A stretch of 64,000 nucleotides of DNA, taken from assembly GCA_965206595.1 (NCBI GenBank), contig OZ242214.1, forward strand, positions 4,480,001-4,544,000, in the 5' to 3' direction. Under the pieces are notes generated by a model. That model ran no database searches. It was not told where the DNA came from and saw nothing but the letters and a program-made list of their open reading frames with translations. This DNA comes from Candidatus Latescibacterota bacterium (GTDB lineage Bacteria > Latescibacterota > UBA2968 > UBA8231). Within the stretch, counting starts at the first letter, position 1. Each line of letters begins with the position of its first letter. Positions 1 to 64,000 of the stretch are shown here, piece after piece. A program made the translations under genes and the position numbers.

Positions 1-400
1 CCTCGGCCTCGCCCTCGGGGCCAAGCTCGCGGCCCCGGACAAGCAGGTCGTCAACGTCATGGGGGACGCCGCCTTCGGCATGGCGGGCTTCGACATCGAG
101 ACCGCGGCGCGCGCCAAGATACCGATCCTCACGGTGGTTCTGAACAACGGCGTGATGACCCACTACCACGAGCACATGCCGCTGGCGACGGAACGCTGGG
201 GCAGCAACCGGCTGGGGGGAGACTACGCCGGGGTCGGCGCCGCGCTCGGGGCGTACGCGGAACGGGTCGACGACCCGGATGAGGTCGGCGCCGCCCTGCG
301 CCGGGGGATCGCCGCAAACCGCGAGGGCAGGCCCGCGGTGATCGAGGTTATGACGAAGGAGGAAGAGGAGATCCCGATGTCGCTCCCGAGATCGGGCTGA
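1..400 (+). CDS. Thiamine-diphosphate-dependent enzyme (acetolactate synthase-like), C-terminal part; 5' end outside the window
   Basis: ThDP-binding motif GDAAFG...VLNN in ORF 59..400; the frame is open to the window start. Confidence 0.8.
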   Translation, partial: LGLALGAKLAAPDKQVVNVMGDAAFGMAGFDIETAARAKIPILTVVLNNGVMTHYHEHMPLATERWGSNRLGGDYAGVGAALGAYAERVDDPDEVGAALRRGIAANREGRPAVIEVMTKEEEEIPMSLPRSG

Positions 401-532
401 GCACGGTGGCGGGGGGCGCCGCGGAAGCGACGGCATGAGCGACCATTTCTGGATGGCGGCGGAAGACTTCCCCCGAGCGGTCTTCATGGCGGTGGCCCGG
501 CGTTTCAGGAAACGGAACAGGGCGCAGACGGT

Positions 533-1429
533 TTGACAGCAATCCGTTCGAGCGACCGCTACCGGATGACCGCGGAGGAGAAGTACTACTTCGACCTGCG
601 GGGGTACCTCGTGGTGCGGGATGTCCTTACCGCCGCGGAAACAGCCGAGTGCAACGCCGCCATCGACCGCTTCGCCGGGGAGATAAAGCAGCGCTCCCTC
701 GAGGGAGGCGGCCTCGCCCGCGGCTCGCAGGCGCTTCGGGGGAACAGCGGGAGGCGCGAGCTCACCGGAATGCTCGGGTGGCCGGCGCCTTGGCGCGAGC
801 CGTTCCGCAGGCTGCTCGTCCATCCCGTGGTGGTGTCGCGGCTGAACGAGATCAGCGGCCGCGGCTTCCGCCTCGACCACGGACCCACCCTGATCGCCGC
901 CGCCCCCGGCACCGAGGGACACGCCCTCCACGGCGCCGGGGAACCGTTCGCCCCGGCGACCTGGTATCACCACCAGAACGGCCGCATCCACTGCCGCGGC
1001 GTCACCGTCGCCTGGCAGCTCACCGACGTCGAGGCCGGCGACGGTGGTTTCGCCATCGTCCCGGGAAGCCACAAGTCGCGCGAGCCCACCCCCGCGGAGG
1101 TGCGCTCCGCAGAGGACGACATGGGGCTGATCGCGCAGCCGCAGATGCGGGCCGGGGACGTGCTCTTCTTCGCCGAGACCGCAACCCACGGCACCCTGCC
1201 CTGGCGCGGCGCCGGAGAGCGGCGGTCCGTCCTCTACAAGTACGCCTCCCGGGGAGCGGCGCGCAGCGTCGGGCGATTCTTCACGCCCCGCGACCGCTAC
1301 GGCGGGTGGACGGAGGAGCTGACCCCCGAGCAGCAGGCGGTGCTGTACGGCCCCGGCGTCCACACCGGCGGGAAGCTGCCGATCCTCGAATCGGACGGAC
1401 GAACGGTTTCCGTCTCCGGGCGCAGGTGA
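533..1429 (+). CDS. Phytanoyl-CoA dioxygenase (PhyH) family Fe(II)/2OG enzyme
   Basis: N-terminal 'YYFDLRGYLVVRDVL', 'GGFAIVPGSHK', 'AGDVLFF...THGT', distal 'RRS'; real start may be ATG 566. Confidence 0.85.
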   Translation: MTAIRSSDRYRMTAEEKYYFDLRGYLVVRDVLTAAETAECNAAIDRFAGEIKQRSLEGGGLARGSQALRGNSGRRELTGMLGWPAPWREPFRRLLVHPVVVSRLNEISGRGFRLDHGPTLIAAAPGTEGHALHGAGEPFAPATWYHHQNGRIHCRGVTVAWQLTDVEAGDGGFAIVPGSHKSREPTPAEVRSAEDDMGLIAQPQMRAGDVLFFAETATHGTLPWRGAGERRSVLYKYASRGAARSVGRFFTPRDRYGGWTEELTPEQQAVLYGPGVHTGGKLPILESDGRTVSVSGRR

Positions 1430-1602
1430 GGCCGTGTCCTGGCTCGCCCATATTCCGCCGCGGCAGGGGGCCGCATCCCGGGCAGGTCCATTTGCCGCGA
1501 ACAATTGCGGTTCAGTCCAGGAAACTTCACTTGCGTGCGGTTCCTCTCCTCGATTCCTGACCAGCCCAACTGCGGCAATCCTTTCCCGCACAGGAGCCAG
1601 GC

Positions 1603-2484
1603 ATGGATGACAGGGAGCGGTATTACTGGGACCTGACGGGGTACCTGATCGTCAAGGGAGTCCTCGGTCCGGAGGAGCTGCAAAGGGCCAACGAGGCGGT
1701 CGATTACTGTCTTCAACACCACGTCTTCGATCCGGTGATGGATTCCGCCCGCCAGTCGCGGGCCCTGGGCGGTTCGCAGCGGCGGGCAATCCAGACCGAC
1801 ATGGTCCTGCTGACCCTGGAGAAACCGCACTGCGATCCGTTCCGTGAGATGCTCGCCCACCCGCAGGTCGTCGCCCGGCTCAACGTCATGTGCGAGCCCG
1901 GGTTCCGGTTCGATCACGGCCCCCACTTCATCGGCGGCGTCCGGGGAACGGAGGGCTTGGTGATGCACGGGGCCGGCGAACCCCACCGGCCGTTCGTCGG
2001 CTACCACCACCAGGGCGGCGAGTTCCACTGCCAGGGGGTGACCGTCTCTTGGTGCCTGGCCGATGCGCGCGCCGGCGACGGCGGCTTCGCCTGCGTTCCC
2101 GGCAGCCACAAATCGCGCGAGCCGATGCCGCCGGGAGTGCGGTCGTGCGACGCCGACATGGGCGTCGTCGAGCAGCCGGTGGTCGAAGCGGGGGACGTGC
2201 TGTTCTTCATGGACGGCGCCCAGACCCACGGCACCCTGCGGTGGAACGCCGACCACGAGCGGCGCTCCATCCTGTTCAAGTACGCCGGCCGCACCGCCTC
2301 CCGGGGAGGGGCCTCGCGGGAGGTGTCCCGGCCCGAGCGCTACTGGCCCGCGGAGATCGTCGGCGGCATGAGCGATGAGCAGCGGGCGGTGATGTTCGGG
2401 CCCTGCTCCGCCCCGGGGACGGACGAGGTGTTTCTGCGGGTGGATGAGGACGGCACGGTCCGCGTCGACAGGAAGGACGGTTAG
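1603..2484 (+). CDS. PhyH family Fe(II)/2OG enzyme (paralogue of 533..1429)
   Basis: 'YWDLTGYLIVKGVL', 'GGFACVPGSHK', 'AGDVLFF...THGT'; AGGAG RBS upstream. Confidence 0.85.
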   Translation: MDDRERYYWDLTGYLIVKGVLGPEELQRANEAVDYCLQHHVFDPVMDSARQSRALGGSQRRAIQTDMVLLTLEKPHCDPFREMLAHPQVVARLNVMCEPGFRFDHGPHFIGGVRGTEGLVMHGAGEPHRPFVGYHHQGGEFHCQGVTVSWCLADARAGDGGFACVPGSHKSREPMPPGVRSCDADMGVVEQPVVEAGDVLFFMDGAQTHGTLRWNADHERRSILFKYAGRTASRGGASREVSRPERYWPAEIVGGMSDEQRAVMFGPCSAPGTDEVFLRVDEDGTVRVDRKDG

Positions 2485-2488
2485 CCGG

Positions 2489-3370
2489 TCAGGACCCGGC
2501 GGGGCCCAAAAGCGTGTCGAGTGGGCTCTCGATACGCACCAGGTCCTTCCGCTGCACGTGGGTGTAGATCTCCGTCGTTTTCGAGCTCCTGTGTCCGAGG
2601 AGCTCCTGGATGTAGCGCAGATCGGTCCCCCCTTCGAGCAGGTGCGTCGCAAAGCTGTGTCTCAGGGTGTGCACGGTCACCCGCTTGCGAATTCCCGCGG
2701 CGGCGACCGCACGGGAGAACACCTTCTGCACCGACCGTTCGGTGAGATGCCGTCCTTCCCGGGCTCCGGGAAACAGCCACGTCGACGGCCGGTAAGCCTT
2801 CCAGTAGGACCGAAGATCCTCGAGAATCGCCCTGGGCAGCAGGGTGTAGCGATCCTTGCGCCCCTTGCCCTGCTGCACGCGGATCAACATGCGATCGCTG
2901 TCGATGTCGCTCACCTTGAGACGCACGACCTCCCCCACACGCAGCCCCCCGGCATACACCAGGGCCAGGATGACCCGGTGCTTGGGATTCCGAAGGGAAT
3001 CGAGCAGTCGCAGCATTTCCCGCTGGCTGAGGATTTCGGGAAGCTGGCGACCGCCACGCGGCCTGCGCAGACCCTCCAGGGAGGCGGGCTGCTTAAGGAC
3101 TTCCCCGTAGAGGAAGCTGAGAGCACTGTATAAAATGTTGAAGGCGGAGCGGCTCACCCCGCGGTCGAGGAACCATTCGAGGTGGGACCGCACCTCGTCA
3201 TGCCGTTCCCCCCGGTAGTCCCGTTTCCACTGAAGGAATCGCCGGCAGTAGCCCATGTACGACTTCTGCGTTTTCCTCGCGTACCCCCTCAGCTTCAGCT
3301 CGGACTCGACCCGGTTCAGGATGGCGACCTCTTCGTCGGTCAGGTCTGGATGTCTCCGATAGCGCCGCAT
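2489..3370 (-). CDS. Tyrosine recombinase, integron-integrase-like, with N-terminal SAM-like domain but without the IntI I2 insertion
   Basis: Catalytic R (GLRVGE), K (GKGRKDR), HxxR (HTLRHSFATH), H (LLGH) and Y (EIYTHV) are all present. N-terminal 'LRGYARKTQKSY'. Only 59 aa between KDR and HTLRH. Divergent from a cassette array. Confidence 0.9.
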   Translation of the reverse strand: MRRYRRHPDLTDEEVAILNRVESELKLRGYARKTQKSYMGYCRRFLQWKRDYRGERHDEVRSHLEWFLDRGVSRSAFNILYSALSFLYGEVLKQPASLEGLRRPRGGRQLPEILSQREMLRLLDSLRNPKHRVILALVYAGGLRVGEVVRLKVSDIDSDRMLIRVQQGKGRKDRYTLLPRAILEDLRSYWKAYRPSTWLFPGAREGRHLTERSVQKVFSRAVAAAGIRKRVTVHTLRHSFATHLLEGGTDLRYIQELLGHRSSKTTEIYTHVQRKDLVRIESPLDTLLGPAGS

Positions 3371-3505
3371 GGGCCCGGTTACTCCAAGGCAAAGGTTTGG
3401 CCCTGCCGTAGAGAAAGCCGTGCCAGTCCGACACGGAAACCGGAAATCGTCCTATCTGTCGCAACCGCAATGAGTCACGTCGGATATCCCGAATCGGGAA
3501 AATAG

Positions 3506-3534
3506 TTGCAACTGTTCATCCCGAAACGTACCAT
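3506..3534 (+). promoter_or_regulatory. Putative sigma70-type cassette promoter (Pc-like)
   Basis: TTGCAA (3506-3511), 17-bp spacer, TACCAT (3529-3534), pointing into the array about 60 bp before the first GTTA core. Confidence 0.6.
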
Positions 3535-3565
3535 CGTATCAGATAAGTAACACCCGGAGGCCATT

Positions 3566-3600
3566 ATCCGAACCATTTGTTCGGATTCAATCAGTTATGC
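3566..3600 (+). other. Putative attI-like primary recombination site
   Basis: Inverted repeat ATCCGAAC-CATTT-GTTCGGAT (3566-3586) followed by GTTATGC at 3594-3600, the exact complement of GCATAAC (4542-4548) that ends cassette 1. Confidence 0.65.
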
Positions 3601-3652
3601 GAATTTGCGCTCAGGGTTGACGTAAAGAAATCAAACGAAAGATAGCTACGCC

Positions 3653-4519
3653 TTGAAAGTGACGTTTCTCGGAACATCATCCGCTCCGTCGATGCCTATA
3701 CCGTTTTGCGTTTGTCAGGCGTGCTCAAACGCAAGGCGAGTTGGTGGAAAGAACCTTCGCAGGCGATCGTCCATCACAATCAACGACGAAGTGCTTGTGG
3801 ATATTGGCCCAGACATAGCGACCGCGTCATTCGATTACGACGTTTCGTTGACCGGAATCAGCGTCTGCCTATTGACTCATGCCCACGAGGACCACTTTGA
3901 TGCCGAGTTCATCATATCAAGACACGATGAATACGCAACTATCGTCGCACAGGACATGCTCCTTGCGGGTTCAATCGACGCGCTGAGGTCTATTGACACG
4001 ATTCTAGGCAGAAGGTGCTCGTACGGAAGCATCTTCGATCAAGAAACACAACGTGCCCTGAAGGTTAATCTGTTGACCGTCGAGCCATTCGAGACTCAAG
4101 TTGTCGGTGATTACCGTTTCACAGGATATCCCGCGAGTCACGGCACCGAGAAGGGATGCCTGCTTTACTCAATCGAGCAAGGTCAGCACGCTATATTTTA
4201 TGGTACTGATACATCGATTCTGTCGGAGAGAGTTTGGGAGCATCTTCTGCGCCAAGGCACGCAGTTCGACTTGCTCGTGCTCGATCACACGTACGGCATC
4301 GGTTTCGATGCTAGTCCGGCAGATCATCTGGCATCCGTTGATGTAATAGGCCACGTCGATCGCTTTCGGCGAAACGGTCTTCTTAAGGACAACGCGAAGG
4401 CATACGCGACTCACATTTCGCACGAAGGTTACATGGAGCATGACGAACTCGACGAGTATGCCGAAGCGCACGGTTACAGAGTCGCGTTTGACGGATTGGC
4501 GCTATCATTCAGTGTTTGA
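3653..4519 (+). CDS. MBL-fold metallohydrolase (PhnP-like), cassette 1
   Basis: 'KVTFLGTS..P.PFCVCQAC', HAHEDH metal motif, 'YGTDT', 'ATHISH'. Confidence 0.85.
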   Translation: MKVTFLGTSSAPSMPIPFCVCQACSNARRVGGKNLRRRSSITINDEVLVDIGPDIATASFDYDVSLTGISVCLLTHAHEDHFDAEFIISRHDEYATIVAQDMLLAGSIDALRSIDTILGRRCSYGSIFDQETQRALKVNLLTVEPFETQVVGDYRFTGYPASHGTEKGCLLYSIEQGQHAIFYGTDTSILSERVWEHLLRQGTQFDLLVLDHTYGIGFDASPADHLASVDVIGHVDRFRRNGLLKDNAKAYATHISHEGYMEHDELDEYAEAHGYRVAFDGLALSFSV

Positions 4520-4541
4520 ACAAGACACGAGCGCAAAACTC

Positions 4542-4632
4542 GCATAACAGCACGGTGTTGCGCGGCGGCGCATTCGCGCCTTGGCCTTCGGCAACCCACT
4601 TCGTGGGTTCGCAAACCGGCAGAACGTTAAGC
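4542..4632 (+). repeat. attC-like site 1
   Basis: GCATAAC-agca-CGGTGTTGCG ... CGCAAACCG-gcagaac-GTTAAGC; internal hairpins GGCGC/GCGCC, GCC-ttc-GGC and AACCCAC-ttc-GTGGGTT. Confidence 0.85.
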
Positions 4633-4972
4633 GAAGGCCAAGAGAATTTGATTGTTTTTGTGGAGTATAGATCATGATAGGGAGTGGGAGGGATCGGTAC
4701 TATCCGACCCAGGTCGGCGCTGTTTGAAGAGATGGGCAGCTCGTCGTTTGTGGATTTCCCCACCCCGTCCGGCGCGCTAATACCGCTTGGGCGTTGCGTT
4801 TTACCTGGTTCAGGAAAAAGACGAGATCAATGGGCAGTTGGAGATCAGGACCTGCGGATTGGGAGACCGACGAAAGATGGAGGGCTGAGCAAGGGCGCCG
4901 GACGGCCTCTCCACCGCCCAAGCCCGAGAGTTTTCTCCCATCGTGGTCGGGCAGAGCAGGCCCTCGCTTAAC
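4626..4972 (+). ncRNA. ORF-less cassette 2, candidate structured ncRNA
   Basis: Paralogous to 5044-5381 with no reading frame shared over the full length; 11-bp long-range helix 4765-4775/4895-4905 covaries between the copies. Confidence 0.5.
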
Positions 4973-5050
4973 ACCTGTGTCCCCGGCTCCGGGCCCTGGG
5001 GGCCCCTCGCGCAACCGCTTCGCGGTTCGGGGGCACGGAAGACGTTAAGC
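4966..5050 (+). repeat. attC-like site 2
   Basis: GCTTAAC-acc-TGTGTCCCCG ... GGGCCC-tgg-GGGCCC ... AACCGC-ttc-GCGGTT-CGGGGGCACG-gaagac-GTTAAGC. Confidence 0.85.
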
Positions 5051-5381
5051 GAAGGCAAACGAAGTTTTAAGGATTGTGTGGAGTATAGATCATGATAGGG
5101 TGTCGGAAAGGTCGGTGGTATCCATCGAATGTGGCGCAATTTGCGAGGTGGGCACCTCGTCGCGAGGGACTATCCCCACCCCGTCTGGCGCGCTGTTACC
5201 GACCGTGCGTTGCGTGCCGGTTACGAGATAAAAGCCCATCGGTCGAGATCTCGGAAGCTGGCTCACGATTTAGAGTTGGAATGGAGATGGCTCAGGGAGA
5301 AGGGCGCCAGACGGCCTCTCCACCTCCCAAGCCTGAGAGGTCTTTCTCTTCGTGGTCGATGTGTGCAGGCCCTCGCCTAAC
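5044..5381 (+). ncRNA. ORF-less cassette 3, candidate structured ncRNA
   Basis: Shares blocks GTGGAGTATAGATCATGATAGGG, TCCCCACCCCGTCYGGCGCGCT and AAGGGCGCCRGACGGCCTCTCCACC with cassette 2; helix 5181-5191/5304-5314. Confidence 0.5.
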
Positions 5382-5458
5382 ACCTGTTCCCCCGGCTCCG
5401 GGCCCTGCGGGCCCTTCGCGCAACCGCTTCGCGGTTCGTGGGCACCAAGACGATATAT
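5375..5458 (+). repeat. attC-like site 3 (right core altered to GATATAT)
   Basis: Near copy of site 2 (GCCTAACACCTGT...GGGCCC-tgc-GGGCCC...AACCGCTTCGCGGTT), ending AAGAC-GATATAT. Confidence 0.8.
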
Positions 5459-5550
5459 GACATGGGTTGTCACAGTACCAGTGAAATTCGACAGAGGCAA
5501 AGCTGGCACGGTTGAAATCATGAGCCTGCAGGCGCTGGAGAAAAACTGAC

Positions 5551-6042
5551 GTGGATCGCGTAGCCGTATTCGCAGATGTACAGAATGTTTACTACACAGT
5601 TAAGCAGCAACATAATTGCCATTTCGACTATGGTTCTTTCCTCAGGGAGGCGACAGCCGGCCGGAAACTGGTGAAGGCAGGAGCCTATGCTATTGACAAA
5701 GGCGACAGAAAGCAGGCCCAATTTCAGCAAATTCTGAAACGGCTCGGTTTTGAGGTAAAGCTCGCGCCTTATATTCAGAGAGCTGACGGCTCAGCCAAAG
5801 GGGACTGGGACGTGGGCATTACGGTCGATATGTTGGAGTACGCAGATCGCGTGGATGTCGCTGTCCTGGCTTCAGGTGACGGAGACTACGCGCCTGCAAT
5901 TGACAAGCTAATCAAGGAATCCAAGGTATCCGTCGAGGTGTACGGTGTCCCAGGACTAACTGCTAGTCGTCTAATCGAATCGTCGACGCGATTTGTGCCA
6001 ATTCAAGGAGATCTGTTGCTGCCTATTCCCACCACGTGGTGA
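5551..6042 (+). CDS. NYN domain (LabA/DUF88, PIN-like) protein, cassette 4
   Basis: 'VAVFADVQN', 'KGDWDVGITVD', 'LASGDGDY' acidic motifs. Confidence 0.88.
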   Translation: MDRVAVFADVQNVYYTVKQQHNCHFDYGSFLREATAGRKLVKAGAYAIDKGDRKQAQFQQILKRLGFEVKLAPYIQRADGSAKGDWDVGITVDMLEYADRVDVAVLASGDGDYAPAIDKLIKESKVSVEVYGVPGLTASRLIESSTRFVPIQGDLLLPIPTTW

Positions 6043-6130
6043 CGTGGAAGCGACACTGTTGCAAAGCCATGCACGCTAACGCACTCTCGCGTCGCTACCT
6101 CTCTGCGTTGATCAGCCTTGGAGCAATCAT

Positions 6131-6161
6131 ACCCACGTCATATATACGGAAGACGTTACCT
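6131..6161 (+). repeat. Collapsed attC-like junction between cassettes 4 and 5
   Basis: ACCCACGTCATATAT (complements the cassette 4 start) directly followed by ACGGAAGAC-GTTACCT; internal arms absent. Confidence 0.6.
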
Positions 6162-6190
6162 GCCATGGCAGTGCCCAGAAGGAGAGACAC

Positions 6191-7323
6191 ATGAAGGCCC
6201 TGACATCCATTATCGCCGCCTCAATCCTTCTCCTCTCGCCCATCCTCGCCCACGAACGAGAAGAACCCCCGGAGGGAGCCGTGGCCCGAACCGTCCTGCC
6301 AGACGCCAAGATGCCGATCATGAACGAGCACTCCCGTTCCACCCTTGTCTGCGCGATGTACGCCCTGCTGCCGGCTCTCGGGCAACAGGGCTGGTCGATC
6401 CCTCGACTGGAAGCGCTGACGGGATACGCCTTCTACTTTCAGATGCGGGAGGGCGGCGAGTCGGTCTTCGACGACGATCTCGATTGGGGCCTGGCCATGC
6501 ACGTCCTCGACATCTTTGGTCAAGCGAAAGTCTATGATGCGGACAAGAACTCGGACGTTGATCTCCCTGCGCTCAAGGCCGAAGCGCGAGACGCAGTCGT
6601 CGCCAGCCTGGAGAACGGACTTCCCAGCCTCGTCTGGGCGCCACTGAGCCTGGAGCAGAGGGGCAAGGTCCATTTCGCATGCTGGGGCCTCATCGTCGGC
6701 TACAACGCGGCAGACGAAACATACTTGATCCGCCAACCGGCCGAGAAGCTCGACTACCCGGTCCGCTTTGACGCCATCGGGTTCGCCGATCCGAGAGATT
6801 GGTTCCGCGTCGGCACCTTCAAGCCGAAAGAACTTGACGACAACGCTCTGCACCTCACCTCACTCCGCAATGCCGTCGCCTTCGCGAACGGCACTCGCTA
6901 CGACAACCCCCCAGGTCCGTCGAGGCCGCCCTCGTGCATCCCCCGAAAAACCCCTATGGATTCGCCGCCTACGAGCTCTGGCAGGAAGCGTTCGAATCTG
7001 ACGTAAATCTGAACGCCACGTTCTTCCACACAGAAACCCTGAAACCGCGTAGAGAGGCCGCGGCCGCCTACCTGCGGGAGCTCACCCATGTCTATCCGGC
7101 CGCCGCCAATCCGCTGGAAGCAGCAGCCGTTCACTATGATCGAGAGGTCGAATCCATCACCGCAATCTTCGACCTGTGCGTTGCCGCCACCAAGCACGAG
7201 CCCAAGGCCTTCACCCCCGACCAGCGCGCCGAAACCCGCTCCCTCATCGCCCAGCCGTTGAAGGCCGACCGGGCCGCCGTGGCGCAGATCGAGGCCGCGC
7301 TCAAGATTCTGGAGACGCCGTGA
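6191..7323 (+). CDS. Secreted hypothetical protein (possible BtrH/C39-peptidase-like fold), split by a frameshift near 6940; cassette 5
   Basis: Signal-peptide-like N-terminus; ORF 6191..7006 overlaps ORF 6934..7323; 'WGLIVGYN' motif; both parts lie in one cassette. Confidence 0.6.
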
Positions 7324-7407
7324 GGCAGGCTCAGCGTGCTCTTGACCGGGGCCCATCGTGAGGGGGGAGTACGCTGTTTCTTTGCCGATTCTCAAACTGC
7401 CACAGGC

Positions 7408-7490
7408 AGGTAACACGTCCGTGCCCGGCTTCGGGCTTACGCCCTTCGCGCAACCGCTTTCGCGGTTCGGGCACGGCGAAAACGTTATGT
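7408..7490 (+). repeat. attC-like site 5
   Basis: AGGTAAC-acgt-CCGTGCCCG ... GGGC-ttac-GCCC ... AACCGC-tttc-GCGGTT-CGGGCACGG-cgaaaac-GTTATGT (perfect 9-bp L arms). Confidence 0.88.
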
Positions 7491-7538
7491 GACATGGAAT
7501 AACTACCCCTAGATGAAATTTTCGCTCTACGAGCTATA

Positions 7539-8345
7539 ATGACAGAAGCAAAAGTTCTCTCACAAGATGACCTCGACCACTTCGAGACACATGGCTACAT
7601 CATTTTTCGCGGCGCATTTGATCCAGATGACTGCCGGCAGATGGAGGACATTGTCTGGCGTTGGTTGGAACGGCATGGTATCATGCGGAACGACCCCAGC
7701 ACCTGGGATCGGAATCAGGCAGGTGGGCTAAGCCGGACGGTTCGATCTACCCGTGTATTTCGCGATGCAGTATCAGAGCAGTTCGTATCGGCGATCGATC
7801 AGCTGTTGGGAACAGGTAGTTGGGAGAAACCCCGAGATTGGGGCAGTTTTGTGTTCTCGTTCCCCGAAGCCCTCGATGAACAGTGGAATGTCGCTAGCGG
7901 GAATTGGCACTGGCGCAACTCGGGTCTCCGCAACGTGGATAAGCTTGATGGGCTTTTCAATTTCTCGTTCATAACCGAGGTTCAATCTCACGGCGGTGGA
8001 ACGCACATAGCCGACGGGAGTCATCACCTGATAAGGCACTTCTACCGCACGCAAGAGAGCCTGTTTTCCCGGAACGACAGGATAGTCAAGAAGAGGTTCT
8101 TTAGTACTCATCCATGGCTCAGGGAACTGACGCAGGCAAGCGAGAATTCCATCACTCGCGTCAGACGGTTTAGGGATCAAACGACTGATGTTAATGGATT
8201 CCCCGTCCGCATCATTGAGTTGACCGGGAAGCCTGGTGACGCCATGATCGGCCATCCACTCCTGATGCACTGTCGGTCAACGAACTGTGCTGACGTGCCG
8301 AGGTTCATGAGGGCCTGTGAAATACACACGACCGCTGACAAATAG
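7539..8345 (+). CDS. PhyH family dioxygenase, cassette 6
   Basis: 'HFETHGYIIFRGAF', 'GGGTHIADGSHH', 'GKPGDAMIGHPLLMH'. Confidence 0.8.
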   Translation: MTEAKVLSQDDLDHFETHGYIIFRGAFDPDDCRQMEDIVWRWLERHGIMRNDPSTWDRNQAGGLSRTVRSTRVFRDAVSEQFVSAIDQLLGTGSWEKPRDWGSFVFSFPEALDEQWNVASGNWHWRNSGLRNVDKLDGLFNFSFITEVQSHGGGTHIADGSHHLIRHFYRTQESLFSRNDRIVKKRFFSTHPWLRELTQASENSITRVRRFRDQTTDVNGFPVRIIELTGKPGDAMIGHPLLMHCRSTNCADVPRFMRACEIHTTADK

Positions 8346-8377
8346 TTTGGAACCAATCTTCCATTCGGGACCACGTC

Positions 8378-8399
8378 ACATAACGAAGAACGTTTATAC
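8378..8399 (+). repeat. Collapsed attC-like junction between cassettes 6 and 7
   Basis: ACATAAC-gaagaac-GTTTATAC; both flanks match their cassettes' opposite ends but the internal arms are missing. Confidence 0.65.
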
Positions 8400-8454
8400 G
8401 AACTGAGAAAACCAATCATCGTGAATCCGAGGCGAATCAGACAAGGCTTTACGA

Positions 8455-9174
8455 ATGATCCTTGAAGCATTGAATGATCTTTTCACATCAGAATTGCTGG
8501 CTGCCCACCCTGAAGAATGGGGCGTGACCGATCATTGTGATCCGCCTTCCAGCGTAGGGTACGCGACCACGATTACTCCGAGGGCTATTTCGACGGCACT
8601 CGACCGTGGTGCCGACGTAATTGTCACGCATCATGACGCCTGGGATTTCATGTATGAACAAAGAGAGCAGGTATACGATCTCTTACGCGACAACAGCCTG
8701 ACCCATGTATGGGCCCACTTGCCGTTGGACCAGTCCGACTTTGGCACATCGGCTACGCTTCTCTCGAAAATTGGCTGCGTGGAGGTCTGCAAGCCATCGA
8801 AAGGTGAAGTACGCATTGGTGAACTGGATGAATCAACTGACTTCGAGGCGATCCGTTTGAAGCTCGATTCCCTATTGCAGGAACAACCACGTAGCCTCCA
8901 TGATTGGGGTCGAGCCATCCGCAGAATAGGCTGCGTGACTGGGGCGGGCGTCTACACGAGTTACCTCAAGGATGCGATGCCCCATGATATTGACCTTTAT
9001 CTGACAGGAGAGACTAACCTTTACTTATTGGAGTATGCCGTCCACCTTGGACTCAGCGCCCTGGTTTACTCCCACAACTATACCGAGTTGCCAGGAGTCC
9101 ATATGTTCGCAGAGCGTTTTTGCCAAGCTCTTCAACTCGAGATGAAGGGACACCTCGGTGACTCTCACTTCTGA
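8455..9174 (+). CDS. Nif3-like dinuclear metal-centre protein, cassette 7
   Basis: 'ADVIVTHH', 'AHLPLD', 'LYLTGE', 'HNYTE'. Confidence 0.85.
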   Translation: MILEALNDLFTSELLAAHPEEWGVTDHCDPPSSVGYATTITPRAISTALDRGADVIVTHHDAWDFMYEQREQVYDLLRDNSLTHVWAHLPLDQSDFGTSATLLSKIGCVEVCKPSKGEVRIGELDESTDFEAIRLKLDSLLQEQPRSLHDWGRAIRRIGCVTGAGVYTSYLKDAMPHDIDLYLTGETNLYLLEYAVHLGLSALVYSHNYTELPGVHMFAERFCQALQLEMKGHLGDSHF

Positions 9175-9195
9175 TTCGGTAAAGCGACTCAATTC

Positions 9196-9287
9196 GTATA
9201 ACACCGCGGCGTTGCGCTGCGTCGCTGTTGCTCCTTGGCCTCCGGCAATCTGGCAACGCCAGATTCACAAACCGTGAAACGTTATAT
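9196..9287 (+). repeat. attC-like site 7
   Basis: GTATAAC-accg-CGGCGTTGCG ... GCC-tcc-GGC-AATCTGGC-aac-GCCAGATT-CACAAACCG-tgaaac-GTTATAT; same layout as site 1. Confidence 0.82.
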
Positions 9288-9299
9288 GAAATATCTGAA

Positions 9300-10061
9300 A
9301 TGAGAAAAGAAGAATCAATTGACGGAGACTATCTGGCCCCAGCGAAATACGACAAATACTACGACGCGTAGGCTACGCTTCCAGAACGGTTTCTGGCTGA
9401 CCTCGCCTCTCGCGGAAGGGTCCTTGAACTGGAATTTGGAACTGGCCGGATAGCAATTCCCCTGGCGGAGAACGGCCTTGAGGTGACCGGGATCGATTAT
9501 TCCGAGCCGATGGTAAGCCTTGCCAGATCAAAGGCCGAAGACAGACAGGTGAGGGTCGACTGGATCCGCGACGATATACGCTGCTTTGACACCGGTAAGC
9601 GATATGGGTCGATCTTGCTACTGCACAACGCATTATGGCACCTGCACAACCTTTCCGATTTCGAAGAGTGCATTCGCTGTGTGAAGCGTCATCTCCTTCC
9701 GGGTGGTTTCTTCATTTTGGACGTCTTTGTCCCTGGGGTGGAGATCCTCAATCGCGACCCAGGCATTCGGTACCCATTCTCTCGCTACACGGACGATGAC
9801 ACGGGACAAGAAGTGCAGGTTACTCAGTCCTACAGGTATGAAGCAGACACCGAGATCGCGCGCATGGTGCACTACAGAAAGGACTCTGATGAGATCGTTG
9901 GGGGTCTGAATCTCCGGATGTATTTCCCGAAGGAACTGGATGCCTTGCTGAAGTACAACGGGATAAGGATCAAGGAGAAATTCGGGAGCTGGGACCGTGA
10001 CCCCTTTGGGCCGGACTCCAGGCATCAGCTTTGTTTCTGCACCACCATGGAGGACGGCTGA
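9300..10061 (+). CDS. Class I SAM-dependent methyltransferase, frameshifted in its 5' part; cassette 8
   Basis: ATG at 9300; upstream 'VLELE.GTGRIAIPLAE.GLEVTGIDYSEPM' joins ORF 9483..10061. Confidence 0.78.
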
Positions 10062-10334
10062 GCAGCCGGAATCGCATATCGGATATCACTCCAATTCACC
10101 CGGCGTCCGCCGCTCCCCTGAGGCTGTGCCCACCCCGCATGCGCGAGACCGGAATTGTGAGAAAGTCTGGGGACCTTAGGATGAATTGGTCGCGAGATAC
10201 AGGAGATGATACAGGCATGTCCAACCTGAAGGACGGGACCTTCGACAAGCGCGTCGATTACGACCCGGATAGCAATGTTCCTGTCCTGTCCCCGGCATAC
10301 GCAGTGGACTTCGAAGAATTTCGAGAGGTAGGTG

Positions 10335-10870
10335 ATGAAATCTGAATACGTGATGGCGTTGATTTTCGAATTCTGGGCCTTCTGTTGGGACTTCAAGCAG
10401 TAGCCTTCATCCCGGGCATAATGTTGGCGACTTCAGAGCCGTTTTTCGGGGGTTCGCCAACATGGCCGCTCGTGATGCCTCAAGTGCTCGTATGGGTGCT
10501 GTGTCTGCCAGTAGCTTTCGTGTTGTTTCGCTACGAACGATGGCTTGCCAACCTCGTTGTGGCTGAAGACGAGCATCTGGAACTGGCGGGAGTGGCCGTA
10601 GAGACCGCCGATACCCTACCGGTTTTTCGTTTGCTCTTGCGCGTTGTTGGCGCATTCGTTGTTGCCTGGTCGGTGCCCGAGTTGGCCGGTCATGGTTTCG
10701 CCCACGTGATGCTGTACCAGATGAGCGGCCCGCAAATCTGGACTCAGATCGCCCCGGGCGTTGTGAAGCTGGCTATAGGCGTATATCTGCTCAAAGGTGG
10801 GACACACCTTGTACGCTTCGCGTACGGCTCCCAGCCCATATCCGATTACCCAGGAAATGACGAAACCTGA
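10335..10870 (+). CDS. Hypothetical multi-pass membrane protein (5' frameshift)
   Basis: ATG 10335 after GAGGT RBS, shifting into ORF 10385..10870 with about 4 hydrophobic segments. Confidence 0.6.
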
Positions 10871-11005
10871 TTACATGCCAGTCTGGAAAGGCATAAGAAA
10901 GTCGTTTCCGTGAGGAGGTCATTTGTCGTGTAACAGCGCCATTCCGGATGGAGCTTTCACCTTCGCCAGAATGCTTCTTAAGTTCGGGAAACCGGCCGAC
11001 TTGCT

Positions 11006-11362
11006 GTGAGAAGTGCAAGATCAGATCGATCAGAATCGAGGACTCCCGATGAATGGCAGGACAGGTACGTATTTGACACCCAAGGTTACGTGGTGCTTCC
11101 CGACATCCTCACTCATTCCGAGGTTGAGCGCCTCGTCGACGCCTTCCCGAGGGATGACAAAGGCCAGGTCATGCTCGAAGCTCCTGACGACAACTCACAT
11201 CATGACAACAGCATCCAGGGAAGGGTGCTCGATCATCGAGCTCTGATTGAGGCCAGCGTCACCGGCTACCTGGGACGCAGCTGCATGAAGCATCCTGCCG
11301 CCTGGGACATCGGTTCCGTCGGTAGCCTGGGGCCCATCAGGATCGCCCTGATAGGGCACTGA
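11006..11362 (+). pseudogene. PhyH-family N-terminal fragment
   Basis: 'DRYVFDTQGYVVLPDIL' matches the PhyH N-termini in this window; the rest is missing. Confidence 0.5.
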
Positions 11363-11432
11363 TTCTCACCGAATCCGACCGGTATGTCCTCAAGGCAGTA
11401 GGCGATTTGATTGGAAAAAGGGGGCCCTCGAT

Positions 11433-12176
11433 ATGCCAGGTTTCATGTCATGGAAGGAAATGAACTGGCTTCTGCCTGACTTTAATGAGACCGGGTTGAT
11501 CTACCACGGAAGTCAGCCTGAAAATCTGGCTTCTATCTTCCAGAATGGCCTGATTCCCCAATACAATAGTCCCAGAGATGGGCACGAAACAATCTACAAT
11601 GCACACTACCGGTACCGGCCCAAGTCCATTCCAGACTGGGTGGATCCGAGACGATGTATTTTTGGTTACATGAACCGGGCCAGGCAAGGAGGCTGGGGCG
11701 GCATTGTGGATGGAATAGTCAATGGTGTAACCATTGGCATTAAAGCAGCAGATCATATCACTGAGCGGACCTGGACAGCCTGCGTCCGGTTTTCAGATAT
11801 GGTGGACTGCCCGGAGGAGGCAGGGTACTTCGATACGGAGGAGAGAAAAGCCTTTTTCAAGGACAGAATGGAACCGGTTTCGTGTAAAGCATACTGGGAG
11901 ACCAGCCTCTCATTTCACGATAACTTGAAGATTCGCCTGGATCATTTGCTCCCGATGCAGGGAAATCATGAGCTATTGATTTGTTCGGAGATTGATCCTG
12001 GGTTACTAAATCTTCGAGGGTTCAGAGTGCGGGGGGCAAATGGAACACGCGAGGTTGTCAGCAATGACCTGTCCGAGGTGTTTCTGAATGCCGAAGAAAA
12101 GCTTCGGAACAACATGCCAATTGTGGGGGAACTGAAGGCCGTCAGCGAATTCTGCGGCCGTTCGGCCAGCGCCTGA
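11433..12176 (+). CDS. Hypothetical protein with ADP-ribosyltransferase-like N-terminal motif
   Basis: 247-aa ORF with 'IYHGS..ENLASIFQNGLIP'. Confidence 0.6.
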   Translation: MPGFMSWKEMNWLLPDFNETGLIYHGSQPENLASIFQNGLIPQYNSPRDGHETIYNAHYRYRPKSIPDWVDPRRCIFGYMNRARQGGWGGIVDGIVNGVTIGIKAADHITERTWTACVRFSDMVDCPEEAGYFDTEERKAFFKDRMEPVSCKAYWETSLSFHDNLKIRLDHLLPMQGNHELLICSEIDPGLLNLRGFRVRGANGTREVVSNDLSEVFLNAEEKLRNNMPIVGELKAVSEFCGRSASA

Positions 12177-12365
12177 CAACAACGGTTTCCCTTTGAACTG
12201 CGGCGGTATTTGCACGGCCGGGCTCAAAGGTGCGTAACAACCCGGGGAGACCAGAGCCTGGTGACCGCACCCTGAAAGAATGCGGGCAGCTGTGGCGGCC
12301 ATGAAAAACGCAGGTGGGTATTGGCTTGGAGCTGAACCCAACAACGCCAACGAGGAGTCCCGAGA

Positions 12366-12707
12366 ATGAAAGAGATTGCGCCCACACTTCCGGTATCCGA
12401 TGTCCAGAAAGCTGTCGAGTTCTATCGGGGCAAGTTGGCGTTCAGTGTCGGTTTCCAGAATCATCCCGTCTTTGCTTTGGTTCGGCGCGGCGCTGTCAGT
12501 ATCGGTTTGCAGCTTGCTTCGCAGCGACGGCCAGCCGGGACAGGAAGTTGCTACATCTGGGTGGATGATGTCAGGGAAATTTATAATGAGTTGTCCGGAA
12601 GAGGAGTTGAATTCGCAGATGACATCGCGTTTCGCGATGAATATGAAATGACCGACTTCGTCCTCCATGATCCGGATGGGAACCACATCGGGATTGGCGG
12701 AAACTGA
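12366..12707 (+). CDS. VOC/glyoxalase (bleomycin-resistance-like) family protein
   Basis: 'PTLPVSDVQKAVEFY', 'YIWVDDV', 'DPDGNHI'. Confidence 0.88.
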   Translation: MKEIAPTLPVSDVQKAVEFYRGKLAFSVGFQNHPVFALVRRGAVSIGLQLASQRRPAGTGSCYIWVDDVREIYNELSGRGVEFADDIAFRDEYEMTDFVLHDPDGNHIGIGGN

Positions 12708-12807
12708 GGGGGTCATGAATGCGAATCTGGCAGGTTCCATCGCCCTGACTCCACCTCTAAGGCCAATGGGGGTAAAAAGCGGACGTTCTTAGTGGAAGCT
12801 CGATTCC

Positions 12808-13593
12808 ATGGAACTGACCAGAGATGACATTGAAGCGGGCTTTCGTAATCTCGGCCTGAAGGAAGGCGAAACAGTTGAAGTTCATAGCTCATTGAGCAGC
12901 TTGCGCAATGTGCAAGGGGGAGCTGAAACTGTCGTGGATGCCTTGATGAGTGTCGTGGGCGAAAGTGGAGCGTTGGTGATGTCCAACTATCCGCTCACCC
13001 CCCCGATCCCCTTGACTTCCGAGGAGAAATCCAAAGGAATAGGTTGGAAACTCAGAATTCTGACCGAGGACTCAGACGAAAGGACGGTGACCGGCGCCAT
13101 TTCCGACGAGTTTCGCTTCAGAGCTGATGTTGTATGCGGTTCTGGGACCCGTCGTGTCTGTGCCTGGGGCCGGGATGCGGATTTGCACGCCAAGGGATAT
13201 CGACACTTGCTCGAAGTCGATGGGCTGGTTCTTCTCCTTGGTGTAGACATAGATCGATGTTCAAGCATGCATCTCGCCGACGGAGTGAAGGTTACCAAGG
13301 AGGCCAGGGAGCGGATGAATGCAATATGGCCTGATCCAGGGTGCAAAATCACGGACGAAGTCAGGCGGGAATATCCTTCAGATATAATCATTGGCCCCAG
13401 GGAAGGGACATCTGGAAATCCTTGGGAAAATGCCAGACAGGAAGCTGAAAGACGAGGATTGATAAGGAGAGGTAAGGTCGGTCAAGCAGACTGCTTGCTA
13501 TTCAGGGCGAGGGATCTAGTCGGTCTGATTGAGAAAGTTCGTAAATCTGGGCCTTTCAAAGACGCATTGCAGAACATTTTTGACGAGGAATAA
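12808..13593 (+). CDS. AAC(3) family N-acetyltransferase
   Basis: 'LGLKEGETVEVHSSLSSL..VQGGAETVVDAL', 'VLLLGV...SSMHLAD'. Confidence 0.85.
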   Translation: MELTRDDIEAGFRNLGLKEGETVEVHSSLSSLRNVQGGAETVVDALMSVVGESGALVMSNYPLTPPIPLTSEEKSKGIGWKLRILTEDSDERTVTGAISDEFRFRADVVCGSGTRRVCAWGRDADLHAKGYRHLLEVDGLVLLLGVDIDRCSSMHLADGVKVTKEARERMNAIWPDPGCKITDEVRREYPSDIIIGPREGTSGNPWENARQEAERRGLIRRGKVGQADCLLFRARDLVGLIEKVRKSGPFKDALQNIFDEE

Positions 13594-13666
13594 GGATGGC
13601 GCTGATAGCTCAGCGCGGAGAAAGCAGGGCAAAGGTCCAAGACGAACCGCGGCGGACCTGGCCGGA

Positions 13667-15034
13667 ATGACTATGCAATACTTCCAACCTGGCGGCGACT
13701 TCTTCGTCGGCGACTGCATGCCCTTTTACCACGATGGTGTCTTCCGGCTCTTCTACCTTCTGGACGAGGGCCACCACGGAGCACTCGGCGGGTTGGGAGG
13801 CCATCAGTGGGCACAGGCAAGCACGACGGACCTCCTTCACTGGGAACACCATCCGCTCGCCATCCCGATCACCGAGGAGCGTGAAGGTTCCATCTGCACC
13901 GGTTCGGTGTTCTTCCACGAAGGGACATACTACGGTTTCTACGCGACGCGCATGCGCGACAGGACGCAGCATCTGAGTCTTGCGACCAGTCACGAGGGCG
14001 TCCACTTCCAGAAGACCGAACCCAATCCGTTCGCTTCGCCGCCTCCTGGCTACGACCCGGTCCATTACCGTGACCCGTTCGTCTTCCAGGATCGCGGTGA
14101 AGGACTCTTCCACATGCTCGTTACGGCGTGCCTGGAAGACTGGCCCATCGGCGACCGCGGCGGGTGCCTTGCCCACCTGGTTTCCGCAGACTTGAAACAC
14201 TGGGAGAACAGAAAGCCGTTTATCGTGCCGGGTCTGCCGGGGGCGCCCGAATGTCCGGATTATTTCTTCTGGAATGGCTGGTACTATCTCGTATTCAGCA
14301 ACCGCGGGGTCGCCCGCTACAGAATGTCGCGAGAGCCCTTCGGACCCTGGCTTCGGCCGCAGGTCGACGCCCTTGACGGAGCTGCTGCACGGGTAATGAA
14401 GACTGCGCCATTCGGGGACGGCAGGCGCCTTGGTGTTGCCTGGATCGGCACACGCGAGAACAACCGGGACGATGGACCGTTTCAGTGGGGGGGCAACGCC
14501 GTATTCCGAGAACTGATCCAACATGACGACGGCACTCTTGGTGCGAAGTTTCCGGAGGAACTGACCCCTGGCGGTGACCCGCTGTCCGCTCTGCACCTGT
14601 CCGCGCTCGATGCCGATACGAGAGTTGAGGGACGCAGTGTCCACGCAGCAGCTCGGCAAGGCCTGGCAGCGGCCGGCTGTTCCGGCATTCCACGCAATGC
14701 GCGACTGGCAATCCGTGTCCTTCCTCAGCCAGGCTCCCTGGGTTTCGGGCTTCGCCTCCGGGCTGGTGAGACATTCGACTCAGGATGCGACCTGGACTTC
14801 TCACCCTATGACCGGGTCGCCAGGCTGCACGATCAGTGGATATATGGTGTCGATGGACTGGATCGCCCCTTCTCCCTGGAGATAGTTCTCAGGGACGACA
14901 TCATTGACGTTTGCATCGACGGCCGCAGGACGCTTATCGATCGATGTCCGGAAAGGCGGGGCGACCGGATGCTGCTGTATGCGCAGGATTCGGGGGTCAC
15001 GTTTGAGGTTGCCGAGATCGCTGCTCTGCCGTAG
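13667..15034 (+). CDS. Glycoside hydrolase, GH32-like five-bladed beta-propeller
   Basis: 'VGDCMPFY', 'TGSV', 'YRDP', 'PECPDY' catalytic motifs plus a C-terminal beta-sandwich. Confidence 0.82.
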   Translation: MTMQYFQPGGDFFVGDCMPFYHDGVFRLFYLLDEGHHGALGGLGGHQWAQASTTDLLHWEHHPLAIPITEEREGSICTGSVFFHEGTYYGFYATRMRDRTQHLSLATSHEGVHFQKTEPNPFASPPPGYDPVHYRDPFVFQDRGEGLFHMLVTACLEDWPIGDRGGCLAHLVSADLKHWENRKPFIVPGLPGAPECPDYFFWNGWYYLVFSNRGVARYRMSREPFGPWLRPQVDALDGAAARVMKTAPFGDGRRLGVAWIGTRENNRDDGPFQWGGNAVFRELIQHDDGTLGAKFPEELTPGGDPLSALHLSALDADTRVEGRSVHAAARQGLAAAGCSGIPRNARLAIRVLPQPGSLGFGLRLRAGETFDSGCDLDFSPYDRVARLHDQWIYGVDGLDRPFSLEIVLRDDIIDVCIDGRRTLIDRCPERRGDRMLLYAQDSGVTFEVAEIAALP

Positions 15035-15149
15035 CGCAGAGAGAATTGCGGGCCACACCACCCGCCACCAATCCCCAACACCCGGGGAACAGAAGCTGGG
15101 GTTCACAAACAGACAGCCCGTTAGGCGCCAGTCGAGGAAACTCCCGAAC

Positions 15150-15764
15150 GTGAAACGGACGGCCACCAAAATCCCACTCAGGGTGCAGACAACGCGGTTG
15201 GAAACCTTCAACCGCGAACGTCACGCCTGGCCGGTCTCCCTGCGCCGGAAGTGCTCGGCGGATTCGGGGCGAACCTGGGTCTTCACGGATGGTGGCGGTG
15301 ATGGGCGGTTCGGGGCTGTCGTTGTGCGTCCGGGAATCGAAGAACACCGGATGGCGGGACGCCGCGGATCACGGACCAACAGCGTGGTTGCCGAACTCGA
15401 TGGGGTCGTGTTGGGTCTGGAGAATTGCCGACTGGGTGAGAGAATCACGATCGTGTCCGACTATCTGTGGACAGCATACTATATCAACGGCTGGCGCCGC
15501 GTACACCATCCTCGGCTTCGTGAAGGAGTTGTACATGCGAGGAGGCGTCTGGAAAAGCTGCGGGGCGCCGTGTTCGTGCATTACGCGCTGGAAACCGGGG
15601 GCGAATGTGCCTTCAGACGATGGAACGCTGTCGCTCATGACCTGTGTCAAAAGGACATGGTCGGGACCAACTCGCGTACTCCTTGGGACCAGACCAAAGC
15701 GTTGGACATTGTTTCGGAATATCCCCTGAATAGACGGGGACATACCGCATTGTCCCCGGTATAG
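15150..15764 (+). CDS. RNase HI-like protein
   Basis: 'VFTDG', 'TNSVVAEL', 'IVSDY', 'WNAVAH'; start uncertain (GTG 15150 with GAGGA RBS). Confidence 0.65.
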   Translation: MKRTATKIPLRVQTTRLETFNRERHAWPVSLRRKCSADSGRTWVFTDGGGDGRFGAVVVRPGIEEHRMAGRRGSRTNSVVAELDGVVLGLENCRLGERITIVSDYLWTAYYINGWRRVHHPRLREGVVHARRRLEKLRGAVFVHYALETGGECAFRRWNAVAHDLCQKDMVGTNSRTPWDQTKALDIVSEYPLNRRGHTALSPV

Positions 15765-15797
15765 GCAGACACGTCACCTAAAAAGGAAACGCGCAAA

Positions 15798-16565
15798 ATG
15801 GGACACTGCTGGACGCTTGCCCTTGAACAGCAAACGGACCTGACCTCATCCCACGGCTCGGTTTCCGAGTTGGCGGCAGCAGTACGCCGAGGCGCGGATC
15901 TCCGGCTTTACATGACCACGGATCGGTACGAGGAAACCCTCTACTTCCAGCAGACTTATGCCGGTGAGAATGGCGCGTTCGCAGGGCTGATGAGCCACCA
16001 CCACAGCTACGTGCACCGCGGCCAGGACATAGAGCAACCATACATCAGCATCTTCAAATACGACGACTCCGGGAGCTTCTCCCACGTGAAGTGGATGTCG
16101 GGTGATGTGCGCATGGATGAGAGCCAGGCCTATTCGTACGGGATATATCGGTGGTTTATCTGCGACCGCTGGCGAACCGTCTACGAGCACGATGCCGATG
16201 GCAGTCCCGTGCGCGGAAATCTGGAGGAACTGAAAGAGCATGTCCGGCTGGGGCACTCGGTTCAGGTAGGAGTCCGCCAACTGTTCGGTTTGGCCGAGGA
16301 TACCACTGCCGGGCCATCGCACATCTCGTTTGTCACCACGATGCAGCCGCTCATCCGGGATGCCCATGTGCAGTCCAACTGCGACCTCGTTGCGATAGGC
16401 GCCCCGAAATGGCCGTGCACCTGGCGCGACGGCCTCCATGTGGCAGTGATGCTCCCCTCCACGTCCGGTGAGATTCTTTGCTTCCTTGCCGAACCGGGGA
16501 ATCTCCCGTTTAGACGGGTCATGCGCCGGCGCCCCATGCAGTGGATGGTGGCGGAGATGGAGTGA
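15798..16565 (+). CDS. Hypothetical protein with an internal two-fold repeat
   Basis: AAGGA RBS; 'WTLALE...GSVSELAAAVRRGADLRL' resembles 'WRTVYE...GNLEELKEHVRLGHSVQV'. Confidence 0.7.
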   Translation: MGHCWTLALEQQTDLTSSHGSVSELAAAVRRGADLRLYMTTDRYEETLYFQQTYAGENGAFAGLMSHHHSYVHRGQDIEQPYISIFKYDDSGSFSHVKWMSGDVRMDESQAYSYGIYRWFICDRWRTVYEHDADGSPVRGNLEELKEHVRLGHSVQVGVRQLFGLAEDTTAGPSHISFVTTMQPLIRDAHVQSNCDLVAIGAPKWPCTWRDGLHVAVMLPSTSGEILCFLAEPGNLPFRRVMRRRPMQWMVAEME

Positions 16566-16645
16566 ACGCGCGAACCGTTGAATGAACCGCCAAACCCGGA
16601 ATGGGGAACAGGAAAGCGTTGCCGCCGGGAAACCAACCGAGGAAT

Positions 16646-17094
16646 ATGCCAGGAAAACCGATCCAGGTGCTTGTGATTCCATTCCGCATGGGATCTGAGC
16701 CGGAGTTTGCGGTTTTTCACCGTTCCGACGAGGAGATGTGGCAATTCATTGCCGGCGGCGTTGAGGACCGGGAAGACGCAATGCGGGCCGCCCGGCGGGA
16801 GGCGGAAGAAGAGGCGTCCATCCCGAGTGATTTGCCGTTTGTGCGGCTGGATTCGGTTGCTTCCGTTCCCAGGACAGCATTTGAAGAGACGGAGCACTGG
16901 CCGGAAAATCTGCTCTTGTACCCGAGTATTCGTTCGCTGTCGATGTCGGCGACCGAGAGCTGGTGCTATCCTTCGAACACGACGAGGTGAGGTGGGTGCC
17001 TTACGACAAAGCCCGGTGCCTCCATACATGGAACAGCAATCGGGTGGCGCTCTGGGAGCTCAATGAAATGAAAGCCTGCCGCAGACAACAGTGA
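16646..17094 (+). CDS. NUDIX pyrophosphatase, frameshifted near 16915
   Basis: NUDIX box 'GGVEDREDAMRAARREAEEEA'; C-terminus 'PEYSFAVD...EHDEVRW...SNRVALWEL' in a shifted frame. Confidence 0.75.
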
Positions 17095-17239
17095 GGTCTT
17101 CCAGAACTTTTCTGTAGTCTTCCGGGTTCGTAATTCCACAAATAAATCGCTATTCGCCTTGACGCTGATCAGGAGGTCCGAGGGCAGTTTCATTGTTTGG
17201 GGATAATTGGTCCAAACCTTGAGACAGGGAGAAAAGGAA

Positions 17240-17640
17240 TTGTTCGCAAAACTCTTCGTCGTATGCCTCATTGTTGTCGGTTCATGTTTCGGAGTCCAGG
17301 CTGAGCGTCCGGCGGGAATGGTGCTCTATTTCAAGTCCGGAGACGAGGTATTCCTGCTTCTCGCGGATCACCGGGAAAAGGACAGAGGTTGGGCCGGTTA
17401 CGGAGGCGGTCCGGATGAGGGGGAGAGCCAGGCTGAAACGGCGGCGAGAGAAGCGGAGGAAGAGACGAGAGGCTACTTTCTGCGGGATGATCTGCTCGAC
17501 ATGATCAAGGGACAGGAGTCAGTGATAGACAATGGCTTTGCCTTGTACTTCGCGGAAGTCCCCTTTGTTCCCGCACAACTTGTGACCAACAATCCACTTC
17601 CCAGCGACGATGAATCCTACGTTGAAAGAGGTCCGTATGA
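17240..17640 (+). pseudogene. Signal-peptide-bearing NUDIX hydrolase, 3' truncated
   Basis: 'GGGPDEGESQAETAAREAEEETRG'; sequence stops looking like protein after about 17640. Confidence 0.6.
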
Positions 17641-17898
17641 GGGAACGATCGGAGGCGCCTGTAAAGCGTCTTCTCGACCCACTCGCCATCCAGCAAAAGG
17701 GCATACCTGTCCGGAAAACTCAAGTTTTCCTCGCCGGAAAAAAATTGGCCCCTGCATTACGCGCAGGCGCGAAGACCTGACTTTGGATGTGTTGCGTAAC
17801 GAAGGGGCCGTTCTTTTATGCTTGTTCATAACGGCATATCCGGTAGTGCGGTTCGTCAAGCAACTATCTCCAATGCGATATAAACGTTTCCTATTCCC

Positions 17899-19833
17899 TC
17901 ACGGCCCCCAGGGCAGGCGCACCACCTGCTCCCGGAGCTCGGCGCAGGCCCGCGGCCGATACGCCGGCCACTGCGTCTCGCGCAGGTCGAAGCCGAAGGC
18001 CCGTTTGCTCAGCACGATCAACGGCGGCGCCTGGATCCTCTTGAAGAAGCTCGAGCGCAGCTGGCGCTCGACCCAGTCGAGATCCTCCAACCAGGCGGCG
18101 GCATCGGCGAAATGGGCACTGAAGGCGTCCCGGTCCCCCCACTGCAGCCGCTCGAGCAGCTCCCCCCGCAGGTACCAGCGCATCAGGTCGGCCGGGTGGC
18201 GCCGGTACTCGATCAGCTGCCGCAGGACGGCGTCGTGGTACCCGTACTTGATCGGGTCCCCCATTCCGCGGGTGACATCCTGCTCTGGAGACAGCTCGGC
18301 GCTCGGCACCGTCGCCATGCTCAGCAGGTTCTCCGGGATCACCTCGCGTCCGTAGACGACGTCGTTGAGGTACCTGCCGAGGGCGAACACCTGCACCTTG
18401 TAAAGATCGCCGAGAGGCGAAACAGCGCCGTCGAGGTCGCCGTAGAGGGTGGTGTACCCGAGGGCGAGCTCGGTTTTGTTGCCGTTGTTGGTGAAGATGA
18501 ACCCGTGCTTGGCGGCGATGCCTGCGAGGAGGTCGGAGAAGCGGATGCGAGCCTGGATGTTCTCGTCGACGAGGCGGTCGTAGCGCCCCTGCGAACGCGG
18601 GAATGCGATCCCCTCGATGCGGCCGGCGACCTGCCGGTACAGGTCCTCGATCGGACAACTGAGATAGTCGACCTGCAGGCGCTCGCACAGCAGGCGGGCG
18701 TTGTCCTGGGTGACGCCGGCATTGTGGCGGGTCGGCATGTTGACAGCGAAGACGCGGTCGGCCCCGAAGGTCAGTTCGAGCAGGCAGGCGACCACGCTCG
18801 AATCGATGCCGCCGCTGACCCCGACGAGAAAGCGGTTCTCGCCGCCGCGCACGTGGTCGAGGTGCCGCAGCCCGGTGCGGATGGCGCAGTACACCGACTC
18901 GACCTCCTCCTCCTCCGGCGCCCCTTCCGGGGCCGGCGGGCCGGACGCTTCCCCGGCCGGGTTAAGCACCAGGAGCTCTTCCTTCCAGGGGCGCGCCCGG
19001 CGCCTGACGCTGCCGTCGCTTCCATAGAAGGTCGAATCGCCGTCGAAGACGATGATGTTCTTGCCGTTGTTCTGGGCGCCTACCTGGTTGACGTAAAAGA
19101 AGGGAAGCGGCGAGCGCTCGAGGATGTCGCGCACGACGCGGTTGCGCTTGTCGTTCTTGCGCCAGGTCCACGGGGAGGAGGAGAGGTTGAAAACCGCCTG
19201 CGCCTCCCGTCCTCGGTAGGCGGCGAGAGTGTCGAGGATGTCGCCGTCGCAGCTGTAGTCCTGGCACCAGATGTCCTCGCACAGCTGCACGCCGAAACGG
19301 AAGCGCCTTCCGTCGCCCTGCGCCACCTCGAACGGAACCATCCAGTCGTAGACCGATCGCCCGGCTTCGGCGGCGAGCTTGCGCAGCGAGTAGAAGTGCC
19401 GGTCGTCGTCGAAGAAGCGGTAGTTGGGATGCAGCGTCTTCGGCTGTACCCCGGGCGGCAATCCATCCGGCAGGCCGGGGCGGACGACGTACTCGCCGTC
19501 GCTGCAGACGTACACGGCGTTGTACTTGCGCATGCGGCCATCTTCCCCGATGCGCCCGCGGTCGATGGCGACGTTGCCGAAGAGGACGGTGATCCCCTCG
19601 CTGGCGCGGCGGATGTCCTCGCTGTACCCGGCGAAGTCGGCGACCAACTCGTCCACCTCCCAGAGATCGCCGACGATGTAGCCGCTGACGCAGAGCTCGG
19701 AAAAGACCACCACCTCCGCTCCCCGGCGGCGCGCCTCGCCGATGAAGCGCAGCATCGACTCGACGTTGAGGTCGGGGCGGCCCGGTTTCACCTCCATCTG
19801 CACCAGGCCGATCCGCGGCAGAGCTTCGGTCAT
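17899..19833 (-). CDS. nadE: Glutamine-dependent NAD+ synthetase
   Basis: N-terminal nitrilase domain (FSEL, K, 'QLCEDIW') and synthetase domain 'SGGIDS', 'ENIQARIR', 'GNKTELALGYTTLYGD', 'PSAEL'. Confidence 0.93.
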   Translation of the reverse strand: MTEALPRIGLVQMEVKPGRPDLNVESMLRFIGEARRRGAEVVVFSELCVSGYIVGDLWEVDELVADFAGYSEDIRRASEGITVLFGNVAIDRGRIGEDGRMRKYNAVYVCSDGEYVVRPGLPDGLPPGVQPKTLHPNYRFFDDDRHFYSLRKLAAEAGRSVYDWMVPFEVAQGDGRRFRFGVQLCEDIWCQDYSCDGDILDTLAAYRGREAQAVFNLSSSPWTWRKNDKRNRVVRDILERSPLPFFYVNQVGAQNNGKNIIVFDGDSTFYGSDGSVRRRARPWKEELLVLNPAGEASGPPAPEGAPEEEEVESVYCAIRTGLRHLDHVRGGENRFLVGVSGGIDSSVVACLLELTFGADRVFAVNMPTRHNAGVTQDNARLLCERLQVDYLSCPIEDLYRQVAGRIEGIAFPRSQGRYDRLVDENIQARIRFSDLLAGIAAKHGFIFTNNGNKTELALGYTTLYGDLDGAVSPLGDLYKVQVFALGRYLNDVVYGREVIPENLLSMATVPSAELSPEQDVTRGMGDPIKYGYHDAVLRQLIEYRRHPADLMRWYLRGELLERLQWGDRDAFSAHFADAAAWLEDLDWVERQLRSSFFKRIQAPPLIVLSKRAFGFDLRETQWPAYRPRACAELREQVVRLPWGP

Positions 19834-19993
19834 TCAGAGTCCCCGCTCAGCGCCGGGTCGCAAGGGAAAGGGGCGGAAAGAGGCCGCGCCTGCAGGAGGA
19901 GGTGGCCCCCCCGGGACGCGACCCGCCCGAGAGCGCGCCGGTCATAAGGAAGAATCCGGAAAATCCGGGCTGCCGAGGCTTTCTGGAGGACCG

Positions 19994-21151
19994 CTAAAGG
20001 GCCGCTGCCCGCGCCCGCGTAGAAGCGCTCTCAGGTCGGCGCGACGCCTCGCGAATGCACTCGCACAGCAGCGGAATGCCTTCGCGGATTTCCGCCCTGG
20101 AGGTGTAGCCGAAAGCGAGACGGATGTTGGGCACCTCGACGTTGCGCACGTGGAAGCCGGCCCCGGCGGCGTAGCGCACTCCCCGTTCCGCGGCGAGATC
20201 TTCGAGCTTTCTCAGATCGACCCCTTCGGGAAGCGTCACCCAGACGAACAGCCCCCCGACCGGACGCGACCAGGTGCAGATGTCGCCGACGCCGCGCTCG
20301 AGCTCCTCGAACAGGGCCTCGCGCTTCTCCTTCAGGGCGGCGTTGGTGCGCGCGCAGTGATCCCACAGTCTGCCGCGGAAGTACTCGGCGAGGATGGCGG
20401 CGGCCAGCAGGCTGTTGCCGCCGTCGTAGCGGCGGTCGAGAATGCGCCCGAGCAGCGGGGGCGGCGCCATGAAGTAGCCGAGGCGGACGCCGGGGCCGAA
20501 AATCTTCGACAGCGAGCAGATGTAGACCTGGTTGGGGCCGTTGTCGAGGGCGTACAGGGACGGCTCCTTCTCCCCCTCGAAATGGACGTCGGCGTAACAG
20601 TTGTCCTCGACGACGATGCAGTCGAAACGCCGCGCCACTTCGAGGAGCTCGAGGCGGCGGGCACGCGGCATCACCGAGCCGGTCGGGTTCTGGTAGGTGG
20701 CGAGGGTGTAGATGAACCGCGGCGGGGTCCCCTGATCGTGGAGGCGCAGGAGGGTCTCATCGAGAGCGTCGACGCGCATGCCGTGGTCGTCGAGCGGCAC
20801 CCCCACCATCTCGATGCCGAGTCTGCGGTACGCGGCTATGGTTCCGCTGTAGGTCAGTTCCTCGGTGACGACGATGTCCTCCTTCCCTTTCATCAGGGCC
20901 TCCGCCACCAGGGTCACCGCCTGCATCGAGCCGTTGGTGAGGGCGATGCTGTCAGGCGAAACCTCGATTCCCTCGCGGTCCGATTCCCTCCGGGCCATGA
21001 CCTCCCGCAGCCCTGCGTGACCGAGGTCTCCCGGGTAGCGGACGAAGGCTTCGCCGACCGACGGGATCGCCGCGGCGGCCGCCCGGGCCAGCGCCTCGAC
21101 CGGGAACGTCGCCGGATTAGTGCAGCCACTGGCGAATTCGTACTCATGCAT
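19994..21151 (-). CDS. PLP-dependent class I/II aminotransferase (LysN/MocR-like)
   Basis: 'YQNPTG', 'VEDNCY', 'SLSKIFGPGVRLG'. Confidence 0.88.
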   Translation of the reverse strand: MHEYEFASGCTNPATFPVEALARAAAAAIPSVGEAFVRYPGDLGHAGLREVMARRESDREGIEVSPDSIALTNGSMQAVTLVAEALMKGKEDIVVTEELTYSGTIAAYRRLGIEMVGVPLDDHGMRVDALDETLLRLHDQGTPPRFIYTLATYQNPTGSVMPRARRLELLEVARRFDCIVVEDNCYADVHFEGEKEPSLYALDNGPNQVYICSLSKIFGPGVRLGYFMAPPPLLGRILDRRYDGGNSLLAAAILAEYFRGRLWDHCARTNAALKEKREALFEELERGVGDICTWSRPVGGLFVWVTLPEGVDLRKLEDLAAERGVRYAAGAGFHVRNVEVPNIRLAFGYTSRAEIREGIPLLCECIREASRRPESASTRARAAAL

Positions 21152-21167
21152 CTTGTCTCCTTCTCCT

Positions 21168-22205
21168 TTATACGGGAACGCGCTTCAATCCCGGATTTTC
21201 CGTAATCCCCGGCCCGCGGCCGAGCTTGGCGACCGGAAGGCCGTCCACCTCCTTGAGGTCCATGGTGAAGTCGACGGCCGGAGCGGCGCTGATGGCGCTG
21301 CCGACCCCGAAGGCGTCGACAGGTGCCCCCGCCTCGACGAAATATCGGATGCGCTCCGCGTCGATGCCGCCCGAGGCGACGATTCTGACGTGCCGGTGCC
21401 CCGCCGCGTCCAGCCGCCGGCGGGTCTCGGCGACCAGCTCCGCGGTGACCCCGCCCCTTTCGCTCGCGGTATCGAGGCGCACCCCCCAGAGCCGCTCTTT
21501 CAGAGCCCCGGCGACCCGCACGCTCTCCTCGGGTTCGGGGAGGAAGGTGTCGACGAGGGCGATGCGCTCGACGTCCGCCTCGATCACCCGGTCGAACATC
21601 CGCGTCGCCTCCAGGGTGTCGCCGACGACGAGGATCAAGGCGTGCGGCAGGGTACCGCTCGGCTTCCTGCCCGCCAGCCGTCCACCGGCCGTGGTCGCGC
21701 AACCGCTGCAGCCGCCTACGCAGGCGGCGTACTCCATGCGGCTGCTGACGTCGGGATGCAGGTGGCGGGCCCCGAAGCTGATCACCGGGATGCCCTCCGC
21801 GGCCTCGACGCATGCAGCGGCCGCGGTCGCCCAGCCGGTGCCGCTGCTGAGCATGCCGAGCAGAGCGGTTTCGTAGAGACAGAACCGGCGGTACGGGGCG
21901 CGCACCCGGAGAACCACCTCCTTCGGCTCGAAACAGCTGCCCTCCTCCAGGCTCCAGACCTCCCCTTCCCCGGCCAGGGCCTCGCGTAGCAGGGCGTGCG
22001 CCTCGCGCATGCCGCACAGCAGGGCGCACCGGCGGGCGAACACTTCCGCCGCCACCACGGGATCGAGCCCTTCGGCGTCGAGGATACGCGCGGTGCGCCG
22101 GAAGTAGACGTCGGCGTTCTCCCCCTCCAGCGTCGCCGCGCTCGGTGCGAACAGTTGCTCCGGGACCGGCTGCACGTGTTCAGACGCGATTAGTGACCCG
22201 GGCAC
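21168..22205 (-). CDS. pncB: Nicotinate phosphoribosyltransferase
   Basis: 'ADVYF', 'SFGARH', 'GTLPHA', 'GVRLDT', 'SGGI', 'FGVGS'; clustered with pncA and nadE. Confidence 0.88.
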   Translation of the reverse strand: MPGSLIASEHVQPVPEQLFAPSAATLEGENADVYFRRTARILDAEGLDPVVAAEVFARRCALLCGMREAHALLREALAGEGEVWSLEEGSCFEPKEVVLRVRAPYRRFCLYETALLGMLSSGTGWATAAAACVEAAEGIPVISFGARHLHPDVSSRMEYAACVGGCSGCATTAGGRLAGRKPSGTLPHALILVVGDTLEATRMFDRVIEADVERIALVDTFLPEPEESVRVAGALKERLWGVRLDTASERGGVTAELVAETRRRLDAAGHRHVRIVASGGIDAERIRYFVEAGAPVDAFGVGSAISAAPAVDFTMDLKEVDGLPVAKLGRGPGITENPGLKRVPV

Positions 22206-22710
22206 CGAGGATCCTCTCCATGTGCCCGAGGGCCCACTCGTGCTGCCCCGGGTCGAAGCTCGCGACGCAGTCCGCCGGAACCTCCACCTTGTAGTCGCGG
22301 TTGCGCAGTCCGGAAACGGTGTGCAGCACGCAGATGTCGGTGCAGTCCCCCACGACGACCACCTCCTCCGGCTGCAGTTCCTGCAGCTGCACCGCCAGGT
22401 CGGTCTCGAAGAAAGCGGAGTAGCGGCGCTTGCGGACGATGCGGGCCCCCGCTGCGAGGTCGGCCAGCTCGGGGATGATCTCCTCCTCGCCGGAACCCTC
22501 GACGCAATGCGGGGGAAACATCTCGAACTCGGCGTCGTCTGGCGCGTGCGTGTCCTGGGTGAAGAAGACCGCAGCCCCGGCGGCTTTTTCCCGCTCGACG
22601 CGGGTGCGCAGGGGGGCGATGATCTCGCGGGCGCCGTCGCCGCAGTAGAGCATGCCGCCGGGTGTCATGAAGCCGTTCTGCATGTCGACCACGATCACTG
22701 CTCTGGCCAT
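22180..22710 (-). CDS. pncA: Nicotinamidase (isochorismatase family cysteine hydrolase)
   Basis: 'VVDMQNGF', 'QDTH', 'PPHC', 'KRRYSAF', 'GDCTDICV'. Confidence 0.85.
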   Translation of the reverse strand: MARAVIVVDMQNGFMTPGGMLYCGDGAREIIAPLRTRVEREKAAGAAVFFTQDTHAPDDAEFEMFPPHCVEGSGEEEIIPELADLAAGARIVRKRRYSAFFETDLAVQLQELQPEEVVVVGDCTDICVLHTVSGLRNRDYKVEVPADCVASFDPGQHEWALGHMERILGARVTNRV

Positions 22711-22788
22711 TTTGCCCACCTCCGTGAGATCGGTGACTGGCCGGACTATCAGCGAGAATATACGGGCCCCGGGGCGTCGAGACCCGGG

Positions 22789-24778
22789 TCACCCATGCAG
22801 AATCGCGTGACCCTTGCCGAAAAACCAGGCCAGATCGATCCCGTACGAAATGCCGACGCCCAGGTAGAAGCCGACGATCAGGCCGATGAAGAAGGGGCGC
22901 AGGTCCCGGTACAGGGTGATCCCCCCCGTTCTCATGACGACCACCTTGCAAGCCCAGGCGATGAACACCGCGGTCCAGATCAGCCGCATGTTCCAGAGCG
23001 AGGCCATGGTCAGGCCGATCGGGTGCAGCGGCCACCAGGAAAACCGGTACTGGCAGACGGACAGGACCGAGTACACCAGGGCTCCGCCCCCGAACAGGGA
23101 GAGCTTGGTCCAGTCCGTGGTCTCCGGGTCGCCGAGACGGCGCGTCACCTCGTCGAAGGCGCGGCCCCCTGCCCCTGCCCCGGGGTCGAAGAACCAGGAG
23201 CGGAAGTTGCCGGCCCCGTGCTTAGCAGATGACCAGCAGGAAGTAGATGCTGACAGCGAACCCGACGGCGACGGCGATGGCGATGGCGATGGCCAGCCGC
23301 CTCTGGTGGCGTCCGAGCTCGTTGAGACGGGCCCCGTGGGCGGCCGCGGTCATGAAGATCGACTGGATGTCGCTGGCCCAGGAGTACGACAGGGCGATCC
23401 CGACCAGGGCGTGCGGATTGACGTCGGTCCCCGTGATCGCCGTGGTCAGCGCCTGGGGACTGAAGGTCGCGGTGATGTAGAGCACCCCCGACTGGATCGC
23501 CAGACGGGTCAGGCCGACGTAGACGATCATCACCGAGGCCAGCAGCAGCACCGCGATGTAGAGATCGATCCCCGATTTCCAGAACCAGGCGAGGATGTAC
23601 ACGGCCGCGGCGATGCCCCCGATCACGGCGAGGCGGTAGGAGCACATCTCCCGGGAGTCGTCGAGCTCGCCGGTGCGCCGGAAGACCGAGCGCAGCACCG
23701 AGCGCAGGTGACTGCGCGCCATCCAGAAGCTCCAGCTCCAGACCACCATCGCGGCGAAGGCGCCGCCGCACTGCCAGGACAGGGCCTGTGTCGGGCTGTA
23801 GATGTATGCGTCCGGGGTGACCGTCAGCCCCGCCCAGTTGGCGACCGCGGCCTCGGCGGTCAGCAGGAGATAGAAGAACCAGACACTGAACGAAATCGGC
23901 GTGGCGATCAGGTAGACGAAGCCGACGACCGGGAAGTACATGCGCAGGAGGATGTCCGGCGCCCCGGGAAACAGCGAGAAGGAGATGCCGCGGTGGACGT
24001 CGAGCTGCGGGAATCCGGGATGCCAGAAGCTGATGGCGTTGAAGAGGATGACCCCCAGCGGCACGGCGCAGCCGATCCAGAAGGCGCGTGAGTTGAGGAT
24101 GGGGGGCAGGCTGCTGCCCGGCTGGTCCTCGGCGAGCAGGCGCGGAACCTCGGTTACGGGAAACACCAGGCGCTCGTTGTCCACCCACTGCCGGCGCAGG
24201 ACGACGACGACGCAGAAGCTGAGGAAGTAGACGGCGAAGATGATGCTCAGCCACCATGCCAGCGGTCCCAGCCAGGCATCGAACGGCACCGGCATGCCGC
24301 GCGGGGAGCCCTCGTAGAAGTAGCGCATGGCGTCGTTGTCCGGGCTGGGGATGATCCACTCCGGCAGGTACGGCTGCAGGTACACCGCCCATTGGTTCTC
24401 CGGGGTGGCCCCGTAATACGGCTTGGAGGGAATCGACAGCAGGGTTCCGACGATGAAAATCGGGATGCCGCTGGTGACCAAGCCCATGGTGACGATGGTG
24501 ATCAGCTCCGGCGTCTGCAGGGCCCAGGAGCGTTTCAGCTTCTTGACGAGGCCGTTGGCCAGGACGATGGCGATGAAGGAGAAGCCGACGCTTACCGGGA
24601 AGAACGACCAGGTGACCTCCGAAGAGCCGACCATCCAGATGGAAGTGGGGGCGCCTATGCAGATGAGGAGCACGACGCAGAGCCCGAGAATTGCGGAGCG
24701 GAGCGTCAGGCCGGAACGGAGACTGGGCGATGCTGCCGGCGCGGCCGTGTCTGTCGATGAGGAGGAAACCGATTCCAT
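22789..24778 (-). CDS. DUF6785/DUF6784-type polytopic membrane protein, frameshifted near 23150-23220
   Basis: 'LRRQWVDNERLVFP' and C-terminal 'WWPLHPIG...LRPFFIGLIVG' in a second frame; paralogue of 47347..49308. Confidence 0.72.
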
Positions 24779-25131
24779 TGGACGTGAGCACTTCCCGGGG
24801 AAGCGGGGTACCAAAGCCATACCCGGGGTTGTCCGCAAATGGGCGAAGCCGTGGAGGATACCCGGGCAATGGGGATGTCGAGGGCTTGCGCCGGCACAGG
24901 GGTGCGTCAGGACGAGTCGGGCTGGAACCCGAGATCGCCAGGCCTGCCCCGGACTCGAGCGCAATCGCTGGCCAGCAGATAGCGTCGGGTCGAATTCTCC
25001 GGTCTCGCCGTCTGCGGCCGGGCCCCGCGTCCGGCGGAACCGCCCCCCTTGTGATCCCCCGGCAAAGTGGCATCATAGTAGCCGAGAAGGATGACGCGCA
25101 CCCAACGCCTGGTTGCAGAAGGAGATTCCCC

Positions 25132-26136
25132 GTGAAAATCACCGCGGTGGAGCTGTACGAAGTCGAGATTCCTCCGATCCCGCCGATCGCCCGCTATTTT
25201 CCCAAGATCTACGACATCACCCTCTGCCGCGTGCGGACGGACGAGGGCCTGGAGGGTTGGGGGGAGTTCCAGGGGAAAAAGCCTGCTGGTCAAGAGCAGG
25301 CCGAGGCTCTCGTGGGCAAGGATCCGCTGGCCCTGGATCCGCACGGCCGTGCGGACGCCTTCACCTGCGCGCTGCTCGACATTGCGGGGCAGGCCTGGGG
25401 CATTCCGCTGCACCGCTTCTTCGGGGCGCAGGTGCGCGACAAGGTGCCGGTTTCGTACTGGTCGTGCCCCATGGCGCCGGAAGAGACCGCGGCCGAGGCG
25501 GAAACAGGGGCCAGGCTGGGCTTCAGGAACCACAAGCTCAAGGCGCGCTCGTGGAATGTCGTCGAGACGGTGCGGCTGATGAAGGAAGCGGCGGGGGCAG
25601 ACTACACGGTCGGCATCGATCCCAATACCGAATTCGCCCTGCTGCCCGGGGCCGCGCGCCTGGCGAGCGAATTGGAACCTTTCGGCACGGTATCGGTATT
25701 TGAAGATCCCATGCTGAAGAACAACCTCGAATGGTACCGCATCCTGCGCGAGAAGACCCACATTCCCATCGCCCTGCACCTGGGATCGCCGCCCGACGTG
25801 CTGGCAGCGCTGAAGGCGGAGTGCATCGACTACGTCAACCTGAGCGGCCCGGCGCTGCAGGTGCGACAGGCCGCGGCGCTCGCTGAGGCTGCGAACGTGC
25901 CCTGCTGGATCCAGATGGGAGGGTTGTGCACCGGGGTGATGGCCGCCTACTCGGTGCATCTGCAGGCGACGCTGTCCAACGCCACGCTGCCCTGCGACGA
26001 GCTGCCCTTTACGCGGGAAGCCGATGTATTGGCAGAGGGGCTGGCGCTCGAGAAGGGGCACTTCACCGTGCCCGCAGGGCCGGGCCTGGGAATCAAAGTG
26101 GATATGGAGGTTGTCGAGCGCTACCGAGTCGGCTGA
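25132..26136 (+). CDS. Mandelate racemase/muconate lactonizing enzyme (enolase superfamily)
   Basis: GTG start after AAGGAG; 'KLK', 'DPN', 'FEDP', 'GPGLGI'. Confidence 0.85.
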   Translation: MKITAVELYEVEIPPIPPIARYFPKIYDITLCRVRTDEGLEGWGEFQGKKPAGQEQAEALVGKDPLALDPHGRADAFTCALLDIAGQAWGIPLHRFFGAQVRDKVPVSYWSCPMAPEETAAEAETGARLGFRNHKLKARSWNVVETVRLMKEAAGADYTVGIDPNTEFALLPGAARLASELEPFGTVSVFEDPMLKNNLEWYRILREKTHIPIALHLGSPPDVLAALKAECIDYVNLSGPALQVRQAAALAEAANVPCWIQMGGLCTGVMAAYSVHLQATLSNATLPCDELPFTREADVLAEGLALEKGHFTVPAGPGLGIKVDMEVVERYRVG

Positions 26137-26165
26137 AAGAAGGTAGCAGAACTGGAGTAGGAAAC

Positions 26166-26657
26166 GTGGGCTTCAAAGGCTTCGAACTGCCCCATCAAAA
26201 TCCATGCTTTTTCTGTGAGGTGGTTCGCAATGGGCAACCTCATGACTTCGTCTGCGAAACAGACACCTTGCTCGTCCGGGTGAACGGCCGTCAATTCCTG
26301 GAGGGGCAGTGCGTGGTGATCCCGAGGAGACATGCAGCAACCGTATTCGACATTACAGACGCGGAACTCGTTGCCATCGCACAAACCAGCCGGTGTGTGG
26401 GCAAAGCAATTGCGAAGGCTGTCGGCGCCGATGGGTTGTTGATTTACCAGAACAACGGCGTTGCCAGCGGACAGGAGGTGCCTCACTACCACCTGCACGT
26501 GGTGCCCCAGTGGAAGGCTGACAGTCCTGTCGGGAAGTTTCCTCCCCACATAGCGCGAGCAGAGAACCTGGGATTCGAAAAGGTCCGACCCATTATCTTG
26601 AACACCGGCCAGATCCGCGAGATGTCAGCCCGGATCCGATCGCATCTGGAAATCTGA
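26166..26657 (+). CDS. HIT family nucleotide hydrolase
   Basis: 'CFFC', 'NNG..SGQEVPHYHLHVVP'. Confidence 0.88.
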   Translation: MGFKGFELPHQNPCFFCEVVRNGQPHDFVCETDTLLVRVNGRQFLEGQCVVIPRRHAATVFDITDAELVAIAQTSRCVGKAIAKAVGADGLLIYQNNGVASGQEVPHYHLHVVPQWKADSPVGKFPPHIARAENLGFEKVRPIILNTGQIREMSARIRSHLEI

Positions 26658-26854
26658 TTTTCGGTTTTGCACACGACAAACGCCGACCCCCAACCCAAGT
26701 CTGCCCGAGAGGCCCGGACCCTTCAGGAGATAGCTTCTTGTGTGCTTTGGCTCCGTGAAAGTCTGGGTCCTGGAAACCAATCAAAGGGCCAGAACCTCCT
26801 AAGAGAAATGAGTATTTCACAACTTTCACAAAAACATCCTGACAGGGAGATACC

Positions 26855-27454
26855 ATGCGCGTGGCAATAATCGGCGCGGACCGCCCCTGGGGAGCGCTGC
26901 TGGCGGCGGACTTGGGCACCGGCTTTGAATCAGTGGCCATCGGCGCAGCAGACACCAGCGACCTTGCCGACTACCGGCAGGTCGACCTGCTCCAGCGGGA
27001 GGCGGTAGACGCGGCGCTGGCAGGCGTAGAGGCCATCGTTCACGCGGCAGGCGGCGATCCGGCCGGCGGCGACGAACAGGCCCTGCTCGACACGGCGGCG
27101 CGGGGTACCTACGTGGCGCTGACCGCGGCCTGTGCCGCCGGTATTGAGAAAGCAGTGCTGCTGAGCTGTCTCGATCTGGTGCGGGACTACCCGGAGGAAT
27201 ACCTGGTCGATCCGCAGTGGAACTCCCTGCCGCGGGCCGAGGCCGTGGCGCTGGCACCGCTCATGGCCGAATTGGTCGGCCGCGAAATCGCGCGCACCGG
27301 AAAGATCGAGGTGCGCTGTCTGCGCCTCGGCAAGCTGGATGCCGAGACCACGGCCGGCGACGCCACGGCAGCCGTGCGCCAGGCCCTTGTTGGCGAGCGC
27401 GAAGGGCACCACTGGTCGCTGACCTACGTAGCGTCGAGAGGGCGCTTCGCCTGA
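26855..27454 (+). CDS. NAD-dependent epimerase/dehydratase-like protein
   Basis: Degenerate Rossmann N-terminus, 'AIVHAAG'; co-oriented with the downstream paralogue. Confidence 0.65.
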   Translation: MRVAIIGADRPWGALLAADLGTGFESVAIGAADTSDLADYRQVDLLQREAVDAALAGVEAIVHAAGGDPAGGDEQALLDTAARGTYVALTAACAAGIEKAVLLSCLDLVRDYPEEYLVDPQWNSLPRAEAVALAPLMAELVGREIARTGKIEVRCLRLGKLDAETTAGDATAAVRQALVGEREGHHWSLTYVASRGRFA

Positions 27455-27464
27455 AGGGACATTC

Positions 27465-28262
27465 ATGGCAACGGTGAACGAAGGAAAAGTGGTGTTGTTC
27501 GGGGCCGGCGGCCCGGTCGGCGCGTCGGCGATCTCCGCGCTCAAAGCCCACTACAGGTTGCGGGTTACCGATCTCCGGCCGATGACGGAAGTCGCGGCCG
27601 CGCCGCCGCAGAATCCCAGCGCGCCGATCCCGGAACTGTTGGGACCGCCGCACGAAAACCGGGCCGTCGATATCACCGATTACGCCCAGGTGCTGGCCGC
27701 CTGCGACGGCATGGACGCGGCGATCAATGTGTCCGTCGTCCGGCCGCATCCGGTGCTGGCCTTCCAGGTCAACATGGTCGGAGCCTACAACGTCGCCAAA
27801 GCCTGCGTCGCCTGCGGGATTAAAAGGCTGATCCACACCGGGCCTTTTCACACTTCCCTCGGCCACAATGCCGACTACTGGAACGATTTCCAGGTGGAAG
27901 CCGACATCCCGCTCCATCCAGGGGACGACCTCTACGCGCTGAGCAAGTATCTCGGGGGGAACATCACGCGCGTCTTTGCCGAGCGCCAAGGCCTGGAAGT
28001 GCTCTCCTTCGTCTATACCCATTTCCGCCCACGGGAAGTGCTGCCCGAAGAACAAGGTCGCGGCGTGCATCCGTACACGACCTCGTGGGAGGACACCGGG
28101 GAGGCGTTCCTGTACGGGTTGCGGGCCCCGGAGATGCCGTCGACGTACGAGAATTTCTTCATCTGCGCGCGCCTGCCGCACGACAAGTACCGGCCCGACA
28201 AGGCCAGACGGCTTCTGGGATGGGAAGCCGGCGACAGGTTCGAGGCTCTGTACCGGCGATGA
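27465..28262 (+). CDS. NAD-dependent epimerase/dehydratase (uronate-dehydrogenase-like SDR)
   Basis: 'LFGAGGPVG', 'YALSK' catalytic YxxxK. Confidence 0.82.
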   Translation: MATVNEGKVVLFGAGGPVGASAISALKAHYRLRVTDLRPMTEVAAAPPQNPSAPIPELLGPPHENRAVDITDYAQVLAACDGMDAAINVSVVRPHPVLAFQVNMVGAYNVAKACVACGIKRLIHTGPFHTSLGHNADYWNDFQVEADIPLHPGDDLYALSKYLGGNITRVFAERQGLEVLSFVYTHFRPREVLPEEQGRGVHPYTTSWEDTGEAFLYGLRAPEMPSTYENFFICARLPHDKYRPDKARRLLGWEAGDRFEALYRR

Positions 28263-28419
28263 TGTTTGGATACCGGCGCCTGCCGGCATAAATCAGCGTA
28301 CGAACGCGGGCGCCCAGGCACTGTATCTGGAAGAAGCTCCCTGCGATGTGCCGGGTCTGACGCCTCCCGCCGAAAACCCCTTCCGGCATTCCCTGAGGTA
28401 GAGCAGCCGCCGCGTCTGC

Positions 28420-30171
28420 ACTCCTCCGGGGTATTGGTGGTGCTGTTGAAGGGATTGGGGGCATTGGGCTTCAGGCCGCTGACAAGCGGCTCTTCCGGCG
28501 CCGCAGCTCGCTTGGCCGCGGGCTGGCGTTCGGCCGCCAATACCCGCATCCCGCCGCCCAGGGTCAGCTCGAGCACATGGCGCCTTCCGCGGTTGAGGGG
28601 GATGCTGTGCCACTGCCCCACGACATCGCCCTCCGCGGTGCGGGCCCGGGCCTGGAAATAGCCGCTGACCAGGTTCGCACCGGTTATGGTCAGGGACACC
28701 CGGCCAGCGGCATCGGTAACGCCGCTCCAGGCGTAGTCGCGCGGACGCCCGGCGATGGCGCGGGAAAACTCGACGGTCAGGCCCTCGACGGAATCGCCGA
28801 GAACGGTGGCTTCCACTCCTGTGAAGACGGGGTCGGTCACCGCAATCGTTGCGGCAGCGAGTTCCTCGCCATCGTGAAGGGCCGTCACGACGATCGTCTC
28901 GCCCGGTTCGTTCAAGGCGTCGCCAGAGACCGTGAGGGTCAACTGCGTCGAGCCGACCGTGGCCTCGGCAGGTATTGTGATGCTCATCTCCCCGCTCACG
29001 CTGTAGTCGTCGCCGGCGGCCGTGCCCGACAGGGACAGAGGGATCATCGTCGACACCGGCAAAATCTCGCTGGTCTGGGTAGCCGTCGCGGTCACGGTCT
29101 GAGCGCCGCCGCCTTCGGTCAGCGACTCAGGATCGACCGACAGGGTGATTTCCGGTACGTGGTCGGACAAATCGAAGTAGATCCCGGCGCCGAAAACAAT
29201 CTCGCGACAAAGGATTCGGCGTAACTCAACTTGGGCGAGCCGATGTCTTCGTCCCCCGTCAACACGGGATCGTCGTAGTGGTACTCGACAAAGCCGCCCC
29301 CCGCTTGGGCCGCTTCAATCAGGAGCTGGACGAACCTGACCCCGTTTACATCCTCCAGATCCAGCTGATTCCGGGCTTCGAGCGAACGATCGGCTCCGTG
29401 AAAAACCACGTCTCCGTTGGTGTTGTAGATGAAGAGGTAGATATGTTCATGCCGCCAATCTCCCCCTTCTGCTCTGAAGGCGTTCAGGATCTCCGAATAG
29501 CGGCCGGTTCCATGTTCCCGCAACGCGGTGACATAGCCCCCGACCGCCCCCCTTACGAAAGCCTTGAGGGATTCGCGGTCGGTAACGTCGGCGGCCGTCA
29601 CCTCCGGATGGGGAATGAGCGAGTCGTCGTGCCCTGGCGGTTCGATACCCGATACATTCTGAAAAAAGCCACCTATGAGAATGATCGTGTTTCCGTATCC
29701 CCTGCCGACGAAGCTGGTAGCGTAGGCTATCTTGGCGGTGTCTTGGTCGCCTTTCTGCGCCGGGGCGTCCCAGAAGGACTCGACGTGGCCACCGCCCATT
29801 TCCGCAGCCGCGATGAGGTCCTGAACAACCGCATACCCACGGTCGTCTGCGAGCGCGGAAAGGTCCTTTCCTCCCGCATCCTCATCGCCGGCGTGAAACA
29901 GAACGGTCCCTTCCTGGCTCAATAGAATGAGATACGTGTTGCCGTGCTTCCAGTCTCCTTCTACCGCAGTACTGGCGAGAAACGGTGCCAGCAGTTGGCC
30001 CCGACGCGTTAATGGCCTCTATGCGTTCTTTCGCACCTTCCACGAAGTCTTGCAGTGTTTCCGCATCCACCACCTCGCCAGCGGTTGTCTCCGGCGATTG
30101 GGCCCGGCGGGATGCGCGGCGGGGAAGAGGCTGGCCAGCCCCATAATGAGTACTGCGGTCCGATGCTTCAC
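28420..30171 (-). pseudogene. Secreted Cache-domain + Calx-beta/Ig-like protein with truncated C-terminal sorting domain; several frameshifts
   Basis: GTG 30171 after AGGAGGAGG; Cache-like repeats 'YLFIY...GDVVFHGAD...LIEAAQAGGGFVEY...KLSYA'; Ig-like 'LTEGGGAQTVTATAT...EPGETIVV'; 'PNAPNPFNSTT'. Confidence 0.65.
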
Positions 30172-30243
30172 AGCGGCCTCCTCCTTTTTGAGATGTTGAA
30201 GGATACTTGGAAAAAAATACCGCGGACTCGGCTCCTCCGGACG

Positions 30244-30803
30244 TCACACGAAACCCGCTGCCTCCGGATCGATGATGTCGCTCCAGCCGTAGGACACCTC
30301 CACGAGGTCAACTCCGCCGATGGCGATCGTCTTCCGCCCGATCGGCTCAGCTCCAAGCGATTCGTAGAACCTGCAGGCGGGATGGTTGTCCTTCAGCACC
30401 CACACCAACATCGAAGCGATTCCGTCCGCGGCAAGCCGGTGGGCAACAGCTTCCACAAGACGACGACCGACACCTTGCCGCTGATACTCGTCCAGGAGGT
30501 AGATGGCGTAGAGTTCCCCTTGGTAGTTCGGATTGCCTTCCCGCTCCGGACCTCCTCCCGCGAACCCGACGATTCCGCCTGCGCCGGTCTCCGCAACCAG
30601 GTTGTGCCGAGCCTGGCCTTTTGTGAGTATCTCCTTCCACCTCGATTCCCTCTCCCCGTACGAGAGGCTATCCAGGTGCCCGGCCGGCACGATGCCTGGA
30701 GGACGGCATATGCCGTCCTCCAGGCATCGACGTGAACCCTCGCCATGGGACCGGCGTCTGCCGGGTTGGCCCCCCTGATTCGTACCTCCATACTTTTATC
30801 CAT
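30244..30803 (-). pseudogene. GNAT N-acetyltransferase interrupted by an 8-nt insertion within a perfect palindrome
   Basis: 'MARVHVDAWRTAYA' then frame change to 'GIVPAGHL...GELYAIYLLDEYQRQGVGRRL...N.PACRFYESLG'. Confidence 0.75.
30690..30729. repeat. Perfect 40-bp palindrome
   Basis: CGATGCCTGGAGGACGGCAT|ATGCCGTCCTCCAGGCATCG. Confidence 0.95.
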
Positions 30804-31267
30804 GTGCCGGGGCATACTACCAAGCCCCTTGAAGAGGAAACCCAAGACCCATCGAAACGACCACACCGGACACGAAAGGTCGGGTACAATACCGCAACTT
30901 TCTTCATAACGGCATTCCGCGTGTGTGAAGCGGATGATCTGCTAGACGACATTACCGCCTTGAGGAACCGAATGTCGGAGGACGGCTATCTCCTGCTCCG
31001 GCGTACCCATTCAGTCCCCTGGCTGATGGGACCGGGGGGTGTGGGCAGCTTATCCTGCTGAACGACGGAGTGGATCGGGAGCAAGCGAGGGAACCGGCTG
31101 CTTCCGCACGGCGGCGGTGGCGGGTTATCATGAAGGAGGGCCACACGATGGCCGCACCGGACAGAATCCACAGACACGGGGAACTACGGGATAGCGGCTG
31201 CGTACACCGCGGCAGGTGCCGCGCGCTAGCTGCAAATCCCGTTCCCACCCTTTTGGACCTGGAGCGC

Positions 31268-33820
31268 TTGATGTCCTCCGTCTTCGCAGCTATCTGGGTG
31301 AAGAGGTCGGTTGCAGCCGCAGCGGCGGTCGGAAGCCTGGGCATGGGCCCGGCATGGGGTCAAACCGCTACGGTACGGGACAATCAACTCCTCGTGGACA
31401 GGCAGTCACACTGGGAGGAATGGCAATTCCCGCCGGGAACGGTCGAAGTCGAAGGGGGCGCGGTCAGACCCCATTTCGTCAGCAAGAACATCGACGCCAC
31501 CGGGGATATCGTCGCCCATCTGAAGCGGAATCCGGGAAACAAGGATCCCGAGGATGTGACCCTTCTCGACGTGATCGACGCCGGTGTCAACAAGGGGGAT
31601 GTCGCCAACCTGTTCGACGACGACGAAAGCACCTACTGGGAGCCGGGGATCGGCATCCCCCTGGGGGAGTGGTGGTTTGAGGTCGACCTCGGCAGGCTCG
31701 TTTCGGCCAGGCGCATCGTGTTGAAATTCGCCGCGGAAGGGGAGGGAGATCCGTTTCTCCAGTTTGCGGTGCTCACCTCGGACGGCAGGGAAAGAATCAA
31801 GGGAGTATACGGCTTCCACCGGGCATTCCAGACCAGGCATGACAACAAGGAGCAGCGGGTTTTCGATATCGAGCTGCAGCCCACGCGCACCAACGTCGAG
31901 AGAGATTTCACGGGCGACATGGTCCGCATCGTGCAGGTGGTTGTGACCGCCAGCGATGGCGAACGGGGCGAACGGGTCACCGCGGAGGAACACTCGCTGC
32001 TCGACGACGACGATCGCGGGGCGGTGGATTATTACAGGAAGGTCGCTGACGGCGAGGTCCGCGTGAGTCAGGCCTCGCATGAGTCGATAAGCAGTGAGGA
32101 CCGGGGATCGGTGCGGCATTACCGTCGAGAGCGTCCGCGCCTGACGGAGCTCGAGGTGATCAGTGTCGGGGAAAATCTGGCCCTGGGAATAAAAAACCGG
32201 GGGGGCATTGCGCTGGATTACCTCGGAGAGTCGATCTTCACGCTGATCGACGGGGACTTCGGGAGCCTGAAGAACATCAACGCCGGCGACCCTGGCATCC
32301 GCAGGCGCCTCTTCTTCGACCTGAACTCCAGCTACTGGATCGACACCTTTCAGGCCTACTACAATACTTTCCGGGCTTCTTTCGGGAATTTCATGGTGCA
32401 GACCTCGGACGGCACGCTGGCACCGGACGGCAGCCTCGCGTGGGTGACCCAGGCGACCGAGACGGGGGGAAACGAGTCTCCGGGGGCCGACGCCTACGAG
32501 TTCACTACCTTCGCCCCGGTCCCGGCTCGCTACGTCCAAATTCTTTACTGGTCGCCGTCGGCCGGGACAGAATACTACATCCCGCGAGAGCTGCAGCTGT
32601 TCGGTGAGGGGTATCAGCCCGAGGTCGAGCTGGTCACCGCCGACCCGATCCGTCTCGGGGAGTCGATGAATCTCGTCTCCGTGGAGTGGGACGCCACCGC
32701 TCCTCCCGGCTCCCGGGTGGAGATCCAGACACGCACGGGAAACCGCCTCGCCGAGAAATTCCTCTACTACAACAGCTCCGGAGTAGAGGTGACCGAGGAG
32801 GCGTACCGCAAACTCGGCTTCTTCTCCAGGGGGGACTCGGTGGGCGTCTTCATCCCCGGCCCCGACTGGAGCAGCTGGAGCCGTCCCTACCGGGTCTCGG
32901 GGGAGCGCATCACCTCTCCCAGTCCGCGCAGCTCATTGATGATGCGGGCGCGCCTGCTTTCCTCGGACCCGCAGGCGGGGGCAAGGCTCGATGCCGTCCG
33001 TCTCAATTTCGTCGAACCCGTGGCCGCGCAGCTTCAAGGTGAGATGGTTCCGGCCGTCGTCGAGGCGCTGGGAGTTGAGCAGGAGTTTTCCCTGTTCGTC
33101 AAGATCAGCGATCAGGCGGATCCCTTCGACGACATCCTTCTGGAGGCGCCGGCGAGCGTCCGCATGCAGTTCGGGCAACTCCTGGTGGGCAGGGAGAGTC
33201 AATGGGAAAGCGAAGATGTCCGACGGGTCGCCGACTCGGAACTGCGGATCATGTCCACGGACGCCGACTCCCTGTGGATTCAACTGGATGAGCCCATACT
33301 TCCCGGAAGCGCGGACCTGATCGAGCTGAAGTTCACCTCCGCGTTGTACGCGCCGGGAGCGGTTTTCACGACCCTTCTCGGCAACTCGAGCCGGGCCGAC
33401 TCGTGGCAGCGCGTCGACGCGGGCGATGCCACCACCCTCGCCGCAGGGGACGGGATGGCCGTGGTGGGACCGATCGGCGGCCGCAGGGTCCTCAGCGAGG
33501 TCGCTATCTCATCTTCCGTGATGACGCCGAACGGGGACGGTGTAAACGACGAGACGACCTTCGAATTCTCGGTGATCAACCTCACCGGGCGCCAGGAGGT
33601 GGAGGTGCGGATCTACGATCTGTCCGGGCGCCTGGTGAACCGGATTACCGAGGAGAGACCCCAGGTGAGCGGAGAATACGAAATATCCTGGAATGGCCGG
33701 GGAGCCGGCGGCGGCACGGTGGTACCCGGCATCTATCTCGTGGCCATCGAGGTCGACACGGACGAAGTCGTAAGCGTCGAGAGTGCGGCGACGCACCGGT
33801 TGGTCCACGTGGTGCATTGA
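31268..33820 (+). CDS. Large secreted protein with discoidin/F5-8-like modules and C-terminal FlgD/gliding-motility-type Ig domain
   Basis: Signal-like 'AAAAAVGSLGMGPAWG'; 'LFDDDESTYW...FEVDLG'; C-terminal 'MTPNGDGVND...IYDLSGRLV...WNG...PGIYLV'; start uncertain. Confidence 0.75.
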   Translation: MMSSVFAAIWVKRSVAAAAAVGSLGMGPAWGQTATVRDNQLLVDRQSHWEEWQFPPGTVEVEGGAVRPHFVSKNIDATGDIVAHLKRNPGNKDPEDVTLLDVIDAGVNKGDVANLFDDDESTYWEPGIGIPLGEWWFEVDLGRLVSARRIVLKFAAEGEGDPFLQFAVLTSDGRERIKGVYGFHRAFQTRHDNKEQRVFDIELQPTRTNVERDFTGDMVRIVQVVVTASDGERGERVTAEEHSLLDDDDRGAVDYYRKVADGEVRVSQASHESISSEDRGSVRHYRRERPRLTELEVISVGENLALGIKNRGGIALDYLGESIFTLIDGDFGSLKNINAGDPGIRRRLFFDLNSSYWIDTFQAYYNTFRASFGNFMVQTSDGTLAPDGSLAWVTQATETGGNESPGADAYEFTTFAPVPARYVQILYWSPSAGTEYYIPRELQLFGEGYQPEVELVTADPIRLGESMNLVSVEWDATAPPGSRVEIQTRTGNRLAEKFLYYNSSGVEVTEEAYRKLGFFSRGDSVGVFIPGPDWSSWSRPYRVSGERITSPSPRSSLMMRARLLSSDPQAGARLDAVRLNFVEPVAAQLQGEMVPAVVEALGVEQEFSLFVKISDQADPFDDILLEAPASVRMQFGQLLVGRESQWESEDVRRVADSELRIMSTDADSLWIQLDEPILPGSADLIELKFTSALYAPGAVFTTLLGNSSRADSWQRVDAGDATTLAAGDGMAVVGPIGGRRVLSEVAISSSVMTPNGDGVNDETTFEFSVINLTGRQEVEVRIYDLSGRLVNRITEERPQVSGEYEISWNGRGAGGGTVVPGIYLVAIEVDTDEVVSVESAATHRLVHVVH

Positions 33821-33953
33821 GTCTTCTCCGGCAAGCCGAAACCGGCGGAAGCCCGCGATCCTGGATGATCCTGACGGAGGAATCCTGGTTGCCGAGCAGG
33901 TGCGTGGGCGGTAAACCGTTGGGAGGTCGGGGCAGTCTCTGCGATGCGGAGAC

Positions 33954-35930
33954 TCAATAAGCGATGGCGACGAGACGCTGGGCGCGGTCCCGGCCGGTGT
34001 CGGTTTCGACCTCGAGCTGCAGCAGGTAGAGCCCCGGTGCCAGCCGGCCCTTGTCGCCTGTACCATCCCAGGAAACGCTGGAAGGTCCGCTGACGACCCT
34101 TCTTCCCAGCCCGACCCCACGGACCTGCCGGCCTGTCAGATCGTAGACGGCGATGGATGCGGGCACCGCGCCGCTCAGATTCACCAACTCGTACTCTATC
34201 TGCAGGACATCGTTGACGCGATCTCCATTCGGGGAAAACACAGACGAAGACAGGCGCATGCTCCGGATGGACTGATCCGGAATGACCGTGAGGGCTACCC
34301 GGGTCCGGTTGCTGTCGTTCAACTCGTCCGCGTCTCCCTCGGAAACCACTTGCGGCACCTCGAACGGCGCGTCGCCGTCGGAGAGACGGGCGGCGAAGGG
34401 GGTGTCGTAGTCGAAGACCCGGGCCTGGAAGGTCAGCTCGATGAGCATTCCGTTGTGGTTCGAATCGACTCGCGGGATCTGCACGGCGAAGCCCTTTTCA
34501 TCCAGCCGCGTGACCGTGAGGTGGAGGTCGGCGCCGTCCAGGCGGGCAACGGGCTCGACGCTGACGATGCGGGCAGGGGTATCGATGGCGATGCCGTCGA
34601 ATCCGGGATCACCGGGCTCGATCCGGGGCCGCACCTGGTAGGTGAAGGAGGTAACCTCGCCAACCGCGGCAGCGGCGGGGGCGATCTCGCCTGTTGCGCG
34701 CGTGACCAGGGGCGGCGAGGCCGCAAACTGCAGGTAGTCGACCCGGCCGCCCGACTCGGGGGTCGAATGGAAGGCGACTTCGAACTGCACGAAGCGGCGT
34801 GGGCGGTCGGCGTGAACCTTCCCCCTTTCGGCGGGGAAATCGTAGGCGGCGTTCCAGGTTACCCAGTTTTCGTTGTCGTGGTTGACATCCCCTCTCTCCC
34901 CCGATTCCAGGCGCTTGTACTGGGGGCCCGTAAGCGGCGCGCCGGTCCTTGAATAGGGGACCTGTTCGTCCCCCCGGAAGGTTTTGCGCCAGTATACGTT
35001 GGGCTGGTCGTCGTCACCGCTGCGCATGGTGATGTCGACGCGGGCATCCGGGTCTTCCCCCTGCTGTCCTGCCCAGGTCAGCTCTCCCAGGTTGAGAGCT
35101 TCGCCAAGGTCGATGATGTTGGATGTGTATCTCGCGAACGGGGCAAGGCCGCTGGCGTAGATCTCGAATTCTGCGACCTCCCACCACAAGTCTCCCTGGC
35201 CGAAAATCTGGAAGAGCAGGCGCTGGGTGGGGATGGAAGGGAACCTCAGATCGACCACGTCACGACCCGGGCCCTCGTGAACGACTTCGAAGTCGTAGCG
35301 CATCGCCGGGTCGACGGTGCCCGCATACGACAGTTTGTATGGCCGCGTCCCTTCCTTGACAGGGTTTCCGTCGTTCGTGGCGATCAGAAACCGGGGAACC
35401 GGGTCCTCGCCGCCGGATCTGCACGTGGCCGCTGCCCTCCAGCCAAAGCCACACGTGATGAGGTTGCCGTCATCATGACGAGTGTAGAAACGTATGCGCT
35501 CGAGGTGGACCTGCCGCTGCAGATCGAACATGTAGATAATGCCGGTGTTATCCGTGTAATAGGAATCGGCATCCTCGTCGGCCATTCGAACCGACAATCG
35601 GCGGTACGAGGATCCTGAACGCGCAGCGATCTCCCACTTTCCCCCCAGGTAACGGAAGTTTTCATCCAATGTGGCAGGCGTCAGATTCACGTTGGACTCC
35701 ATAGTCTCCGGAGCGATCGCGCCGGGTTGGATATCCAGCCCGACCGAACCTCCGAAGCGGTCGGCATCGACGTCTTCCCAGGAAAGTTGCACGAAATCGA
35801 AAGCCCCGCCTTGGAGGCCGGGCTCCGGCGCATCTGCCCCGCCCAGACGATATACGGTCAGTGCGTCTCCGGTGGCCGCCGCGCAAACCACCGCAAAAGC
35901 GATGGCCGGCAGTCGAAGGTTCAGAGGCAT
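33954..35930 (-). CDS. Large secreted protein with C-terminal FlgD/gliding-motility-type Ig domain (distant paralogue of 31268..33820)
   Basis: Signal-like 'MPLNLRLPAIAFAVVCAAA'; C-terminal 'FSPNGDRVND...VYDLTGRQV...WDG...PGLYLL'. Confidence 0.75.
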   Translation of the reverse strand: MPLNLRLPAIAFAVVCAAATGDALTVYRLGGADAPEPGLQGGAFDFVQLSWEDVDADRFGGSVGLDIQPGAIAPETMESNVNLTPATLDENFRYLGGKWEIAARSGSSYRRLSVRMADEDADSYYTDNTGIIYMFDLQRQVHLERIRFYTRHDDGNLITCGFGWRAAATCRSGGEDPVPRFLIATNDGNPVKEGTRPYKLSYAGTVDPAMRYDFEVVHEGPGRDVVDLRFPSIPTQRLLFQIFGQGDLWWEVAEFEIYASGLAPFARYTSNIIDLGEALNLGELTWAGQQGEDPDARVDITMRSGDDDQPNVYWRKTFRGDEQVPYSRTGAPLTGPQYKRLESGERGDVNHDNENWVTWNAAYDFPAERGKVHADRPRRFVQFEVAFHSTPESGGRVDYLQFAASPPLVTRATGEIAPAAAAVGEVTSFTYQVRPRIEPGDPGFDGIAIDTPARIVSVEPVARLDGADLHLTVTRLDEKGFAVQIPRVDSNHNGMLIELTFQARVFDYDTPFAARLSDGDAPFEVPQVVSEGDADELNDSNRTRVALTVIPDQSIRSMRLSSSVFSPNGDRVNDVLQIEYELVNLSGAVPASIAVYDLTGRQVRGVGLGRRVVSGPSSVSWDGTGDKGRLAPGLYLLQLEVETDTGRDRAQRLVAIAY

Positions 35931-36171
35931 TGGGTAGGGTCTGGGAGACTCGGCAAATAATGGAAGGGAGCGGAGAGCGGTCGGTGTCGGGCACCCCGAT
36001 GGTTGATCAAACTCTGCAACTCCCGGACGGTCTGCAATGTTCAGCTTCGAAATGAGACGGTCTCTTCGTGGCTGATACACCGGAAAAGAACCCGGGCTGC
36101 CGGACCCGCGCGTTTCCGCCCGGATTGCCCGATGCCGAGATGTCGATGCCATATGTGTGAAATTGCCGCGG

Positions 36172-36666
36172 CTATACCAAAATGGATTCGTTCAGGCGCA
36201 CCCCGAAGCCCGGGCCATCGCCGAGAGTCAGGCAGCCGTCCTCCGGCTCAGGCGCGTCCAGCCACAGCTTCTCCTGCGCCCTGTGCCGGTTGCCCAGCAC
36301 CAGCTCGGCCAGGTCCGCACAGGCCGTTCCCGCGATGACGTGAAGCCCCCAGGGCTCCCCGCCCCGATGCAGAACCGCGGGCACGCCGGCCGCCTGTGCC
36401 TGCTCGACAATGCGCAGGGTCGCGGTGATGCCCCCGTACCAGGTCACGTCCGGCTGCCAGATGTCGAGCGCACCCGCCCGGGCGATGGCGGCGAAGCGAT
36501 GCGGGGTGAGGTCGTGCTCCCCCCCGGGAGGCCTCCGCCGCAGCCGCAGCCAGCTGACGCCCGCGTCGGTCTCCACGCGCACGACGATCTGCCACAGGTA
36601 AGGGCGCCAACCCTTCAGCGGCTGGCGGTAGTTCGGGTACCCGGCCTGCACTTCGGTGATCTTCAC
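36172..36666 (-). pseudogene. Mandelate racemase-family gene with a large internal deletion
   Basis: N-terminal 'MKITEV...VRVETDAG' fused directly to C-terminal 'GEH...DIWQPDVTWYGGIT...GPGFGV'. Confidence 0.7.
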
Positions 36667-36751
36667 TGGGTTGTTCCGGTTTTGCGGTTGTTGTGTACTG
36701 TTTGGACCGGCCGGACCTGGGGACAGCCGGTCCTCCCGGGACTCTTCGCCG

Positions 36752-37396
36752 CTACGCGGTCAGGGCGTCCATCAGGGCTTGGGCGATCACCAGGTGTCCG
36801 GCCTGGTTGGGGTGGACCGGTTCCGGACAGAAGGTATCGGCATCGCGGTATTGGAGCTGCCGTTGGAAGATTTCGTGGAGGCGCACCAGGCGGGCGTCGA
36901 AGCGCTCCGCCAACCCCTCCACCGCTTCGATGTACCGAGGCAACAGTTCGAGCACCTGGCTGCGAATGTTCCGGCCGCCGTGGTCGGTGGAAATGTAGAA
37001 CGGAGTCAGAATTACGAGAGGACAGCCCAACTCGTCCCGGGTGATCTCCAGAATCTGTTCATAGACGGCGGCGAAACAGGCTGGATCGACGCCGTCTTCG
37101 GCGCCGCGCAAATGACTGTGCAGGTCGTTGATGCCGATCTTGACGGACAGCCGGTGCGGCCGGTGGTAGAGCACGTCGTCCCGCCAGCGGGCGGCCAGGT
37201 CGGTGACGCGGTTGCCGCCGATACCCTTGTTGATGTAGCGGACCCGCCGCTCGGGGAAGCGGGCATTGGCCAACTCGGCGAACAGGCGAACGTACCCGTT
37301 GCCCAGTGGGGCCTCGGCACCGCGCCGGCCGCAGTCGGTTATGCTGTCGCCGATGAACAGCAGAGTTTGTCCGTCTTCAATCCAATGGTGGTCCAT
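36752..37396 (-). CDS. SGNH/GDSL hydrolase
   Basis: 'FIGDSIT', 'NKGIGG', 'IGIND', 'EPVHP'. Confidence 0.9.
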   Translation of the reverse strand: MDHHWIEDGQTLLFIGDSITDCGRRGAEAPLGNGYVRLFAELANARFPERRVRYINKGIGGNRVTDLAARWRDDVLYHRPHRLSVKIGINDLHSHLRGAEDGVDPACFAAVYEQILEITRDELGCPLVILTPFYISTDHGGRNIRSQVLELLPRYIEAVEGLAERFDARLVRLHEIFQRQLQYRDADTFCPEPVHPNQAGHLVIAQALMDALTA

Positions 37397-37470
37397 GGAT
37401 ATTCCTCCCGGTTTGGAGTAAGTGCCTCAGAGAGCCGACTATCATTCATATAGCCAAAAGGGGATACAGG

Positions 37471-38376
37471 ATGAGCGAAGCTTACGTAGTGGACAAGAAC
37501 CTGGGGCAGCCGTTGCTGGTGGAAGAAGGCGACCTGCCGCAGAAAAACGCCGACGGCGAGCCGGTCGTCGAGCTGACCGACGAGCAGAAATACCTTTTCG
37601 ATGTACACGGGTGGCTCCTGGTGCCCGGGGTACTGGCCGGCGACGAGATCGAGGCCATGCGCGAGTACGCGTTGCGCGTCCTGAACCAACCGGAGGCGCT
37701 GCCGGAACACGAGCGTTCCTTTGTCGCCGGGCCGCTGGAGAAGCTGACCGACCATCCGGTGGTAGTGGGGTTCCTCAACGAGTTCCTGGCGTTTCCGGGG
37801 CTTTCGAGCGCCGAATGCTACGGGTTCCGGATGGAGGGCAGCGGCTTGCGCAATCCGGCGGCGGCCCCCGGGCGGGAGGGGGCTTTCAATCCGCACAACG
37901 GCAGCGGCTTCTTCCGCTTCGCCGTGGACTCCCACCACTACCAGAGTATTCCCGGCAAGTCCTTCAGCGGGTTGACGCGGGTGGTGTGGGAACTGGCACC
38001 GGTCAAAATGAGGCAGGGCGGTACGCTCCTGGCCACGGGAAGCCACAAGGCCGCGTACCCCGCTCCCGCCGCCATTCAGGATCCGCATTCGGCCGTGTGG
38101 GAAACCTACGAATGCCCGGCAGGGTCGGTGCTTTTCTTCACCGAAGCCCTTGCGCACAGCACCTCTCCGTGGACCAATACCGGAAACGAGCGGACGGCCA
38201 TCTTCAACCTCTACAACAGCGTCGGCTCGCGCTGGAGCTCGTGGTCGCCGCCGGCCGAACTCGTCGAGCGGATGCCCCCGATGCGGCAGACCCTCTTTCG
38301 CGGAACCTACTGCGCCGACAACGTGCCGGGCTTTCGCTACGGCGGGCAGAACCAGCGGGACCGCCCGCTGGCCTGA
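37471..38376 (+). CDS. PhyH family Fe(II)/2OG enzyme
   Basis: 'QKYLFDVHGWLLVPGVL', 'GSHK', 'AGSVLFFTEALAHS'. Confidence 0.82.
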   Translation: MSEAYVVDKNLGQPLLVEEGDLPQKNADGEPVVELTDEQKYLFDVHGWLLVPGVLAGDEIEAMREYALRVLNQPEALPEHERSFVAGPLEKLTDHPVVVGFLNEFLAFPGLSSAECYGFRMEGSGLRNPAAAPGREGAFNPHNGSGFFRFAVDSHHYQSIPGKSFSGLTRVVWELAPVKMRQGGTLLATGSHKAAYPAPAAIQDPHSAVWETYECPAGSVLFFTEALAHSTSPWTNTGNERTAIFNLYNSVGSRWSSWSPPAELVERMPPMRQTLFRGTYCADNVPGFRYGGQNQRDRPLA

Positions 38377-38514
38377 CGGCAAGCACTTGCTGCAGGCAGA
38401 CCTCCTTTTCCTGAGGACCGGGCTCGCTCCGGGAAGAGGGAGAGCCTGAAGAACCACATTTCGCAGGTCGTTCTGTCGCGCTGGCACAGGGCGGTCTCAG
38501 AAGGAAGTCGGTTT

Positions 38515-39528
38515 ATGTATATCCAGGACCAGGTTTCCATCGACGATCTCGACGACGGTCATTTGAGCTTCTTCCATGCGATCGGAGTGGACTCGATCCA
38601 TCTGGAACTGCGCGGGGGAGCCCCCGCTGCAGGACACCGAGGCGGTACCGGCGCGGCCAGTACCTCGCTGGCGCGGGACTTGAAGGCCGGCAAGGACTGC
38701 ACCGACGTGTTGGCGCAGGCGCGGGAGAAGGTCGAGGCGCACGGCATGAAATTGAACAACATCTTCATGCCCGCCTGGGAGGAGATCACCCTGGCCGAGG
38801 AGGACGTAGACGAAAAGATCGGCCACTGGTGCAGGATGCTGACGAGTGTCGGCCAAGCCGGGATTCCCTGCGTCGGCTGGAACTTCAAGCCGATGGGCAA
38901 CTTCCGCACCCCTGCGGACAGGGGCAGGGGCGGTGCGCGATACAGCACCTTCGACTACGCCATTTTCGACAGGAACCGGCCCGAGCCGCACGAGCCCGCG
39001 GTGGACGAGGCGCAGATGTGGGCGCGGATGGAGCGGTTCCTGGCCGCGGCGATCCCCGCGGCCGAGAAGGCGGCTGTGCGCATGGCCCTGCACCCGGACG
39101 ACCCGCCGATTCCCGAGCCGCTGGCAGGCGTGGCGCAGATCTGTTCCACCCTGGAGCAGTTCCGCAGGATCTTCTTCGAGATCGCTCCGAGCGACAGCAA
39201 CTGCATGCTCTTCTGCCAGGGGTGCATGACCGAGCTGCTGGGGCCGGAAAAGATCTACGACGCCATCGCCGAGATGGCTTCAGAGGGCAAGATCGCCTGG
39301 GTGCACTTCCGCAACGTGCGCGGGCAGCTGCCGCGGTTTACCGAGGTGTTCGTCGACGAGGGGGAGGTGGACATGCGGCGGGCGATGGAGGCCTACCGGG
39401 ACAACGGGTTCAACGGGCCGTACATGATGGACCACACGCCGTCATTTGCGCACGGGTACGGCCCGTTGCACGGGAAGGCGTATGCCATCGGGTACATCCG
39501 GGCATTGATACAGATGGTGTACGGGTAG
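38515..39528 (+). CDS. uxuA: Mannonate dehydratase
   Basis: 'MALHPDDPP', 'FCQG', 'VHFRNV', 'F.E.F.DEG.VDM', 'DHTP', 'AYAIGYI'. Confidence 0.85.
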   Translation: MYIQDQVSIDDLDDGHLSFFHAIGVDSIHLELRGGAPAAGHRGGTGAASTSLARDLKAGKDCTDVLAQAREKVEAHGMKLNNIFMPAWEEITLAEEDVDEKIGHWCRMLTSVGQAGIPCVGWNFKPMGNFRTPADRGRGGARYSTFDYAIFDRNRPEPHEPAVDEAQMWARMERFLAAAIPAAEKAAVRMALHPDDPPIPEPLAGVAQICSTLEQFRRIFFEIAPSDSNCMLFCQGCMTELLGPEKIYDAIAEMASEGKIAWVHFRNVRGQLPRFTEVFVDEGEVDMRRAMEAYRDNGFNGPYMMDHTPSFAHGYGPLHGKAYAIGYIRALIQMVYG

Positions 39529-39640
39529 GCAGGGGCGTTGACCTGAGCGATCGATCCTGGGACTGGCCGTGAGAATATCTCCGGTCCTCTCCGACCGCAT
39601 CCCCTTCAGACAGGCAAGCGCTTCCGGAACGGATATGGGA

Positions 39641-40450
39641 TCATCCCCGGTAGAGCCGTGAGCCTTTGTCCTCCCCCCGGTAGTGCGGTGCCGAGATGAC
39701 GGCCTTCTGGGCAGCGGTCAGTTCGTCGTAGAACGGCGGCGGTGTGTAAGTCCCCATCAGCGACTCACCCATGGCACCGGAGTTGTAGCGGATAATCACC
39801 GCACGCCGCTGGTGTTTGGCGGTCCACGGCAGTGCGCCGTGCATCAGGCATTCGACAAACAGGATGGCATCGCCAGCTTTCGCGGAAGGTGTGACGATCC
39901 GATCCTGATGCGTGTGATAGAGCCGGATATCGTCCGGGCACGGGAAGTTCGCCTTATGGCTTCCGGGCAGGCAGGCGAAGCCGCCATCTCCCGGCTCCAC
40001 ATCGGTCAACTGAACAGCCATGTTGGTCATGCCGCAGTACATGCGCCCGTTGCGATAGAGGAAACCCCGTGAACGGTCATGCGGCTCGCCCCCTTCGTGG
40101 AACCAGAAGCCCTCCGCTCCCTCGTCCATCGTGATGATGCCGAGCCCCTCGAGTCGGAATCCCGGTCCCAGCAACTCCTGCAGGTACGGCGTGAGTCGGG
40201 GGTGGGCGATCATTTCGCGGAACACATCGCAGTGGGGCTTTTCCCACGTCAGCATTCCGCCCAGATCGCCGCGCCCGGTAGTCCCGCGCAAGGTTGCCGA
40301 TTCGTTGGCGAGGTCGTTCTGACGGATGCCGATCTCACCTGCGTGGTGGTCGACTGCCGCATTCGCCGCCGCGACTTCCGCCGCTGGGAGGGCTGCTTCT
40401 ATCACCAGGTATCCGTGTACGTCGAACAGGTATTTTTCCGCTTCGGTCAT
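39641..40450 (-). CDS. PhyH family Fe(II)/2OG enzyme
   Basis: 'EKYLFDVHGYLVIE', 'GGFACLPGSHK', 'AGDAILFVECLMHG'. Confidence 0.85.
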   Translation of the reverse strand: MTEAEKYLFDVHGYLVIEAALPAAEVAAANAAVDHHAGEIGIRQNDLANESATLRGTTGRGDLGGMLTWEKPHCDVFREMIAHPRLTPYLQELLGPGFRLEGLGIITMDEGAEGFWFHEGGEPHDRSRGFLYRNGRMYCGMTNMAVQLTDVEPGDGGFACLPGSHKANFPCPDDIRLYHTHQDRIVTPSAKAGDAILFVECLMHGALPWTAKHQRRAVIIRYNSGAMGESLMGTYTPPPFYDELTAAQKAVISAPHYRGEDKGSRLYRG

Positions 40451-40667
40451 GTCTCGTTCCTCCCATTATCCTGCCGGACCGACAACTATGGTTTCATGTC
40501 TGTTTCGGGATCCGCAGTCAGTCCAGGAGAGGGTCCTCCTGCCACGACCCGGGCCCCGCGAGGGGCTGTGCCCGTGTAAAACTCGGGCGAAGAGCGGTCT
40601 CATCAACCGCTAGCACATTTCCGGCGGAGAGAATGGCAGCTGCCTCCGCCAGCGGACCGACCCCCGG

Positions 40668-41420
40668 TCACAGGTTTCCGTCCAGCCAGTCCGGCACTCC
40701 GGGCACCAGGTCTGCAAGCACCCGGCGACTGAGCACCAGGCCCCAGTGCGAGGAGTCGCGAACGACAACCTGGTCATCGGCCAGGCCGACCCCGCGATAA
40801 CTCGGCTCCGTCGGGTAGTAGCCGTCAAGCCCCCCCATGATTTCGAGCATCGGGCAGGGCATCTGCTCGATGAGAATCCCCCTGCGCCGCTGACATCCCA
40901 CCAACATCGACTCGCTGCACAGGGACGACTGGGCGATGCGCCGTTCTTCCACCGTCAGGTCGGGCATGTACGGCAACAGGAATGGATCGCCGTCCAGGGT
41001 GTAGCCGATCTCTGCCGGCGTTTGCACGCCGTAGACCATTTCCACGGACTCATCCACCCTGTCGGCCGGCGGGTCGGGGTCGAGCGCGACACATCCGGCG
41101 TACCCGCCCCGGGACGCGGCGATGACGGCGATGTGACCGCCCATGCTCCACCCCACCACGACCGGCGGGGCATCCAGCTGGCGGGCGACGGCGTTGACGT
41201 CGTCGACGTATTCGAAGATGCCGACCCGGGAAAGATCGACCGCGGCGCTGTCCCCGTGGCCCCGGAGATCGAGGTTGAAGGTCGGCCATCCCGCCTCGGC
41301 GAATGCCACCTCCCAGAAGGTCCAGACAGAACCTGACGTCCCCGCCCCGTGTACGAAGACGACCGGCGGCCTTCCGGTCGACCTGGACGGGACCCTGGCG
41401 GTAACGGAAATCACGGTCAT
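40668..41420 (-). CDS. Alpha/beta fold hydrolase
   Basis: 'VFVHG', 'DLRGHGDS', nucleophile elbow 'GWSMGG', 'SSHW'. Confidence 0.88.
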   Translation of the reverse strand: MTVISVTARVPSRSTGRPPVVFVHGAGTSGSVWTFWEVAFAEAGWPTFNLDLRGHGDSAAVDLSRVGIFEYVDDVNAVARQLDAPPVVVGWSMGGHIAVIAASRGGYAGCVALDPDPPADRVDESVEMVYGVQTPAEIGYTLDGDPFLLPYMPDLTVEERRIAQSSLCSESMLVGCQRRRGILIEQMPCPMLEIMGGLDGYYPTEPSYRGVGLADDQVVVRDSSHWGLVLSRRVLADLVPGVPDWLDGNL

Positions 41421-41591
41421 GCCGTTATCCTCCGAAATACGCGAGCGGATTGGTCGAGAAACCCGATCTCGCTTGGGAAAGTCGGAACGAATCGAGGAGG
41501 ATCATGAGGGGGAGGGAGCCAGCCCAACGTATGTGGGCCCCGTTCGAGGCGCCGCAAAGGGACCGGATCACGGCGCAGCCGGTCCTGAAAT

Positions 41592-43769
41592 TCAGAAGCG
41601 GGAACTGACGGTAACGCGAAAGCTCCGGGAAGCTCCCGGGTTGCGCTCCTGGATGTCGACGTATTCGGCCTGAAGCAGGTTGGCGACCTTGGTCCACAGG
41701 TCAATGCCCATGACCCTGAAATTCAGCCGCAGGTCCACCACCGTGAAAGCGCCGCGCTCGTCGAACGGGTAGACGAGGACCACCTCCGGCCGGCTGCGGT
41801 AGCGCACGTCGAAGGCGACCGCATCGTCCCAGCCGGAAAAGGTCGCGGTGACGATATGGCGCGACCGGTAGGCGAGTTGCCCGCCCGTGCGAAGGTCCTC
41901 GGAATCGATGAAGAGGTAGTTGGTCTGCACATTGAGCTTGTCGGGGACCAGTCCCGCGCGCAGGCCGGTGTCGATACCCCTGACCCTGGCTTCGACAAGG
42001 TTCCGGAACTGAAAGGCGATTTTCTTCTTGCCTTCCGGGCCAGCCACCATGACTGGCACCACCTCGATCAGGCCGGAGTATTCGCTCCAGAAGAGCCCCG
42101 CGTCGAGCCAGAGCCGGTCGCTGGGACTCGCCGTGGCCCCGATCTCGCCTGCCCAGGCGGATTCGCCGCGCAACGCCAGATTCTGAACGACGCGAAACCC
42201 GAACACCGTCGTCGAGGAGAACTGCTCCGAGACGCTCGGGGCCCGGTACCCACGGCTCAGCGAAGTCCGCAGGCTCAGGCGGTCGAAGGGATGGTAGACG
42301 AGGCCGATCTTGGGATTGAGCGCAAGGTCGCTTTCGACGAACGACGCCCTGTGCATGTCGAAGCGGATCCCGACCGAACCCTGCAACCGCTGGGAAAACT
42401 CGATCTCGTCCTGACCGAACAGCGCCAGGTCGGTCACGTTCGGGTTCGGTTCCAGGAAGTTCGACGCCACCCCGGTGTAGGCCGCCTCTCCGCCGACCGT
42501 CACCGTGTGCCGAATACCCGTGAACAGGGAAAGCTGAAGATCGGTGCCGTAGCGGGTGGAGCTGTGGAAATCATCGTTGTCGTGAAAGTGATTCCGCGAA
42601 CGGAAATGCAGGATCTGGGGCCGCAGCTCGAGCTTGACCTTTGGCGTGACAACCGGGGTGGCCGTAAGACCGACGATCAGGTCCGACTCCCGCTTCGAGT
42701 CACCCAGGTAGGCTGGATCGACTTCGAGCCGGCGATTCTTGGACCGCCAGGTGAAGAACTCCTCCACGTCCTCGCGCTTCCAGTTCGCAAACAGCTTCCA
42801 GGGGGTCGCCGACTTCGCCCCGAAAATCGCTTTGGCGCGCAGGCGCCATCCGTCCACCTTGCCGTTCTGGCGAAAGCCGGCGGAGCCCTCGCGCCCCGCG
42901 AACAGCGTGGTGTGGGCGCTGCCGACCTTGCGGGAATGCTGGAGCTGAATTCCCTGTATGCTGAGACGTTCGTCGGAGAAGGCCAGGTGGTCGCCCGGGG
43001 TATCGAAGAGGCCGTAGTACCCGCGCACCGTGGTTTGGGTTTCCCCCAGCGGCGGCCTCGTGATCACGTTCACGACGCCCCCCATGGCGTTGGTGCCCCA
43101 GAGCGTCGAGTGCGGCCCCTTGACGATTTCGATGCGTTCCACGTCCAGGGTCGGGAGGATCCCGAAGTCGACGGACGAGCCCACTCCAGCCAGGGTCCGG
43201 TGGCCGTCGAGAAGCATGAGCACCCTGCTGCCCACGCCGCGCGACAACCCGCTGGAACCGCGGATGTCCATCTGGCCGGCGTTGAAGGTCACGCCCTGCG
43301 CGAAGGGAAGGGCCTCGGTGAGGTTGGCGACGCTTCGCCGCTCCAGCTCGTGGCCGCTGATCACGGCGACGCTTGTCGGAGCGTCACCCGGGTGGGTCCC
43401 CCGGTTCGCCGTAACGGTCAGGCCCGGCGCCTCGAAGAAGAGCCGCTCCAGCGCGAAGCGCAGCGGACCTTCCTTCTCCGCGGCGGACGACTCGACCCCG
43501 CGCTCGGCCGTACGGAACCCCTCGGCCACCACGACCAGAGTGTAGCCCCCGCCGCCGGGCAGATCGATCTCGAAGCGCCCGTCCTCTCCCGATGAAGTCC
43601 ACAAGTGCGTCGAGCGCACCAGCACATCCGCGCCGAAGACCGGCTCCCCGGTCCCGGCATTAACGACGATGCCGCGGATCGTCGCCGACTCCTGCGCATC
43701 CAGCCAAAAGGGCGCCAGGAGCGCGGCCAGGGGAATCCACGCGGATCGGATGCGGGCGGGCAAAGCCAT
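41592..43769 (-). CDS. TonB-dependent outer-membrane receptor
   Basis: N-terminal carboxypeptidase-regulatory-like domain, plug 'IRGS...ERIEIVKGPHSTLWGTNAMGGVVNVIT', 'YRAP', terminal Phe. Confidence 0.92.
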   Translation of the reverse strand: MALPARIRSAWIPLAALLAPFWLDAQESATIRGIVVNAGTGEPVFGADVLVRSTHLWTSSGEDGRFEIDLPGGGGYTLVVVAEGFRTAERGVESSAAEKEGPLRFALERLFFEAPGLTVTANRGTHPGDAPTSVAVISGHELERRSVANLTEALPFAQGVTFNAGQMDIRGSSGLSRGVGSRVLMLLDGHRTLAGVGSSVDFGILPTLDVERIEIVKGPHSTLWGTNAMGGVVNVITRPPLGETQTTVRGYYGLFDTPGDHLAFSDERLSIQGIQLQHSRKVGSAHTTLFAGREGSAGFRQNGKVDGWRLRAKAIFGAKSATPWKLFANWKREDVEEFFTWRSKNRRLEVDPAYLGDSKRESDLIVGLTATPVVTPKVKLELRPQILHFRSRNHFHDNDDFHSSTRYGTDLQLSLFTGIRHTVTVGGEAAYTGVASNFLEPNPNVTDLALFGQDEIEFSQRLQGSVGIRFDMHRASFVESDLALNPKIGLVYHPFDRLSLRTSLSRGYRAPSVSEQFSSTTVFGFRVVQNLALRGESAWAGEIGATASPSDRLWLDAGLFWSEYSGLIEVVPVMVAGPEGKKKIAFQFRNLVEARVRGIDTGLRAGLVPDKLNVQTNYLFIDSEDLRTGGQLAYRSRHIVTATFSGWDDAVAFDVRYRSRPEVVLVYPFDERGAFTVVDLRLNFRVMGIDLWTKVANLLQAEYVDIQERNPGASRSFRVTVSSRF

Positions 43770-44029
43770 CCTACCGCCACTCCCGAATATTCCAGACGGC
43801 AAGCGAGGATTCTGTGACATCGGCGGCCAGAGAATTGCCGTCGAGGGTGCTGGTGCCCTTTGTCTCCAGATGCAGCACGCAATGCTCCAAACTGTGAGTC
43901 GGGTTCAAGGCGGTGCGCCACCCCTGCTCCGCGCACCTTTGAACAGGAAAATAAGGCACCTTTCCGGGCCCTCCATCAATAAAATGGCGTCGGATCGGGG
44001 CCGGATCCTCCAGACCGGCGGAGTTCAAC

Positions 44030-44827
44030 TCATGCCGAGTGCGACATTGAGGCCTGCACAATATCTCGTGCCCTCACCAGTTCATCGCGGCTTTTGTAGT
44101 ACTCCAGGACGAAACAGGGGACCTGAGTCCATTCCTGCAGCGCGCCGATATAGGCCGGATAATCCAGACATCCCGACCCCGTCGGCCCGTAGCCGGCGAC
44201 CTCGCCGTTCCCGGCGAAGCGGGCGTCCTTGCCGTGGGCGATGGCGATATCGGGGCCGAGCATCCGCACCGCGCGCACCAGCGGGGTGCGGTCGGGCGCG
44301 AAGTTCGCCGCGTCCATGCAGACTTTGAGTGCCGCGGACCCCACCCGGTCCCGCACCCGCAAAAAGCGCTCCGCACCGTCGATGCTCCCCGCCCGCGTCA
44401 TTTCCACGGCGATGACCACGCCCAATCTCTCCGCGGCCGCGCAGGCCGTCCCCAGCCCTGTGCACAGCCCCTCGAACACCGCCCGGTCGTCGACGCCCTC
44501 CTCCGGATACTCCGACGGATGCCACACAAGCACCGGCCGCGCGTTGTCGCCGAAACGCCCGTCGAGGGCTGCGGTCTTCTCCAGGCAGCGCACCAGCCTT
44601 GCGACATCCCCCCCGATCACCCCCTTCGCCCCGACCAGATCGACGTGCAAGGTCATCGCCGCCAGCACGATACCGGCCGCCTGCAGCAGTTTGTCGATAT
44701 CTTCCGCCGACGGATCTTTCGCATCCCCGTCCGCTCCCCCGCCGAAAAACATCTGCACCGCCTCGAATCCCTCGGACCGCATCTCTGCCGGCGACAACAG
44801 GTCTCCTGCCATCAACCCAAGTTTCAC
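44030..44827 (-). CDS. Sugar phosphate isomerase/epimerase (xylose-isomerase-like TIM barrel)
   Basis: 'IAVE', 'CMDAAN', 'AHGKD', 'G.G.LDY', 'VLEY'. Confidence 0.82.
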   Translation of the reverse strand: MKLGLMAGDLLSPAEMRSEGFEAVQMFFGGGADGDAKDPSAEDIDKLLQAAGIVLAAMTLHVDLVGAKGVIGGDVARLVRCLEKTAALDGRFGDNARPVLVWHPSEYPEEGVDDRAVFEGLCTGLGTACAAAERLGVVIAVEMTRAGSIDGAERFLRVRDRVGSAALKVCMDAANFAPDRTPLVRAVRMLGPDIAIAHGKDARFAGNGEVAGYGPTGSGCLDYPAYIGALQEWTQVPCFVLEYYKSRDELVRARDIVQASMSHSA

Positions 44828-45045
44828 GGTTGCCTCCTTCCAGAATTTCGAGCAAGCGGCGGGTTCAACTCCCTTCCGCTTCTGTTTGAAACAACGAGCC
44901 GACACCGGATCGGTCAGGCACGACGATCCTCAGACGACCGCCTCAGGCCGAGCATGGGCGGAGCTCGGAATAACACAACACCCGGGCGGGCATGGCCACC
45001 CACTCCAGCCGATGACCGCGGGACCCCTCGAAACTTCAGGTCCCG

Positions 45046-45361
45046 TCAGCCCAAGTATCTCTGGATGCCGACGACCATCGCGATGGTCAGGGCGGACAAG
45101 AGTGCGACCCCGACGAGCACGATGGTCAGGGTCTTGCCGATAAACAGCCAGATCCCCAAGCCCATCAAAATGGTCACTGCTCCGAGAAGGAAAAGCATCA
45201 GCCCGACCCAGCGGCCCAAACCCCTCCCTGTCCGCCACCCGGTTCGGGTCGAGACCGGCGATCAGCCCGAACTGTTTCCTGCCCCTGATCAGATAGGCGA
45301 TGACAAAGAGGGGCAGGGCAGAGAGCAGCATGACGAGGAAGATGAAAATGCCTGACTCCAT
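45046..45361 (-). CDS. Small membrane protein (DUF3784-like), probably frameshifted
   Basis: 'IAYLIRGRKQFGLIAGLD'; hydrophobic continuation in another frame. Confidence 0.45.
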
Positions 45362-45377
45362 GGGAGTGTCCTCTCGG

Positions 45378-46259
45378 TCAGAGATCCCTTCTTCTCATGC
45401 TGACGAAAGCAGTCAGGAGAAAAATGGTGCTGTAGGCGAGCGCCACCACGGCCAGTAGCTCGAAATCGTGGAATTCCAGCAGCGGCCGGCTCTGCTCGGC
45501 GCGCATTGCGTTTTCCAGCGCCAGCATTTCCGGGTAGTGCAGCCGGCGATCCGCGAGCTCCTCGAACACCTTGGCCGGGAGGAAAGCGAGTGCGGAGTGC
45601 AGAGCCTCACTCGCCTCGGCCAGCACCTGTGACAGGATCTTCTCCACGAGCAGGTACACGAACAGGATCCCCATGGCCGCTCCCGAAGAGCGCAGCAGCG
45701 CCGCCAGCATGAACGCCCCGCTTCCCCACAGCAGCAGCCCCAGCCCGCAGGCGAGCATGTAGTTGAAGTCGCCGAGCCTTATGAGCGGCCAACCGCTTTC
45801 GCCCGGGCTGACCAGCGCGGCGGCTCCCCCGATGGCGATGGGCAGGACGAGGAAAAGCGCCACCAGGATGGCGAGCAGGATGAGCTTCCCTGCGTAGAAG
45901 CGCTCCTTGCTGAGACCGTCGATGACGTTCTGCCGCGCGGTCCGCCACGAGAACTCCGGGGCGAACAGGAGAATCATCGTCACCCCGAGGAAGAACGGCC
46001 CGATATTGGCGGGAACCTGGAGGATCTCCGGCCAGGCGCCGGGGAGCGAAAACGAAGGGTGGGGGCTGCGAATCGCGTTGTGCACGCCGTGTGCGATGAA
46101 GATCGCATTTACCGCGGCGAAGATCCCGGCCGTCACCCAGAAGGCCAGGCGCCTGGTCGTCTTGAGCGCCTCGATCCGTATCAGCACCCCGAGGATCCGG
46201 AGACGGAGGCCCCCGTCAGGTCCGGGCGGCGATGAATCCCCTGGGGCGGCCCCGGTCAC
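45378..46259 (-). CDS. ABC-2 type exporter permease
   Basis: About six TM segments, 'PEFSWRTARQ', C-terminal 'RRRDL'; GTGA overlap with the ATPase stop codon. Confidence 0.85.
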   Translation of the reverse strand: MTGAAPGDSSPPGPDGGLRLRILGVLIRIEALKTTRRLAFWVTAGIFAAVNAIFIAHGVHNAIRSPHPSFSLPGAWPEILQVPANIGPFFLGVTMILLFAPEFSWRTARQNVIDGLSKERFYAGKLILLAILVALFLVLPIAIGGAAALVSPGESGWPLIRLGDFNYMLACGLGLLLWGSGAFMLAALLRSSGAAMGILFVYLLVEKILSQVLAEASEALHSALAFLPAKVFEELADRRLHYPEMLALENAMRAEQSRPLLEFHDFELLAVVALAYSTIFLLTAFVSMRRRDL

Positions 46260-47194
46260 GACGCGATCTCCGTCATGGAGTCGAAGTCTCCCTCGGTCAG
46301 GTCGATGAAGGCTTCTTCGAGGCTCTGGCGGTGCGGGGCGAGGTGGGATACGTGGATCCCCCGACCGGCCAGGTAGCGGTTCAGGCCGGAGAGGTCGTCC
46401 GACTTCAGGGTCACGACGACCCCGTCCTCGGACTGGCGCACCGAAGTCGCCTCGGAGTAGCCCTGCAGCACCGCGGCGAGCGCGTCTTCGTCTTCTGCTC
46501 GCAGCAGGGCGGCGATGCCGCCGCCCACGACCTCCTCGACGGTCCCGGTGGCGACGATCCTCCCCTTGCGCACGATGGAGACGTGGGTGCAAGTGCGCTC
46601 CACCTCCCACAGCAAGTGGCTGGAGAGAAAGATGGTCTTCCCCCGGTCCGCCAGGATGCGGATGACCTCGCGGATCTCCCGCATGCCCTGGGGGTCCAGG
46701 CCGTTGGCGGGCTCGTCGAGGACGACCAGCTCGGGGTCGTTGAGCATGGTGGCGGCCAGGGCGAGGCGCTGCTTCATGCCCAGCGAGTAGGTGCGGAAGC
46801 GGTCTCTGGCGCGGTCCGCCAGGCCGACCAGCTCCAGGCACTCTTCGATGCGCGGGCGGCCCACCCCCTTCACCGCAGCGGCGACGCGGAGGTTGTCGCG
46901 TCCGCTCATGTAGGGGTAGAAGTTGGGCGTCTCCAGGGTGGCGCCGACGCGGGCGCGGGCGGCGACCAGGTCCCGGGGCTCGGAGGCCCCGAAGAGCCGG
47001 AAGCTCCCGCCGGTGGGGTTGATGATCCCCATGAGCATGCCGATGGTGGTGGTCTTGCCGCTCCCGTTCGGCCCGAGGAAGCCGAAGACCTGGCCCCGCT
47101 CCACGGCGAAGGAGACCTGGTCCACGGCCAGCACGGACTCGCCGCGCCGGGTACCGTACCGTTTGCTGAGGTCGAAGGTTTCGATGACGCTCAT
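46256..47194 (-). CDS. ABC exporter ATP-binding protein
   Basis: Walker A GPNGSGKT, signature 'YSLGMKQR', Walker B 'VVLDEP', H-loop 'SSH'. Confidence 0.93.
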   Translation of the reverse strand: MSVIETFDLSKRYGTRRGESVLAVDQVSFAVERGQVFGFLGPNGSGKTTTIGMLMGIINPTGGSFRLFGASEPRDLVAARARVGATLETPNFYPYMSGRDNLRVAAAVKGVGRPRIEECLELVGLADRARDRFRTYSLGMKQRLALAATMLNDPELVVLDEPANGLDPQGMREIREVIRILADRGKTIFLSSHLLWEVERTCTHVSIVRKGRIVATGTVEEVVGGGIAALLRAEDEDALAAVLQGYSEATSVRQSEDGVVVTLKSDDLSGLNRYLAGRGIHVSHLAPHRQSLEEAFIDLTEGDFDSMTEIAS

Positions 47195-47346
47195 GGGATT
47201 GACGATAGGGGGGCGGGTCCGGGCTGACAACATCCAAGGATCATTGCTTCATTTGGGGGGCGTGTCCACCCGATCTGTTTCGTCCGACAGGCAAGCCATC
47301 ATCGTGGTTTTCCCGACAGCGCGTTTGAAAGCCTGATCCTCCCCGC

Positions 47347-49308
47347 ATGAGCGCTTCGCTCAATCCCCGCCCGGATAGCCAGCCGAAGTCGGCCTTCAGC
47401 TGGAAGGGCCTGCTTGTCGGCGCTCTCCTCTCCCTGTTCATCGGCATCGCCGCGCCGTACGGGGCCATCATCCTGCGGGGATCCTGGTGGGGATTCAACA
47501 GCTCCTCGCCGGGTGCCATCTGCAGCTTCTTCGTCCTCACCTTCGGCGTCAACGTGCTGGTCGGCCTGATCGGCCGGCAGCACTCCCTGAAGAAGGCGGA
47601 CCTGGTGATGGTGTACGCCATGCTGTTGATGGCGGTGAGTGTGTCGATCGCCTTCGTCGGCTACCTGATACCCCACATCAGCGGCGTCTACTACTACGCC
47701 ACAGCCGAAAACAACTGGTCCGGGATCTTCTTTCCCCACATCCCGAAATGGCTGGCGCCGCAGGACTCCGAGGCCGTCAAAGATCTTTACGAAGGCCTGC
47801 CTCCCGGAGCGGGCATGCCCTGGGAGGCCTGGTTGAAACCGCTGGCCTGCTGGTACGGCTTCTACCTGGTGCTCAGTTTCACCATGATCTGCATGGGTGT
47901 GGTCCTGCGCAGGCAGTGGTCGCACCACGAGCGGCTCGCCTATCCGATGACGCAGCTGCCCATCCAGATGATCGAGGGAATGGACGGGCCGCTGACCCGC
48001 ATCCCCCCATTCTTCAAAAACAGGATGATGTGGCTCGGCTTCCTGCTGCCTTTCAGCCTGCTCAGCCTGAGCGGGATGAGCCACTACATCCCCGAGGTTC
48101 CGGACGTGCCTTTCTTCCTGGGGGACCTCCGGCTCTTCGACGTTGTCCGCCTCGAGTTCGCGTTCAGCTGCGCCTGGGTCGGCTTCTCCTACCTCGTGCA
48201 TCTCAACGTCACCTTCAGCATCTGGTGCTTCTATCTGCTGGGCAAGGTTCAGGACGGCCTGTTCCATACCCTCGGGGTCTCCAGTAGCGAACAGCTCAGC
48301 CTCTACTCTTATGCGCAGTCAGCGGACCTGACCCACCAGCAAATGGGAGCCTGCCTGATCTTCGTGCTCTACGGTCTGTGGATTGCGCGGCCACACCTGC
48401 GCCGGGTGTGGGACAAGGTCAGGCGCAGCGACGGGATCGACGATTCGGACGAGGCGCTGCCGTACAGGTTCGCCGTTCTCGGCTTCTTTGGAGGCCTGCT
48501 CCTTGCCGGAGTCTGGCTGTGGGCTTCCGGTATTCCGCTGATCGTGCTGCCGGTGTTCCTGGGAGTCTGCCTGGTCTTCTACCTGGTGGTAACGCGGGTC
48601 GTGGCCACAGCCGGGCTGGCGACAGCCCGGGCGCCCATGGTATCGGCGTTCTTCGTGATTTCCGGGATGGGCACCTCCCTGATCGGCACCAAGGGCCTGG
48701 TGGCCCTGACCTTCACCTACGTCTGGCAGGCGGACATGCGCGTCTTCCCCATGGTGGCCTGCGCCAACGCACTCAAGCTGGCCGAAAGCATCCCGGGACC
48801 CAAGGGTCGGCTGTTCTGGGGCATGCTCGCCGCCGTCGTTTGCGGACTGGCGGGAGCGACCTGGATCATCCTGAGCACCGCGTACGCGGAAGGCGGCATC
48901 AACCTCCACAGCTTTTTCATGAGTCACCTGCCGCAGCGAACCTTCGTCGACATGGCCCGGCCGATTCTGAACCCTACCGGGCCGGACGCGCGCGGCTGGC
49001 TTTTCACCGGGATCGGGGCCGCTTTCGAGGGATTCCTCATGCTGGCGCAGAAGCGGTTTCACTGGTGGCCGCTGCACCCCCTGGGGCCCGTCGTCGGTAT
49101 CGGCTGGCTCACCGGACAGATCTGGTTTTCCGTCTTCACCGCCTGGCTGGTGAAGCTGGTGATTGTCAAGTACGGAGGCCCTCGACTCTTCGACCGGGCA
49201 AAGCCGTTTTTCCTGGGGTTGATTCTGGGGGAGGCGGTGGTGTCAGGGACGTGGCTGCTGATCGACTTCCTGATGGGGGAAAGCGGCAATCACATTACGG
49301 GGATGTAG
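47347..49308 (+). CDS. DUF6785/DUF6784-type polytopic membrane protein (putative transporter)
   Basis: 653 aa, many TM segments, 'LRRQWSHHERLAYP', 'WWPLHPLG', 'KPFFLGLILGE'. Confidence 0.8.
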   Translation: MSASLNPRPDSQPKSAFSWKGLLVGALLSLFIGIAAPYGAIILRGSWWGFNSSSPGAICSFFVLTFGVNVLVGLIGRQHSLKKADLVMVYAMLLMAVSVSIAFVGYLIPHISGVYYYATAENNWSGIFFPHIPKWLAPQDSEAVKDLYEGLPPGAGMPWEAWLKPLACWYGFYLVLSFTMICMGVVLRRQWSHHERLAYPMTQLPIQMIEGMDGPLTRIPPFFKNRMMWLGFLLPFSLLSLSGMSHYIPEVPDVPFFLGDLRLFDVVRLEFAFSCAWVGFSYLVHLNVTFSIWCFYLLGKVQDGLFHTLGVSSSEQLSLYSYAQSADLTHQQMGACLIFVLYGLWIARPHLRRVWDKVRRSDGIDDSDEALPYRFAVLGFFGGLLLAGVWLWASGIPLIVLPVFLGVCLVFYLVVTRVVATAGLATARAPMVSAFFVISGMGTSLIGTKGLVALTFTYVWQADMRVFPMVACANALKLAESIPGPKGRLFWGMLAAVVCGLAGATWIILSTAYAEGGINLHSFFMSHLPQRTFVDMARPILNPTGPDARGWLFTGIGAAFEGFLMLAQKRFHWWPLHPLGPVVGIGWLTGQIWFSVFTAWLVKLVIVKYGGPRLFDRAKPFFLGLILGEAVVSGTWLLIDFLMGESGNHITGM

Positions 49309-49383
49309 CCGATGACGGCCATAGCGGAGATTCAGCAGGCGGTCATGAACCTTTCCAAATCCGACTGTGACCGAGGCCCTGGC

Positions 49384-50519
49384 TCACCGAATACGACCGG
49401 GAAGAGTGGGATCGGCAGATCTATGTTGCACCGAGACCTCCACCCAGGTGATCTCGAATTCTTCCTCGCCTTTCACTTCGACCAGGTTGTATCCGTCGCT
49501 GAGGGCTTCGGGGGGCACGTGGTAAGCCTGGCGTTGCGGTTGCTCCTCCGGCCATGCGGACTCGCGGATGTGCGCTGCTTCGACGATACCCGACCACGAA
49601 CAGGGCGTATCGTTGAGCAGCACTTCCAGCGGCTCATCCCGGTCTGTCGCGACGAGCTCGATGCGGGTGTCCTGCCGGTCCGTCGGAAGCGGACCGATGT
49701 GAATGCGGAAGAACCCGTGCCTGCCGCTGCAGGAAAGCGCACTGTCGGCGCCCGGCCTGAGTCGATACCGTCTTCCAGGTGGACGGCGACGGAAGCCCGT
49801 GCCGTCGGGCGATCCAGGGAGTTGACGGTACGCGAACGTCGAGCTCGACCGGGTGCCCCAGGCGCGTCGCGGCCCGGTCCGTCGCCTGCCGCGCTCGCTG
49901 CACGAGAGCCGTCATCAAGGCCACCCCCCGATGCCCGCGCCCCTCGCGGAAGTAGAGCCAGAAGCGCAGAAAATCGAGCTCGAGACCATCGAGGTCGTAA
50001 CGCTCGCACACTTTCCTCGATCAGCTTGACGTAGTGCTCGCGCACTCCGGGCTGTTCGTAGTCCAGGCCGTAGCTCAGACGCCATTCCGGGTGCGACTTC
50101 CACAGGGTGCTGTGACTCGGGTGGCCGGGAAGGTTCGGACTATGGTCGTCGTTCATCCTCAATAGAGATCCACGCCTTTGCCTGTTCCGCCTGGCGCCAT
50201 CGATCATCCGTTCCGGGTAGTCGCAACCCTGGTCGTGCAGCGCCAGCATGTTCTTGAAGAGCTCCGTCTCGAATCGGCGCTGCGGGTCGAGACCGTCAAA
50301 GAACGGCTGCTCGTCACCGGGGGCGGGATCGTACCCGTCCCAGTACGCCTCCCAGACCGAGCTGCGGTAGTTGGTGCGCTTGGCATTGACGTTGATGAAC
50401 AGGTCCGTGATCCCGAGGGCGGCGTGTTCGTCCGTGAACGCGTCGATCGTCCCGGGAAGATTCGGACCGAACGTGCCGACGAAGAACTCGGTACAATCGA
50501 GGTTATAGATCACCCGCAT
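49384..50519 (-). pseudogene. Glycoside-hydrolase-like (GHL10-type TIM barrel) gene with frameshifts/deletion
   Basis: 'VIYNLDC', 'RMNDDH', 'LDYEQPGVREH', 'YDLDGLELDFLR' spread across three frames. Confidence 0.62.
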
Positions 50520-50649
50520 GGTCTTCGGCTCCGCTTCACCGGTTCTACGGCGCAAACGGTGTCATTGGGACGGACTGCGGCAAGCGCCATCCATGGGTCG
50601 AATCACAGATGCCTTGTGGAAGCAGGTGGGTCCTATCTGTAATCGGCGG

Positions 50650-51570
50650 TCAGCGGGGAGAAGGGTCAACCTTTCGACGGCGTCGCCCAGGACCGTGACC
50701 TCCACTTCCGTACGGGTACCGGTCGAGACCATCCTCGGGTGAGCTCAGATAGAAACCCGAGCCAACGACAAAGTCGACTTGTACTACGCGTCCGCCTGCA
50801 CTGTACTCACCTTTGAACTCGCGGGCGTAGCCCACCTTGGGGATATCGGCGCTGTCGGTGTCGTCACTGGGATCGTCCCAGTAATACTGAACGAAGCCTC
50901 CTTCCGGGCTACCGGTCGCCGCGTCGATGATCTGCGGCAGAACGAGCTCTCCGGTAACGATGTCTCGGACAGGAAGTATCAGAGGATTAAGCTCGTATCT
51001 GTCCGGAAACGCTGCGTGTAACAGGATTATGTTGCTGGTAAGATCCAGGATGTAGAGGTACACGGAACCGTGTCTCCAGGGTCCATTCGGATCCCGCAAG
51101 GCGATCCTGGCTTTCGAGGAAGCGGCTATATCGCCGCTCCTTTGGAGTTCGAGAAAGTACTCCCCCGCTTGCGTGACGAAGGTCTTCAAGGTTTCCCGGT
51201 CCTCCACGTCCCTGGCAGTAATGGCCGGGTCGCCGTGATCGATGTCTTCTTCAATCAGGTGAGATTCATTGAGATCGAATCCGGCGAGCAACACGATCGG
51301 GAGGCCGAAATTGACCGAGAGATATAGGGCGGCATAGCCGGAGGCGCCTGGGACATCGGCTATATTGAACGGGCCTCCATCCCCGGATGCGGCGCCAGCG
51401 AAGGCGGTCAGGGCCGTCGCAGGATTGGCCAGGTCGGCTGGATTGATTCCCAATGCTTGAAGGATCGCTCCATAGATCAAGGGGTTGAGTTGCCTGCCCG
51501 ACAATGCCATGTCCTTCGAGTGAACGAACACCCTGCCGTCGGGCGTCAGTTGCACAAGGTAGGTGGAACC
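50650..51570 (-). pseudogene. Cache-domain protein fragment, 5' part disrupted by the IS481 remnant
   Basis: 'WRHGSVYLYIL...LHAAFP...IIDAA...GGFVQYYWDDP...KVGYA', homologous to 29119..29922. Confidence 0.62.
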
Positions 51571-51589
51571 GGAATGCCAATGGCTCTCC

Positions 51590-52312
51590 TCTGGCGATCG
51601 CAGCCGCATCGCCCCTGGCCGGCACGCACCACCGTCTGCGACATCCTCAAACGCCATGGCCTGGTGTCGACGGCTACAGCCGCTTCCTGCTGGGGTGCCA
51701 AGCCCTCGAGGCGCCCCAGGGGCAACTGAGCCGGCCGGTCTTCCACCGGCTCTTCCGCACCTACGGCCTGCCCCGCATCCTCCGCACCGACAACGGCGCC
51801 CCCTTCGCCTCCTCCCAGGCGCTGGGACGGCTCTCCCAACTGTCGGTCTGGTGGATCCGGCTCGGCATCTTGCCCGAGCGCATCCAGCCCGGCTGCCCGC
51901 AGCAGAATGGGCGCCACGAACGCCTGCATGGCACGCTCAAGCGGGAGGCGACCATTCCCCCCGCCGCGTCCCGCTTCGGACAGCAATACCGCTTTACCCG
52001 CTTCCGTCACGAATACAACCAGAAACGACCCCACGAGGCCTTGGAACAAAGACCTCCGGTCGAGTTCTACCAGCCCTCGCCACGTCCTTTTCCCAGAAAG
52101 CTGCCGCCCCTACCCTGCGCACTGGGAAGTTCGGCTGGTCAGTACTAACGGAGGCATCCGACGGAGTCTGGGAGGTGTGGTTCGGTCCCCTTAGACTGGG
52201 TCGCATGGACGAACGACAGCTCACCATCACCGACGCTTTGGGTAAAGCCGCTCCCCGGAAACTGTAAACCATGTTGCCGGACTATTCTGTAAAGGATGTG
52301 CCCGACCGCTCA
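51590..52312 (+). mobile_element. IS481-family insertion sequence remnant (degraded DDE transposase plus right end)
   Basis: 'VDGYSRFLL...RTDNGAPFAS...WWIRLGI..ERIQPG.PQQNGRHER.H.TLK'; right end carries repeated TGTAAACCATGT/TGTAAAGGATGT motifs. Confidence 0.8.
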
Positions 52313-52561
52313 GAGGTTCTCCTGGTGAGAGGAGGCCGACAACAAGAACCATCGATGTCGGGGTGGGCAATGTTCCGGTTCTCATCATGAGGGTTCTCCT
52401 GGTGATTGGCCTGCAGCGGGATGCGCGGCGGGCAAGAGACTGGCTAGTCCTGCAATGAACACTGCGATCGGAGCGATCGGACGCTTCATGGTGGCTTACT
52501 CCCTGTTGTAACGGTGGAAAATACGGCCGTAAGGAAAGTCGTTTCTTCAAACATAGTGTGC

Positions 52562-52720
52562 CTATCCCTCCTGCCTACCAGTCCACGACCACCCGTCGTC
52601 GGGATCAAGGCTGACTCGATAGGGGCTCGGTTCGCCTACCTGGTCCATGAGCTTGTCTTCGTCGATGATGATGCCGAGGCCGGGATCCGTGGGCAGGGGC
52701 CGGTGCCCGGTGGCGACCGG
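52562..52720 (-). pseudogene. C-terminal fragment of an enolase-superfamily dehydratase
   Basis: 'LPTDPGLGIIIDED'. Confidence 0.45.
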
Positions 52721-52759
52721 CGGCAAGGATTTGGCGAGCAGGTCCGAGTCCCGTTGCAT

Positions 52760-53246
52760 CGCCGGGAATTACGCTCTGAGGCACTTCCAGCGGTCGCTCG
52801 CTGTTCCATACCCGTGCTTCGAACCCCGTTCCGTAGCGCAGAACCTGCGCGCTGAATTCCACCTCGACGAGAGCACCGCCGTCCCCCGGGTCCAGCCGCG
52901 GAATGGCGACCGCCGCGAATTGGAATCTGTTTTCTGCCTGGGCGACACTGCTGGTTGCACCTGCGGATGCGATCCGGACCTTGATAGGGGAGGCAGACTT
53001 CCGGCTTTTTCCCGCTGGGCGGAACTGTCCGGGTTGGGCTCTGAGGAAGACTTGCGAAACAAGGGGATCGGCGCCTGGGTTGGCCGGCATGCAGTCCAAT
53101 GGCTCGTCATGGCAGGGAAGACGCCCTGTGTGTTGTGTGTCGCAATGGATGATGGGAAGAACGGCGCGGGGAGATTCTATCGGCGATTCGGATGGTCCCC
53201 GGTTGTCCGGCTGAAAAGAGGATGGACCAGAACCATATCAAGTTGA
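52760..53246 (+). pseudogene. GNAT acetyltransferase C-terminal fragment
   Basis: 'EEDLRNKGIGAW', 'AGRFYRRFGW'. Confidence 0.5.
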
Positions 53247-53338
53247 TCCTCGGCCAGCCGCCTTTCCGCGCTGTTTTCCCGGCGCCGCCGTGGCGGTCCG
53301 TGACCGACTGAATCCCTTCCTTTCCACGAAAGCGAGCC

Positions 53339-54349
53339 ATGCATCTGCAGGATCTGTTCACTTCCGGACTTGAAGGCTACCACACCTACCGCATACCCGC
53401 CCTGGCCGTGGCGTCGGACGGAACGGTGCTGGCCTTTTGCGAGGCGCGCCGCCACACCGGGCACGACGACGACGAGATCGACATTCTCCTGCGCCGCAGC
53501 ACCGACGGGGGGCGCACCTGGAGCCCCCGGCAGCTGGTCGTCGCCGACGGAGATCGCACCTGCGGCAACCCCTGCCCGGTTGTCGACCGCGTCCGCGGCG
53601 AGGTGTTGCTCCCCTTCTGCAAGGACAACCAGGAGGTTTTCGTCACCCGTAGCACCGACAGCGGGGGAACTTGGTCCGCTCCGGTGGAAATCACAGCCCA
53701 GGTGAAGGTTCCTCCATGGTCCTACCTCGGCACCGGACCCGGCCACGGCATCCAACTGCAAAGCGGGCGTCTGCTCGTGCCCTCCTGGGTCGACGAGAGC
53801 CCCGGCCCGGCAACCTGGCGCCAGCCGCCCCCCAGGTGGGGCAAGGTGCAGTCCTCCATCGCTCTTTTCAGCGACGACGGCGGTAATACGTGGAAGTCCG
53901 GCTCCAAGCTGACCCACGACGCCTCGGACGAATGCGAGGCGGTGGAAACCGCCGATGGCTCGGTGTACCTGACGCTGCGCAGCCGCGGCGGCCGCAGGTG
54001 CAGGGGCTGGTCGCGCAGCACCGACGGGGGCGAAACCTGGTCGGAGGTCGCCTTCGATCCAGGCCTGCCGGAACCATCCTGCCAGGGCAGCGTTGTGGCC
54101 CTCGGAGACGGTCGCCTTCTACTGGCGCATCCCGGCAGGCCCTACGCGCGCGCCGAGTTGACCCTGCGGCTGAGCAGGGACCAGGGGCGGAGCTGGTCCT
54201 CGGCGGGGGTGCTCGAGCCGGGGGCGGCAGCCTATTCCGATCTGGCGGTCACTTCCGAGGGGCAGGTTTTGTGCCTGTACGAAGCCGGGCAGTACGGCTG
54301 TCTGCGCCTGACCCGCTTCCATCCTTCCTGGATTGAGGCGGGTGCTTGA
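53339..54349 (+). CDS. Exo-alpha-sialidase (GH33-like, BNR/Asp-box repeats)
   Basis: 'YRIP', five Asp-boxes (e.g. STDGGRTW, SDDGGNTW), 'AYSDL', 'LYE'. Confidence 0.92.
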   Translation: MHLQDLFTSGLEGYHTYRIPALAVASDGTVLAFCEARRHTGHDDDEIDILLRRSTDGGRTWSPRQLVVADGDRTCGNPCPVVDRVRGEVLLPFCKDNQEVFVTRSTDSGGTWSAPVEITAQVKVPPWSYLGTGPGHGIQLQSGRLLVPSWVDESPGPATWRQPPPRWGKVQSSIALFSDDGGNTWKSGSKLTHDASDECEAVETADGSVYLTLRSRGGRRCRGWSRSTDGGETWSEVAFDPGLPEPSCQGSVVALGDGRLLLAHPGRPYARAELTLRLSRDQGRSWSSAGVLEPGAAAYSDLAVTSEGQVLCLYEAGQYGCLRLTRFHPSWIEAGA

Positions 54350-54452
54350 TGATATGGCCGCAGCAAAGATTTGAGGGTAAATTGCGAGACCTGTCCAATC
54401 AGGTCTCTGATGACGGACGGAAAACCGTTGGCCTACAATTTAGGCATTTCGC

Positions 54453-55917
54453 GGCTATATCCGGGTTTTTCAAAGGATATTTTATAGCATGTAACAGAGA
54501 GAGATATTGAGTGATTCACACGGTACGGAATCGGGTCGGGATCTGCGCAGGGATATCGAGGTCTCCGACGCACAGGTAAATGAGGTCGGCAAAGGCATCC
54601 AGAGATTTAAATCCACTGGCTCGATTCTTGACCATGCGGATGATGCGGTTGAGGCCTTCGGCGGCGGCGTTGGTCAGGTGCGTGTCGACGAAAGCGGTGA
54701 TGCCGGCCGCATGCTTTCGCACGGTGCCCACAAACCTGCGCAAGGGCTCCAGGCGGCTGCGCAGGGCCGCCGTCGTCCACTCCTTGAGGAAGCGTTCGGC
54801 GGCCCAGCGCGCCTTGTAGCGTCAGAAGTGCTCGAACTCGTCCTTCAGGCGCCAGGCGCGGTAGATGCGGCGGTTGGCCTTCTCCAGGGTTTTGAGCGTG
54901 CGCCGGTCCTTTGGCGAGCGCCGGGCGGAGTGATGCAGCAGCACCCAGCGCAGGCCCTTGAGCAGCTTGCGGTCCTCGCCGCAGGCTTGCCGCCACTGTT
55001 CCTTGCGCACCTCCTCGACGGCTTCGTTGAGGGCCTTGACGACGTGGAATCGGTCCAGGACGAGCTGGGCGTTGGGGCCGTGCTGCCGGATGGCGCCGAT
55101 GAAGGTCTCGCTCATATCGCAGCAGGCCCAGCGGATGCGGTCCTTCCGGAAGGCGCTGAGATGGTCCCGGAAGAACGTATCGATGGTCTCCCGTGCCTTG
55201 CCCTTGCCGACCCAGACGACGCAGGAGCGCTCCAGGTCGTAGACCAGGGTGGCGTATTTATGGCCCTTGGCGTAGGAGATCTCGTCGATGCCGAGGGTCG
55301 TCAGCGCGCGAATGCGGTGCCCCGTGCGCCGGCGCGCGATGAGCCGGTGCAACTGATCGGACAGGGTCGAAGGAGCCAGGCCCAGCAAGCGCGCGGCGGT
55401 GACCTGCGGCATCCACTGGCAGTACTTCAGCAGCAGGTATTCGAAGCGGTAGCTGACCCGGGCCGAGGGCGCCGCCCAGGGCACCTCCTCGACGTGCCGG
55501 CCGTGGGTCGGACAGCGGATCTCTCGAGGGCGGTAGTACAACCAGACGGTACGGCCGCAGATGCGGACGTCGCGCCAGCGGCGGGGCTCCATGACCCGTA
55601 CGATCTTGCCCCGGCGCCCACACTGGGGACAGCGGCACCCATTGTTGTGGGGCTGCACCGAGACCACGACGGCCGCTTCCTCCCCGTGTCCTTCGAAGCA
55701 CACGCCCACAGCGCCAAACCCCTTGAACTTGAACAGCTTGGAGACGAACTTCATAGCGGTCATAGGTCGGCTTCCCTTCCCTTTCCTGGGGAGTGCTTGA
55801 TGGGGATACACCAAGCATAGGGAACGACCTATGGCCTTGTCATGTACTCAGATGAACAGCAAGGGCTCAGGTGCTTTCCGTACTTACGTTTCGGCGTTGA
55901 AAAACCCGGATAGACCC
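54453..55917 (-). mobile_element. ISL3-family insertion sequence
   Basis: Terminal IRs GGCTATATCCGGGTTTTTCAA (54453-54473) and TTGAAAAACCCGGATAGACCC (55897-55917); flanking 8-bp near-duplication CATTTCGC/CATTTCAC. Confidence 0.9.
54516..55763 (-). CDS. ISL3 transposase, frameshifted near 54822
   Basis: Zn-finger 'CPQCG...CPTH', 'LGIDE', 'CCDM', 'DRFHVV', 'TNAAAEGLNRII'. Confidence 0.88.
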
Positions 55918-55942
55918 CATTTCACCATACGAAGAGGACAGA

Positions 55943-56414
55943 ATGGCTATTAAATGCTTTGAATGGGATATACAAGAAATTGCAAAGGCTTTGAAAATTT
56001 CGGAAAAGGCCGTCAAAGAGTATTTCAGGGATGGAAGGAGGATCTCCTTTTTGCTTGAAAGGCGGATAGCTTACGAAATGTTGGATGGTTCACTTGCACA
56101 CAGTGAAGGAGCAGGCTACGATGTTCTTGACTCTGAAGGCAAGAAATGGGAAGTTCGAAGTGTGTCGTCTGGTGGGGTATATTTCTGCCCCAGTTGTATG
56201 GTTGGTTCAGGACGAAGGTTTGAAGAATCGGGGTTTCTTAAAAAAAATGAACGAAATAGCAGGATATATTGTCTCTGATATACAGGAGTTTCCTGCGGTT
56301 CCTTGTTGGATAATTCCGGTTGAAACAGTGAGTGAATGGTGGCAAAAGGGCGAATTGGGTACCACCACCAAAATCACCAGGGATAAAGCCCTGAAGCTAA
56401 TTCGGAGGATGTGA
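55943..56414 (+). CDS. Putative type II restriction endonuclease (PD-(D/E)xK), split at an A8 run (56240-56247)
   Basis: 'GYDV...KWEVRS'; removing one A fuses ORF 55943..56278 to ORF 56085..56414; stop abuts the MTase start. Confidence 0.6.
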
Positions 56415-57695
56415 ATGAAAGTAAATCAATTACAAATTTTTGATCAGTCTGACCCCCAGACTGAATCACTTTCCTTCGAAAATTTCCAGTCAGCCGTCGA
56501 AAGATTCAATGACTTTCACAAAACGACGGTTGTTCTAAAATTCCCGGACCCAGACTTCGACATTCCCGTCTACGTAAATGAATTCTGGACTTCCCAGCAA
56601 AGAGCAGCTCATTCACTTCACGAAGTCTCGTATCGTGCTTGCTTCAAGCCTCAGCTACCAAGGTTTTTTATTCAAAGACTTTCTTGTCAAGGCGACATTG
56701 TCTACGATCCTTTTATGGGGCGGGGAACTACAGTCATTGAGGGTGCCCTGTTAGGGCGAACACCCGTTGGTACGGATATCAACCCTTTAAGTAAAATCTT
56801 TGTAGCTCCTCGACTCAACCCCCCTTCGACAGAGGCTATCTTTGAGCGACTCAAATCGATTCCCTTAGAAAAGAGATGTAGCACTTGGGAAGAATTGCTA
56901 GCTTTCTATCATCCTAGTACACTACTCCAAATAACCAACTTGCGAAACTACCTACTTGAAAAACAAGAGGATGGCAGCCTCGATGTGATCGACGAATGGA
57001 TAAGAATGGTTGCCACAAACAGGTTGACAGGTCATTCACCCGGGTTTTTTTCCGTCTATACACTACCCCCTAATCAGGCGGTTACGATTGAACGACAGAA
57101 AAAAATAAACCAGAATAGAAACCAGACGCCTCCCCAAAGAAATCTCAGAAACCTGATTTTTAAAAAATCTGTTTCACTACTTAGTAAGATGAGCAGGAAT
57201 GACGCTGAAATGCTGTGTAAATCCAGTATGAATGCTTTACTTATAACAGGGTCATCCGAAAACACACCAGAAATTGAAGGCGACTCCATTAGTTTAGTTG
57301 TTACCTCACCACCCTTTTTGGATGTGGTTGACTATCAAACAGACAACTGGTTGCGATGCTGGTTTAATGGGATAAACGCCCAATCCGTGGACATTTGGCA
57401 TATTAAGAAACCAGAGGACTGGGAAGCTGCAATGACTCGGGCCTTTCTTGAGCTGAGAAGAATCCTCAAACCAAATGGTTATGTTGCTTTTGAAGTAGGA
57501 GAGGTTCGTAATGGGAAAATCCTGTTGGAATCTCTTGTGGTGCCTGCTGCAACTGAAGCTGGCCTAGATCCCCTTCTTGTTTTGGTTAATGACCAGATAT
57601 TTACAAAGACTTCAAATTGCTGGGGCGTAGACAATCTGAAAAAAGGAACCAACACCAACCGGATAGTCCTACTAAGGAAGCCCGATATGTTGTAA
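56415..57695 (+). CDS. DNA methyltransferase (amino-MTase, probably N4-cytosine, alpha order)
   Basis: Motif I 'DPFMGRGTT' before motif IV 'TSPPF'; visibly AT-rich versus host. Confidence 0.88.
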   Translation: MKVNQLQIFDQSDPQTESLSFENFQSAVERFNDFHKTTVVLKFPDPDFDIPVYVNEFWTSQQRAAHSLHEVSYRACFKPQLPRFFIQRLSCQGDIVYDPFMGRGTTVIEGALLGRTPVGTDINPLSKIFVAPRLNPPSTEAIFERLKSIPLEKRCSTWEELLAFYHPSTLLQITNLRNYLLEKQEDGSLDVIDEWIRMVATNRLTGHSPGFFSVYTLPPNQAVTIERQKKINQNRNQTPPQRNLRNLIFKKSVSLLSKMSRNDAEMLCKSSMNALLITGSSENTPEIEGDSISLVVTSPPFLDVVDYQTDNWLRCWFNGINAQSVDIWHIKKPEDWEAAMTRAFLELRRILKPNGYVAFEVGEVRNGKILLESLVVPAATEAGLDPLLVLVNDQIFTKTSNCWGVDNLKKGTNTNRIVLLRKPDML

Positions 57696-57915
57696 CCTGC
57701 CCTTTGATCCGTTCGCGGGCAACAGTGGAGTTATCCTAATCCGGCTGGAAAAGGCGCGGAAAAACTCCTTGGATCGTCCGTTCGGCGAGGAGTTGCATAA
57801 ATGAAGTTCGGCAGGCCAGACAACACATGTTAACCTTGGCATCGACGGGTGCTGTGCTTGGTGGATAAACAGCAAATCGAACGCTAGTCCCGCCCGCGGT
57901 GCTTCCCGTCGAGCT

Positions 57916-58665
57916 ATTCAGGTACTGTCGCGCAGGTAGCGCGCAACCGCCCCCACCGGCGCCGTCCAGATGGAATCCCGCCACTCCCCGATAGTCGACC
58001 AGGTCCTGGTGCACCCCGGGATCGATGTACAGGCTGTGAGTGCCTTCGCCGACTCCGTGGATCATGTAGATGATCCAGCCGCCTGAGGCGACGGCGGCGG
58101 CGATTTCCTGCCGGAGAGGGGCGAAACCGCGGCCGTCGCCGCTGAAATGCCCCAGGGCGTTGAAGTTGATTGTCGCCGCATCGACGGCCCGGTTGTTGAA
58201 GGGGCCGCGGCCGGCGACGAACAGTTTCTCGATCAGCGGCTCGAGGCTGTGAAGCGCATCCCCCTCGCCGAGATCGGTGTTGCAGCAGGTGTTTCCGAAG
58301 GAACGCTCCTCCCTGCCGTCCAGCGACGACAGGATGGCGTTCGCGGTGCGCATTTCGTCCGTCCACCGGCGGGGGGTGTACCTGCGCAGGTCGTACTCGT
58401 CGGCGAGCCAGTCGTTGCCCGGGTTCTTGCGGCACGGGTGAAAGATGCTGTGGTTGCCGAGCTCGTGGCCCCTGGCGGCGACATCGCACCAGGCACCGGG
58501 GTTGTTCATCAGGTTGGTAATGTGGGTGTAGAAGGTCACCTTCAGTCCATGGGTTTCCCATGCGGAAGCGACCCTCTCGTAGTGACAGGGCAGGGCGTCG
58601 TCGTAGCTGATTGATACGGCTCCCTGCAGACCTTTCGGCCAGGAAAATGCCGGCTTTTCAGTCAT
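57916..58665 (-). CDS. Polysaccharide deacetylase (NodB/CE4) family protein, 3' frameshift
   Basis: 'SISYDD', 'GHELGNHS..HPC', 'WIIYMIHGVG'. Confidence 0.8.
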
Positions 58666-58671
58666 TCGGAA

Positions 58672-60486
58672 CTATTCCCCGCCCAGGGGATCCCGCGCGA
58701 GGATCCCTTCTCCCTGGGTAACCAGGTAACTGAAACCGGGGTCCATTTTTTCCCTTAGCACCTCTTCGGTCCCGTCGGGCCACCACACCCTCAGGCTGTC
58801 GACCGATGTGGCCTCTCCCAGTCCATAGGTCAGAACCAGGCTGCTCTGGCTCAGGTAGGAGGAGCCGGTGCGCACCATCCCCTGCTGCCGCTGCCCCCCC
58901 GCGGTCAGGGCGACGCGCGCGCCGATGGCGTCGCGGTTGGAAGGTCGGCCCTGCAGGCGGAAAGCGATCGCCCGGGAGCCGGAGCCTCCCTCGTTGCGCA
59001 GCAGGCGGGCGGCGCCCCCGTTCTCCGTCATCAGGACGTCCGGTCTGCCGTTGCCGTCGATGTCTCCGATGGCGAGGCCGCGCGCGACCATGGGCTGCTG
59101 AAAGACCTCTCCCGACTGCTCCGACACCTCGACCAGGATTCCCTCTCCGTCGTTCCAGAACAGCTGCGGAGCCTGGGCGTACTCGATCTCCTTCTGCACG
59201 GTGTTGATGTCCGGCTCGATGTGGCCGTTGGCGATGATGAGATCCTGGAAGCCATCGAGGTCGTAGTCGAAGAAGCGCAGGCCGAAGGTCAGGGTGGGCA
59301 GCGTCGGCTGCACCAGGCGGCTGCGGCCGGCCACGTCGAGGAACGCCGAGCTCGTCTGCCGGCGGTAGAGCGACAGGGCCTCGCGGCTGAAGTTGCCGAT
59401 GCCGATCGTGGCCACGCCGTCGTTGGCCAGCGACGCCACGTCGACCCCCATACCGGCGCGCGCCCGGCCCGATTCGTCGTAGCCGATGCCGACAGCGAGG
59501 CCGACCTCCTCGAAGCGGCCCCCGGTGTTTCTCAGCAGGAAGTTCGGCTGCGTGTCGTTGGTCACCACGAGGTCGGGAAAGCCGTCCTCCTCGAAGTCGG
59601 CCACGGCGACCCCCATCGACTTGGCATGCGGTAGTAGCACTCCCGCTTCTTCGGTGATCTCGTCGAAGTCCCCGTCGCCGCGGTTGCGGTACAGGCGGCA
59701 GGTCGAGCCGGGGTACTGCTGCGGCGTGGCGTACGACTTGTTCTCGCCGTCGAAGGAGAAGAACAGGTCGGTATCGGGGGACCAGCGCACGTAGTTGGTG
59801 ACGAACAGGTCGAGCCAGCCGTCGCCGTCGATGTCGGCCCATACGGCGCTCGTCGACCACTCGGGGTGGCTGCCTCCGGCCTCGTCCTCCCACAGGTTTC
59901 CCTGCACCCCGGAGGCCGCGGCCCTGTCGGCGAAGCGGCCGTTGCTGTTCTCGAGCAGCAGGTTCGGCCCGAGGGTGGTCAGGTAGATGTCGAGGTCGGC
60001 GTCGGCGTCGTAGTCGGCCGCGGCGACCCCCATGCCGTAGACGGAAAAGCCGAGCCCGGCGGCGTCGGTGACCTCGGCGAACGACTCGCTGCCGTCGTTG
60101 CGGTAGAGCTCGCTGGTCGGGGAGGCCCCGGCCGTGGGGGCGTGCTTTTTCCAATGGGTGCTGTTGACGAGAAGGATATCGTCGTCGCCGTCGCCGTCGT
60201 AGTCGAGGAAGGCGCAACCGCTGCCCATCGTCTCCGGCATCCACTTGTCCCCTGCGGCACCGGTTTCGTGGGCGAACTCGATGCCGGCTTCCGCGGCGAT
60301 GTCGGTGAAGCGGACGCCGGGCGGCTGCTTCCGCTCGCTTACGGAGGTGTAGTCGGGCCCCGGATCGGTCCGGGTGTACGCCGGAGGCGGGGCGGCCTCC
60401 TCGACCTTCTCTTCACCGCAGGCGGAAAGCAGGAGCAGGGCCGCGGCGCCAGCCAGCGCCGGGCGCAGCGAAGGCGGGACGGTCAT
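58672..60486 (-). CDS. CRTAC1/ASPIC-UnbV family lipoprotein with FG-GAP repeats
   Basis: Lipobox 'LLLSAC', repeated 'D.DGDG..D' motifs, C-terminal 'NRDAIGARV...GSSYLSQ...GLG...V.WPDG'. Confidence 0.9.
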   Translation of the reverse strand: MTVPPSLRPALAGAAALLLLSACGEEKVEEAAPPPAYTRTDPGPDYTSVSERKQPPGVRFTDIAAEAGIEFAHETGAAGDKWMPETMGSGCAFLDYDGDGDDDILLVNSTHWKKHAPTAGASPTSELYRNDGSESFAEVTDAAGLGFSVYGMGVAAADYDADADLDIYLTTLGPNLLLENSNGRFADRAAASGVQGNLWEDEAGGSHPEWSTSAVWADIDGDGWLDLFVTNYVRWSPDTDLFFSFDGENKSYATPQQYPGSTCRLYRNRGDGDFDEITEEAGVLLPHAKSMGVAVADFEEDGFPDLVVTNDTQPNFLLRNTGGRFEEVGLAVGIGYDESGRARAGMGVDVASLANDGVATIGIGNFSREALSLYRRQTSSAFLDVAGRSRLVQPTLPTLTFGLRFFDYDLDGFQDLIIANGHIEPDINTVQKEIEYAQAPQLFWNDGEGILVEVSEQSGEVFQQPMVARGLAIGDIDGNGRPDVLMTENGGAARLLRNEGGSGSRAIAFRLQGRPSNRDAIGARVALTAGGQRQQGMVRTGSSYLSQSSLVLTYGLGEATSVDSLRVWWPDGTEEVLREKMDPGFSYLVTQGEGILARDPLGGE

Positions 60487-63416
60487 CTCTGCCCGACCGA
60501 AGCGTGAGCCGCAGCCAACTGGTGAATGTGGATCGCCTGGACTTCGCGGTTGTCGTCGTCGTGCTGCAGGCGGTAGGCCCGGGTGACGGCCTGGGCGGAC
60601 TCGTCTATCTGGTGGTACTGGTAGGCCGCTTCCGCAAGTTGCGCCTCCGCTTCCCGCCCGAGGGCGCGCAGCGACAGCATGCGGTGGTAGTGGGCGACGC
60701 GGTCCTCCGGATCGATGACGAGCACCCGGTCGAGCGCCTCGAGCGCGGCGTCGAAGCGCCCGTCGAGGTAGAGGACCCGCCCGAGGTTGCGCCAGGAGGC
60801 GCGGTCGTCGGGAAAGGAGGCGAGCACGTGGCGATAGGCGAGCTCGGCGTCGGCATAGCGCCCGTTCTTCTGATGCGTCACTCCCCACACCCATGCGGTC
60901 TGGGGGTCGCCGGACTTCAGCTCCTCGCAGCGCTGTAGGTGGCGGTAGGCTTCGTCTAGGTGGCCGTCGCGCAGCGCCGTCTTCGCCATGTTGCGCGGAC
61001 CGTCGAGGCGTTGCGGCGCCAGCTGGGCGACGGTCTCGAAAGCGAGCATGGCTCCCCGGGTGTCCCCCTGCAGCAGCAGGCCGATGCCGTAGTCGTTGAA
61101 GCGGACCCAGTCTTCCGGCACCGGAAAGCCGGGACCGGCCGCGTTCCCTTCGGCGGTAACCGCCAGGACAAGGGTGTCGGCGGCGATTTCGGTCACCGGC
61201 AGGTCGGGGACGGCGTCGAACCCGGCGAAACCGGCGCGGTTGTTGTTGAACGCGAACTCGGTGTAACGGCGGTCGAATTTCCGCCACAGCAGGCGCGCCC
61301 TGATGGTGATCCGGGAACCGGACAGATCCCCGGGCACCTCGAGCCCGTAGTGGGCGACGTCCGCGGTTCCCGGGCCGATAACCCTGACGTAGACGGGGGC
61401 GAAGATGTCCTGGGCATTGCGCTTGTGGATCGCCTCGCCGTGGCGGTCGACCAGGAGCGCCTTGTAGAAGTGGGCCCCGGGGTCGATGTGCCCGTCCTGC
61501 CTGACCCGGCCGCTGGCGGCCAGCGCGCGCCCCTCTTCGTCGGCGATGGTCACCTCGAGCCAGCCTTCGTTGGAGTCGTTGGTGCCGCCGGGGAAGGTGT
61601 GACCCACGCCCTTGTTGCGGACGACGAGGTCGAACTGTATGCGCTCACCCGGGGCAACTGAGACCTCCCCGGCCGGGGCGAGGATCTCGCCGCCGTCCTC
61701 GCGGCGCACCGCGAACAGGTCGACGCGGAGCTTCTCGTCCCGCAGGAACTCCTCGATGCGGGCGATGGTTTCGGTGTCCCCGCGCAGGAAGGGAAGGGCG
61801 GTGTTGACGGCGATGAAACGGTGCGATTTCACCATGCCGTCCTTGGCCGCGACGTCGCCGAGAACCGACTCTTCCAGGGGCATGTGGCAGTCCTGGCAGA
61901 CCCGCCTTGCCCCCGGCAGGTAGAAGGTGCGGGCGGCATTCAGGGACACGCCGCTGTCGTGCCAGTTGTCGTACTCGTCCTGGCCCCGCAGCCAGCGGTA
62001 GTTGTTGAGGCGCGTGTCGAGACTGACCTTGTGGCAGGTGGCGCAGAACTCCGAGGTGCGGAAGAACGGCTTGAGCATCTGCCGCTTGTGGACCTCCGGG
62101 CGCGCTTTCAGTGCGGTGTCGTGCACGAAGTGGCCGAGGCCGTCCTCCGAGGCGGCGAACAGGTAGGGGTCCTCCTGCTCGTCGGCGATGTTGTAGTTGC
62201 CGTTTCCCGTGACCCCGTCTATCTGGTCGATGGCGTGACAGGCCAGGCAGGTCAGTCCGGCCTGGGCCTGCGGGGTCTCCCGGTCGATCTCGCCGGTCAT
62301 CTTGCCGGCGAGCATCAGCGCCGGGTCGTGGCATCCCGAGCACCACTTCGACTTGACCAGGGCCTCCTTGTCTTCGAGGTCCTCGCGCAGGCTTTCGGGA
62401 GCCCGTTCCCTGAAATAGGCAATGTGGGCGGCGACTTCGGCGTTCCCCCCGGTCGAAACCTCCCTCATGTTTTCGATCGTCGCCTCGTAGAAGGGGTTGT
62501 TGAAAGAGGCGAAGCGATGCGCCGATTTCGACCACTGCTCGACGATGTCGGCGTGGCAGCCGGCGCACTGGGCGGCACCGATCCGCTCTTCGACGACGAA
62601 ACCGTGCCTGCGCAGATCGTCCGACAGCTGCTCGGCGTCCGGAAGGTTGCCGCGCGTGATGATGCGGGACGGCAGGTAGGATCCGGTGGTGGTCGTGGTC
62701 GCCGCGGGAAAGAACGGGCTTTCCGCCGGAACGTAGTTGGCGGGCACGAACGCGTCCGGGGCGTACTCGGCGACGTCGCGGAGCTTCGATCCGGCCCCGA
62801 GATGGGTGCCCTCGGCGAACGCCTTTTCCGCGGCCTCGGTGTAGGCCTCGCGAACGTAGGTGATTCCGTGAAGGGCCACCGCGACCAGGGCGATTCCGGC
62901 GATGGCCGCGGGCACGACGCGGTAGCTGAGGGACGACGGCTTCCAGCGCGAGGTGCGCCTGTGCAGGAGGTAGAACAGCGGCAGCAGCGCCGCGGCCCCG
63001 ACGTGACTCCAGAAAGCCCACCGGTTCTCGCGATTGTTGGCGGCGCTGAGGATGAACAGGCCGGTGACGGTCAGGAGCAGTCCCAGCCCGATGGTGACGA
63101 TGCCGGTGGCGATGGCGCGGCGGCGGCTGCGCCGCCAGACGGCCGGCAGGTGCAGCTCGACGAAGGCGACCGCCAGCACCACCAGCAGCAGGCCGGCGCC
63201 GGTGTGGGACAGCACCATCACCTGGTAGAACTTGGGAAGCGAGGTCTCGGTGACGGCGAAGTAGCCGATCTGCAGGCTGTCGGCCAGCCTGTTGACGAGG
63301 AGATAGAGGGTGTCGGCGAACATGAAGACGCCGAGACCCAGAACGACCAGAAGCAGCTGGCGCTGCCGCGGCCCGAGCCGGCTGGAGGACCTTCTTTGTG
63401 GACTGGGGTTGCTCAT
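60483..63416 (-). CDS. Membrane-anchored multiheme cytochrome c (c554-like) with C-terminal TPR repeats
   Basis: N-terminal TM helices; 5 CxxCH motifs (CAGCH, CSGCH, CLACH, CATCH, CQDCH); 'GHTFPGG'; TPR helices; ATGA overlap with the downstream gene. Confidence 0.88.
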   Translation of the reverse strand: MSNPSPQRRSSSRLGPRQRQLLLVVLGLGVFMFADTLYLLVNRLADSLQIGYFAVTETSLPKFYQVMVLSHTGAGLLLVVLAVAFVELHLPAVWRRSRRRAIATGIVTIGLGLLLTVTGLFILSAANNRENRWAFWSHVGAAALLPLFYLLHRRTSRWKPSSLSYRVVPAAIAGIALVAVALHGITYVREAYTEAAEKAFAEGTHLGAGSKLRDVAEYAPDAFVPANYVPAESPFFPAATTTTTGSYLPSRIITRGNLPDAEQLSDDLRRHGFVVEERIGAAQCAGCHADIVEQWSKSAHRFASFNNPFYEATIENMREVSTGGNAEVAAHIAYFRERAPESLREDLEDKEALVKSKWCSGCHDPALMLAGKMTGEIDRETPQAQAGLTCLACHAIDQIDGVTGNGNYNIADEQEDPYLFAASEDGLGHFVHDTALKARPEVHKRQMLKPFFRTSEFCATCHKVSLDTRLNNYRWLRGQDEYDNWHDSGVSLNAARTFYLPGARRVCQDCHMPLEESVLGDVAAKDGMVKSHRFIAVNTALPFLRGDTETIARIEEFLRDEKLRVDLFAVRREDGGEILAPAGEVSVAPGERIQFDLVVRNKGVGHTFPGGTNDSNEGWLEVTIADEEGRALAASGRVRQDGHIDPGAHFYKALLVDRHGEAIHKRNAQDIFAPVYVRVIGPGTADVAHYGLEVPGDLSGSRITIRARLLWRKFDRRYTEFAFNNNRAGFAGFDAVPDLPVTEIAADTLVLAVTAEGNAAGPGFPVPEDWVRFNDYGIGLLLQGDTRGAMLAFETVAQLAPQRLDGPRNMAKTALRDGHLDEAYRHLQRCEELKSGDPQTAWVWGVTHQKNGRYADAELAYRHVLASFPDDRASWRNLGRVLYLDGRFDAALEALDRVLVIDPEDRVAHYHRMLSLRALGREAEAQLAEAAYQYHQIDESAQAVTRAYRLQHDDDNREVQAIHIHQLAAAHASVGQR

Positions 63417-64000
63417 GCGAGGGGCTGCAACGGACCCGGCGGGGGCCGCAGGAGAGCGGTGGAGCTGCTGGAAGGGGGGCGGTTCCGCCGCTCCTGAAAT
63501 ACTCGTAACTCAAAATAATTCAGATAGTTCGGGCCGGCAAACCGCACGGCGGCGGCGGGCGGACCAGGGCTCTGGGGGAGCGCGCCGGAACCTCTTGGGA
63601 CGCACATGGCGTCCGCCCCCCCAGGCACTGCGGGACCGCGCCGGACCCGCGCTTGGGGCACACCAGTCCGCCGCCGGAAAACGCTTCCCGAGCTGCTCGA
63701 TGGAGGTCATGGAAACCTTTCCGGGCCGCCCCCGGGCTTTGGGGAGCGCCGGACTGACTCTTGGGCAAACCCGTGCGAGGCCGCCCGGACCTCGCGGCTG
63801 CTCCGGGAGCGGGTGAAAACCCGCGTGCGCGCTCCGGGGAATTTACCCGCAGTGGAGGGTACGGACGGTCGAAGCGATCCCGGGGAAGCAGAACGGCCCA
63901 ACCGCCGCGGGCAGGCTGCGAGATCCTGGGCAGGGACGGTTGCCAGCCGGCAGTGGCTTGTCCAGGCGGGGCACCGGGGGTTAGTATTGGCTCCTCTCCA

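Follow-up and report, generated by a model that had tools for sequence, protein, structure and literature searches.

The 64,000-nt stretch of a Candidatus Latescibacterota genome analysed here (the window; source genome G000) contains what is most probably a chromosomal integron. We take the neighbouring 293-aa IntI-like tyrosine recombinase, a member of a lineage in which the I2 segment is never present, to be its integrase, and we assign this reading a probability of roughly 75%. A prior sequence-only reading had proposed an integron-type cassette platform served by a recombinase without I2. Support for this proposal comes from the position of the recombinase outside the IntI clade, the presence of attC arrays beside its close homologues, and the absence of a canonical IntI from the genomes that carry them. 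That the recombinase is the catalyst, that its substrate is single-stranded, and how it would work without I2 are all inferred from comparative genomics, as no recombination was directly observed. The features of the locus are as follows:

2489-3370, − strand: IntI/XerA-like tyrosine recombinase, 293 aa, catalytic motifs intact, without the IntI-specific I2 segment
3371-3597, no strand: attI region, kept in seven genomes up to the crossover between G3594 and T3595
3595-4626, + strand: cassette 1; ORF 3653-4519, metallo-beta-lactamase-fold hydrolase (PF12706); starts TTATGC
4542-4632 (model match 4538-4636), − (bottom) strand: attC 1; R'' GCATAAC at 4542-4548, R' GTTAAGC at 4626-4632
4627-5044, + strand: cassette 2, a paralogue of cassette 3; lacks a convincing ORF
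4966-5050 (model match 4962-5054): attC 2, closing cassette 2
5045-5452, + strand: cassette 3; paralogue of cassette 2
5375-5458 (model match 5371-5462): attC 3; R' is GATATAT
5453-6155, + strand: cassette 4; ORF 5551-6042, NYN-domain protein
about 6132-6161: attC of cassette 4, middle deleted; full attC in congener G001
6156-7484, + strand: cassette 5; ORFs 6191-7006 and 6934-7323; starts TTACCT
7408-7490 (model match 7404-7494): attC 5, beginning AGGTAAC
7485-8392, + strand: cassette 6; ORF 7539-8345, PhyH-like
about 8371-8399: attC of cassette 6, internally deleted; full attC in the G002 copy
8393-9281, + strand: cassette 7; ORF 8455-9174, NIF3/DUF34
9196-9287 (model match 9192-9291): attC 7, closing cassette 7
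9282-10185, + strand: cassette 8; SAM methyltransferase with an in-frame TAG at 9369-9371
about 10077-10185: attC of cassette 8, degenerate; found by eye only, missed by the covariance model
10186-17637, + strand: rest of the low-GC island; mostly co-oriented small cassette-like genes

The recombinase and the I2 segment

The recombinase gene is intact, as the sequence-only reading had stated, and lies 224 nt from the first cassette. Its product has a catalytic core (PF00589, 2.4e-41), a SAM-like N-terminal domain (PF13495, 1.2e-11), and the motifs GLRV (142), GKGRKDR (168), HTLRH (234), GH (259), and IYTH (268). The best-matching family is the integron integrase TIGR02249, at 223.6 bits against a cut-off of 265, which agrees with the earlier suspicion that IntI models could miss such a platform. 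This alignment falls into two stretches (profile positions 1-179 and 235-315), leaving positions 180-234, the IntI-specific I2, unmatched. Relative to VchIntIA (PDB 2a3v), query residues 21-187 correspond to chain residues 9-178 and query residues 206-285 to 239-318, with approximately 60 VchIntIA residues replaced by 18, or about 42 fewer. Alignment with 15 canonical IntI, IntI1 included, opened gaps of 31 and 10 aa in the recombinase. Comparison with IntI1 and VchIntIA had been suggested as a check on the claim that a 59-aa segment stands where the I2 insert would be, and the claim passed it. We scanned 126 proteins for the distance between the KDR and HxLRH motifs; both motifs were found in 74, and 72 of these homologues had exactly 59 aa between them.

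Within the PDB, VchIntIA was the best match in both sequence and fold, and XerA structures were the next-best fold matches. The recombinase scored 212.1 bits with NF040815, below the cut-off of 220, while 5 of 5 scanned relatives from other phyla passed that cut-off. Its scores with the XerC and XerD models were 175 bits, below cut-offs of 330 and 335. We rejected the possibility of a XerC/XerD chromosome-dimer resolvase on the basis of these scores, the presence of other Xer-like genes in G000, and the limited distribution of the gene, with any match (E ≤ 1e-40) in just 16 of 61 related genomes. Such an accessory gene is not a housekeeping Xer.

In two quick trees (SH-aLRT support only), IntI was monophyletic with a support of 100 and the recombinase fell outside it. 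Identity was 33-41% to canonical IntI of the same phylum and 50-56% to a family of I2-less recombinases. Given this identity and placement, the absence of I2 does not appear to reflect a recent deletion. The alternative is a decayed, inactive IntI that lost I2 by deletion and left the array as a frozen relic. Some copies in the clade are indeed pseudogenes, with a frameshift after residue 226 in G001, an internal deletion in G002, a TAA in G004, and a truncation in G012. Since copies are broken in several genomes, arrays evidently persist without an intact gene. Decay would also fit the three of eight window boundaries that are degenerate, the lack of detected attC from 9.3 to 17.6 kb, and the in-frame stop in one cassette gene. 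Nonetheless, we regard decay as very improbable because the gene is under purifying selection (dN/dS of 0.07-0.12; six pairs from four genomes), the 59-aa spacing is fixed across phyla, no canonical IntI is as near to the protein as the I2-less family is, and cassettes have been added at attI after G000 and G001 diverged.

The array and its recombination sites

The array is co-oriented and holds eight cassettes up to about 10.18 kb, in keeping with the earlier count of at least eight. The covariance model recovered five strong attC sites, all on one strand (E of 1e-10 to 1e-18); two further sites are internally deleted and one is degenerate. No attC passed the model between 9291 and about 17.6 kb, and intact sites remain at only 5 of about 8 window boundaries, such that part of the array is a fossil. 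The island beyond cassette 8 is shared with G001 at 97% and then 90% identity, and positions 15767-16560 also occur within an attC-rich region of G012 at 90.6% identity. Cassettes 2 and 3 have a mean column identity of 86%, and the lengths of the indels between them are not divisible by three. Neither ORF of cassette 5 had a Pfam match. At the R box of cassette 4, GAT/ATC replaces GTT/AAC on both sides.

The sequence-only reading had described the sites as sharing no more than a GTTA/TAAC core. This requires correction, as the attC sites are in no way exotic and show the ordinary features of an R/L-box hairpin, conserved AAC/GTT, and a G after AAC. The GTTACCT at 6155 that was said to break the GTTRRRY rule is real. 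It has an exact complement, AGGTAAC at 7408, which closes the same cassette; a departure from the rule is not unusual in itself. Each cassette begins with bases complementary to the R'' at its own end, and this match averaged 5.06 of 8 variable positions (n = 53), relative to 3.38 in same-site comparisons (n = 69) and 3.46 for random pairs. The starts of window cassettes 1, 2, 5, and 6 matched their own R'' at 7 of 7 positions.

Across 80 attC sites, bases paired in 86.5% of cells versus 68.9% in shuffles, compensatory change was present in 27 of 31 pairs, and the covariation score was 0.412 versus at most 0.062 with slid partners. The hairpin consists of an R box (TAAC.G/T.GTTA), a spacer bulge of 4 nt that is mostly one-sided, an L stem in which a single base is usually extrahelical, and a branched tip. 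The attC sites described in PMC2727003 differ in that their central spacer is unpaired, being formed by two spacer regions that do not complement each other, and in that two or three of their bases are extrahelical.

These properties bear on whether the enzyme, if it is the integrase, acts on double-stranded or cruciform sites by a Xer-like two-strand exchange rather than by the single-strand, replication-resolved pathway of IntI. The Xer/XerA architecture of the recombinase would suit such a mode, and the literature ties single-strand recombination to I2, at least in the accessible text of PMC7790495 and PMC4792948. An attI palindrome and the two short sites (cassettes 4 and 6), which have inverted arms around a 7-nt spacer, are also compatible with it. 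We find two-strand exchange unlikely, though not dismissible, since covariation without sequence conservation points to a folded form and the sites are asymmetric between strands: 64 of 80 are more stable as the bottom strand, 75 of 80 carry a G.T pair in the R box, and the 4-nt bulge is one-sided. Moreover, the short sites, of which relatives carry full versions, are deletion derivatives of complete attC sites.

Upstream of the array, the intergenic region aligns across seven genomes up to the junction of CAG and TTA (3594-3597) and is unrelated past that point, which places an attI-like core at 3594 where it had been predicted. The region contains GTTGCAAC-TGTTCA (about 3505-3518) as well as a palindrome made up of CCGAAC (3568-3573) and GTTCGG (3579-3584). 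Variant joints or breakpoints at attI in relatives and metagenome contigs fall at 3590-3603. A Pc-like promoter had also been proposed, but a consensus scan covering one promoter type found no sigma-70-like site on the + strand from 3371 to 3594.

Association with attC arrays and cassette turnover

We defined close homologues as genes with at least 79% identity to the recombinase, or fragments of such genes. All 8 loci with flanking sequence, from 7 related genomes, lie beside attC arrays in the window's orientation, with 4 to 19 sites per 20 kb (E ≤ 1e-3), meeting an expectation set out in advance. These counts are not independent because the genomes are kin. A canonical IntI acting on these sites from elsewhere in the genome would have counted against the sequence-only reading, yet no protein exceeded the TIGR02249 cut-off in the 9 genomes where a close homologue occurs. 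The search was able to detect canonical IntI: among 168 genomes from the phylum it did so in 17, and among 75 from the same family in 10.

The wider I2-less family in other phyla also adjoins attC arrays, in mirror orientation relative to the window. Its members are about 350-385 aa with an N-terminal extension, and their attC sites lie downstream of the gene on the opposite strand. All 52 attC hits were on one strand relative to the gene. They lay downstream in 21 of the 43 loci that had 1 kb or more of sequence on that side, and upstream in 1 of 67. The window's clade has the classical divergent layout and lacks the N-terminal extension.

These associations must be set against the possibility that a canonical IntI, perhaps of a lost plasmid or former host, built the array in trans as a CALIN (an orphan cluster of attC sites), while the recombinase performs another job such as Xer-like resolution or mobile-element integration. 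CALINs are common, and recombinases near attC that lack the domain are treated as not IntI in what is available of PMC4889954. Canonical IntI does occur in the same family, and further attC clusters in G000, around 2.6-4.3 kb, 110 kb, 3.35-3.36 Mb, and 5.96 Mb, are remote from any such recombinase gene. Despite this, we judge construction in trans to be quite unlikely. Gene and array are adjacent at every locus in a fixed orientation with a co-conserved attI, canonical IntI is missing throughout the clade, and for 4 canonical IntI from the phylum the attC model detected no neighbouring arrays. The strand and side bias of the wider family, the accessory nature of the gene, and the separate Xer-like genes of G000 likewise count against it.

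Comparison of relatives revealed cassette turnover. In G001, at 97% nucleotide identity, attI is joined directly to window cassette 4 with its full attC; cassettes 1-3 are absent and cassettes 5-6 are replaced, with breakpoints at 3598, 5452, 6145, and 8385. Cassette 5 is found elsewhere within the G002 array, which also carries cassette 6 with a full attC. Overall, window cassettes occurred in other contexts in G001, G002, G020, and contigs from four metagenome runs. In those contigs, from four runs of four studies, attI is joined to cassette 3 (X4, X5) or cassette 4 (X6, X9). Breakpoints in cassette order in G001 and the metagenome contigs coincide exactly with attI and attC. Together with end complementarity, these other contexts imply that the cassettes are individually mobile units, and some were added at attI since G000 and G001 split.

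Under the integron reading, the recombinase would bind the conserved attI as well as the folded bottom strands of attC sites, cut between the G and TT of GTT, and exchange strands. With cleavage and exchange at this position, new cassettes would enter at attI and old ones would leave by excision between attC sites, which is how classical integrons behave.

Relation to known systems

The window most resembles sedentary chromosomal integrons with a canonical IntI, such as the Vibrio cholerae superintegron (VchIntIA). Both have an attI between a divergently oriented integrase gene and a co-oriented array; attC sites with R and L boxes, AAC/GTT, a G after AAC, a branched tip, and a crossover between G and TT; and miscellaneous cassettes that turn over between strains. 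They differ in the recombinase, which here lacks I2, scores under the family cut-off, and falls outside the IntI clade, and in the spacer and number of extrahelical bases of the attC sites. Archaeal XerA and NF040815 ('site-specific tyrosine recombinase/integron integrase') share its domain architecture, length, and lack of I2. In contrast to XerA, the window's gene is an accessory one, not found throughout its lineage, and is tied to attC arrays rather than dif, although no dif search was performed.

I2 is the textbook signature of IntI on which IntegronFinder and TIGR02249 rely, and it is the proposed step that created single-strand cassette recombination (PMC4889954, PMC9024848, PMC4792948, and PMC7790495, as far as their available text extends). 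Deletion work by Messier and Roy (2001), as cited in an excerpt of PMC9668308, found the additional domain necessary for IntI activity. The IntegronFinder definition (PF00589 plus intI_Cterm) would probably class the window's array as a CALIN, as inferred from the missing region. Unlike a CALIN, an attC cluster without an integron-integrase, it has at its head, in every related genome, attI and an IntI-related recombinase that is conserved and under selection. The conclusion of Cury et al. (2016) was that domain-less recombinases near attC are not IntI; PMC4889954 gives just 21 neighbours of this kind among genomes lacking IntI, of which 4 were intermediate between IntI and Xer and always had fewer than 3 attC sites.

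Inverted-orientation integrons, in which the integrase is transcribed toward the array, occur in Spirochaetes and others. Their layout matches the wider I2-less family but not the window's clade, and, according to PMC4889954 and PMC9668308, the published inverted integrases differ from that family in carrying the IntI-specific domain. Engineered IntI1 variants posed the same question of an integrase without I2 or with an altered one (Escudero et al. 2016, 2020; PMC4792948 and PMC7790495, in part). Those are laboratory constructs, whereas here we find a natural, selected lineage with large arrays. We found no published report of this.

Integrons are reportedly nearly absent from the Bacillota. 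We tentatively raise the possibility, for which the case remains short of even, of a large overlooked integron class with I2-less IntI/XerA-like integrases (fixed 59-aa KDR-HxLRH) across Bacteria, including Bacillota, and Archaea, to which the window would belong. Such a class could explain many orphan CALINs and would make I2-bearing IntI a derived branch, with attC recombination older than and independent of I2. Its inverted members may use their N-terminal, weakly HARP-like extension on folded DNA.

With a natural, selected I2-less lineage heading large, recently remodelled attC arrays in genomes without a canonical IntI, the criteria by which integrons are recognised in practice would be too restrictive. 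A detection artefact may explain part of the so far unexplained surplus of CALINs, and the apparent absence of integrons from some phyla. The need for I2 in recombining folded attC sites can now be put to a direct test, using a naturally occurring enzyme together with the sites that accompany it.

Structure and ancestry of the recombinase

The recombinase gene of the window (ORF 2489-3370, minus strand) lies intact in a source genome of 7.05 Mb assembled as a single contig. Its product is a tyrosine recombinase of 293 aa that carries PF00589 and SAM-like PF13495 domains, and the catalytic motifs are present. Its top NCBIfam family was TIGR02249, the integron integrases, where it scored 223.6 bits, short of the cut-off of 265, and the match was split in two (profile positions 1-179 and 235-315). 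The sequence-only reading had claimed that the I2 insertion is lacking, and the alignments to IntI1 and VchIntIA bear this out. Some 60 residues of VchIntIA (PDB 2a3v, residues 179-238) align with 18 in the window recombinase. Relative to 15 canonical IntI (14 from the same phylum plus IntI1), there are clean gaps of 31 aa and 10 aa, both of which fall exactly at the conserved ALxRKYPxA...W.WQ segment of IntI proteins. VchIntIA is the best PDB fold match (E 1.4e-15) of the AlphaFold model (mean pLDDT 85.9), followed by archaeal XerA. The dN/dS ratio across four intact copies of the gene was 0.07-0.12, and the copy in the congeneric genome G001 is frameshifted after residue 226.

The protein shares 33-41% identity with canonical IntI of its phylum versus 50-56% with an I2-less family. 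In quick maximum likelihood trees rooted with Xer, IntI and the I2-less proteins formed one group (support 100), within which IntI was monophyletic (100) and excluded the window clade (100). Together with the contrast in identity, this topology argues that the window recombinase is not the result of a recent I2 deletion. We make no claim that IntI arose within the I2-less family because the backbone and lineage order of the I2-less grade were unresolved and no AU test was performed.

At E ≤ 1e-20, 7957 homologous proteins were retrieved. Of 126 proteins scanned, both the KDR and HxLRH motifs could be located in 74, and 72 of these had the 59-aa spacing between them. All five family members scanned against NCBIfam passed the NF040815 cut-off. 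Many I2-less proteins are 350-385 aa long and carry an N-terminal extension with the motif ..GRKW....K.W.iP (e.g., L043:4827-5945, residues 41-73), which the window recombinase lacks. In 7 of 77 members, this extension gave weak HARP (PF07443) matches, all below the Pfam threshold. Since HARP domains bind forked DNA, the extension might substitute for I2.

The cassette array and its crossover footprints

The recombinase gene sits at the left edge of a low-GC island (~3.4-17.9 kb; 52-60% GC versus ~68%). A motif-and-fold heuristic scan for attC was dropped, as its matches were mostly false and within genes. In its place we used covariance models: R1, built from five obvious attC sites, and R2, rebuilt from 80 sites in the window, its relatives, and four loci of other phyla. 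The sites delimiting the window cassettes are as follows.

attC sites and cassette boundaries in the window (strong sites from R2 with filters off)
4538-4636, bottom strand minus: strong attC
4962-5054, bottom strand minus: strong attC
5371-5462, bottom strand minus: strong attC
~6132-6161: shortened attC boundary, all between R'' and the last 8-10 nt gone
7404-7494, bottom strand minus: strong attC
~8371-8399: shortened attC boundary, all between R'' and the last 8-10 nt gone
9192-9291, bottom strand minus: strong attC
~10077-10185: degenerate attC, read by eye only and undetected by R2

R2 with filters off found no attC at 9.3-18 kb. The two shortened sites are alike: R'' abuts the final 8-10 nt ahead of G|TT, leaving inverted arms around a 7-nt spacer. 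They may have arisen by short-repeat slippage or through aberrant use of a second AAC/GTT in recombination. The cassettes of both carry full-length sites in G001 and the related genome G002. Elsewhere in the source genome, same-type attC occur as orphan clusters far from the recombinase (contig positions 2573-4266, 110115-110695, 3352436-3363601, and 5957185-5957275). These are a minimum, with 150 of 7916 candidates scored.

The attC hairpin is strongly supported by comparison of the 80 sites. Pairing was retained in 86.5% of cells versus 68.9% in shuffles, both-sided changes occurred in 27 of 31 pairs, and the covariation score was 0.412 versus at most 0.062 with partners slid. On the bottom strand, the consensus reads TAAC followed by an invariant G. 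A G.T pair is conserved in 75 sites, the R'-L' arm bulges by 4 nt (TTYY) on one side only, and the facing R''-L'' side usually has a single extra base. The tip of the hairpin is branched. The bottom strand folded better than the top in 64 of the 80. Because the arrays are related, the 80 sites are not independent. Counts of extrahelical bases from minimum free energy folds were noisy, as the R box was paired in the folds of only 56 of the 80 sites.

An attI-like core had been placed at 3594, and the sequence that separates the recombinase gene from cassette 1 confirms it: seven genomes align up to ...CAG|TTA (3594-3597) and are unrelated past it. This region contains a palindrome, CCGAAC-N5-GTTCGG, at 3568-3584. 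The Pc-like promoter proposed alongside the core remains unconfirmed, as a promoter scan of attI returned no plus-strand site.

Each cassette opens with bases complementary to the R'' box that closes it. Examples are GTTATGC at 3594 with GCATAAC at 4542, GTTAAGC at 4626 with GCTTAAC at 4966, GTTACCT at 6155 with AGGTAAC at 7408, and GTTATGT at 7484 with ACATAAC ending at 8384. Across all arrays, cognate cassette ends agreed on average at 5.06 of the 8 variable positions (n = 53), compared to 3.38 for the two ends of one site (n = 69) and 3.46 for random pairs. In cassette 4 (5453-6155), GAT/ATC replaces GTT/AAC at both ends, a compensated R-box change. We read this cognate-end complementarity as a footprint of recombination at G|TT.

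Arrays also differ between very close strains. G001 shares the recombinase gene and attI to position 3598 at 96.7% identity and there runs straight into window cassette 4 (5452-6145, 99.3% identity). In place of window cassettes 5 and 6, which occupy separate places in the G002 array, G001 has different ones, and it shares 8385-17637 with the window. The cassette 4 gene also occurs in the array of a second related genome (G020), and 15767-16560 within an attC-rich region of a third (G012). In metagenomic contigs from four public runs belonging to four studies, attI was joined to cassette 3 (runs X4 and X5, shorter side 255 letters) or to cassette 4 (runs X6 and X9, 29 and 24 letters), and cassette 4 was assembled as its own contig (5452-6145). 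From G001 and these junctions, it follows that cassettes 1-3 differ at attI between very close strains. Such differences are the product that would be expected of integrase activity at attI, with the direction of change not polarised.

As for cassette contents, cassettes 2 and 3 (4627-5452) are paralogues in which well-conserved blocks are split by indels whose lengths are not divisible by three, and neither has a convincing ORF. They may be structured RNA or ORF-less cassettes; they are left unnamed because there was no Rfam match at E ≤ 0.1 in 3300-18500. In cassette 5, two ORFs (6191-7006 and 6934-7323) overlap in different frames, without a Pfam match for either, and may be one frameshifted gene. 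The cassette 8 methyltransferase gene (9228-10061) is one frame broken by a single in-frame TAG (9369-9371), and contigs of run X6 have G>T at 9371, inside that codon.

Association of I2-less recombinases with attC arrays

Close homologues (74-97% identity) were found in 9 of 61 related genomes, spanning two families of one class. All eight close-homologue loci with flanking sequence adjoined arrays in the window orientation, with 4-19 sites per 20 kb, an association that the sequence-only reading had proposed to check; the ninth homologue (in G013) lies at a contig end. No canonical IntI was present in the nine genomes with a close homologue. Canonical IntI occurred in 17 of 168 phylum genomes, including 10 of 75 from the same family. 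Metagenomic close homologues (P0001-P0015) stand outside the locus counts. A search of public genomes for related loci recovered only distant family members and no member of the close clade.

Among 85 wider-family loci from many phyla, 22 had an attC match (E ≤ 0.1), and all 52 matches were on the strand opposite the gene. Of 51 tabulated matches, 50 were downstream of the gene and one upstream. Of the 14 loci that reach 49% identity and extend 2 kb or more downstream, 11 had a downstream attC; upstream attC were present at 1 of 64 loci. These are textbook attC with cognate-end complementarity (e.g., in Desulfitobacterium sp. Sab5 and a Candidatus Altarchaeum MAG), and none of five wider-family genomes with such sites had a canonical IntI. 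The model behind this result was trained for the most part on a single lineage.

The inverted layout, with arrays downstream on the opposite strand, was seen at L037, L060, L057, L043, L079, L066, and other loci in Bacillota, Atribacteria, Thermodesulfobacteria, Spirochaetota, and DPANN/Altiarchaeota, where the genes encode 350-385 aa. G012 has both layouts. Its window-type gene heads a divergent array (L028), and another I2-less gene (L035/L165, C1 ~888-892 kb), 50% identical, has two to three attC downstream. In the phylum genome G098, a canonical IntI gene (1441-2457) is directly followed by an I2-less family gene (2828-3682) at L131 (G098:C1:2492064-2496008), and a second copy of this pair at ~2.158 Mb (L147) has a truncated IntI.

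Next to four canonical IntI of the phylum (L157-L164; G098, G010, G023, and G038), R2 gave virtually no matches. This null may reflect a narrow model, and R2 sees class-1 attC weakly (15 and 14.5 bits). It may also be a real difference. In distant phyla, R2 detects attC next to I2-less genes at E 1e-6 to 1e-12, and attC type may co-vary with the type of integrase.

Relation to known integrons

Cury et al. 2016 (PMC4889954) described tyrosine recombinases near attC without intI_Cterm, 21 of them in genomes without IntI. Four of the 21 fell between IntI and Xer, none of them with as many as three attC sites, and the conclusion drawn there was that such recombinases are not IntI. We found no report in the literature of I2-less integrases heading attC arrays, and the 21 may include relatives of this family. 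Other studies describe Firmicutes as nearly without integrons (IntegronFinder 2; PMC9024848), archaea as having mostly CALINs (attC clusters without an integron integrase) and six IntI (PMC9668308), and the gain of I2 as tied to single-strand recombination (Escudero et al.; PMC7790495; PMC4792948).

Unlike IntI, the window recombinase falls below the family cut-off, lacks the conserved segment, and lies outside the IntI clade. At a probability of roughly three in four, we consider this a real integron of known kind whose integrase fails the defining feature of its family. Catalysis by the window recombinase and a single-strand mechanism are inferred, with good comparative support. The system works like an integron, and its recombinase is outside IntI as currently defined.

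Follow-up and report, generated by a model that had tools for sequence, protein, structure and literature searches.

The window, by which we mean the whole 64,000-nucleotide stretch of Candidatus Latescibacterota DNA that was analyzed, holds an array of single-gene cassettes and, divergent from it, a gene for a 293-aa tyrosine recombinase (2489–3370, reverse strand; PF13495 and PF00589) that is IntI-like without the IntI-specific (I2) segment. All other features described here lie on the forward strand. The array opens with an attI region (3566–3600)—an 8-bp inverted repeat (3566–3573 and 3579–3586) with a 5-nt spacer, a 7-nt spacer (3587–3593) and a crossover G at 3594—that forms the junction with the first cassette and whose motif is kept in six related arrays, with compensatory changes within its repeat. 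As in integrons, a recombinase gene adjoins the array, and the insertion site is at the first junction, where cassette C1 starts (3594).

Seven cassettes (C1 to C7) follow, and the two ends of each are complementary, in the untranslated part of the cassette. In C1, the left arm (R′ plus an extension, 3594–3612) pairs with the right arm (extension plus R″, 4529–4548) with a score of 14.5 (19/20 nt, one bulge plus a mismatch). The corresponding arms are 4626–4639 and 4959–4972 in C2 (14 nt, 93%), 5044–5056 and 5369–5381 in C3 (score 8.0, two A·C mismatches), 5452–5467 and 6131–6147 in C4 (11.5), 6155–6172 and 7396–7414 in C5 (13.5), 7484–7497 and 8371–8384 in C6 (11.5), and 8392–8407 and 9188–9202 in C7 (10.5). 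Since C2 and C3 are paralogues, with 74% identity between their bodies, the window offers six independent cases rather than seven. An eighth cassette, C8, begins at 9281; its left end has no partner within the window and is followed there by no further match to R1, our covariance model of the attC core.

R1 recognizes five attC sites in the window: that of C1 in array context, from R″ of C1 to R′ of C2 (4542–4632, 76.3 bits), and those of C2 (4966–5050, 67.9 bits), C3 (5375–5458, 62.9 bits, with GAT instead of GTT as R′), C5 (7408–7490, 80.6 bits) and C7 (9196–9287, 58.4 bits). In alignments A1 and A2, such sites are imperfect palindromes that start with R″ (..AAC) and finish with R′ (GTT..), enclosing an L″/L′ stem in which all four predicted pairs show changes on both sides, and at most sites the L stem and a branched loop stand between the arms. 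The other two junctions, C4–C5 (6148–6154) and C6–C7 (8385–8391), have 7 nt between R″ and R′, the former without L boxes or loop. Among the public runs, examined as contigs, X10, X13 and X14 bridge both short junctions, and a contig of X15 departs from the window sequence at 8384, at the C6–C7 junction. At C4–C5, the homologous cassette of another genome (G103, locus L038) has a full attC. Altogether, R1 has 71 matches in seven arrays. The genome of the window has 13 matches, five of them in the window, and such sites thus also occur away from any recombinase gene; neither the six canonical arrays from this phylum nor the two class 1 arrays that were scanned contain a match.

A recombinase without the I2 segment

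The IntI-specific segment is thought to define integron integrases. Against TIGR02249, the NCBIfam integron integrase profile, the recombinase reaches 223.6 bits where the curated cut-off is 265, and it does so in two stretches (profile positions 1–179 and 235–315) that leave positions 180–234 unmatched. Its best match among solved structures is VchIntIA (2a3v, E = 2.9e-45), in an alignment that passes from query residue 187 on chain residue 178 to query residue 206 on chain residue 239, so that the stretch of 2a3v between residues 179 and 238 is represented by merely 18 residues. Relative to seven canonical IntI proteins from the same phylum, it has three gaps of 16, 15 and 10 columns (about 41 residues), and R131, K156, H262, R265, H288 and Y297 are invariant columns. 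By each of these comparisons—the profile, the structure and the same-phylum proteins—the additional domain containing the I2 helix region is absent. In a quick tree search, with an SH-aLRT value of 85 for the key branch, the recombinase clusters with a Xer-like, I2-less family outside canonical IntI. Of 168 genomes from the phylum, 17 encode a protein above the TIGR02249 cut-off; the genome of the window (G000) does not.

Pairing between the two ends of each cassette

A preliminary description of this DNA had proposed that each cassette has its own terminal inverted repeat, and all seven end pairs are indeed present where it placed them. In a 7 × 7 matrix of the ends, own pairs score 8.0–14.5 (mean 11.6), whereas the 42 non-own pairs average 4.5 and peak at 10.5 for a paralogous combination, the left end of C3 with the right end of C2. 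However, an unbiased anchored scan of positions 3400–18200 returned 19 pairs scoring at least 10, of which five were those described and 14 lay off the junctions. The length of a pair is by itself within chance; what exceeds chance is that an end finds its partner at the other end of the same cassette.

The same holds across the attC family to which the window belongs. When boundaries were set independently with the covariance model, 38 of 62 own pairs from seven arrays scored at least 9. Only 2.2% of the 3762 non-own combinations reached this score, as did 2 of the 71 hybrid pairs formed in array context. Adding a second set of eight arrays from other genera—six of them flanked by an I2-less recombinase gene or its remnant—and setting aside the cassettes that failed an R-box filter (14 of 62 and 10 of 37, respectively) gave 75 cassettes from 15 arrays, a count that overstates independence because related arrays have homologous cassettes in common. 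Here, own-end pairing extends to about position 17: at positions 12–17, own ends form on average 4.04 of six Watson–Crick pairs versus 2.07 for shuffled partners, the observed value being reached in none of 2000 shuffles, and there is no excess by the same comparison at positions 18–23. Own pairs outscored shuffled partners in all 2000 shuffles at positions 5–7, 8–10 and 12–17, and are Watson–Crick at the variable positions 5–7, 9–10 and 12–17, whereas array-context pairs match solely at the conserved positions 1–4 and 8, and partly at 12–13. The 75 cassettes have 74 distinct 17-nt left ends. Terminal inverted repeats of a transposon or MITE were rejected, as the arms differ between cassettes to this extent and abut a conserved recombination core rather than a duplicated target.

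This covariation also bears on whether the arms are ordinary double-stranded recombinase sites, lox- or dif-like, that resemble each other by consensus and not through intrastrand pairing. Conserved positions 1–4, 8 and 11–13 do resemble a protein-binding consensus, the recombinase is Xer-like, and at both short junctions a 7-nt spacer lies between two arms. We nevertheless regard this as very improbable, because a consensus cannot explain cassette-specific covariation at variable positions and because the two arms that flank one crossover in the array mismatch at precisely those positions.

A fixed mismatch and a modest strand preference

In 61 of 75 cassettes, position 11, counted from the crossover G, has a top-strand A in the left arm opposite C in the right arm, which is T·G on the bottom strand, while top-strand G·T at this position was seen in 0 of 48. 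The earlier claim that mismatches are A·C on the top strand and wobble pairs on the bottom is borne out at this position. Elsewhere, A·C and G·T mismatches are about equally common, so the evidence on strand rests on one conserved position, whose asymmetry could instead reflect protein contact. The second array set, considered separately, repeats the pattern, with A·C at position 11 in 23 of the 27 cassettes (out of 37) that passed the R-box filter and pairing frequencies of 0.52–0.85 at positions 12–16.

The preliminary description had also held that the stem exists only for matched ends, and had suggested folding the bottom strand of rejoined junctions. The bottom-strand hairpin is indeed more stable with own ends rejoined (−31.3 kcal/mol) than in array context (−25.0 kcal/mol), with a mean gain of 6.3 kcal/mol and an improvement in 60 of 64 cases. 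For the outer stem alone, the values are −13.2 kcal/mol on the bottom strand, −12.1 on the top strand and −4.2 with shuffled partners; the bottom strand is better by 1.1 kcal/mol, in 58 of 75 cassettes versus 17 of 75 for the top strand. The bottom strand is thus favored, though modestly. These values argue against an RNA-level element, in which the 5′ and 3′ ends of a transcript would pair for stability, termination or translation control. The arms do sit in untranslated cassette ends, but the sense (top) strand is the one that has the A·C mismatch and folds worse, and the arms abut the recombination core exactly, which makes this the most far-fetched of the explanations that we weighed.

Comparison with canonical cassettes

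Long end complementarity had been described as going far beyond a canonical limit at the 7-bp R box, and such a limit does not hold. Among 53 cassettes beside canonical IntI genes—with boundaries from a crude detector of our own, 82 of 135 candidates having failed the R-box filter—the frequency of own-end pairing falls from 0.91 at position 8 to 0.57 at position 9 and 0.45 at position 10, pairing fades beyond positions 8–10, and there is a tail of 9–14-bp arms. A difference between the two groups does stand at positions 12–17, where at least five of six pairs form in 35 of 75 cassettes of the attC family and in 0 of 53 canonical ones, but it is not absolute: seven distinct class 1 and class 2 cassettes have end scores of 5, 7, 8, 8, 10.5, 12 and 14, and end pairing reaches 12–17 bp in some class 1 cassettes. 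Long arms therefore do occur with an I2-bearing integrase, and the contrast with canonical cassettes is one of degree.

The inner stems also differ. No bulged base was found in the L stem at 51 of 71 attC-family sites, compared with 3 of 53 canonical sites, the alignment used for this count spanning about 10 columns in the family, so that a distal bulge could be missed. The L″ side has an additional base at 45 of 53 canonical sites; in the top strand it is mostly C or A, hence G or T in the bottom strand. Extrahelical bottom-strand bases in the L stem, a hallmark of integrons, are accordingly lacking at most family sites.

As to how the ends come to match, four cassettes could be compared between two contexts, and in every case the inner attC on the downstream side has the higher similarity (0.72–0.90 vs. 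0.44–0.69) and so travels with the gene. Joints at 3590/5452 and 4619/6153 in an X15 contig, with sides of 21–29 nt, weakly support a crossover in R′. Together with the preference for own ends, these observations place the crossover on the R′ side, so that a cassette has an R″ of its own along with the 3′ portion of the R′ that lay upstream. Pairing between the ends of a cassette is what a crossover inside R′ leads one to expect, and no new principle is involved: the stem is roughly twice as long as is usual and has a fixed mismatch, and the split-end logic itself is normal for integrons.

The outer complementarity might also be a passive relic, if attC sites were born as long palindromes whose unselected outer part decays with time. 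Pairing frequency in the family does drop gradually, from 0.90 at position 12 to 0.50 at position 17, and the canonical tail of 9–14-bp arms fits such decay. We find this improbable in view of the fixed A/C at position 11 and the conserved G8, of pairing that stops at a common point, about position 17, in 15 arrays that each come from a different genome, of 74 distinct arm sequences that still pair, and of an architecture repeated in a second, more distant array set.

Discussion

The joint explanation that we favor, and consider rather probable, is that the two terminal inverted repeats of a cassette together make up the outer (R) arm of its own attC hairpin, and that the length of this arm serves the roles outlined next. 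At integration, a crossover inside R′ (G↓TT) would split the arm: the left end of the cassette would begin with TT and the 3′ half, and the right end would have the 5′ half, after which come the L boxes and the loop. Only in the excised circle, or when the ends pair in single-stranded DNA, would the two halves reunite. The long arm may provide the recombinase with a full 11–13-bp duplex binding arm, as in Xer- or Cre-type sites, while the fixed wobble would weaken the top-strand fold and so aid the choice of the bottom strand and of the R end. In canonical integrons, this choice would be the task of extrahelical bases docked by I2, the role of both being described in PMC7790495 and PMC4792948. 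Because only matched ends complete the arm, the recombinase should act more readily on free circles than on hybrid sites within the array, a preference that would favor capture and keep the array stable.

Alternatively, the ends could pair across the whole integrated cassette while it is single-stranded—on the lagging-strand template, or in incoming transforming or conjugative DNA—uniting the two flanking crossover points for excision, and act there rather than in the free circle. The same own-end complementarity applies, and 17 bp at about −13 kcal/mol could close a loop of 0.3–2 kb. We think this unlikely as the main role, as long loops pay an entropic cost and compete with strong local attC hairpins, although our data do not separate it from pairing in the circle and both can hold together.

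The array is close to canonical integrons, with which it shares a divergent recombinase gene and an array of single-gene cassettes, the order R″-L″...L′-R′ with AAC/GTT triplets, the R′-side crossover, left ends that belong to the cassette's own R″, and a bottom strand that folds better than the top. Hall and Stokes reportedly noted in the 1990s that the start of a cassette matches its own inverse core. The array differs in an R arm of about 17 bp instead of 7–10 bp—R boxes being defined as heptanucleotides in the relevant section of PMC2727003—in the fixed top-strand A·C at position 11, in L stems mostly without extrahelical bases, and in a recombinase without the IntI-specific segment that falls under the TIGR02249 cut-off. 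Similarly, the recombinase has the same catalytic residues as the enzyme in the VchIntIA–VCR synaptic complex (2A3V), where the I2 helix docks extrahelical bases, but those bases are mostly missing from the sites described here. Core-type sites of Xer, Cre and Flp consist of 11–13-bp inverted arms around a 6–8-bp spacer. The present arms resemble them in length, in a conserved outer-arm motif and in a recombinase that groups with Xer-like I2-less enzymes, and C6 with its own ends rejoined would read 14-7-14; unlike them, the arms vary and covary between cassettes, which points to a folded single strand, and at most sites an L stem and branched loop intervene. Finally, an integron finder for which this domain of IntI is obligatory would probably class the arrays as CALIN, defined in the pertinent part of Cury et al. 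2016 (PMC4889954) as clusters of attC sites without an integron integrase. R1-type sites away from any recombinase gene do fit that label, whereas the array in the window has an intact recombinase next to it and an attI-like junction at its start.

In the literature searched, we found no published description of such long-stem arrays. What we observe is an attC family with an arm of about 17 bp, served by tyrosine recombinases without the I2 segment, in which L stems mostly lack extrahelical bases. The link between stem and I2 suggested in the preliminary description thereby gains correlative support, and it is as a correlation that a replacement of I2 by the long stem may be entertained. More tentatively still, and with the balance in our estimation tilting against it, this could be natural integron-type gene capture by a recombinase that never had, or dispenses with, the I2 helix, site recognition and strand choice then depending no longer on extrahelical bases in the L box but on a long R arm with a T·G wobble that is complete only in the cassette's own circle. 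If so, I2 would not be needed for single-strand attC recombination, and the I2-less family would be either a living relative of a pre-integron state or an independent solution.

Results

The window contains a low-GC island from ~3500 to ~17900, with about 50–60% GC versus 65–72% in the surroundings, and a gene for a 293-aa tyrosine recombinase lies on the minus strand at its left edge (2489–3370). Rightwards from 3594 runs a plus-strand series of short, mostly single-gene units, in which MBL-fold, NYN, PhyH-like, NIF3 and methyltransferase domains were recognised, and which are separated by imperfect palindromes of 83–92 nt starting with ..TAAC and ending with GTTA... This layout is integron anatomy: units C1–C7 correspond to cassettes, C2 and C3 being paralogues, and the palindromes to attC-like sites. 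Cassette C5 (6191–7323) contains two overlapping ORFs in different frames (6191–7006 and 6934–7323) without an obvious join; one base at 6912 is missing in contigs of sequencing runs X13, X14 and X15 and present in X10, and C5 in the window may carry a frameshift of this copy. The island runs on for 8 kb beyond the last attC detected, through a stretch (9281–17900) with co-oriented genes where a covariance-model search of the window gave no match. An attC-like end (..GTTAGGCGCC) lies near 15120, and the stretch, which also follows the homologous array of the related genome G103, may consist of decayed cassettes.

The preliminary description had assigned to each of C1–C7 its own terminal inverted repeat, and all seven pairs were found in place. 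Scores for a cassette's own ends ranged from 8.0 to 14.5 (mean 11.6), and the 42 non-own combinations averaged 4.5. A pair of 13–20 nt is unremarkable in itself, because 14 of the 19 anchored pairs scoring at least 10 in an unbiased scan of 3400–18200 are meaningless; the signal is positional. We fetched the arrays adjoining orthologous recombinases (74–97% identity) from six related genomes and used 31 sites to build R1, a covariance model for the attC core with a hand-set structure. Other routes were rejected: RNAalifold on a plain MAFFT alignment recovered just 4 L-stem pairs because two attC subtypes were out of register, detection by an L-stem score of at least 8 missed 4/5 window sites, and constrained folding energy alone passes nearly all AAC...GTT pairs in GC-rich DNA. 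R1 found 71 full-length sites, all within the window and the six related arrays. No such site was found in six arrays that adjoin canonical IntI genes in this phylum, in two class 1 arrays or in eight additional flanks. Since a cassette was taken as the stretch from one R1 match to the next, boundaries are independent of end pairing. Across these seven arrays, 38/62 own pairs scored at least 9, as did 2.2% of 3762 non-own pairs and two of the 71 array-context pairs (R'' of a cassette with R' of the next).

Pairing was counted by position, outward from the crossover G along the R arm, in the 48/62 cassettes with at least 6 of 7 pairs at positions 1–7. It is 0.88–1.00 at positions 1–9, 0.62 at 10 and 0.08 at 11, returns to 0.90 at position 12, declines to 0.50 at 17, and is at background (about 0.25) from 18. 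At position 11, 38/48 cassettes (61/75 with a second set added) have a left A facing a right C, and this A.C on the top strand, the sense of the cassettes, is T.G on the bottom strand. G8 is nearly invariant; positions 5–7, 9–10 and 12–17 are variable and co-varying. Shuffling partners abolishes pairing at 5–7, 8–10 and 12–17 (the observed value was reached in 0/2000 shuffles) and changes nothing at 18–23. We conclude with high confidence that the repeats represent a lengthened R arm divided into two halves, and that its pairing is under selection.

For comparison, 80 loci encoding canonical IntI were collected from many phyla and their attC sites called with a simple stem detector. This detector is noisy, many arrays giving own scores of 3.0 that reflect wrong boundaries, so that candidates failing the R-box filter (at least 6 of 7 pairs at positions 1–7) were left out; the canonical set comprises the remaining 53/135 cassettes, drawn from 20 arrays. 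In the canonical set, own-end pairing drops from 0.91 at position 8 through 0.57 at 9 to 0.45 at 10, and is at background from 11. Of the six positions 12–17, five or more are paired in 0/53 canonical versus 35/75 R1-type cassettes. Own scores are 6–9 in canonical arrays of the same phylum, and 5, 7, 8, 8, 10.5, 12 and 14 in seven distinct class 1 and class 2 cassettes. In class 1 arrays on plasmids (L052/L051), the blaGES-5 cassette has own-end pairing of 16–17 nt. In the same arrays, the own ends of aac(6')-Ib4 pair over 12–13 nt and those of a small unnamed cassette over 18 nt with three mismatches, and both own-end mismatches of aadA1 are A.C on the top strand. Canonical cassettes of L084–L163 have top-strand mismatches at positions 9–10 that are A.C 12 times and G.T three times, an excess that fits bottom-strand folding just past the heptamer. 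An arm of ~17 bp with a fixed mismatch is thus a family trait of R1-type arrays only, whereas mobile integrons have mixed arm lengths.

R1-type sites occur in 54/151 sampled genomes of the phylum, many of them far from any recombinase. The second set consists of eight further arrays from other genera, in which 27/37 cassettes pass the R-box filter, A.C occupies position 11 in 23/27, and pairing is 0.52–0.85 over positions 12–16. A first search of the flanks of 45–57% identical recombinases (L039–L046) found no arrays, but arrays were found in the same genomes on the other side of the recombinase, co-oriented with it. Six of the eight second-set arrays closely follow, in the same orientation, a recombinase gene or fragment more similar to that of the window than to canonical IntI; these R1-type arrays (L168, L169, L165–L167, L170) follow genes or remnants of the 45–57% identical recombinases, which lack I2, the IntI-specific helix segment. 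They are co-oriented, whereas in the window's clade the recombinase is divergent from the array. In genome G099 (L012/L040, L066/L081), a canonical IntI with 8-bp cassette arms coexists with an I2-less recombinase, 1.4 kb downstream of which lies an R1-type site.

In the window recombinase the catalytic residues are retained, and three gaps account for about 41 missing residues, among them the IntI-marking segment KYPN...EW.WQ.VFP. A tree of 40 proteins from a quick maximum-likelihood search groups the recombinase with a large I2-less family (50–60% identity) outside canonical IntI, the separating branch having an SH-aLRT of 85 and the outgroup branches being long. In L-stem alignments, 45/53 canonical sites have an additional L''-side base, which is mostly C or A on the top strand and corresponds to an extrahelical G or T of the bottom strand; 51/71 R1-type sites have no bulge.

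Own-end complementarity alone cannot discriminate crossover in R' from crossover in R''. Four cassettes are seen in two contexts, and in these the downstream inner attC is kept with the gene (0.72–0.90 identity) and the upstream one is not (0.44–0.69), which places the crossover on the R' side, as in canonical integrons. In folding with DNA parameters, rejoining own ends stabilises the bottom strand by 6.3 kcal/mol relative to the array site (60/64 cases), and the bottom strand exceeds the top in stability by 2.8 kcal/mol (55/64); the outer stem alone gives a bottom-strand advantage of 1.1 kcal/mol (58/75).

Two junctions in the window (6148–6154 and 8385–8391) consist of R'', 7 nt and R', without L boxes or loop. 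They are not an assembly slip, because both are bridged by contigs of sequencing runs from three additional studies, which cover most of the region. All run data are Logan contigs, and contigs that belong to other organisms are recruited by the attC repeats. Runs X10–X12 are possibly the source sample and are not independent; the small-share runs X1–X9 were left out and carry no information on habitat. Homologous cassettes in G103 (L038) carry a full attC. Rejoining of own ends would turn a short-junction site into a 14-7-14 palindrome that resembles a duplex core-type site. Candidate origins are hairpin deletion, L-box or second-strand cleavage, and duplex-type recombination with attI. Two further short junctions in related arrays (reverse-complemented L037, ~4620–4640; reverse-complemented L033, ~8440–8460) carry a 5-nt spacer (..aagca directly before GTT) otherwise found before the crossover only at attI, a pattern that suggests exchange between the R'' side of a cassette and attI. 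Within 3566–3593 of the window, attI has an 8-bp inverted repeat (..CGAAC-N5-GTTCG..) lying 7 nt before the crossover G, whose halves change together in related arrays (ATCC/GGAT, ATGC/GCAT, ACCC/GGGT), so that pairing or dyad symmetry is kept. Other cassette orders are seen in X15 contigs, where one joint links attI to C4 and another links attC1 to C5; both joints fall at predicted crossover points, and their sides are short (20–29 nt). A search of the run contigs for excised circles listed no circle junction.

Discussion

According to two studies (PMC7790495, PMC4792948), I2 prevents a second strand exchange by docking the extrahelical bases, and its acquisition was the innovation that enabled integrases to recombine folded single-stranded attC. 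We propose that the long R arm would be a full-length binding arm for the recombinase, and that the wobble at position 11 could mark strand and end in place of the device formed by I2 and extrahelical bases; this function is inferred from anatomy and correlation. Less probable alternatives, in descending order of probability, are pairing across the integrated cassette, an unselected relic, duplex binding arms and an RNA role. Our searches of open full texts brought up no account of attC arrays next to I2-less recombinases, nor of an R arm that exceeds the heptamer.

The comparison also bears on canonical integrons, in which own-end pairing extends beyond position 7 to positions 8–10; together with the long class 1 arms, it follows that the textbook 7 bp understates ordinary integrons. 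Integron finders that require an IntI-specific domain will miss systems such as the one described here, or file them as integrase-less clusters. The R-arm pattern provides concrete positions for mutation (8, 11 and 12–17). Finally, the R1-type system is a natural test of the view that I2 enabled recombination of folded single-stranded attC, because its sites are attC-like, its cassettes have ends of their own and its crossover is the usual one, although its recombinases are I2-less and the bases docked by I2 are mostly missing from its sites. As a replacement for I2 and these bases, the long co-varying R arm with its one fixed mismatch is the most obvious candidate.

What the first reader, a model, noticed from the sequence alone, without database searches (positions are those of the whole stretch)
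4542..9287. attC-like sites with a branched interior and TTC/GAA mini-hairpins
Seen: five full sites of 83-92 bp (4542, 4966, 5375, 7408, 9196) share the layout TAAC, 3-4 nt, L arm, 2-3 short hairpins, L' arm, about 5-7 nt ending AC, then GTTA (GATA in site 3). The last hairpin always starts AA, ends TT and abuts L'. Its sequence covaries: AACCCAC/GTGGGTT, AACCGC/GCGGTT, AATCTGGC/GCCAGATT. Many loops are TTC, i.e. GAA on the bottom strand, and GNA triloops are known to be very stable DNA mini-hairpins. Two subfamilies are visible (sites 1 and 7; sites 2, 3 and 5). Inference: a multi-way junction rather than a simple attC hairpin is the recognition element. Caveat: the L arm of site 2 has T.G pairs on the top strand.
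Basis: partly seen in the sequence, partly recalled or inferred. Interest (0 to 1): 0.75.

Follow-up and report, generated by a model that had tools for sequence, protein, structure and literature searches.

The report
Branched cassette sites, integrase lacking hallmark domain
These repeats are the folded recombination sites of a gene-cassette array built like an integron, but its recombinase lacks the protein domain thought essential for reading such sites, and the sites carry a conserved branched top that may help replace it.

Summary
Five 77-86-nt sites (4542, 4966, 5375, 7408, 9196) share TAAC...GTTA ends, a one-sided 3-4-nt spacer, an L stem and a three- or four-way junction capped mostly by GAA-type loops on the bottom strand. 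Sixty-nine like sites in this genome and six related genomes keep every helix, with compensatory changes.

They are attC-type cassette sites. Homology to five related platforms stops at the GTT of an attI site. A congeneric genome has this window's fourth cassette directly at attI, with the same junction letters.

Branched attC tops and GAA loops are already published, and the branched top of the Vibrio site is dispensable. So "junction instead of hairpin" is only partly supported.

What is unusual:
- The only integron-type recombinase in the genome (2489-3370, minus strand) lacks the 41-residue IntI-specific insertion. It belongs to a widespread insertion-less clade and is under purifying selection.
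- The hairpin abutting L' has invariant first pairs that complete a CGAAC box. That box also forms the attI palindrome, at the same 14-bp distance from TAAC.

Earlier notes of this scan reported insertion-less integrase arrays in other phyla, and a similar layout (rAID-1) is published for Bacteroidales. Verdict: new variant of a known kind. Recombination was not observed directly.

The parts
2489..3370 (-). Tyrosine recombinase, 293 aa, integron-integrase-like but without the IntI-specific insertion. It is divergent from the cassette array.
   Evidence: Pfam Phage_integrase plus Phage_int_SAM_4. Best NCBIfam hit is TIGR02249 at 223.6 bits, below the 265 cut-off, and it matches model positions 1-179 and 235-315 only. 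Against VchIntIA (2a3v), query residues 187-206 stand where the chain has 178-239. In a MAFFT alignment, 31 + 10 residues present in six canonical IntIs of the same phylum are absent here. dN/dS against orthologues is 0.07-0.24.
3371..3597 (+). attI region. It holds an 8-bp inverted repeat with a 5-nt spacer at 3567-3587, each arm containing [GC]CGAAC. The crossover GTT is at 3594-3596.
   Evidence: Homology to five orthologous platforms ends at 3597-3599. The palindrome arms change in a compensatory way between genera. The distance from CGAAC to TAAC on the bottom strand is 14 in the four sequences read (counted by hand from that output).
4542..4632 (-). attC site 1 (subfamily A). Folded bottom strand: R stem, 4-nt spacer, L stem with two 3'-arm bulges, and three hairpins (GAA, GAA and GAAT loops).
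   Evidence: (104.9 bits).
4966..5050 (-). attC site 2 (subfamily B), a three-way junction.
   Evidence: (90.8 bits).
5375..5455 (-). attC site 3 (subfamily B). The L stem is weakened. Its R' reads GATA because the following cassette starts with ATA.
   Evidence: z -1.06; 79.5 bits.
6134..6158 (-). Collapsed site 4: R'' flank joined directly to spacer plus R'. The L arms and the top are lost.
   Evidence: The congeneric genome G001 keeps a full site at this place after the same cassette. No model hit and no fold here.
7408..7490 (-). attC site 5 (subfamily B), the cleanest three-way junction, with one 3'-arm bulge.
   Evidence: (97 bits).
8373..8401 (-). Collapsed site 6: R'' directly followed by spacer plus R'.
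   Evidence: Weak model hits only (9.8 and 12 bits). G001 has a full site here.
9196..9287 (-). attC site 7 (subfamily A). Its L stem is degraded.
   Evidence: z -1.27; 77.4 bits.
3598..5451 (+). Cassettes 1-3. Cassette 1 is an MBL-fold hydrolase (3653-4519). Cassettes 2 and 3 are paralogous small cassettes. All three are absent from the congeneric array.
   Evidence: In runs X13 and X14 a contig joins attI to cassette 3.
5452..9195 (+). Cassettes 4-7: NYN-domain protein (5551-6042), unknown secreted-type protein (6191-7323, frameshifted here), PhyH-like protein (7539-8345), NIF3/DUF34 protein (8455-9174).

Best explanation
These are the cassette recombination sites (attC) of a chromosomal, integron-like gene-capture platform in a Candidatus Latescibacterota genome.

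Each site most likely acts as a folded bottom strand, built in this order:
1. an R stem (TAACG paired with TGTTA, carrying the AA|C cleavage point);
2. a 3-4-nt spacer that is unpaired on one side only;
3. an 11-bp L stem, often with one bulged base two pairs above the spacer;
4. a junction.

Shown: cassettes enter at attI and leave by exchange right after the G of GTT.

Inferred:
- The enzyme is the adjacent 293-residue recombinase, which lacks the IntI-specific I2 domain.
- The hairpin that abuts L' stacks on the L stem. Its invariant first pairs (AAC with GTT), together with the last two L pairs, then rebuild the duplex box CGAAC. This is the same box, at the same 14-bp distance from TAAC, that forms the arms of the double-stranded attI palindrome. 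The folded site would thus mimic attI up to and including that box.
- The other one or two hairpins, with C-GNA-G mini-hairpin caps, compact the top of the site and favour folding of the bottom strand over the top strand.
For: Identity as recombination sites:
- The window's homology to the platforms of G001, G020, G004, G012 and G016 runs only from about 2496 to 3597-3599 and ends at GTT.
- G001 (platform 96.7% identical) has the NYN cassette (99.3% identical) directly at attI. It has the same junction letters as the attC3/NYN junction here.
- A 1508-nt contig in two independent runs joins attI to cassette 3, with 255 letters on the shorter side of the joint.

Folding under selection:
- 88.6% of cells are paired in both alignments. 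Changes on both sides occur in 10 of 11 and 8 of 11 L-stem pairs, in 5 of 7 pairs of the abutting hairpin and in 3 of 5 pairs of the third hairpin. 0 of 500 shuffles reach the observed values, and slid controls pair 31-42%.
- 60 of 64 parsed sites fold as junctions, and the first branch abuts L' in 43 of those 60.

Bottom-strand bias:
- The bottom strand is the more stable in 57 of 64 sites, by 2.3 kcal/mol on average.
- The fifth R pair is G.T on the bottom strand (so A.C on the top strand) in 24 of 26 and 21 of 22 sites.
- L-stem bulges lie on the 3' arm in 32 sites and on the 5' arm only in 4.

Loops:
- 50 of 65 triloops are GNA and 33 are C-GAA-G.
- C-G-closed GNA loops are known as very stable DNA mini-hairpins (abstracts of PMC3201870 and PMC13037366).

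CGAAC box:
- It occurs in 48 of 64 sites, in 46 of them at offset 17-18, against 1.2 expected.
- The commonest number of paired positions before it is 14 (19 of 48; 13 or 14 in 30 of 48).
- The attI arms carry [GC]CGAAC 14 bp from TAAC.

Enzyme:
- It is the only integron-type recombinase in the genome.
- dN/dS is 0.07-0.24.
- The same site family lies next to its orthologues in 6 of 7 related loci.
Against: - No recombination, binding or folding was observed. Everything about the enzyme and about stacking is inference.
- The published precedent says a branched top is dispensable for IntI1 acting on the Vibrio repeat.
- The CGAAC box is missing in 16 of 64 sites, and the 14-pair count holds in only 19 of 48. 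It depends on predicted minimum-energy folds.
- Beside the same integrase family in a Desulfitobacterium genome, several sites have an unstructured top. Across phyla 8 of 35 fold as plain hairpins, and the box there is only GA[AC]-like.
- Those sites were found with a model that contains the hairpin, so the count is biased towards it.
- Several orthologous integrase genes are broken: one stop in G004, and truncations in G012, G001 and G013.
- A trans-acting enzyme cannot be excluded.
- Conservation of sequence could reflect how cassettes are made rather than how they are read.
Confidence: 0.55

Rival explanations
1. Ordinary attC sites whose branched top is only a lineage-specific variable terminal structure. 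It helps folding or is neutral, and the enzyme reads only the R box, spacer and L stem. On this view the CGAAC letters are kept by common descent or by the process that makes cassettes.
For: Branched tops and GAA loops are described for normal attC sites, and the Vibrio top is replaceable by GAA (PMC5371416). Sites within one sedentary array are known to resemble each other (PMC4889954, passages read). 4 of 64 sites here and 8 of 35 cross-phylum sites lack a junction.
Against: The first two pairs of the abutting hairpin stay A-T in 24-25 of 26 and in 21 and 15 of 22 sites, while the next pairs covary. The box sits at a fixed offset and recurs in attI, which is not a cassette product. The architecture recurs beside 45-60% identical integrases in Archaea, Atribacteria, Bacillota and Gemmatimonadota.
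Confidence: 0.27
2. One reading: the three-dimensional multi-way junction itself is the recognition element. It would replace the extrahelical-base reading that the missing I2 domain performs in classical integrases.
For: The integrase lacks the domain said to accommodate extrahelical bases (PMC4792948, passage read). 60 of 64 sites are junctions. Next to canonical IntI genes of the same phylum, the sites read are plain hairpins of about 58 nt. The two models find 1 hit in 10 such loci.
Against: Two different junction types (three-way and four-way) serve in one array. Branch lengths and loops vary freely. Junction-less members exist. A bulge two pairs above the spacer persists in 29 sites, so extrahelical reading may not be gone. 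The canonical comparison rests on two arrays.
Confidence: 0.12
3. A fossil array. The sites were made and moved by a classical IntI, now lost or acting in trans, and the adjacent short recombinase is a bystander or a dead deletion derivative.
For: Canonical IntI genes above the family cut-off occur in 17 of 168 genomes of the phylum, including other genera of the same family. Some short integrase genes are broken. Two sites in the window have collapsed.
Against: The short enzyme is 32-41% identical to those IntIs but 45-60% identical to insertion-less proteins. In a quick tree it lies inside the insertion-less clade (support 96), apart from the IntI clade (support 100). dN/dS is 0.07-0.24. Integrase plus attI is the conserved unit at the head of the arrays. 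No canonical IntI is present in this genome. Cassette content differs between congeners exactly at attI.
Confidence: 0.05
4. Not an integron-type platform at all.
Against: None of 18 ORFs scanned in 1-16.6 kb matches a transposase family. The gene heads the array in six genomes with a conserved attI. Cassette differences break at G|TT.
Confidence: 0.01

Closest known systems
attC sites of sedentary chromosomal integrons, e.g. the Vibrio cholerae repeats (branched variable terminal structure), and attC of aadA1/aadA7/ereA2 (GAA triplet top)
   Same: AAC...GTT core boxes. R and L stems separated by an unpaired spacer. Asymmetry that marks the bottom strand. A variable top that can be branched or a GAA loop. 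A position at the 3' end of each cassette. Exchange after the G of GTT. Sites alike within an array.
   Different: The spacer is unpaired on one side only. The bulge is a single T, C or A rather than the conserved G and T, and is absent in half of the sites. The top is conserved as a three- or four-way junction across genera. The hairpin abutting L' has invariant base letters shared with attI. The partner enzyme lacks the I2 domain.
rAID-1 (recombinase-associated acquired interbacterial defence) clusters of Bacteroidales
   Same: A XerD-family type recombinase heads an array of short genes with repetitive intergenic sequences 'reminiscent of integrons' (bioRxiv 10.1101/471110, passages read). 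Most members of the insertion-less family found here also have co-directional downstream arrays.
   Different: Here the recombinase gene is divergent from the array, as in classical integrons. The host is Latescibacterota. The cassettes scanned gave no match to an immunity-protein family. Kinship of the two recombinases was not tested, since I held no rAID-1 sequence. The paper's supplementary figure on the repeats could not be seen.
Integron-like subgroup of simple tyrosine recombinases (Smyshlyaev, Bateman and Barabas 2021)
   Same: [quoted passage not shown]
   Different: That paper has no occurrence of the word attC. It calls the insertion essential for integron function and links no insertion-less member to cassette arrays.
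Xer/dif-type core sites
   Same: Two binding arms around a short central region. The folded site and the double-stranded attI look like such a core, with TAAC on one arm and CGAAC at the far end of the other (inference).
   Different: The substrate is one folded strand with an interrupted second strand at the junction. No dif-like sequence match was tested.

Membership tests
integron attC site | Inverted core boxes R'' (ending AAC) and R' (starting GTT) that pair in the folded strand | tested here: met
   The R-stem pairs are 93.8% and 94.5% paired in 26 and 22 sites. TAAC/GTTA is nearly invariant. The pattern is enriched 5 against 0.22 expected.
integron attC site | Imperfect inverted repeats L''/L' forming an L stem, conserved in structure and not in sequence | tested here: met
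   10 of 11 and 8 of 11 L-stem pairs show changes on both sides.
integron attC site | Unpaired central spacer between the R and L boxes | tested here: met
   The first internal loop is 4+0 nt in 29 and 3+0 nt in 8 of 64 sites. It is one-sided, unlike the two-sided spacer described for the Vibrio site.
integron attC site | Two or three extrahelical bases on the R''-L'' arm, with a conserved G and T | tested here: inconclusive
   32 of 64 sites have a 3'-arm bulge, against 4 with a bulge on the 5' arm only. In 29 it lies 2 bp above the spacer. The bulged base is T 13, C 11, A 11 and G 1. Half of the sites show none in the predicted fold.
integron attC site | Length 57-141 bp with a variable terminal structure | tested here: met
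   77-86 nt from TAAC to GTTA in the window. The range is taken from PMC5371416.
integron attC site | Exchange between G and TT of R', seen as cassette boundaries | tested here: met
   The attI/NYN junction in G001 and the attC3/NYN junction here share all letters after the G. Homology to five platforms ends at GTT.
integron attC site | Match to the standard attC covariance model of IntegronFinder | not testable with these tools
   That model is not in Rfam. Rfam gave no match in the window.
integron (as defined by IntI) | Integrase with the IntI-specific additional domain near patch III | tested here: not met
   TIGR02249 positions 180-234 are unmatched and the score of 223.6 is below the 265 cut-off. 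41 residues are absent compared with six canonical IntIs. The gap lies opposite residues 178-239 of 2a3v.
integron (as defined by IntI) | attI next to the integrase gene, used as the insertion point | tested here: met
   Integrase plus 227 bp is conserved up to GTT in five related genomes, and the first cassettes differ.
integron (as defined by IntI) | Cassette promoter Pc reading into the array | not tested
   No promoter scan or RNA data were used.
rAID-1 cluster | Recombinase at the 5' end with two or more co-directional downstream genes of low GC | tested here: not met
   The recombinase is on the minus strand and the array on the plus strand. GC of the array is 0.52-0.59 against 0.62-0.70 beside it. 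Identity to the B. fragilis recombinase was not tested.
IS91-type element with upstream integrase | Adjacent rolling-circle (Y2) transposase gene | tested here: not met
   No such Pfam family among 18 ORFs of 1-16.6 kb.

The most novel reading that the evidence does not exclude
A second, widespread lineage of integrons exists in Bacteria and Archaea. Its integrases never carried the I2 domain, yet they recombine folded single-stranded cassette sites. They would read them as mimics of the double-stranded attI, with a hairpin stacked on the L stem supplying the end of the binding arm. If so, the domain held to be essential for attC recombination is not essential. These elements would also show a living intermediate between Xer/dif recombination and classical integrons.
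Probability: 0.35. Interest if true: 0.85.

Novelty: new variant of a known kind. Interest (0 to 1): 0.62.

Why it matters
Integron integrases are identified, in software and in textbooks, by an extra domain that holds the flipped-out bases of folded cassette sites. Recombinases without it that lie near attC sites have been set aside as 'not IntI' (PMC4889954, passages read).

Here an enzyme without that domain heads real cassette arrays in several genera, and there is comparative evidence of cassette gain at its attI. Its sites keep a conserved junction whose base repeats an attI motif.

If the enzyme is active, three things follow:
- Surveys of integrons miss a whole class, in phyla thought to have few.
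- The requirement for the I2 domain needs revisiting.
- The junction gives a concrete, testable idea of how a Xer-like enzyme can read a folded strand.

The branched, GNA-capped design is also a natural example of how an 80-100-nt single strand can be made to fold quickly and on one strand only.

Tried and rejected
1. A relaxed genome-wide search ([CT]AAC...GTT[AG] plus an energy filter) gave 455 candidates in this GC-rich genome and was useless. I replaced it with nhmmer from 13 seed sites.

2. A scan for R box plus a 10-bp L stem that ignores the top of the site was meant to remove ascertainment bias across phyla. It gave 80 hits against 60 in shuffled sequence and was dropped. The cross-phylum junction count (27 of 35) therefore rests on sites found with a model that contains the hairpins.

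3. Rfam gave no match in the window at gathering thresholds.

4. The careful tree did not finish in 300 s, so only the quick tree is used. Its root is arbitrary. The two outgroup rows have very long branches, and one of them falls inside the insertion-less clade. One row that I labelled as insertion-bearing (L048) also lies there.

5. The repeat finder beside canonical IntI genes showed only two short repeat families ending in GTTA. I folded five such sites, and three gave a spanning fold. This is a thin basis for the contrast.

6. Joints in laid contigs with fewer than 30 letters on one side (for example 3590 to 5452 and 4619 to 6153 in X15) fit the cassette boundaries but may come from relatives or repeats. 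They are not used as evidence.

7. Look-up of earlier notes by place found nothing for this window.

8. The idea that the TTC loops matter as RNA UUCG tetraloops in cassette transcripts was considered and dropped. The loops are three-base loops closed by C-G, not C(UUCG)G.

9. The idea of a double-stranded, Xer-like reaction on unfolded sites is disfavoured by the compensatory changes and by features specific to the bottom strand.

Full report
**What is in the sequence.**
The window (G000:C1:4480001-4544000) carries a lower-GC stretch from about 3.6 to 18 kb, with GC 0.52-0.61 against 0.62-0.70 beside it.

- The strict pattern TAAC-N50-80-ACGTTA occurs 5 times against 0.22 expected.
- As single-stranded DNA, the bottom strands of sites 1, 2 and 5 fold into four parts: a 5-bp R stem, a 4-nt loop on one side only, an 11-bp L stem with one or two bulges on the 3' arm, and a junction of two or three hairpins. 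Their z-scores are -3.4 to -3.9. Sites 3 and 7 are weaker, at -1.1 and -1.3.

**More sites, here and in relatives.**
- An nhmmer profile of 13 clean sites finds 17 sites at E < 1e-3 in the 7.05-Mb genome. They lie in five places. Only the window's cluster lies next to a recombinase gene.
- The recombinase has orthologues of 74-97% identity in six genomes of the same bacterial family.
- In 6 of the 7 flanks fetched, the same site family forms arrays of 4 to 20 sites in the expected orientation. The seventh, a 9.5-kb contig, had none.
- Sixty-nine sites passed E < 1e-3.

**Covariation.**
- On MAFFT alignments that were not fitted to any structure, both subfamilies (26 and 22 sites) have 88.6% of cells paired. 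15 of 28 and 17 of 31 pairs show changes on both sides.
- 0 of 500 shuffles reach the observed values, and slid controls pair 31-42%.
- Every helix is supported. The L stem has changes on both sides in 10 of 11 and 8 of 11 pairs, the hairpin abutting L' in 5 of 7 pairs (subfamily A), and the third hairpin in 3 of 5. The small GCC/GGC hairpin is 98.5% paired but hardly varies.
- Related sequences inflate the shuffle test, so the slid controls and the counts of pair types are the safer measures.
- With the R stem enforced, 64 of the 69 sites could be parsed. Sixty fold as junctions (33 three-way, 27 four-way). The first branch starts with no unpaired base after L' in 43 of those 60.

**Signs that the bottom strand is the working strand.**
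- The bottom strand is predicted to be more stable in 57 of 64 sites, by 2.3 kcal/mol on average.
- The fifth R pair is G.T on the bottom strand, which is A.C on the top strand, in 24 of 26 and 21 of 22 sites.
- L-stem bulges lie on the 3' arm in 32 sites and on the 5' arm only in 4.
- 50 of 65 three-base loops are GNA, and 33 are C-GAA-G.
- C-G-closed GNA loops are known as exceptionally stable DNA mini-hairpins. I saw only the abstracts of PMC3201870 and PMC13037366 in the search listing.

**They are recombination sites.**
- BLAST of the first 20 kb against the related loci shows that only 2496 to 3597-3599 is shared with G020, G004, G012 and G016. That stretch is the recombinase gene plus 227 bp, and the match ends at a GTT at 3594-3596.
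- The same-genus genome G001 shares this platform at 96.7%. It then continues directly with the NYN cassette, which is the fourth cassette here (99.3% identical).
- The letters after the G are the same at attI/NYN in G001 and at attC3/NYN here.
- Three cassettes have thus been gained at attI (or lost) since two congeners split.
- In contigs of two public runs from different studies, one 1508-nt record joins attI to cassette 3 with 255 letters on the shorter side of the joint. This is another arrangement with a break at the same place. These are metagenome contigs, so they show variants in nature and not events in one cell.

**The recombinase.**
- The 293-residue protein (2489-3370, minus strand) has the SAM-like and catalytic domains of tyrosine recombinases.
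- Its best family is the integron integrase model, but below the cut-off (223.6 against 265). Model positions 180-234 are unmatched.
- Its best solved relative is the Vibrio integron integrase. There, chain residues 178-239 face only 20 residues of the query.
- Aligned with six canonical IntIs of the same phylum, it lacks 31 + 10 residues.
- It is the only such gene in the genome.
- It is 32-41% identical to those canonical IntIs but 45-60% identical to a very large set of proteins without the insertion. These come from Bacillota, Atribacteria, Nitrospirae, Bacteroidota, Spirochaetes and several archaeal groups.
- In a quick maximum-likelihood tree, 15 canonical IntIs form a clade with support 100. 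A sister clade with support 96 holds 35 insertion-less rows, the window's protein nested among them, together with one insertion-labelled row (L048) and one long-branch outgroup row. The rooting and both outgroup rows are unreliable.
- Among four orthologues dN/dS is 0.07-0.24. Even so, G004 has a stop codon, and G012, G001 and G013 have shortened genes.
- Canonical IntI genes above the cut-off do exist in 17 of 168 genomes of the phylum, in other genera.
- By the record titles of the closest NadE relatives, the phylum is Candidatus Latescibacterota.

**The same pairing elsewhere.**
- The subfamily-A model was searched over 83 loci that hold insertion-less relatives (915 kb). It gives 47 hits at E <= 1 in 22 loci, and 61 loci have none.
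- In the loci oriented on the recombinase gene, all hits are co-directional with it. All but one lie downstream of it. A Desulfitobacterium chromosome has 13 in a row.
- Folded, they show the same R box, one-sided spacer and L stem. In Altiarchaeum, Atribacteria, Bacillota, Gemmatimonadota, Paenibacillus and Spirochaetota records they also show a hairpin next to L', often with a GAA loop.
- Of 37 hits at E <= 0.03, 35 could be parsed. Twenty-seven fold as junctions and 8 as plain hairpins. Seventeen show no L-stem bulge. The model used to find them contains the hairpins, so this count is biased.
- Beside canonical IntI genes of the phylum (10 loci, 194 kb) the two models find one site. The sites I could read there are plain hairpins of about 58 nt, one of them with a GCGAAGC top.

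**The junction box.**
- The first two pairs of the hairpin abutting L' are A-T in 24 and 25 of 26 sites (subfamily B), and in 21 and 15 of 22 (subfamily A). The pairs above them covary.
- Together with the last two L' letters they spell CGAAC. This is found in 48 of 64 sites, in 46 of them 17-18 nt from the T of TAAC, against 1.2 expected from shuffling.
- The attI region contains an inverted repeat at 3567-3587 whose two arms both read [GC]CGAAC. The third letter of the arms changes in a compensatory way between genera (C/G here, G/C in G020 and G016).
- On the bottom strand of attI the box starts 14 nt from the T of TAAC.
- In the folded cassette sites the commonest number of paired positions before the box is also 14 (19 of 48 sites; 13 or 14 in 30 of 48), once the looped-out spacer is left out.
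- I infer that the L stem and the abutting hairpin stack, so that the folded strand offers the same TAAC-10 bp-CGAAC duplex as attI. In that duplex the second strand is interrupted at the junction. This would explain why that hairpin always starts AA, ends TT and touches L'. It is inference from predicted folds. Nothing here shows binding.

**What is known.**
- Bouvier et al. [quoted passage not shown] Replacing that 65-nt branched top by GAA or TTC changed recombination 1.6- to 2.4-fold.
- Loot et al. 2017 repeat the range of 57-141 bp (PMC5371416). A branched interior and GAA loops are therefore not new as such.
- Cury et al. 2016 (PMC4889954, passages read) found 50 recombinases without the IntI region next to attC sites and concluded that they 'are not IntI'. 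The four placed between IntI and Xer had fewer than three sites.
- Ghaly et al. 2022 report that archaeal IntIs have the additional domain (PMC9668308).
- Escudero et al. 2016 describe the I2 domain as the part that accommodates the extrahelical bases, and they imagine a Xer-like ancestor gaining it (PMC4792948).
- Smyshlyaev et al. 2021 remark that the insertion 'is not fully conserved' in their integron-like subgroup (PMC8138268).
- Ross et al. describe rAID-1 clusters of Bacteroidales: a XerD-family recombinase followed by co-directional genes, with intergenic repeats 'reminiscent of integrons' (bioRxiv 10.1101/471110).
- My searches found no paper that links insertion-less integrases to folded attC-type sites outside that case, or that describes the junction box. 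Subscription journals and supplements were not searched.
- Earlier notes of this scan report insertion-less integrase arrays in candidate-phyla bacteria, Bacteroidota and others. The scan has therefore seen this class before on other DNA. Two of those notes are marked as partly fallen, and I used them only as leads.

**Verdict.**
- The sites are attC-type recombination sites of an integron-like platform.
- The claim that the junction replaces the hairpin as the recognition element is only partly supported. The R box, spacer and L stem are all there, and branched tops are known and can be dispensable. However, the base of the hairpin next to L' looks like part of what is read.
The platform's integrase lacks the domain that defines integron integrases, yet cassettes have moved at its attI.
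- I rate this a new variant of a known kind, with interest 0.62.

Noticed in passing
window 6191-7323 (place 6912): Two overlapping reading frames (6191-7006 and 6934-7323) look like one cassette gene split by a frameshift. Contigs of three other runs (X13, X14, X15) lack one base at 6912. The window therefore has either a real frameshift or an assembly error in a C/A run.
   Followed up: partly
window 4631-5044 and 5048-5455: Cassettes 2 and 3 are paralogues. Cassette 3 has a 122-codon frame (5092-5460) that runs into its attC, while cassette 2 is out of frame after 17 codons. No family was assigned.
   Followed up: no
window 9288-17637: The stretch after the last recognisable site is shared with the congeneric genome at 90-97% and has no detectable attC. 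It holds a methyltransferase, a relative of aminoglycoside 3-N-acetyltransferases (12808-13593; Pfam Antibiotic_NAT, far below the NCBIfam cut-offs) and a GH32-type hydrolase. These may be old cassettes with decayed sites or ordinary genes.
   Followed up: no
G000:C1 2574-4264, 110118-110693, 3352438-3363600, 5957188-5957274: Four further clusters or single copies of the same site family lie elsewhere in the genome, with no such recombinase gene beside them. They are arrays of the CALIN type.
   Followed up: partly
L113 (G079:C1:2492064-2496008): One genome of the same class has a canonical IntI gene and an insertion-less relative (47% identical to the window's) within the same 4-kb locus.
   Followed up: no
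L146 (G040) and most loci, compared with the window: In most members of the family the array lies downstream of the recombinase gene and is co-directional with it. In the window's close relatives the gene is divergent from the array, as in classical integrons. The gene seems to have been inverted in this lineage.
   Followed up: partly
L048 (Spirochaetota record): This relative (45% identical) has about 38 extra residues in the catalytic domain, yet it sits inside the insertion-less clade in the quick tree. It is flanked by very long (139-173 nt) multi-branched sites.
   Followed up: no
window 56001-58000: A 2-kb stretch has GC 0.46 in a region of GC 0.62-0.69.
   Followed up: no
flanks of the sites, e.g. 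window 7402-7411 and 7488-7497: The R stem can extend outward by up to about 9 more pairs (CATGTCA... with ...TGACGTG in many sites of the family). This is longer than the 7-bp core box of classical sites.
   Followed up: no

Follow-up and report, generated by a model that had tools for sequence, protein, structure and literature searches.

The window considered here, the whole stretch of DNA analysed, comprises 64,000 nucleotides of a Candidatus Latescibacterota bacterium and has an integron-like locus near its 5′ end. A tyrosine recombinase gene lies on the minus strand, and an attI-like region and an array of cassettes are present beside it on the plus strand (Table 1). The NCBIfam family that matches the recombinase best is TIGR02249 (integron integrase), with a score of 223.6 bits, which is below the cut-off of 265 bits. 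The attI-like stretch closes with ...AATCAGTT, with the crossover GTT read off the sequence at 3594-3596. 3′ of attI there is a row of units, parted by imperfect inverted repeats of about 85 nt with ...AAC / GTT... ends.

The first unit encodes a hydrolase and ends in an attC, which is matched by the attC profile at 4547-4631. The second and third units counted from attI are called cas2 and cas3, and an earlier note, made from the letters alone, had correctly assigned them to positions 2-3. Each of the two carries its own attC of about 85 nt, with inverted core sites (R″ ...AAC / R′ GTT...) and a G|TT crossover, the features that define an integron cassette. The limits of cas2 can be read off the sequence as G|TTAAGC at 4626 and 5044; its attC is GCTTAAC...GTTAAGC at 4964-5050 (profile match 4968-5049), in which the R″ and R′ arms, at 4961-4972 and 5044-5055, are paired. 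The attC of cas3, GCCTAAC...GACG at 5376-5452, is truncated by a unit encoding NYN (the NYN unit) just past the G of R′. Pairing of the attC extends to 14 nt, the first bases of the cassette pairing with the region before R″. The lengths of 347 and 338 bp given in the earlier note are those of the bodies without attC, the whole cassettes measuring 418 and 408 bp.

Table 1. Features of the integron-like locus and of the cassettes cas2 and cas3 (positions in the window)
Feature	Position	Counterpart in cas3	Strand	Basis or content
Tyrosine recombinase, integron-integrase-like, 293 aa	2489-3370		-	Pfam Phage_integrase (2.4e-41) and Phage_int_SAM_4
attI-like region, ending ...AATCAGTTA	3511-3603		+	Homologous to the stretch directly 5′ of copy G001a (genome G001)
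Cassette 1	3595-4626		+	MBL-fold hydrolase ORF 3653-4519 (Pfam Lactamase_B_2); attC about 4547-4631
Cassette 2 (cas2), 418 bp	4627-5044		+	Body 4627-4963, attC 4964-5050
Block B1	4660-4682	5078-5100	+	GGAG, 8 nt, ATG, then TGA TAG in the +1 frame
H2, 5′ arm GATCATGA, includes ATG	4670-4677	5088-5095	+	Pairs with TCGTGGTC
H1 (long-range helix), 5′ arm	4765-4778	5181-5194	+	Inverted-repeat search, alignment
Variable core	4800-4890	5216-5299	+	Aligned between the H1 arms only at GCGTTGCGT
Conserved 3′ block	4891-4924	5300-5333	+	Contains the 3′ arm of H1
H1, 3′ arm	4892-4905	5301-5314	+	Inverted-repeat search, alignment
H2, 3′ arm TCGTGGTC	4941-4948	5350-5357	+	8 pairs, two of them G.U
Cassette 3 (cas3), 408 bp	5045-5452		+	Body 5045-5375, attC 5376-5452

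The two cassettes are diverged paralogues, as had been claimed: BLAST aligns them with 69% identity over 339 nt (E 4.4e-31). Of the 316 columns in which the bodies are aligned, 66.8% are identical, and the identity is clumped in blocks, the longest identical runs being 24, 15 and 13 columns (column shuffles: P=0.0048 for the single longest run, 0.00075 for the top three combined). The blocks listed in the earlier note are identical runs of this alignment, and all of the sequence items that it listed were found where it had placed them. Because identity is clumped into blocks beyond chance, the bodies appear to be under constraint at the level of the nucleotides. Block B1 corresponds to the 23-mer GTGGAGTATAGATCATGATAGGG, which occurs exactly twice in the window (4660-4682 and 5078-5100), compared with no occurrence expected from 100 shuffles, and B1 has the appearance of a ribosome-binding site followed by a start codon. 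In neighbouring cassette genes, GGAG can be read off the sequence at a similar spacing before the start.

Relatives of cas2 and cas3 are few. In their own genome (G000), BLAST and nhmmer profiles returned only these two cassettes. The wider search for copies that the earlier note had proposed covered genomes of 61 relatives, a family-level set of 76 and a phylum-level set of 168, and full-length copies were found only in G000 and in a congener (G001), i.e., in 2 of the 168 genomes of the phylum. The congener has two copies (G001a and G001b), one of them 90% and one 83% identical to cas2. G001a follows immediately on an attI-like stretch with homology to 3511-3603; the other copy lies after an acetyltransferase-like cassette and before the same NYN unit as is found 3′ of cas3. 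When predicted-protein collections were queried with the cassette ORFs, four further variants were recovered from metagenomes (ENA assemblies), each as a singleton cluster and each known only as an ORF (P0001 to P0004). These are a biased sample, since variants without a long ORF cannot enter a protein database. P0001 resembles cas2, and P0002 and P0003 resemble cas3. P0004 is identical to the cas3 ORF in every letter and continues across an intact end of the attC into another cassette, and thus presents cas3 elsewhere with an intact ...GAC GTT AGG junction. Among the strain variants in sequencing run X4, some are without the cassettes (with a joint from 3590 to 5452), and a further variant joins 4802 to 4891. 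The occurrence of the unit in different array positions and beside different neighbours, together with the small number of copies found, indicates a mobile cassette that belongs to a very small family, and so bears out the mobility proposed in the earlier note.

Shorter patterns led to no further members. An exact 20-mer of B1, a pattern too strict even for the G001 copies, had one match in the genome contig collection, with an estimate of about one expected by chance; the match, in a Sulfuricurvum MAG, is an unrelated ribosome-binding site with an ATG and was rejected. Also rejected were the nine loci in metagenome contigs that contain a 21-mer of the 3′ block, all of which are unrelated coding DNA (nhmmer alignments of at most 36 nt, E at least 0.024). 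A viral contig collection queried with P0002 gave no match.

Comparison of the four DNA copies (cas2, cas3, G001a and G001b) also clarifies the nature of the core. The earlier note had described it as variable, and it does differ between variants; however, it has only two or three versions overall, one being common to cas2, G001a and G001b and another being present in cas3, so that three of the four copies are alike.

The four copies differ by insertions and deletions of 1 and 2 nt, and there is no frame common to them along the body. The same is evident from the variants known as ORFs: over residues 67-97, P0003 has 93.5% identity to cas3 translated in frame 2, whereas the ORFs of cas3 and P0004 use frame 1 of this DNA, and P0001 changes frame relative to G001b, its residues 1-47 corresponding to one frame and its residues 49-89 to another. 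The earlier observation that no reading frame is kept along the length thus holds for the four DNA copies and the four ORF-only variants. Sequencing or assembly error as the cause of the frameshifts was rejected: an independently built contig from run X1 has 0 differences from 4589-6621, and a contig from run X4 has two 1-nt omissions, at 4810 and 4815, as in G001b. As the same differences are found in independent read sets, the indels are real.

The composition of the cassettes differs from that of the genes around them. GC at codon position 2 is 0.38-0.46 in all eight neighbouring ORFs, whereas in the 24 frames of the four copies no codon position is below 0.53 and there is no periodicity. 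Depletion of stop codons relative to dinucleotide shuffles is not clear (P 0.05-0.55, depending on the copy and the measure). The plus strands of the cassettes have ORFs of 84-122 codons, which are to be expected from the GC content of the cassettes and do not exceed those of shuffles. Pfam gave no match for four cassette ORFs, and collections of 5.8 and 1.8 billion proteins gave members of the family only and no known protein. AlphaFold2 models of cassette ORFs had mean pLDDT values of 40.9 and 47.3, which is weak evidence because the models are single-sequence. Taking into consideration the hopping frames, the real indels, the flat codon GC, the undepleted stops and the lack of a match to protein or Rfam families, the cassettes are most likely non-coding. 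Judged from the sequence, a conserved protein is concluded to be excluded; a short or unconstrained translated ORF lies outside that exclusion.

Two helices can be drawn in both cassettes. H1 comprises 14 nt with 93% complementarity, including a perfect core of 11 bp, and encloses loops of 119 nt in cas2 and 112 nt in cas3. This helix was described in the earlier note together with a compensatory change from C-G to T-A, and both are present, the pair being 4770/4900 in cas2 and 5186/5309 in cas3. For comparison, among 3000 random 340-nt windows taken from the same genome, 1.3% contain a perfect 11-bp inverted repeat with a spacing of 60-200 nt. H2, the pairing of GATCATGA with TCGTGGTC via G.U that had likewise been pointed out, forms 8 pairs in every one of the four DNA copies, of which two per copy are G.U. 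Together H1 and H2 have 21 pairs, which makes 84 cells over the four DNA copies, and all 84 pair. Within them, one pair has changed on both sides and two pairs on one side (A-U to G.U and U-A to U.G), the one-sided changes preserving pairing on the plus strand only; thus, each of the four substitutions within the 42 helix columns keeps pairing. In the ORF-only variants, for which the DNA is inferred from the residues, P0001 to P0003 imply either C/G or T/A at the covarying pair, never a mixture, and P0002 implies a change from G.U to A-U in H2. The covariation nevertheless consists of one event, between two clades and at 1 of the 21 pairs, and its score was reached by 118 of 500 shuffles (four sequences). 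Moreover, the change from C-G to T-A is silent as to the strand and as to RNA versus DNA.

The minimum-free-energy folds of the plus strands of cas2 and cas3 both contain H1 and H2. Fold energies were no different from those of shuffled sequence (z = +0.80, -0.75, -0.42 and -0.71, with both strands included). RNAalifold nests four elements: an extension of the attC stem, which is trivial, H2, a poor pairing of G-rich with C-rich sequence, and H1. Three further pairings were rejected as not common to both clades, namely GCTTGGGCG/CGCCCAAGC in cas2, TTGCGAGGTGG/CCACCTCCCAA in cas3, and that of the G-rich 5′ stretch with CTCTCCACC. The Rfam search proposed in the earlier note was carried out with covariance models on the whole window and gave 0 matches at the gathering score; at E<=10 the only matches were to three eukaryotic families, at 15-18 bits. 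With a single covariation event that is equalled by many shuffles, ordinary fold z-scores and no Rfam match, the reading of the cassettes as structured RNA that the earlier note had advanced is a weak one.

One cassette outside the genus shares part of this anatomy. In a genome of another genus (G019), a cassette resembles the 3′ block and the attC, and only its 3′ end (profile positions 251-345) matches the nhmmer profile of the four copies (E 0.0087). When aligned, its 5′ arm would leave G.A at the covarying site, and in its predicted fold the 3′ arm is paired in a different register. With a match at the 3′ end only and a helix in another register, it was rejected as a fifth member and left out of the pair counts, which refer to the four DNA copies, and its standing as a distant relative is doubtful.

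No sigma-70-like promoter was found inside the cassettes (4627-5452) by a consensus scan, other types of promoter being outside the scan, and no intrinsic terminator was found inside them. For the metatranscriptome runs X19 and X20, the depth on 2400-7600 is 2-4 and there are contigs only, which is uninformative either way on expression; the contigs listed map to the NYN unit (5450-5766), to attC-like sequences and to a few further short segments, and none of those listed maps to the bodies of cas2 and cas3.

Cas2 and cas3 are probably members of a small, lineage-restricted family of gene-less integron cassettes, which the integrase moves via their own attC sites and whose bodies are constrained at the nucleotide and not at the protein level. 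As to what the bodies do, the explanation that we tentatively prefer is that each is a cis-acting structured part of the array transcript, with H2 over the conserved start and H1 closing a free core. The body would be a structured stretch of a plus-strand transcript that starts at the integron promoter and extends through the array. In this transcript H1 (11-14 bp) would close off a freely evolving core of about 115 nt, H2 would bury the AUG of the conserved ribosome-binding block, and the element would thereby act in cis on the translation or stability of the cassette transcript, e.g., as a regulated site for loading or blocking ribosomes ahead of the next cassette. These steps are inferred; the observations are the anatomy, the mobility and the absence of a kept frame. 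The resemblance of B1 to a true translation start speaks against a cis-acting RNA of this kind.

Possibly, although this is somewhat unlikely, the repeat and the blocks act in the single- or double-stranded DNA of the cassette, so that no RNA function is needed. The element could fold in a recombination intermediate, bind a protein, or help its own spread as a selfish cassette. Integron recombination works on folded single strands, the pairing of the attC already reaches 14 nt, the change from C-G to T-A keeps the repeat on both strands, and no transcription signals were found in the cassettes; these points fit a role in DNA. However, the bottom strand is the one recombined at attC, and on that strand the G.U pairs of H2 and of the H1 extension are C.A mismatches. 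H1 is also without flanking AAC/GTT core sites, as read off the sequence, and the fold z-scores of the minus strand are likewise unremarkable. A selfish element would nevertheless be in keeping with the paralogy and lineage restriction of cas2 and cas3, which resemble those of the non-coding cassettes of Vibrio, where proposals have included selfish spread and gene conversion (PMC1382264).

It is distinctly unlikely that the cassettes are drifting remnants without function, in which the blocks are due to recent shared ancestry, to gene conversion among the paralogues and to chance. The tiny size of the family (2 of 168 genomes), the singleton clusters of all four ORF relatives, the strain variants in run X4 that do without the cassettes, and the lack of a thermodynamic or Rfam family signal would all be expected of such remnants. 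Drift does not readily explain why the clumping of the blocks is significant, why the same blocks are retained in both clades, or why all four substitutions in the helix columns preserve pairing, and the 3′ block and its surroundings are recognisable even in another genus (G019).

Also improbable is a product translated from the conserved GGAG-N8-ATG, either a small peptide or a basic protein that evolves fast. No block is better conserved than B1, which is nearly invariant in all four DNA copies, and, as read off the sequence, there are stops in all three frames just before or at B1; the spacing of GGAG is similar in the neighbouring cassette genes, and the first codons read M-I/R-G in all variants. 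From the ATG of B1 the frames remain open for 95-122 codons in cas3, G001a, P0002 and P0003, those of P0002 and P0003 reaching a TAA in R″. In cas2 and G001b the corresponding frames have 13 and 17 codons, giving peptides of 13-17 residues, and beyond about 10 residues neither length nor sequence is conserved, and the frames hop. There is no codon-position GC signal or stop depletion, and no homologue, family or confident fold was found; furthermore, the variants with long ORFs come from the biased sample of a protein database.

A trans-acting RNA whose variable core serves as guide or decoy, as envisaged in the earlier note, and is directed at phage, plasmid or host sequences is highly improbable. 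A conserved scaffold does surround a region that differs among variants, run X4 contains the variant in which 4802 is joined to 4891, and there is a precedent for an integron-encoded trans-acting RNA in sRNA-Xcc1 (as summarised in PMC8876359). The searches for targets were negative: the best matches of the cores and of the 5′ variable stretch to the host genome had 28-32 bits, compared with a mean of 28-30 and a maximum of 32-34 for shuffled queries, and blastn of cassettes and cores against 72,556 plasmid and 50,697 phage records gave no match. The idea of a guide with a target was therefore rejected, no core match being above those of shuffled queries. No partner gene (nuclease or reverse transcriptase) travels with the cassette, and the same core is present in three of the four DNA copies. 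Very improbable indeed is the further step to a mobile, exchangeable RNA module, in which a scaffold of B1, H1 and H2 presents a swappable guide or decoy core of about 85-115 nt, although, if it were true, integrons would stockpile programmable RNAs besides genes.

Other types of element were rejected outright. The earlier note had also suggested that the core could be a template for building cassettes; however, for a retron, a diversity-generating (DGR) system or such a template, the genome has just two RVT_1 matches, at 6.11 Mb and 2.64 Mb, compared with 4.48 Mb for the window, so that the nearest reverse-transcriptase genes are about 1.6 and 1.8 Mb away. An invertible DNA switch (inverton) was rejected because the reverse-complemented core of cas3 aligned to the core of cas2 with a score of 14, compared with a shuffle mean of 14.8, and the blocks inside the inverted repeat keep a single orientation in cas2 and cas3.

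The closest known counterparts are in the chromosomal integrons of Vibrio, for which paralogous, lineage-restricted non-coding cassettes are described by Boucher et al. (2006; PMC1382264); that account proposes purifying selection, gene conversion, and roles as promoters or as selfish elements. Like these, cas2 and cas3 have a normal attC without a gene and paralogues in one array, homologues only in near relatives, and conservation over the full length without a codon pattern (PMC1382264). The properties used by Boucher et al. to recognise such cassettes recur here, i.e., no protein match beyond the family, no synonymous-site pattern, paralogy within the array and restriction to close relatives, except that the ORFs of cas2 and cas3 exceed 150 bp and thus fail the ORF-length rule of that study (PMC1382264). 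Unlike the Vibrio cassettes as described there, which have tens of copies, the present family has 2 copies per genome (PMC1382264); the phylum is Latescibacterota, the GC content is about 60%, and the cassettes have a kept long-range inverted repeat and a block like a ribosome-binding site.

Further comparisons concern expression. In integrons of oral Treponema, ORF-less cassettes have sigma-70-like promoters whose activity was shown with reporters, in the account of Tansirichaiya et al. (2019; PMC6557892). Cas2 and cas3 are similarly ORF-less, lie near the start of the array and could alter the expression of neighbours (PMC6557892, PMC8876359), but, unlike the Treponema cassettes described, they are GC-rich and have no promoter by consensus scan (PMC6557892). 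The trans-acting small RNA sRNA-Xcc1 is encoded by an integron of Xanthomonas campestris (Chen et al. 2011, cited in PMC8876359); it is likened to the present case by description and not by sequence, as a non-coding product of an ORF-less cassette (PMC8876359), and it differs from the candidate RNA of cas2 and cas3, for which no promoter, terminator or target was found. In class 1 integrons, ORF-11, ORF-17 and ORF-18, which are borne by attI, and attC hairpins modulate the translation of cassettes, according to section 3.4 of PMC8876359. As in that system, cas2 and cas3 have a conserved ribosome-binding site and a short ORF before cassette genes, with mRNA hairpins near them (PMC8876359), and it is a mechanism of the ORF-11/17/18 type that we favour for action in cis. 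The difference is that ORF-11/17/18 sit in attI (PMC8876359), whereas the candidate elements of cas2 and cas3 sit in a mobile cassette.

Gene-less cassettes have thus been known as a kind since those of Vibrio (2006), and cas2 and cas3 most likely represent a small new family of this kind. What the family would add to the known type is a long-range helix that has been kept. Gene-less units make up a sizeable share of integron cassettes, and their roles are largely obscure, few having been tied to promoters or small RNAs. Among the matches listed in a literature search, there was no paper with both ‘Latescibacter’ and ‘integron’, and the two cassettes document gene-less cassettes in Latescibacterota, a phylum in which integrons have been little studied. 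Three features of cas2 and cas3 lend themselves to mutation, and all lie towards the promoter end of the array: the long-range helix, the other helix, which covers the conserved start, and the core, which can be replaced. The pair therefore makes a practical test case for the question of whether cassettes of the gene-less kind work as RNA, as folded DNA, or as neither.

In the array, the complementarity between the R' and R'' boxes, the core sites of attC, extends by 7–9 bases, into the first bases of the cassette on one side and into the stretch before R'' on the other; because the pairing runs on in this way, the attC stems here are longer than those of the textbook 7-bp core sites. The integrase gene (2489-3370, minus strand) encodes a short protein of 293 amino acids, which scores below the NCBIfam integron-integrase cut-off. 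Its counterpart in the congeneric genome G001 (G001:C1:1175145-1176021) is 97% identical and is split across two frames, and there the integrase counterpart and the array starting with the attI-like stretch lie on different contigs.

Features of the array and of the region downstream of it (window positions)
Feature	Position	Strand	Remark
Extended R'/R'' pairing, cassette 1	3594-3610 / 4536-4552		sequence inspected by eye
Extended R'/R'' pairing, cassette 2	4626-4639 / 4959-4972		
NYN-domain gene	5551-6042		inside 693-bp unit 5453-6145
Two overlapping ORFs	6191-7006 and 6934-7323	+	

Downstream of cassette 3, the unit containing the NYN-domain gene ends in 15-nt terminal inverted repeats, ATATATGAC[A/G]TGGGT, and begins exactly 3' of the G of the cassette 3 R' box, i.e., at the position expected for a cassette junction. 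In G001 the unit also lies 3' of a cassette copy (G001b), with a right flank different from that in the window; in the metagenome ORF P0004, which carries an identical cassette 3, that cassette has a normal ...GAC GTT AGG end in place of the joint with the NYN unit. Near-exact matches to 5450-5766 were present in contigs of two metatranscriptome runs. The NYN unit is one of two things: a cassette whose crossover sequence is unusual, or a small insertion of transposon-like character.

Variants of the array occur in another sample, sequenced as run X4. Contigs of this run join attI straight to the NYN unit (3590/5452), giving an array without cassettes 1–3, and in one contig 4802 is followed directly by 4891; this joint would represent a cassette 2-like cassette with its variable core missing or replaced. 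Beyond the NYN unit, the two overlapping ORFs have the appearance of a single gene interrupted close to runs of C and of A around 6910-6950; a run X4 contig omits single bases at 6912 and 6917.

A 20-mer from block B1, the conserved GGAG-N8-ATG stretch of cassettes 2 and 3, had a single exact match among 185,579 reference genomes, at L037 1339-1367 in a Sulfuricurvum MAG, where an unrelated ATPase-like gene has its ribosome-binding site and start codon. This match is due to chance, and it illustrates the strong likeness of B1 to a translation start.
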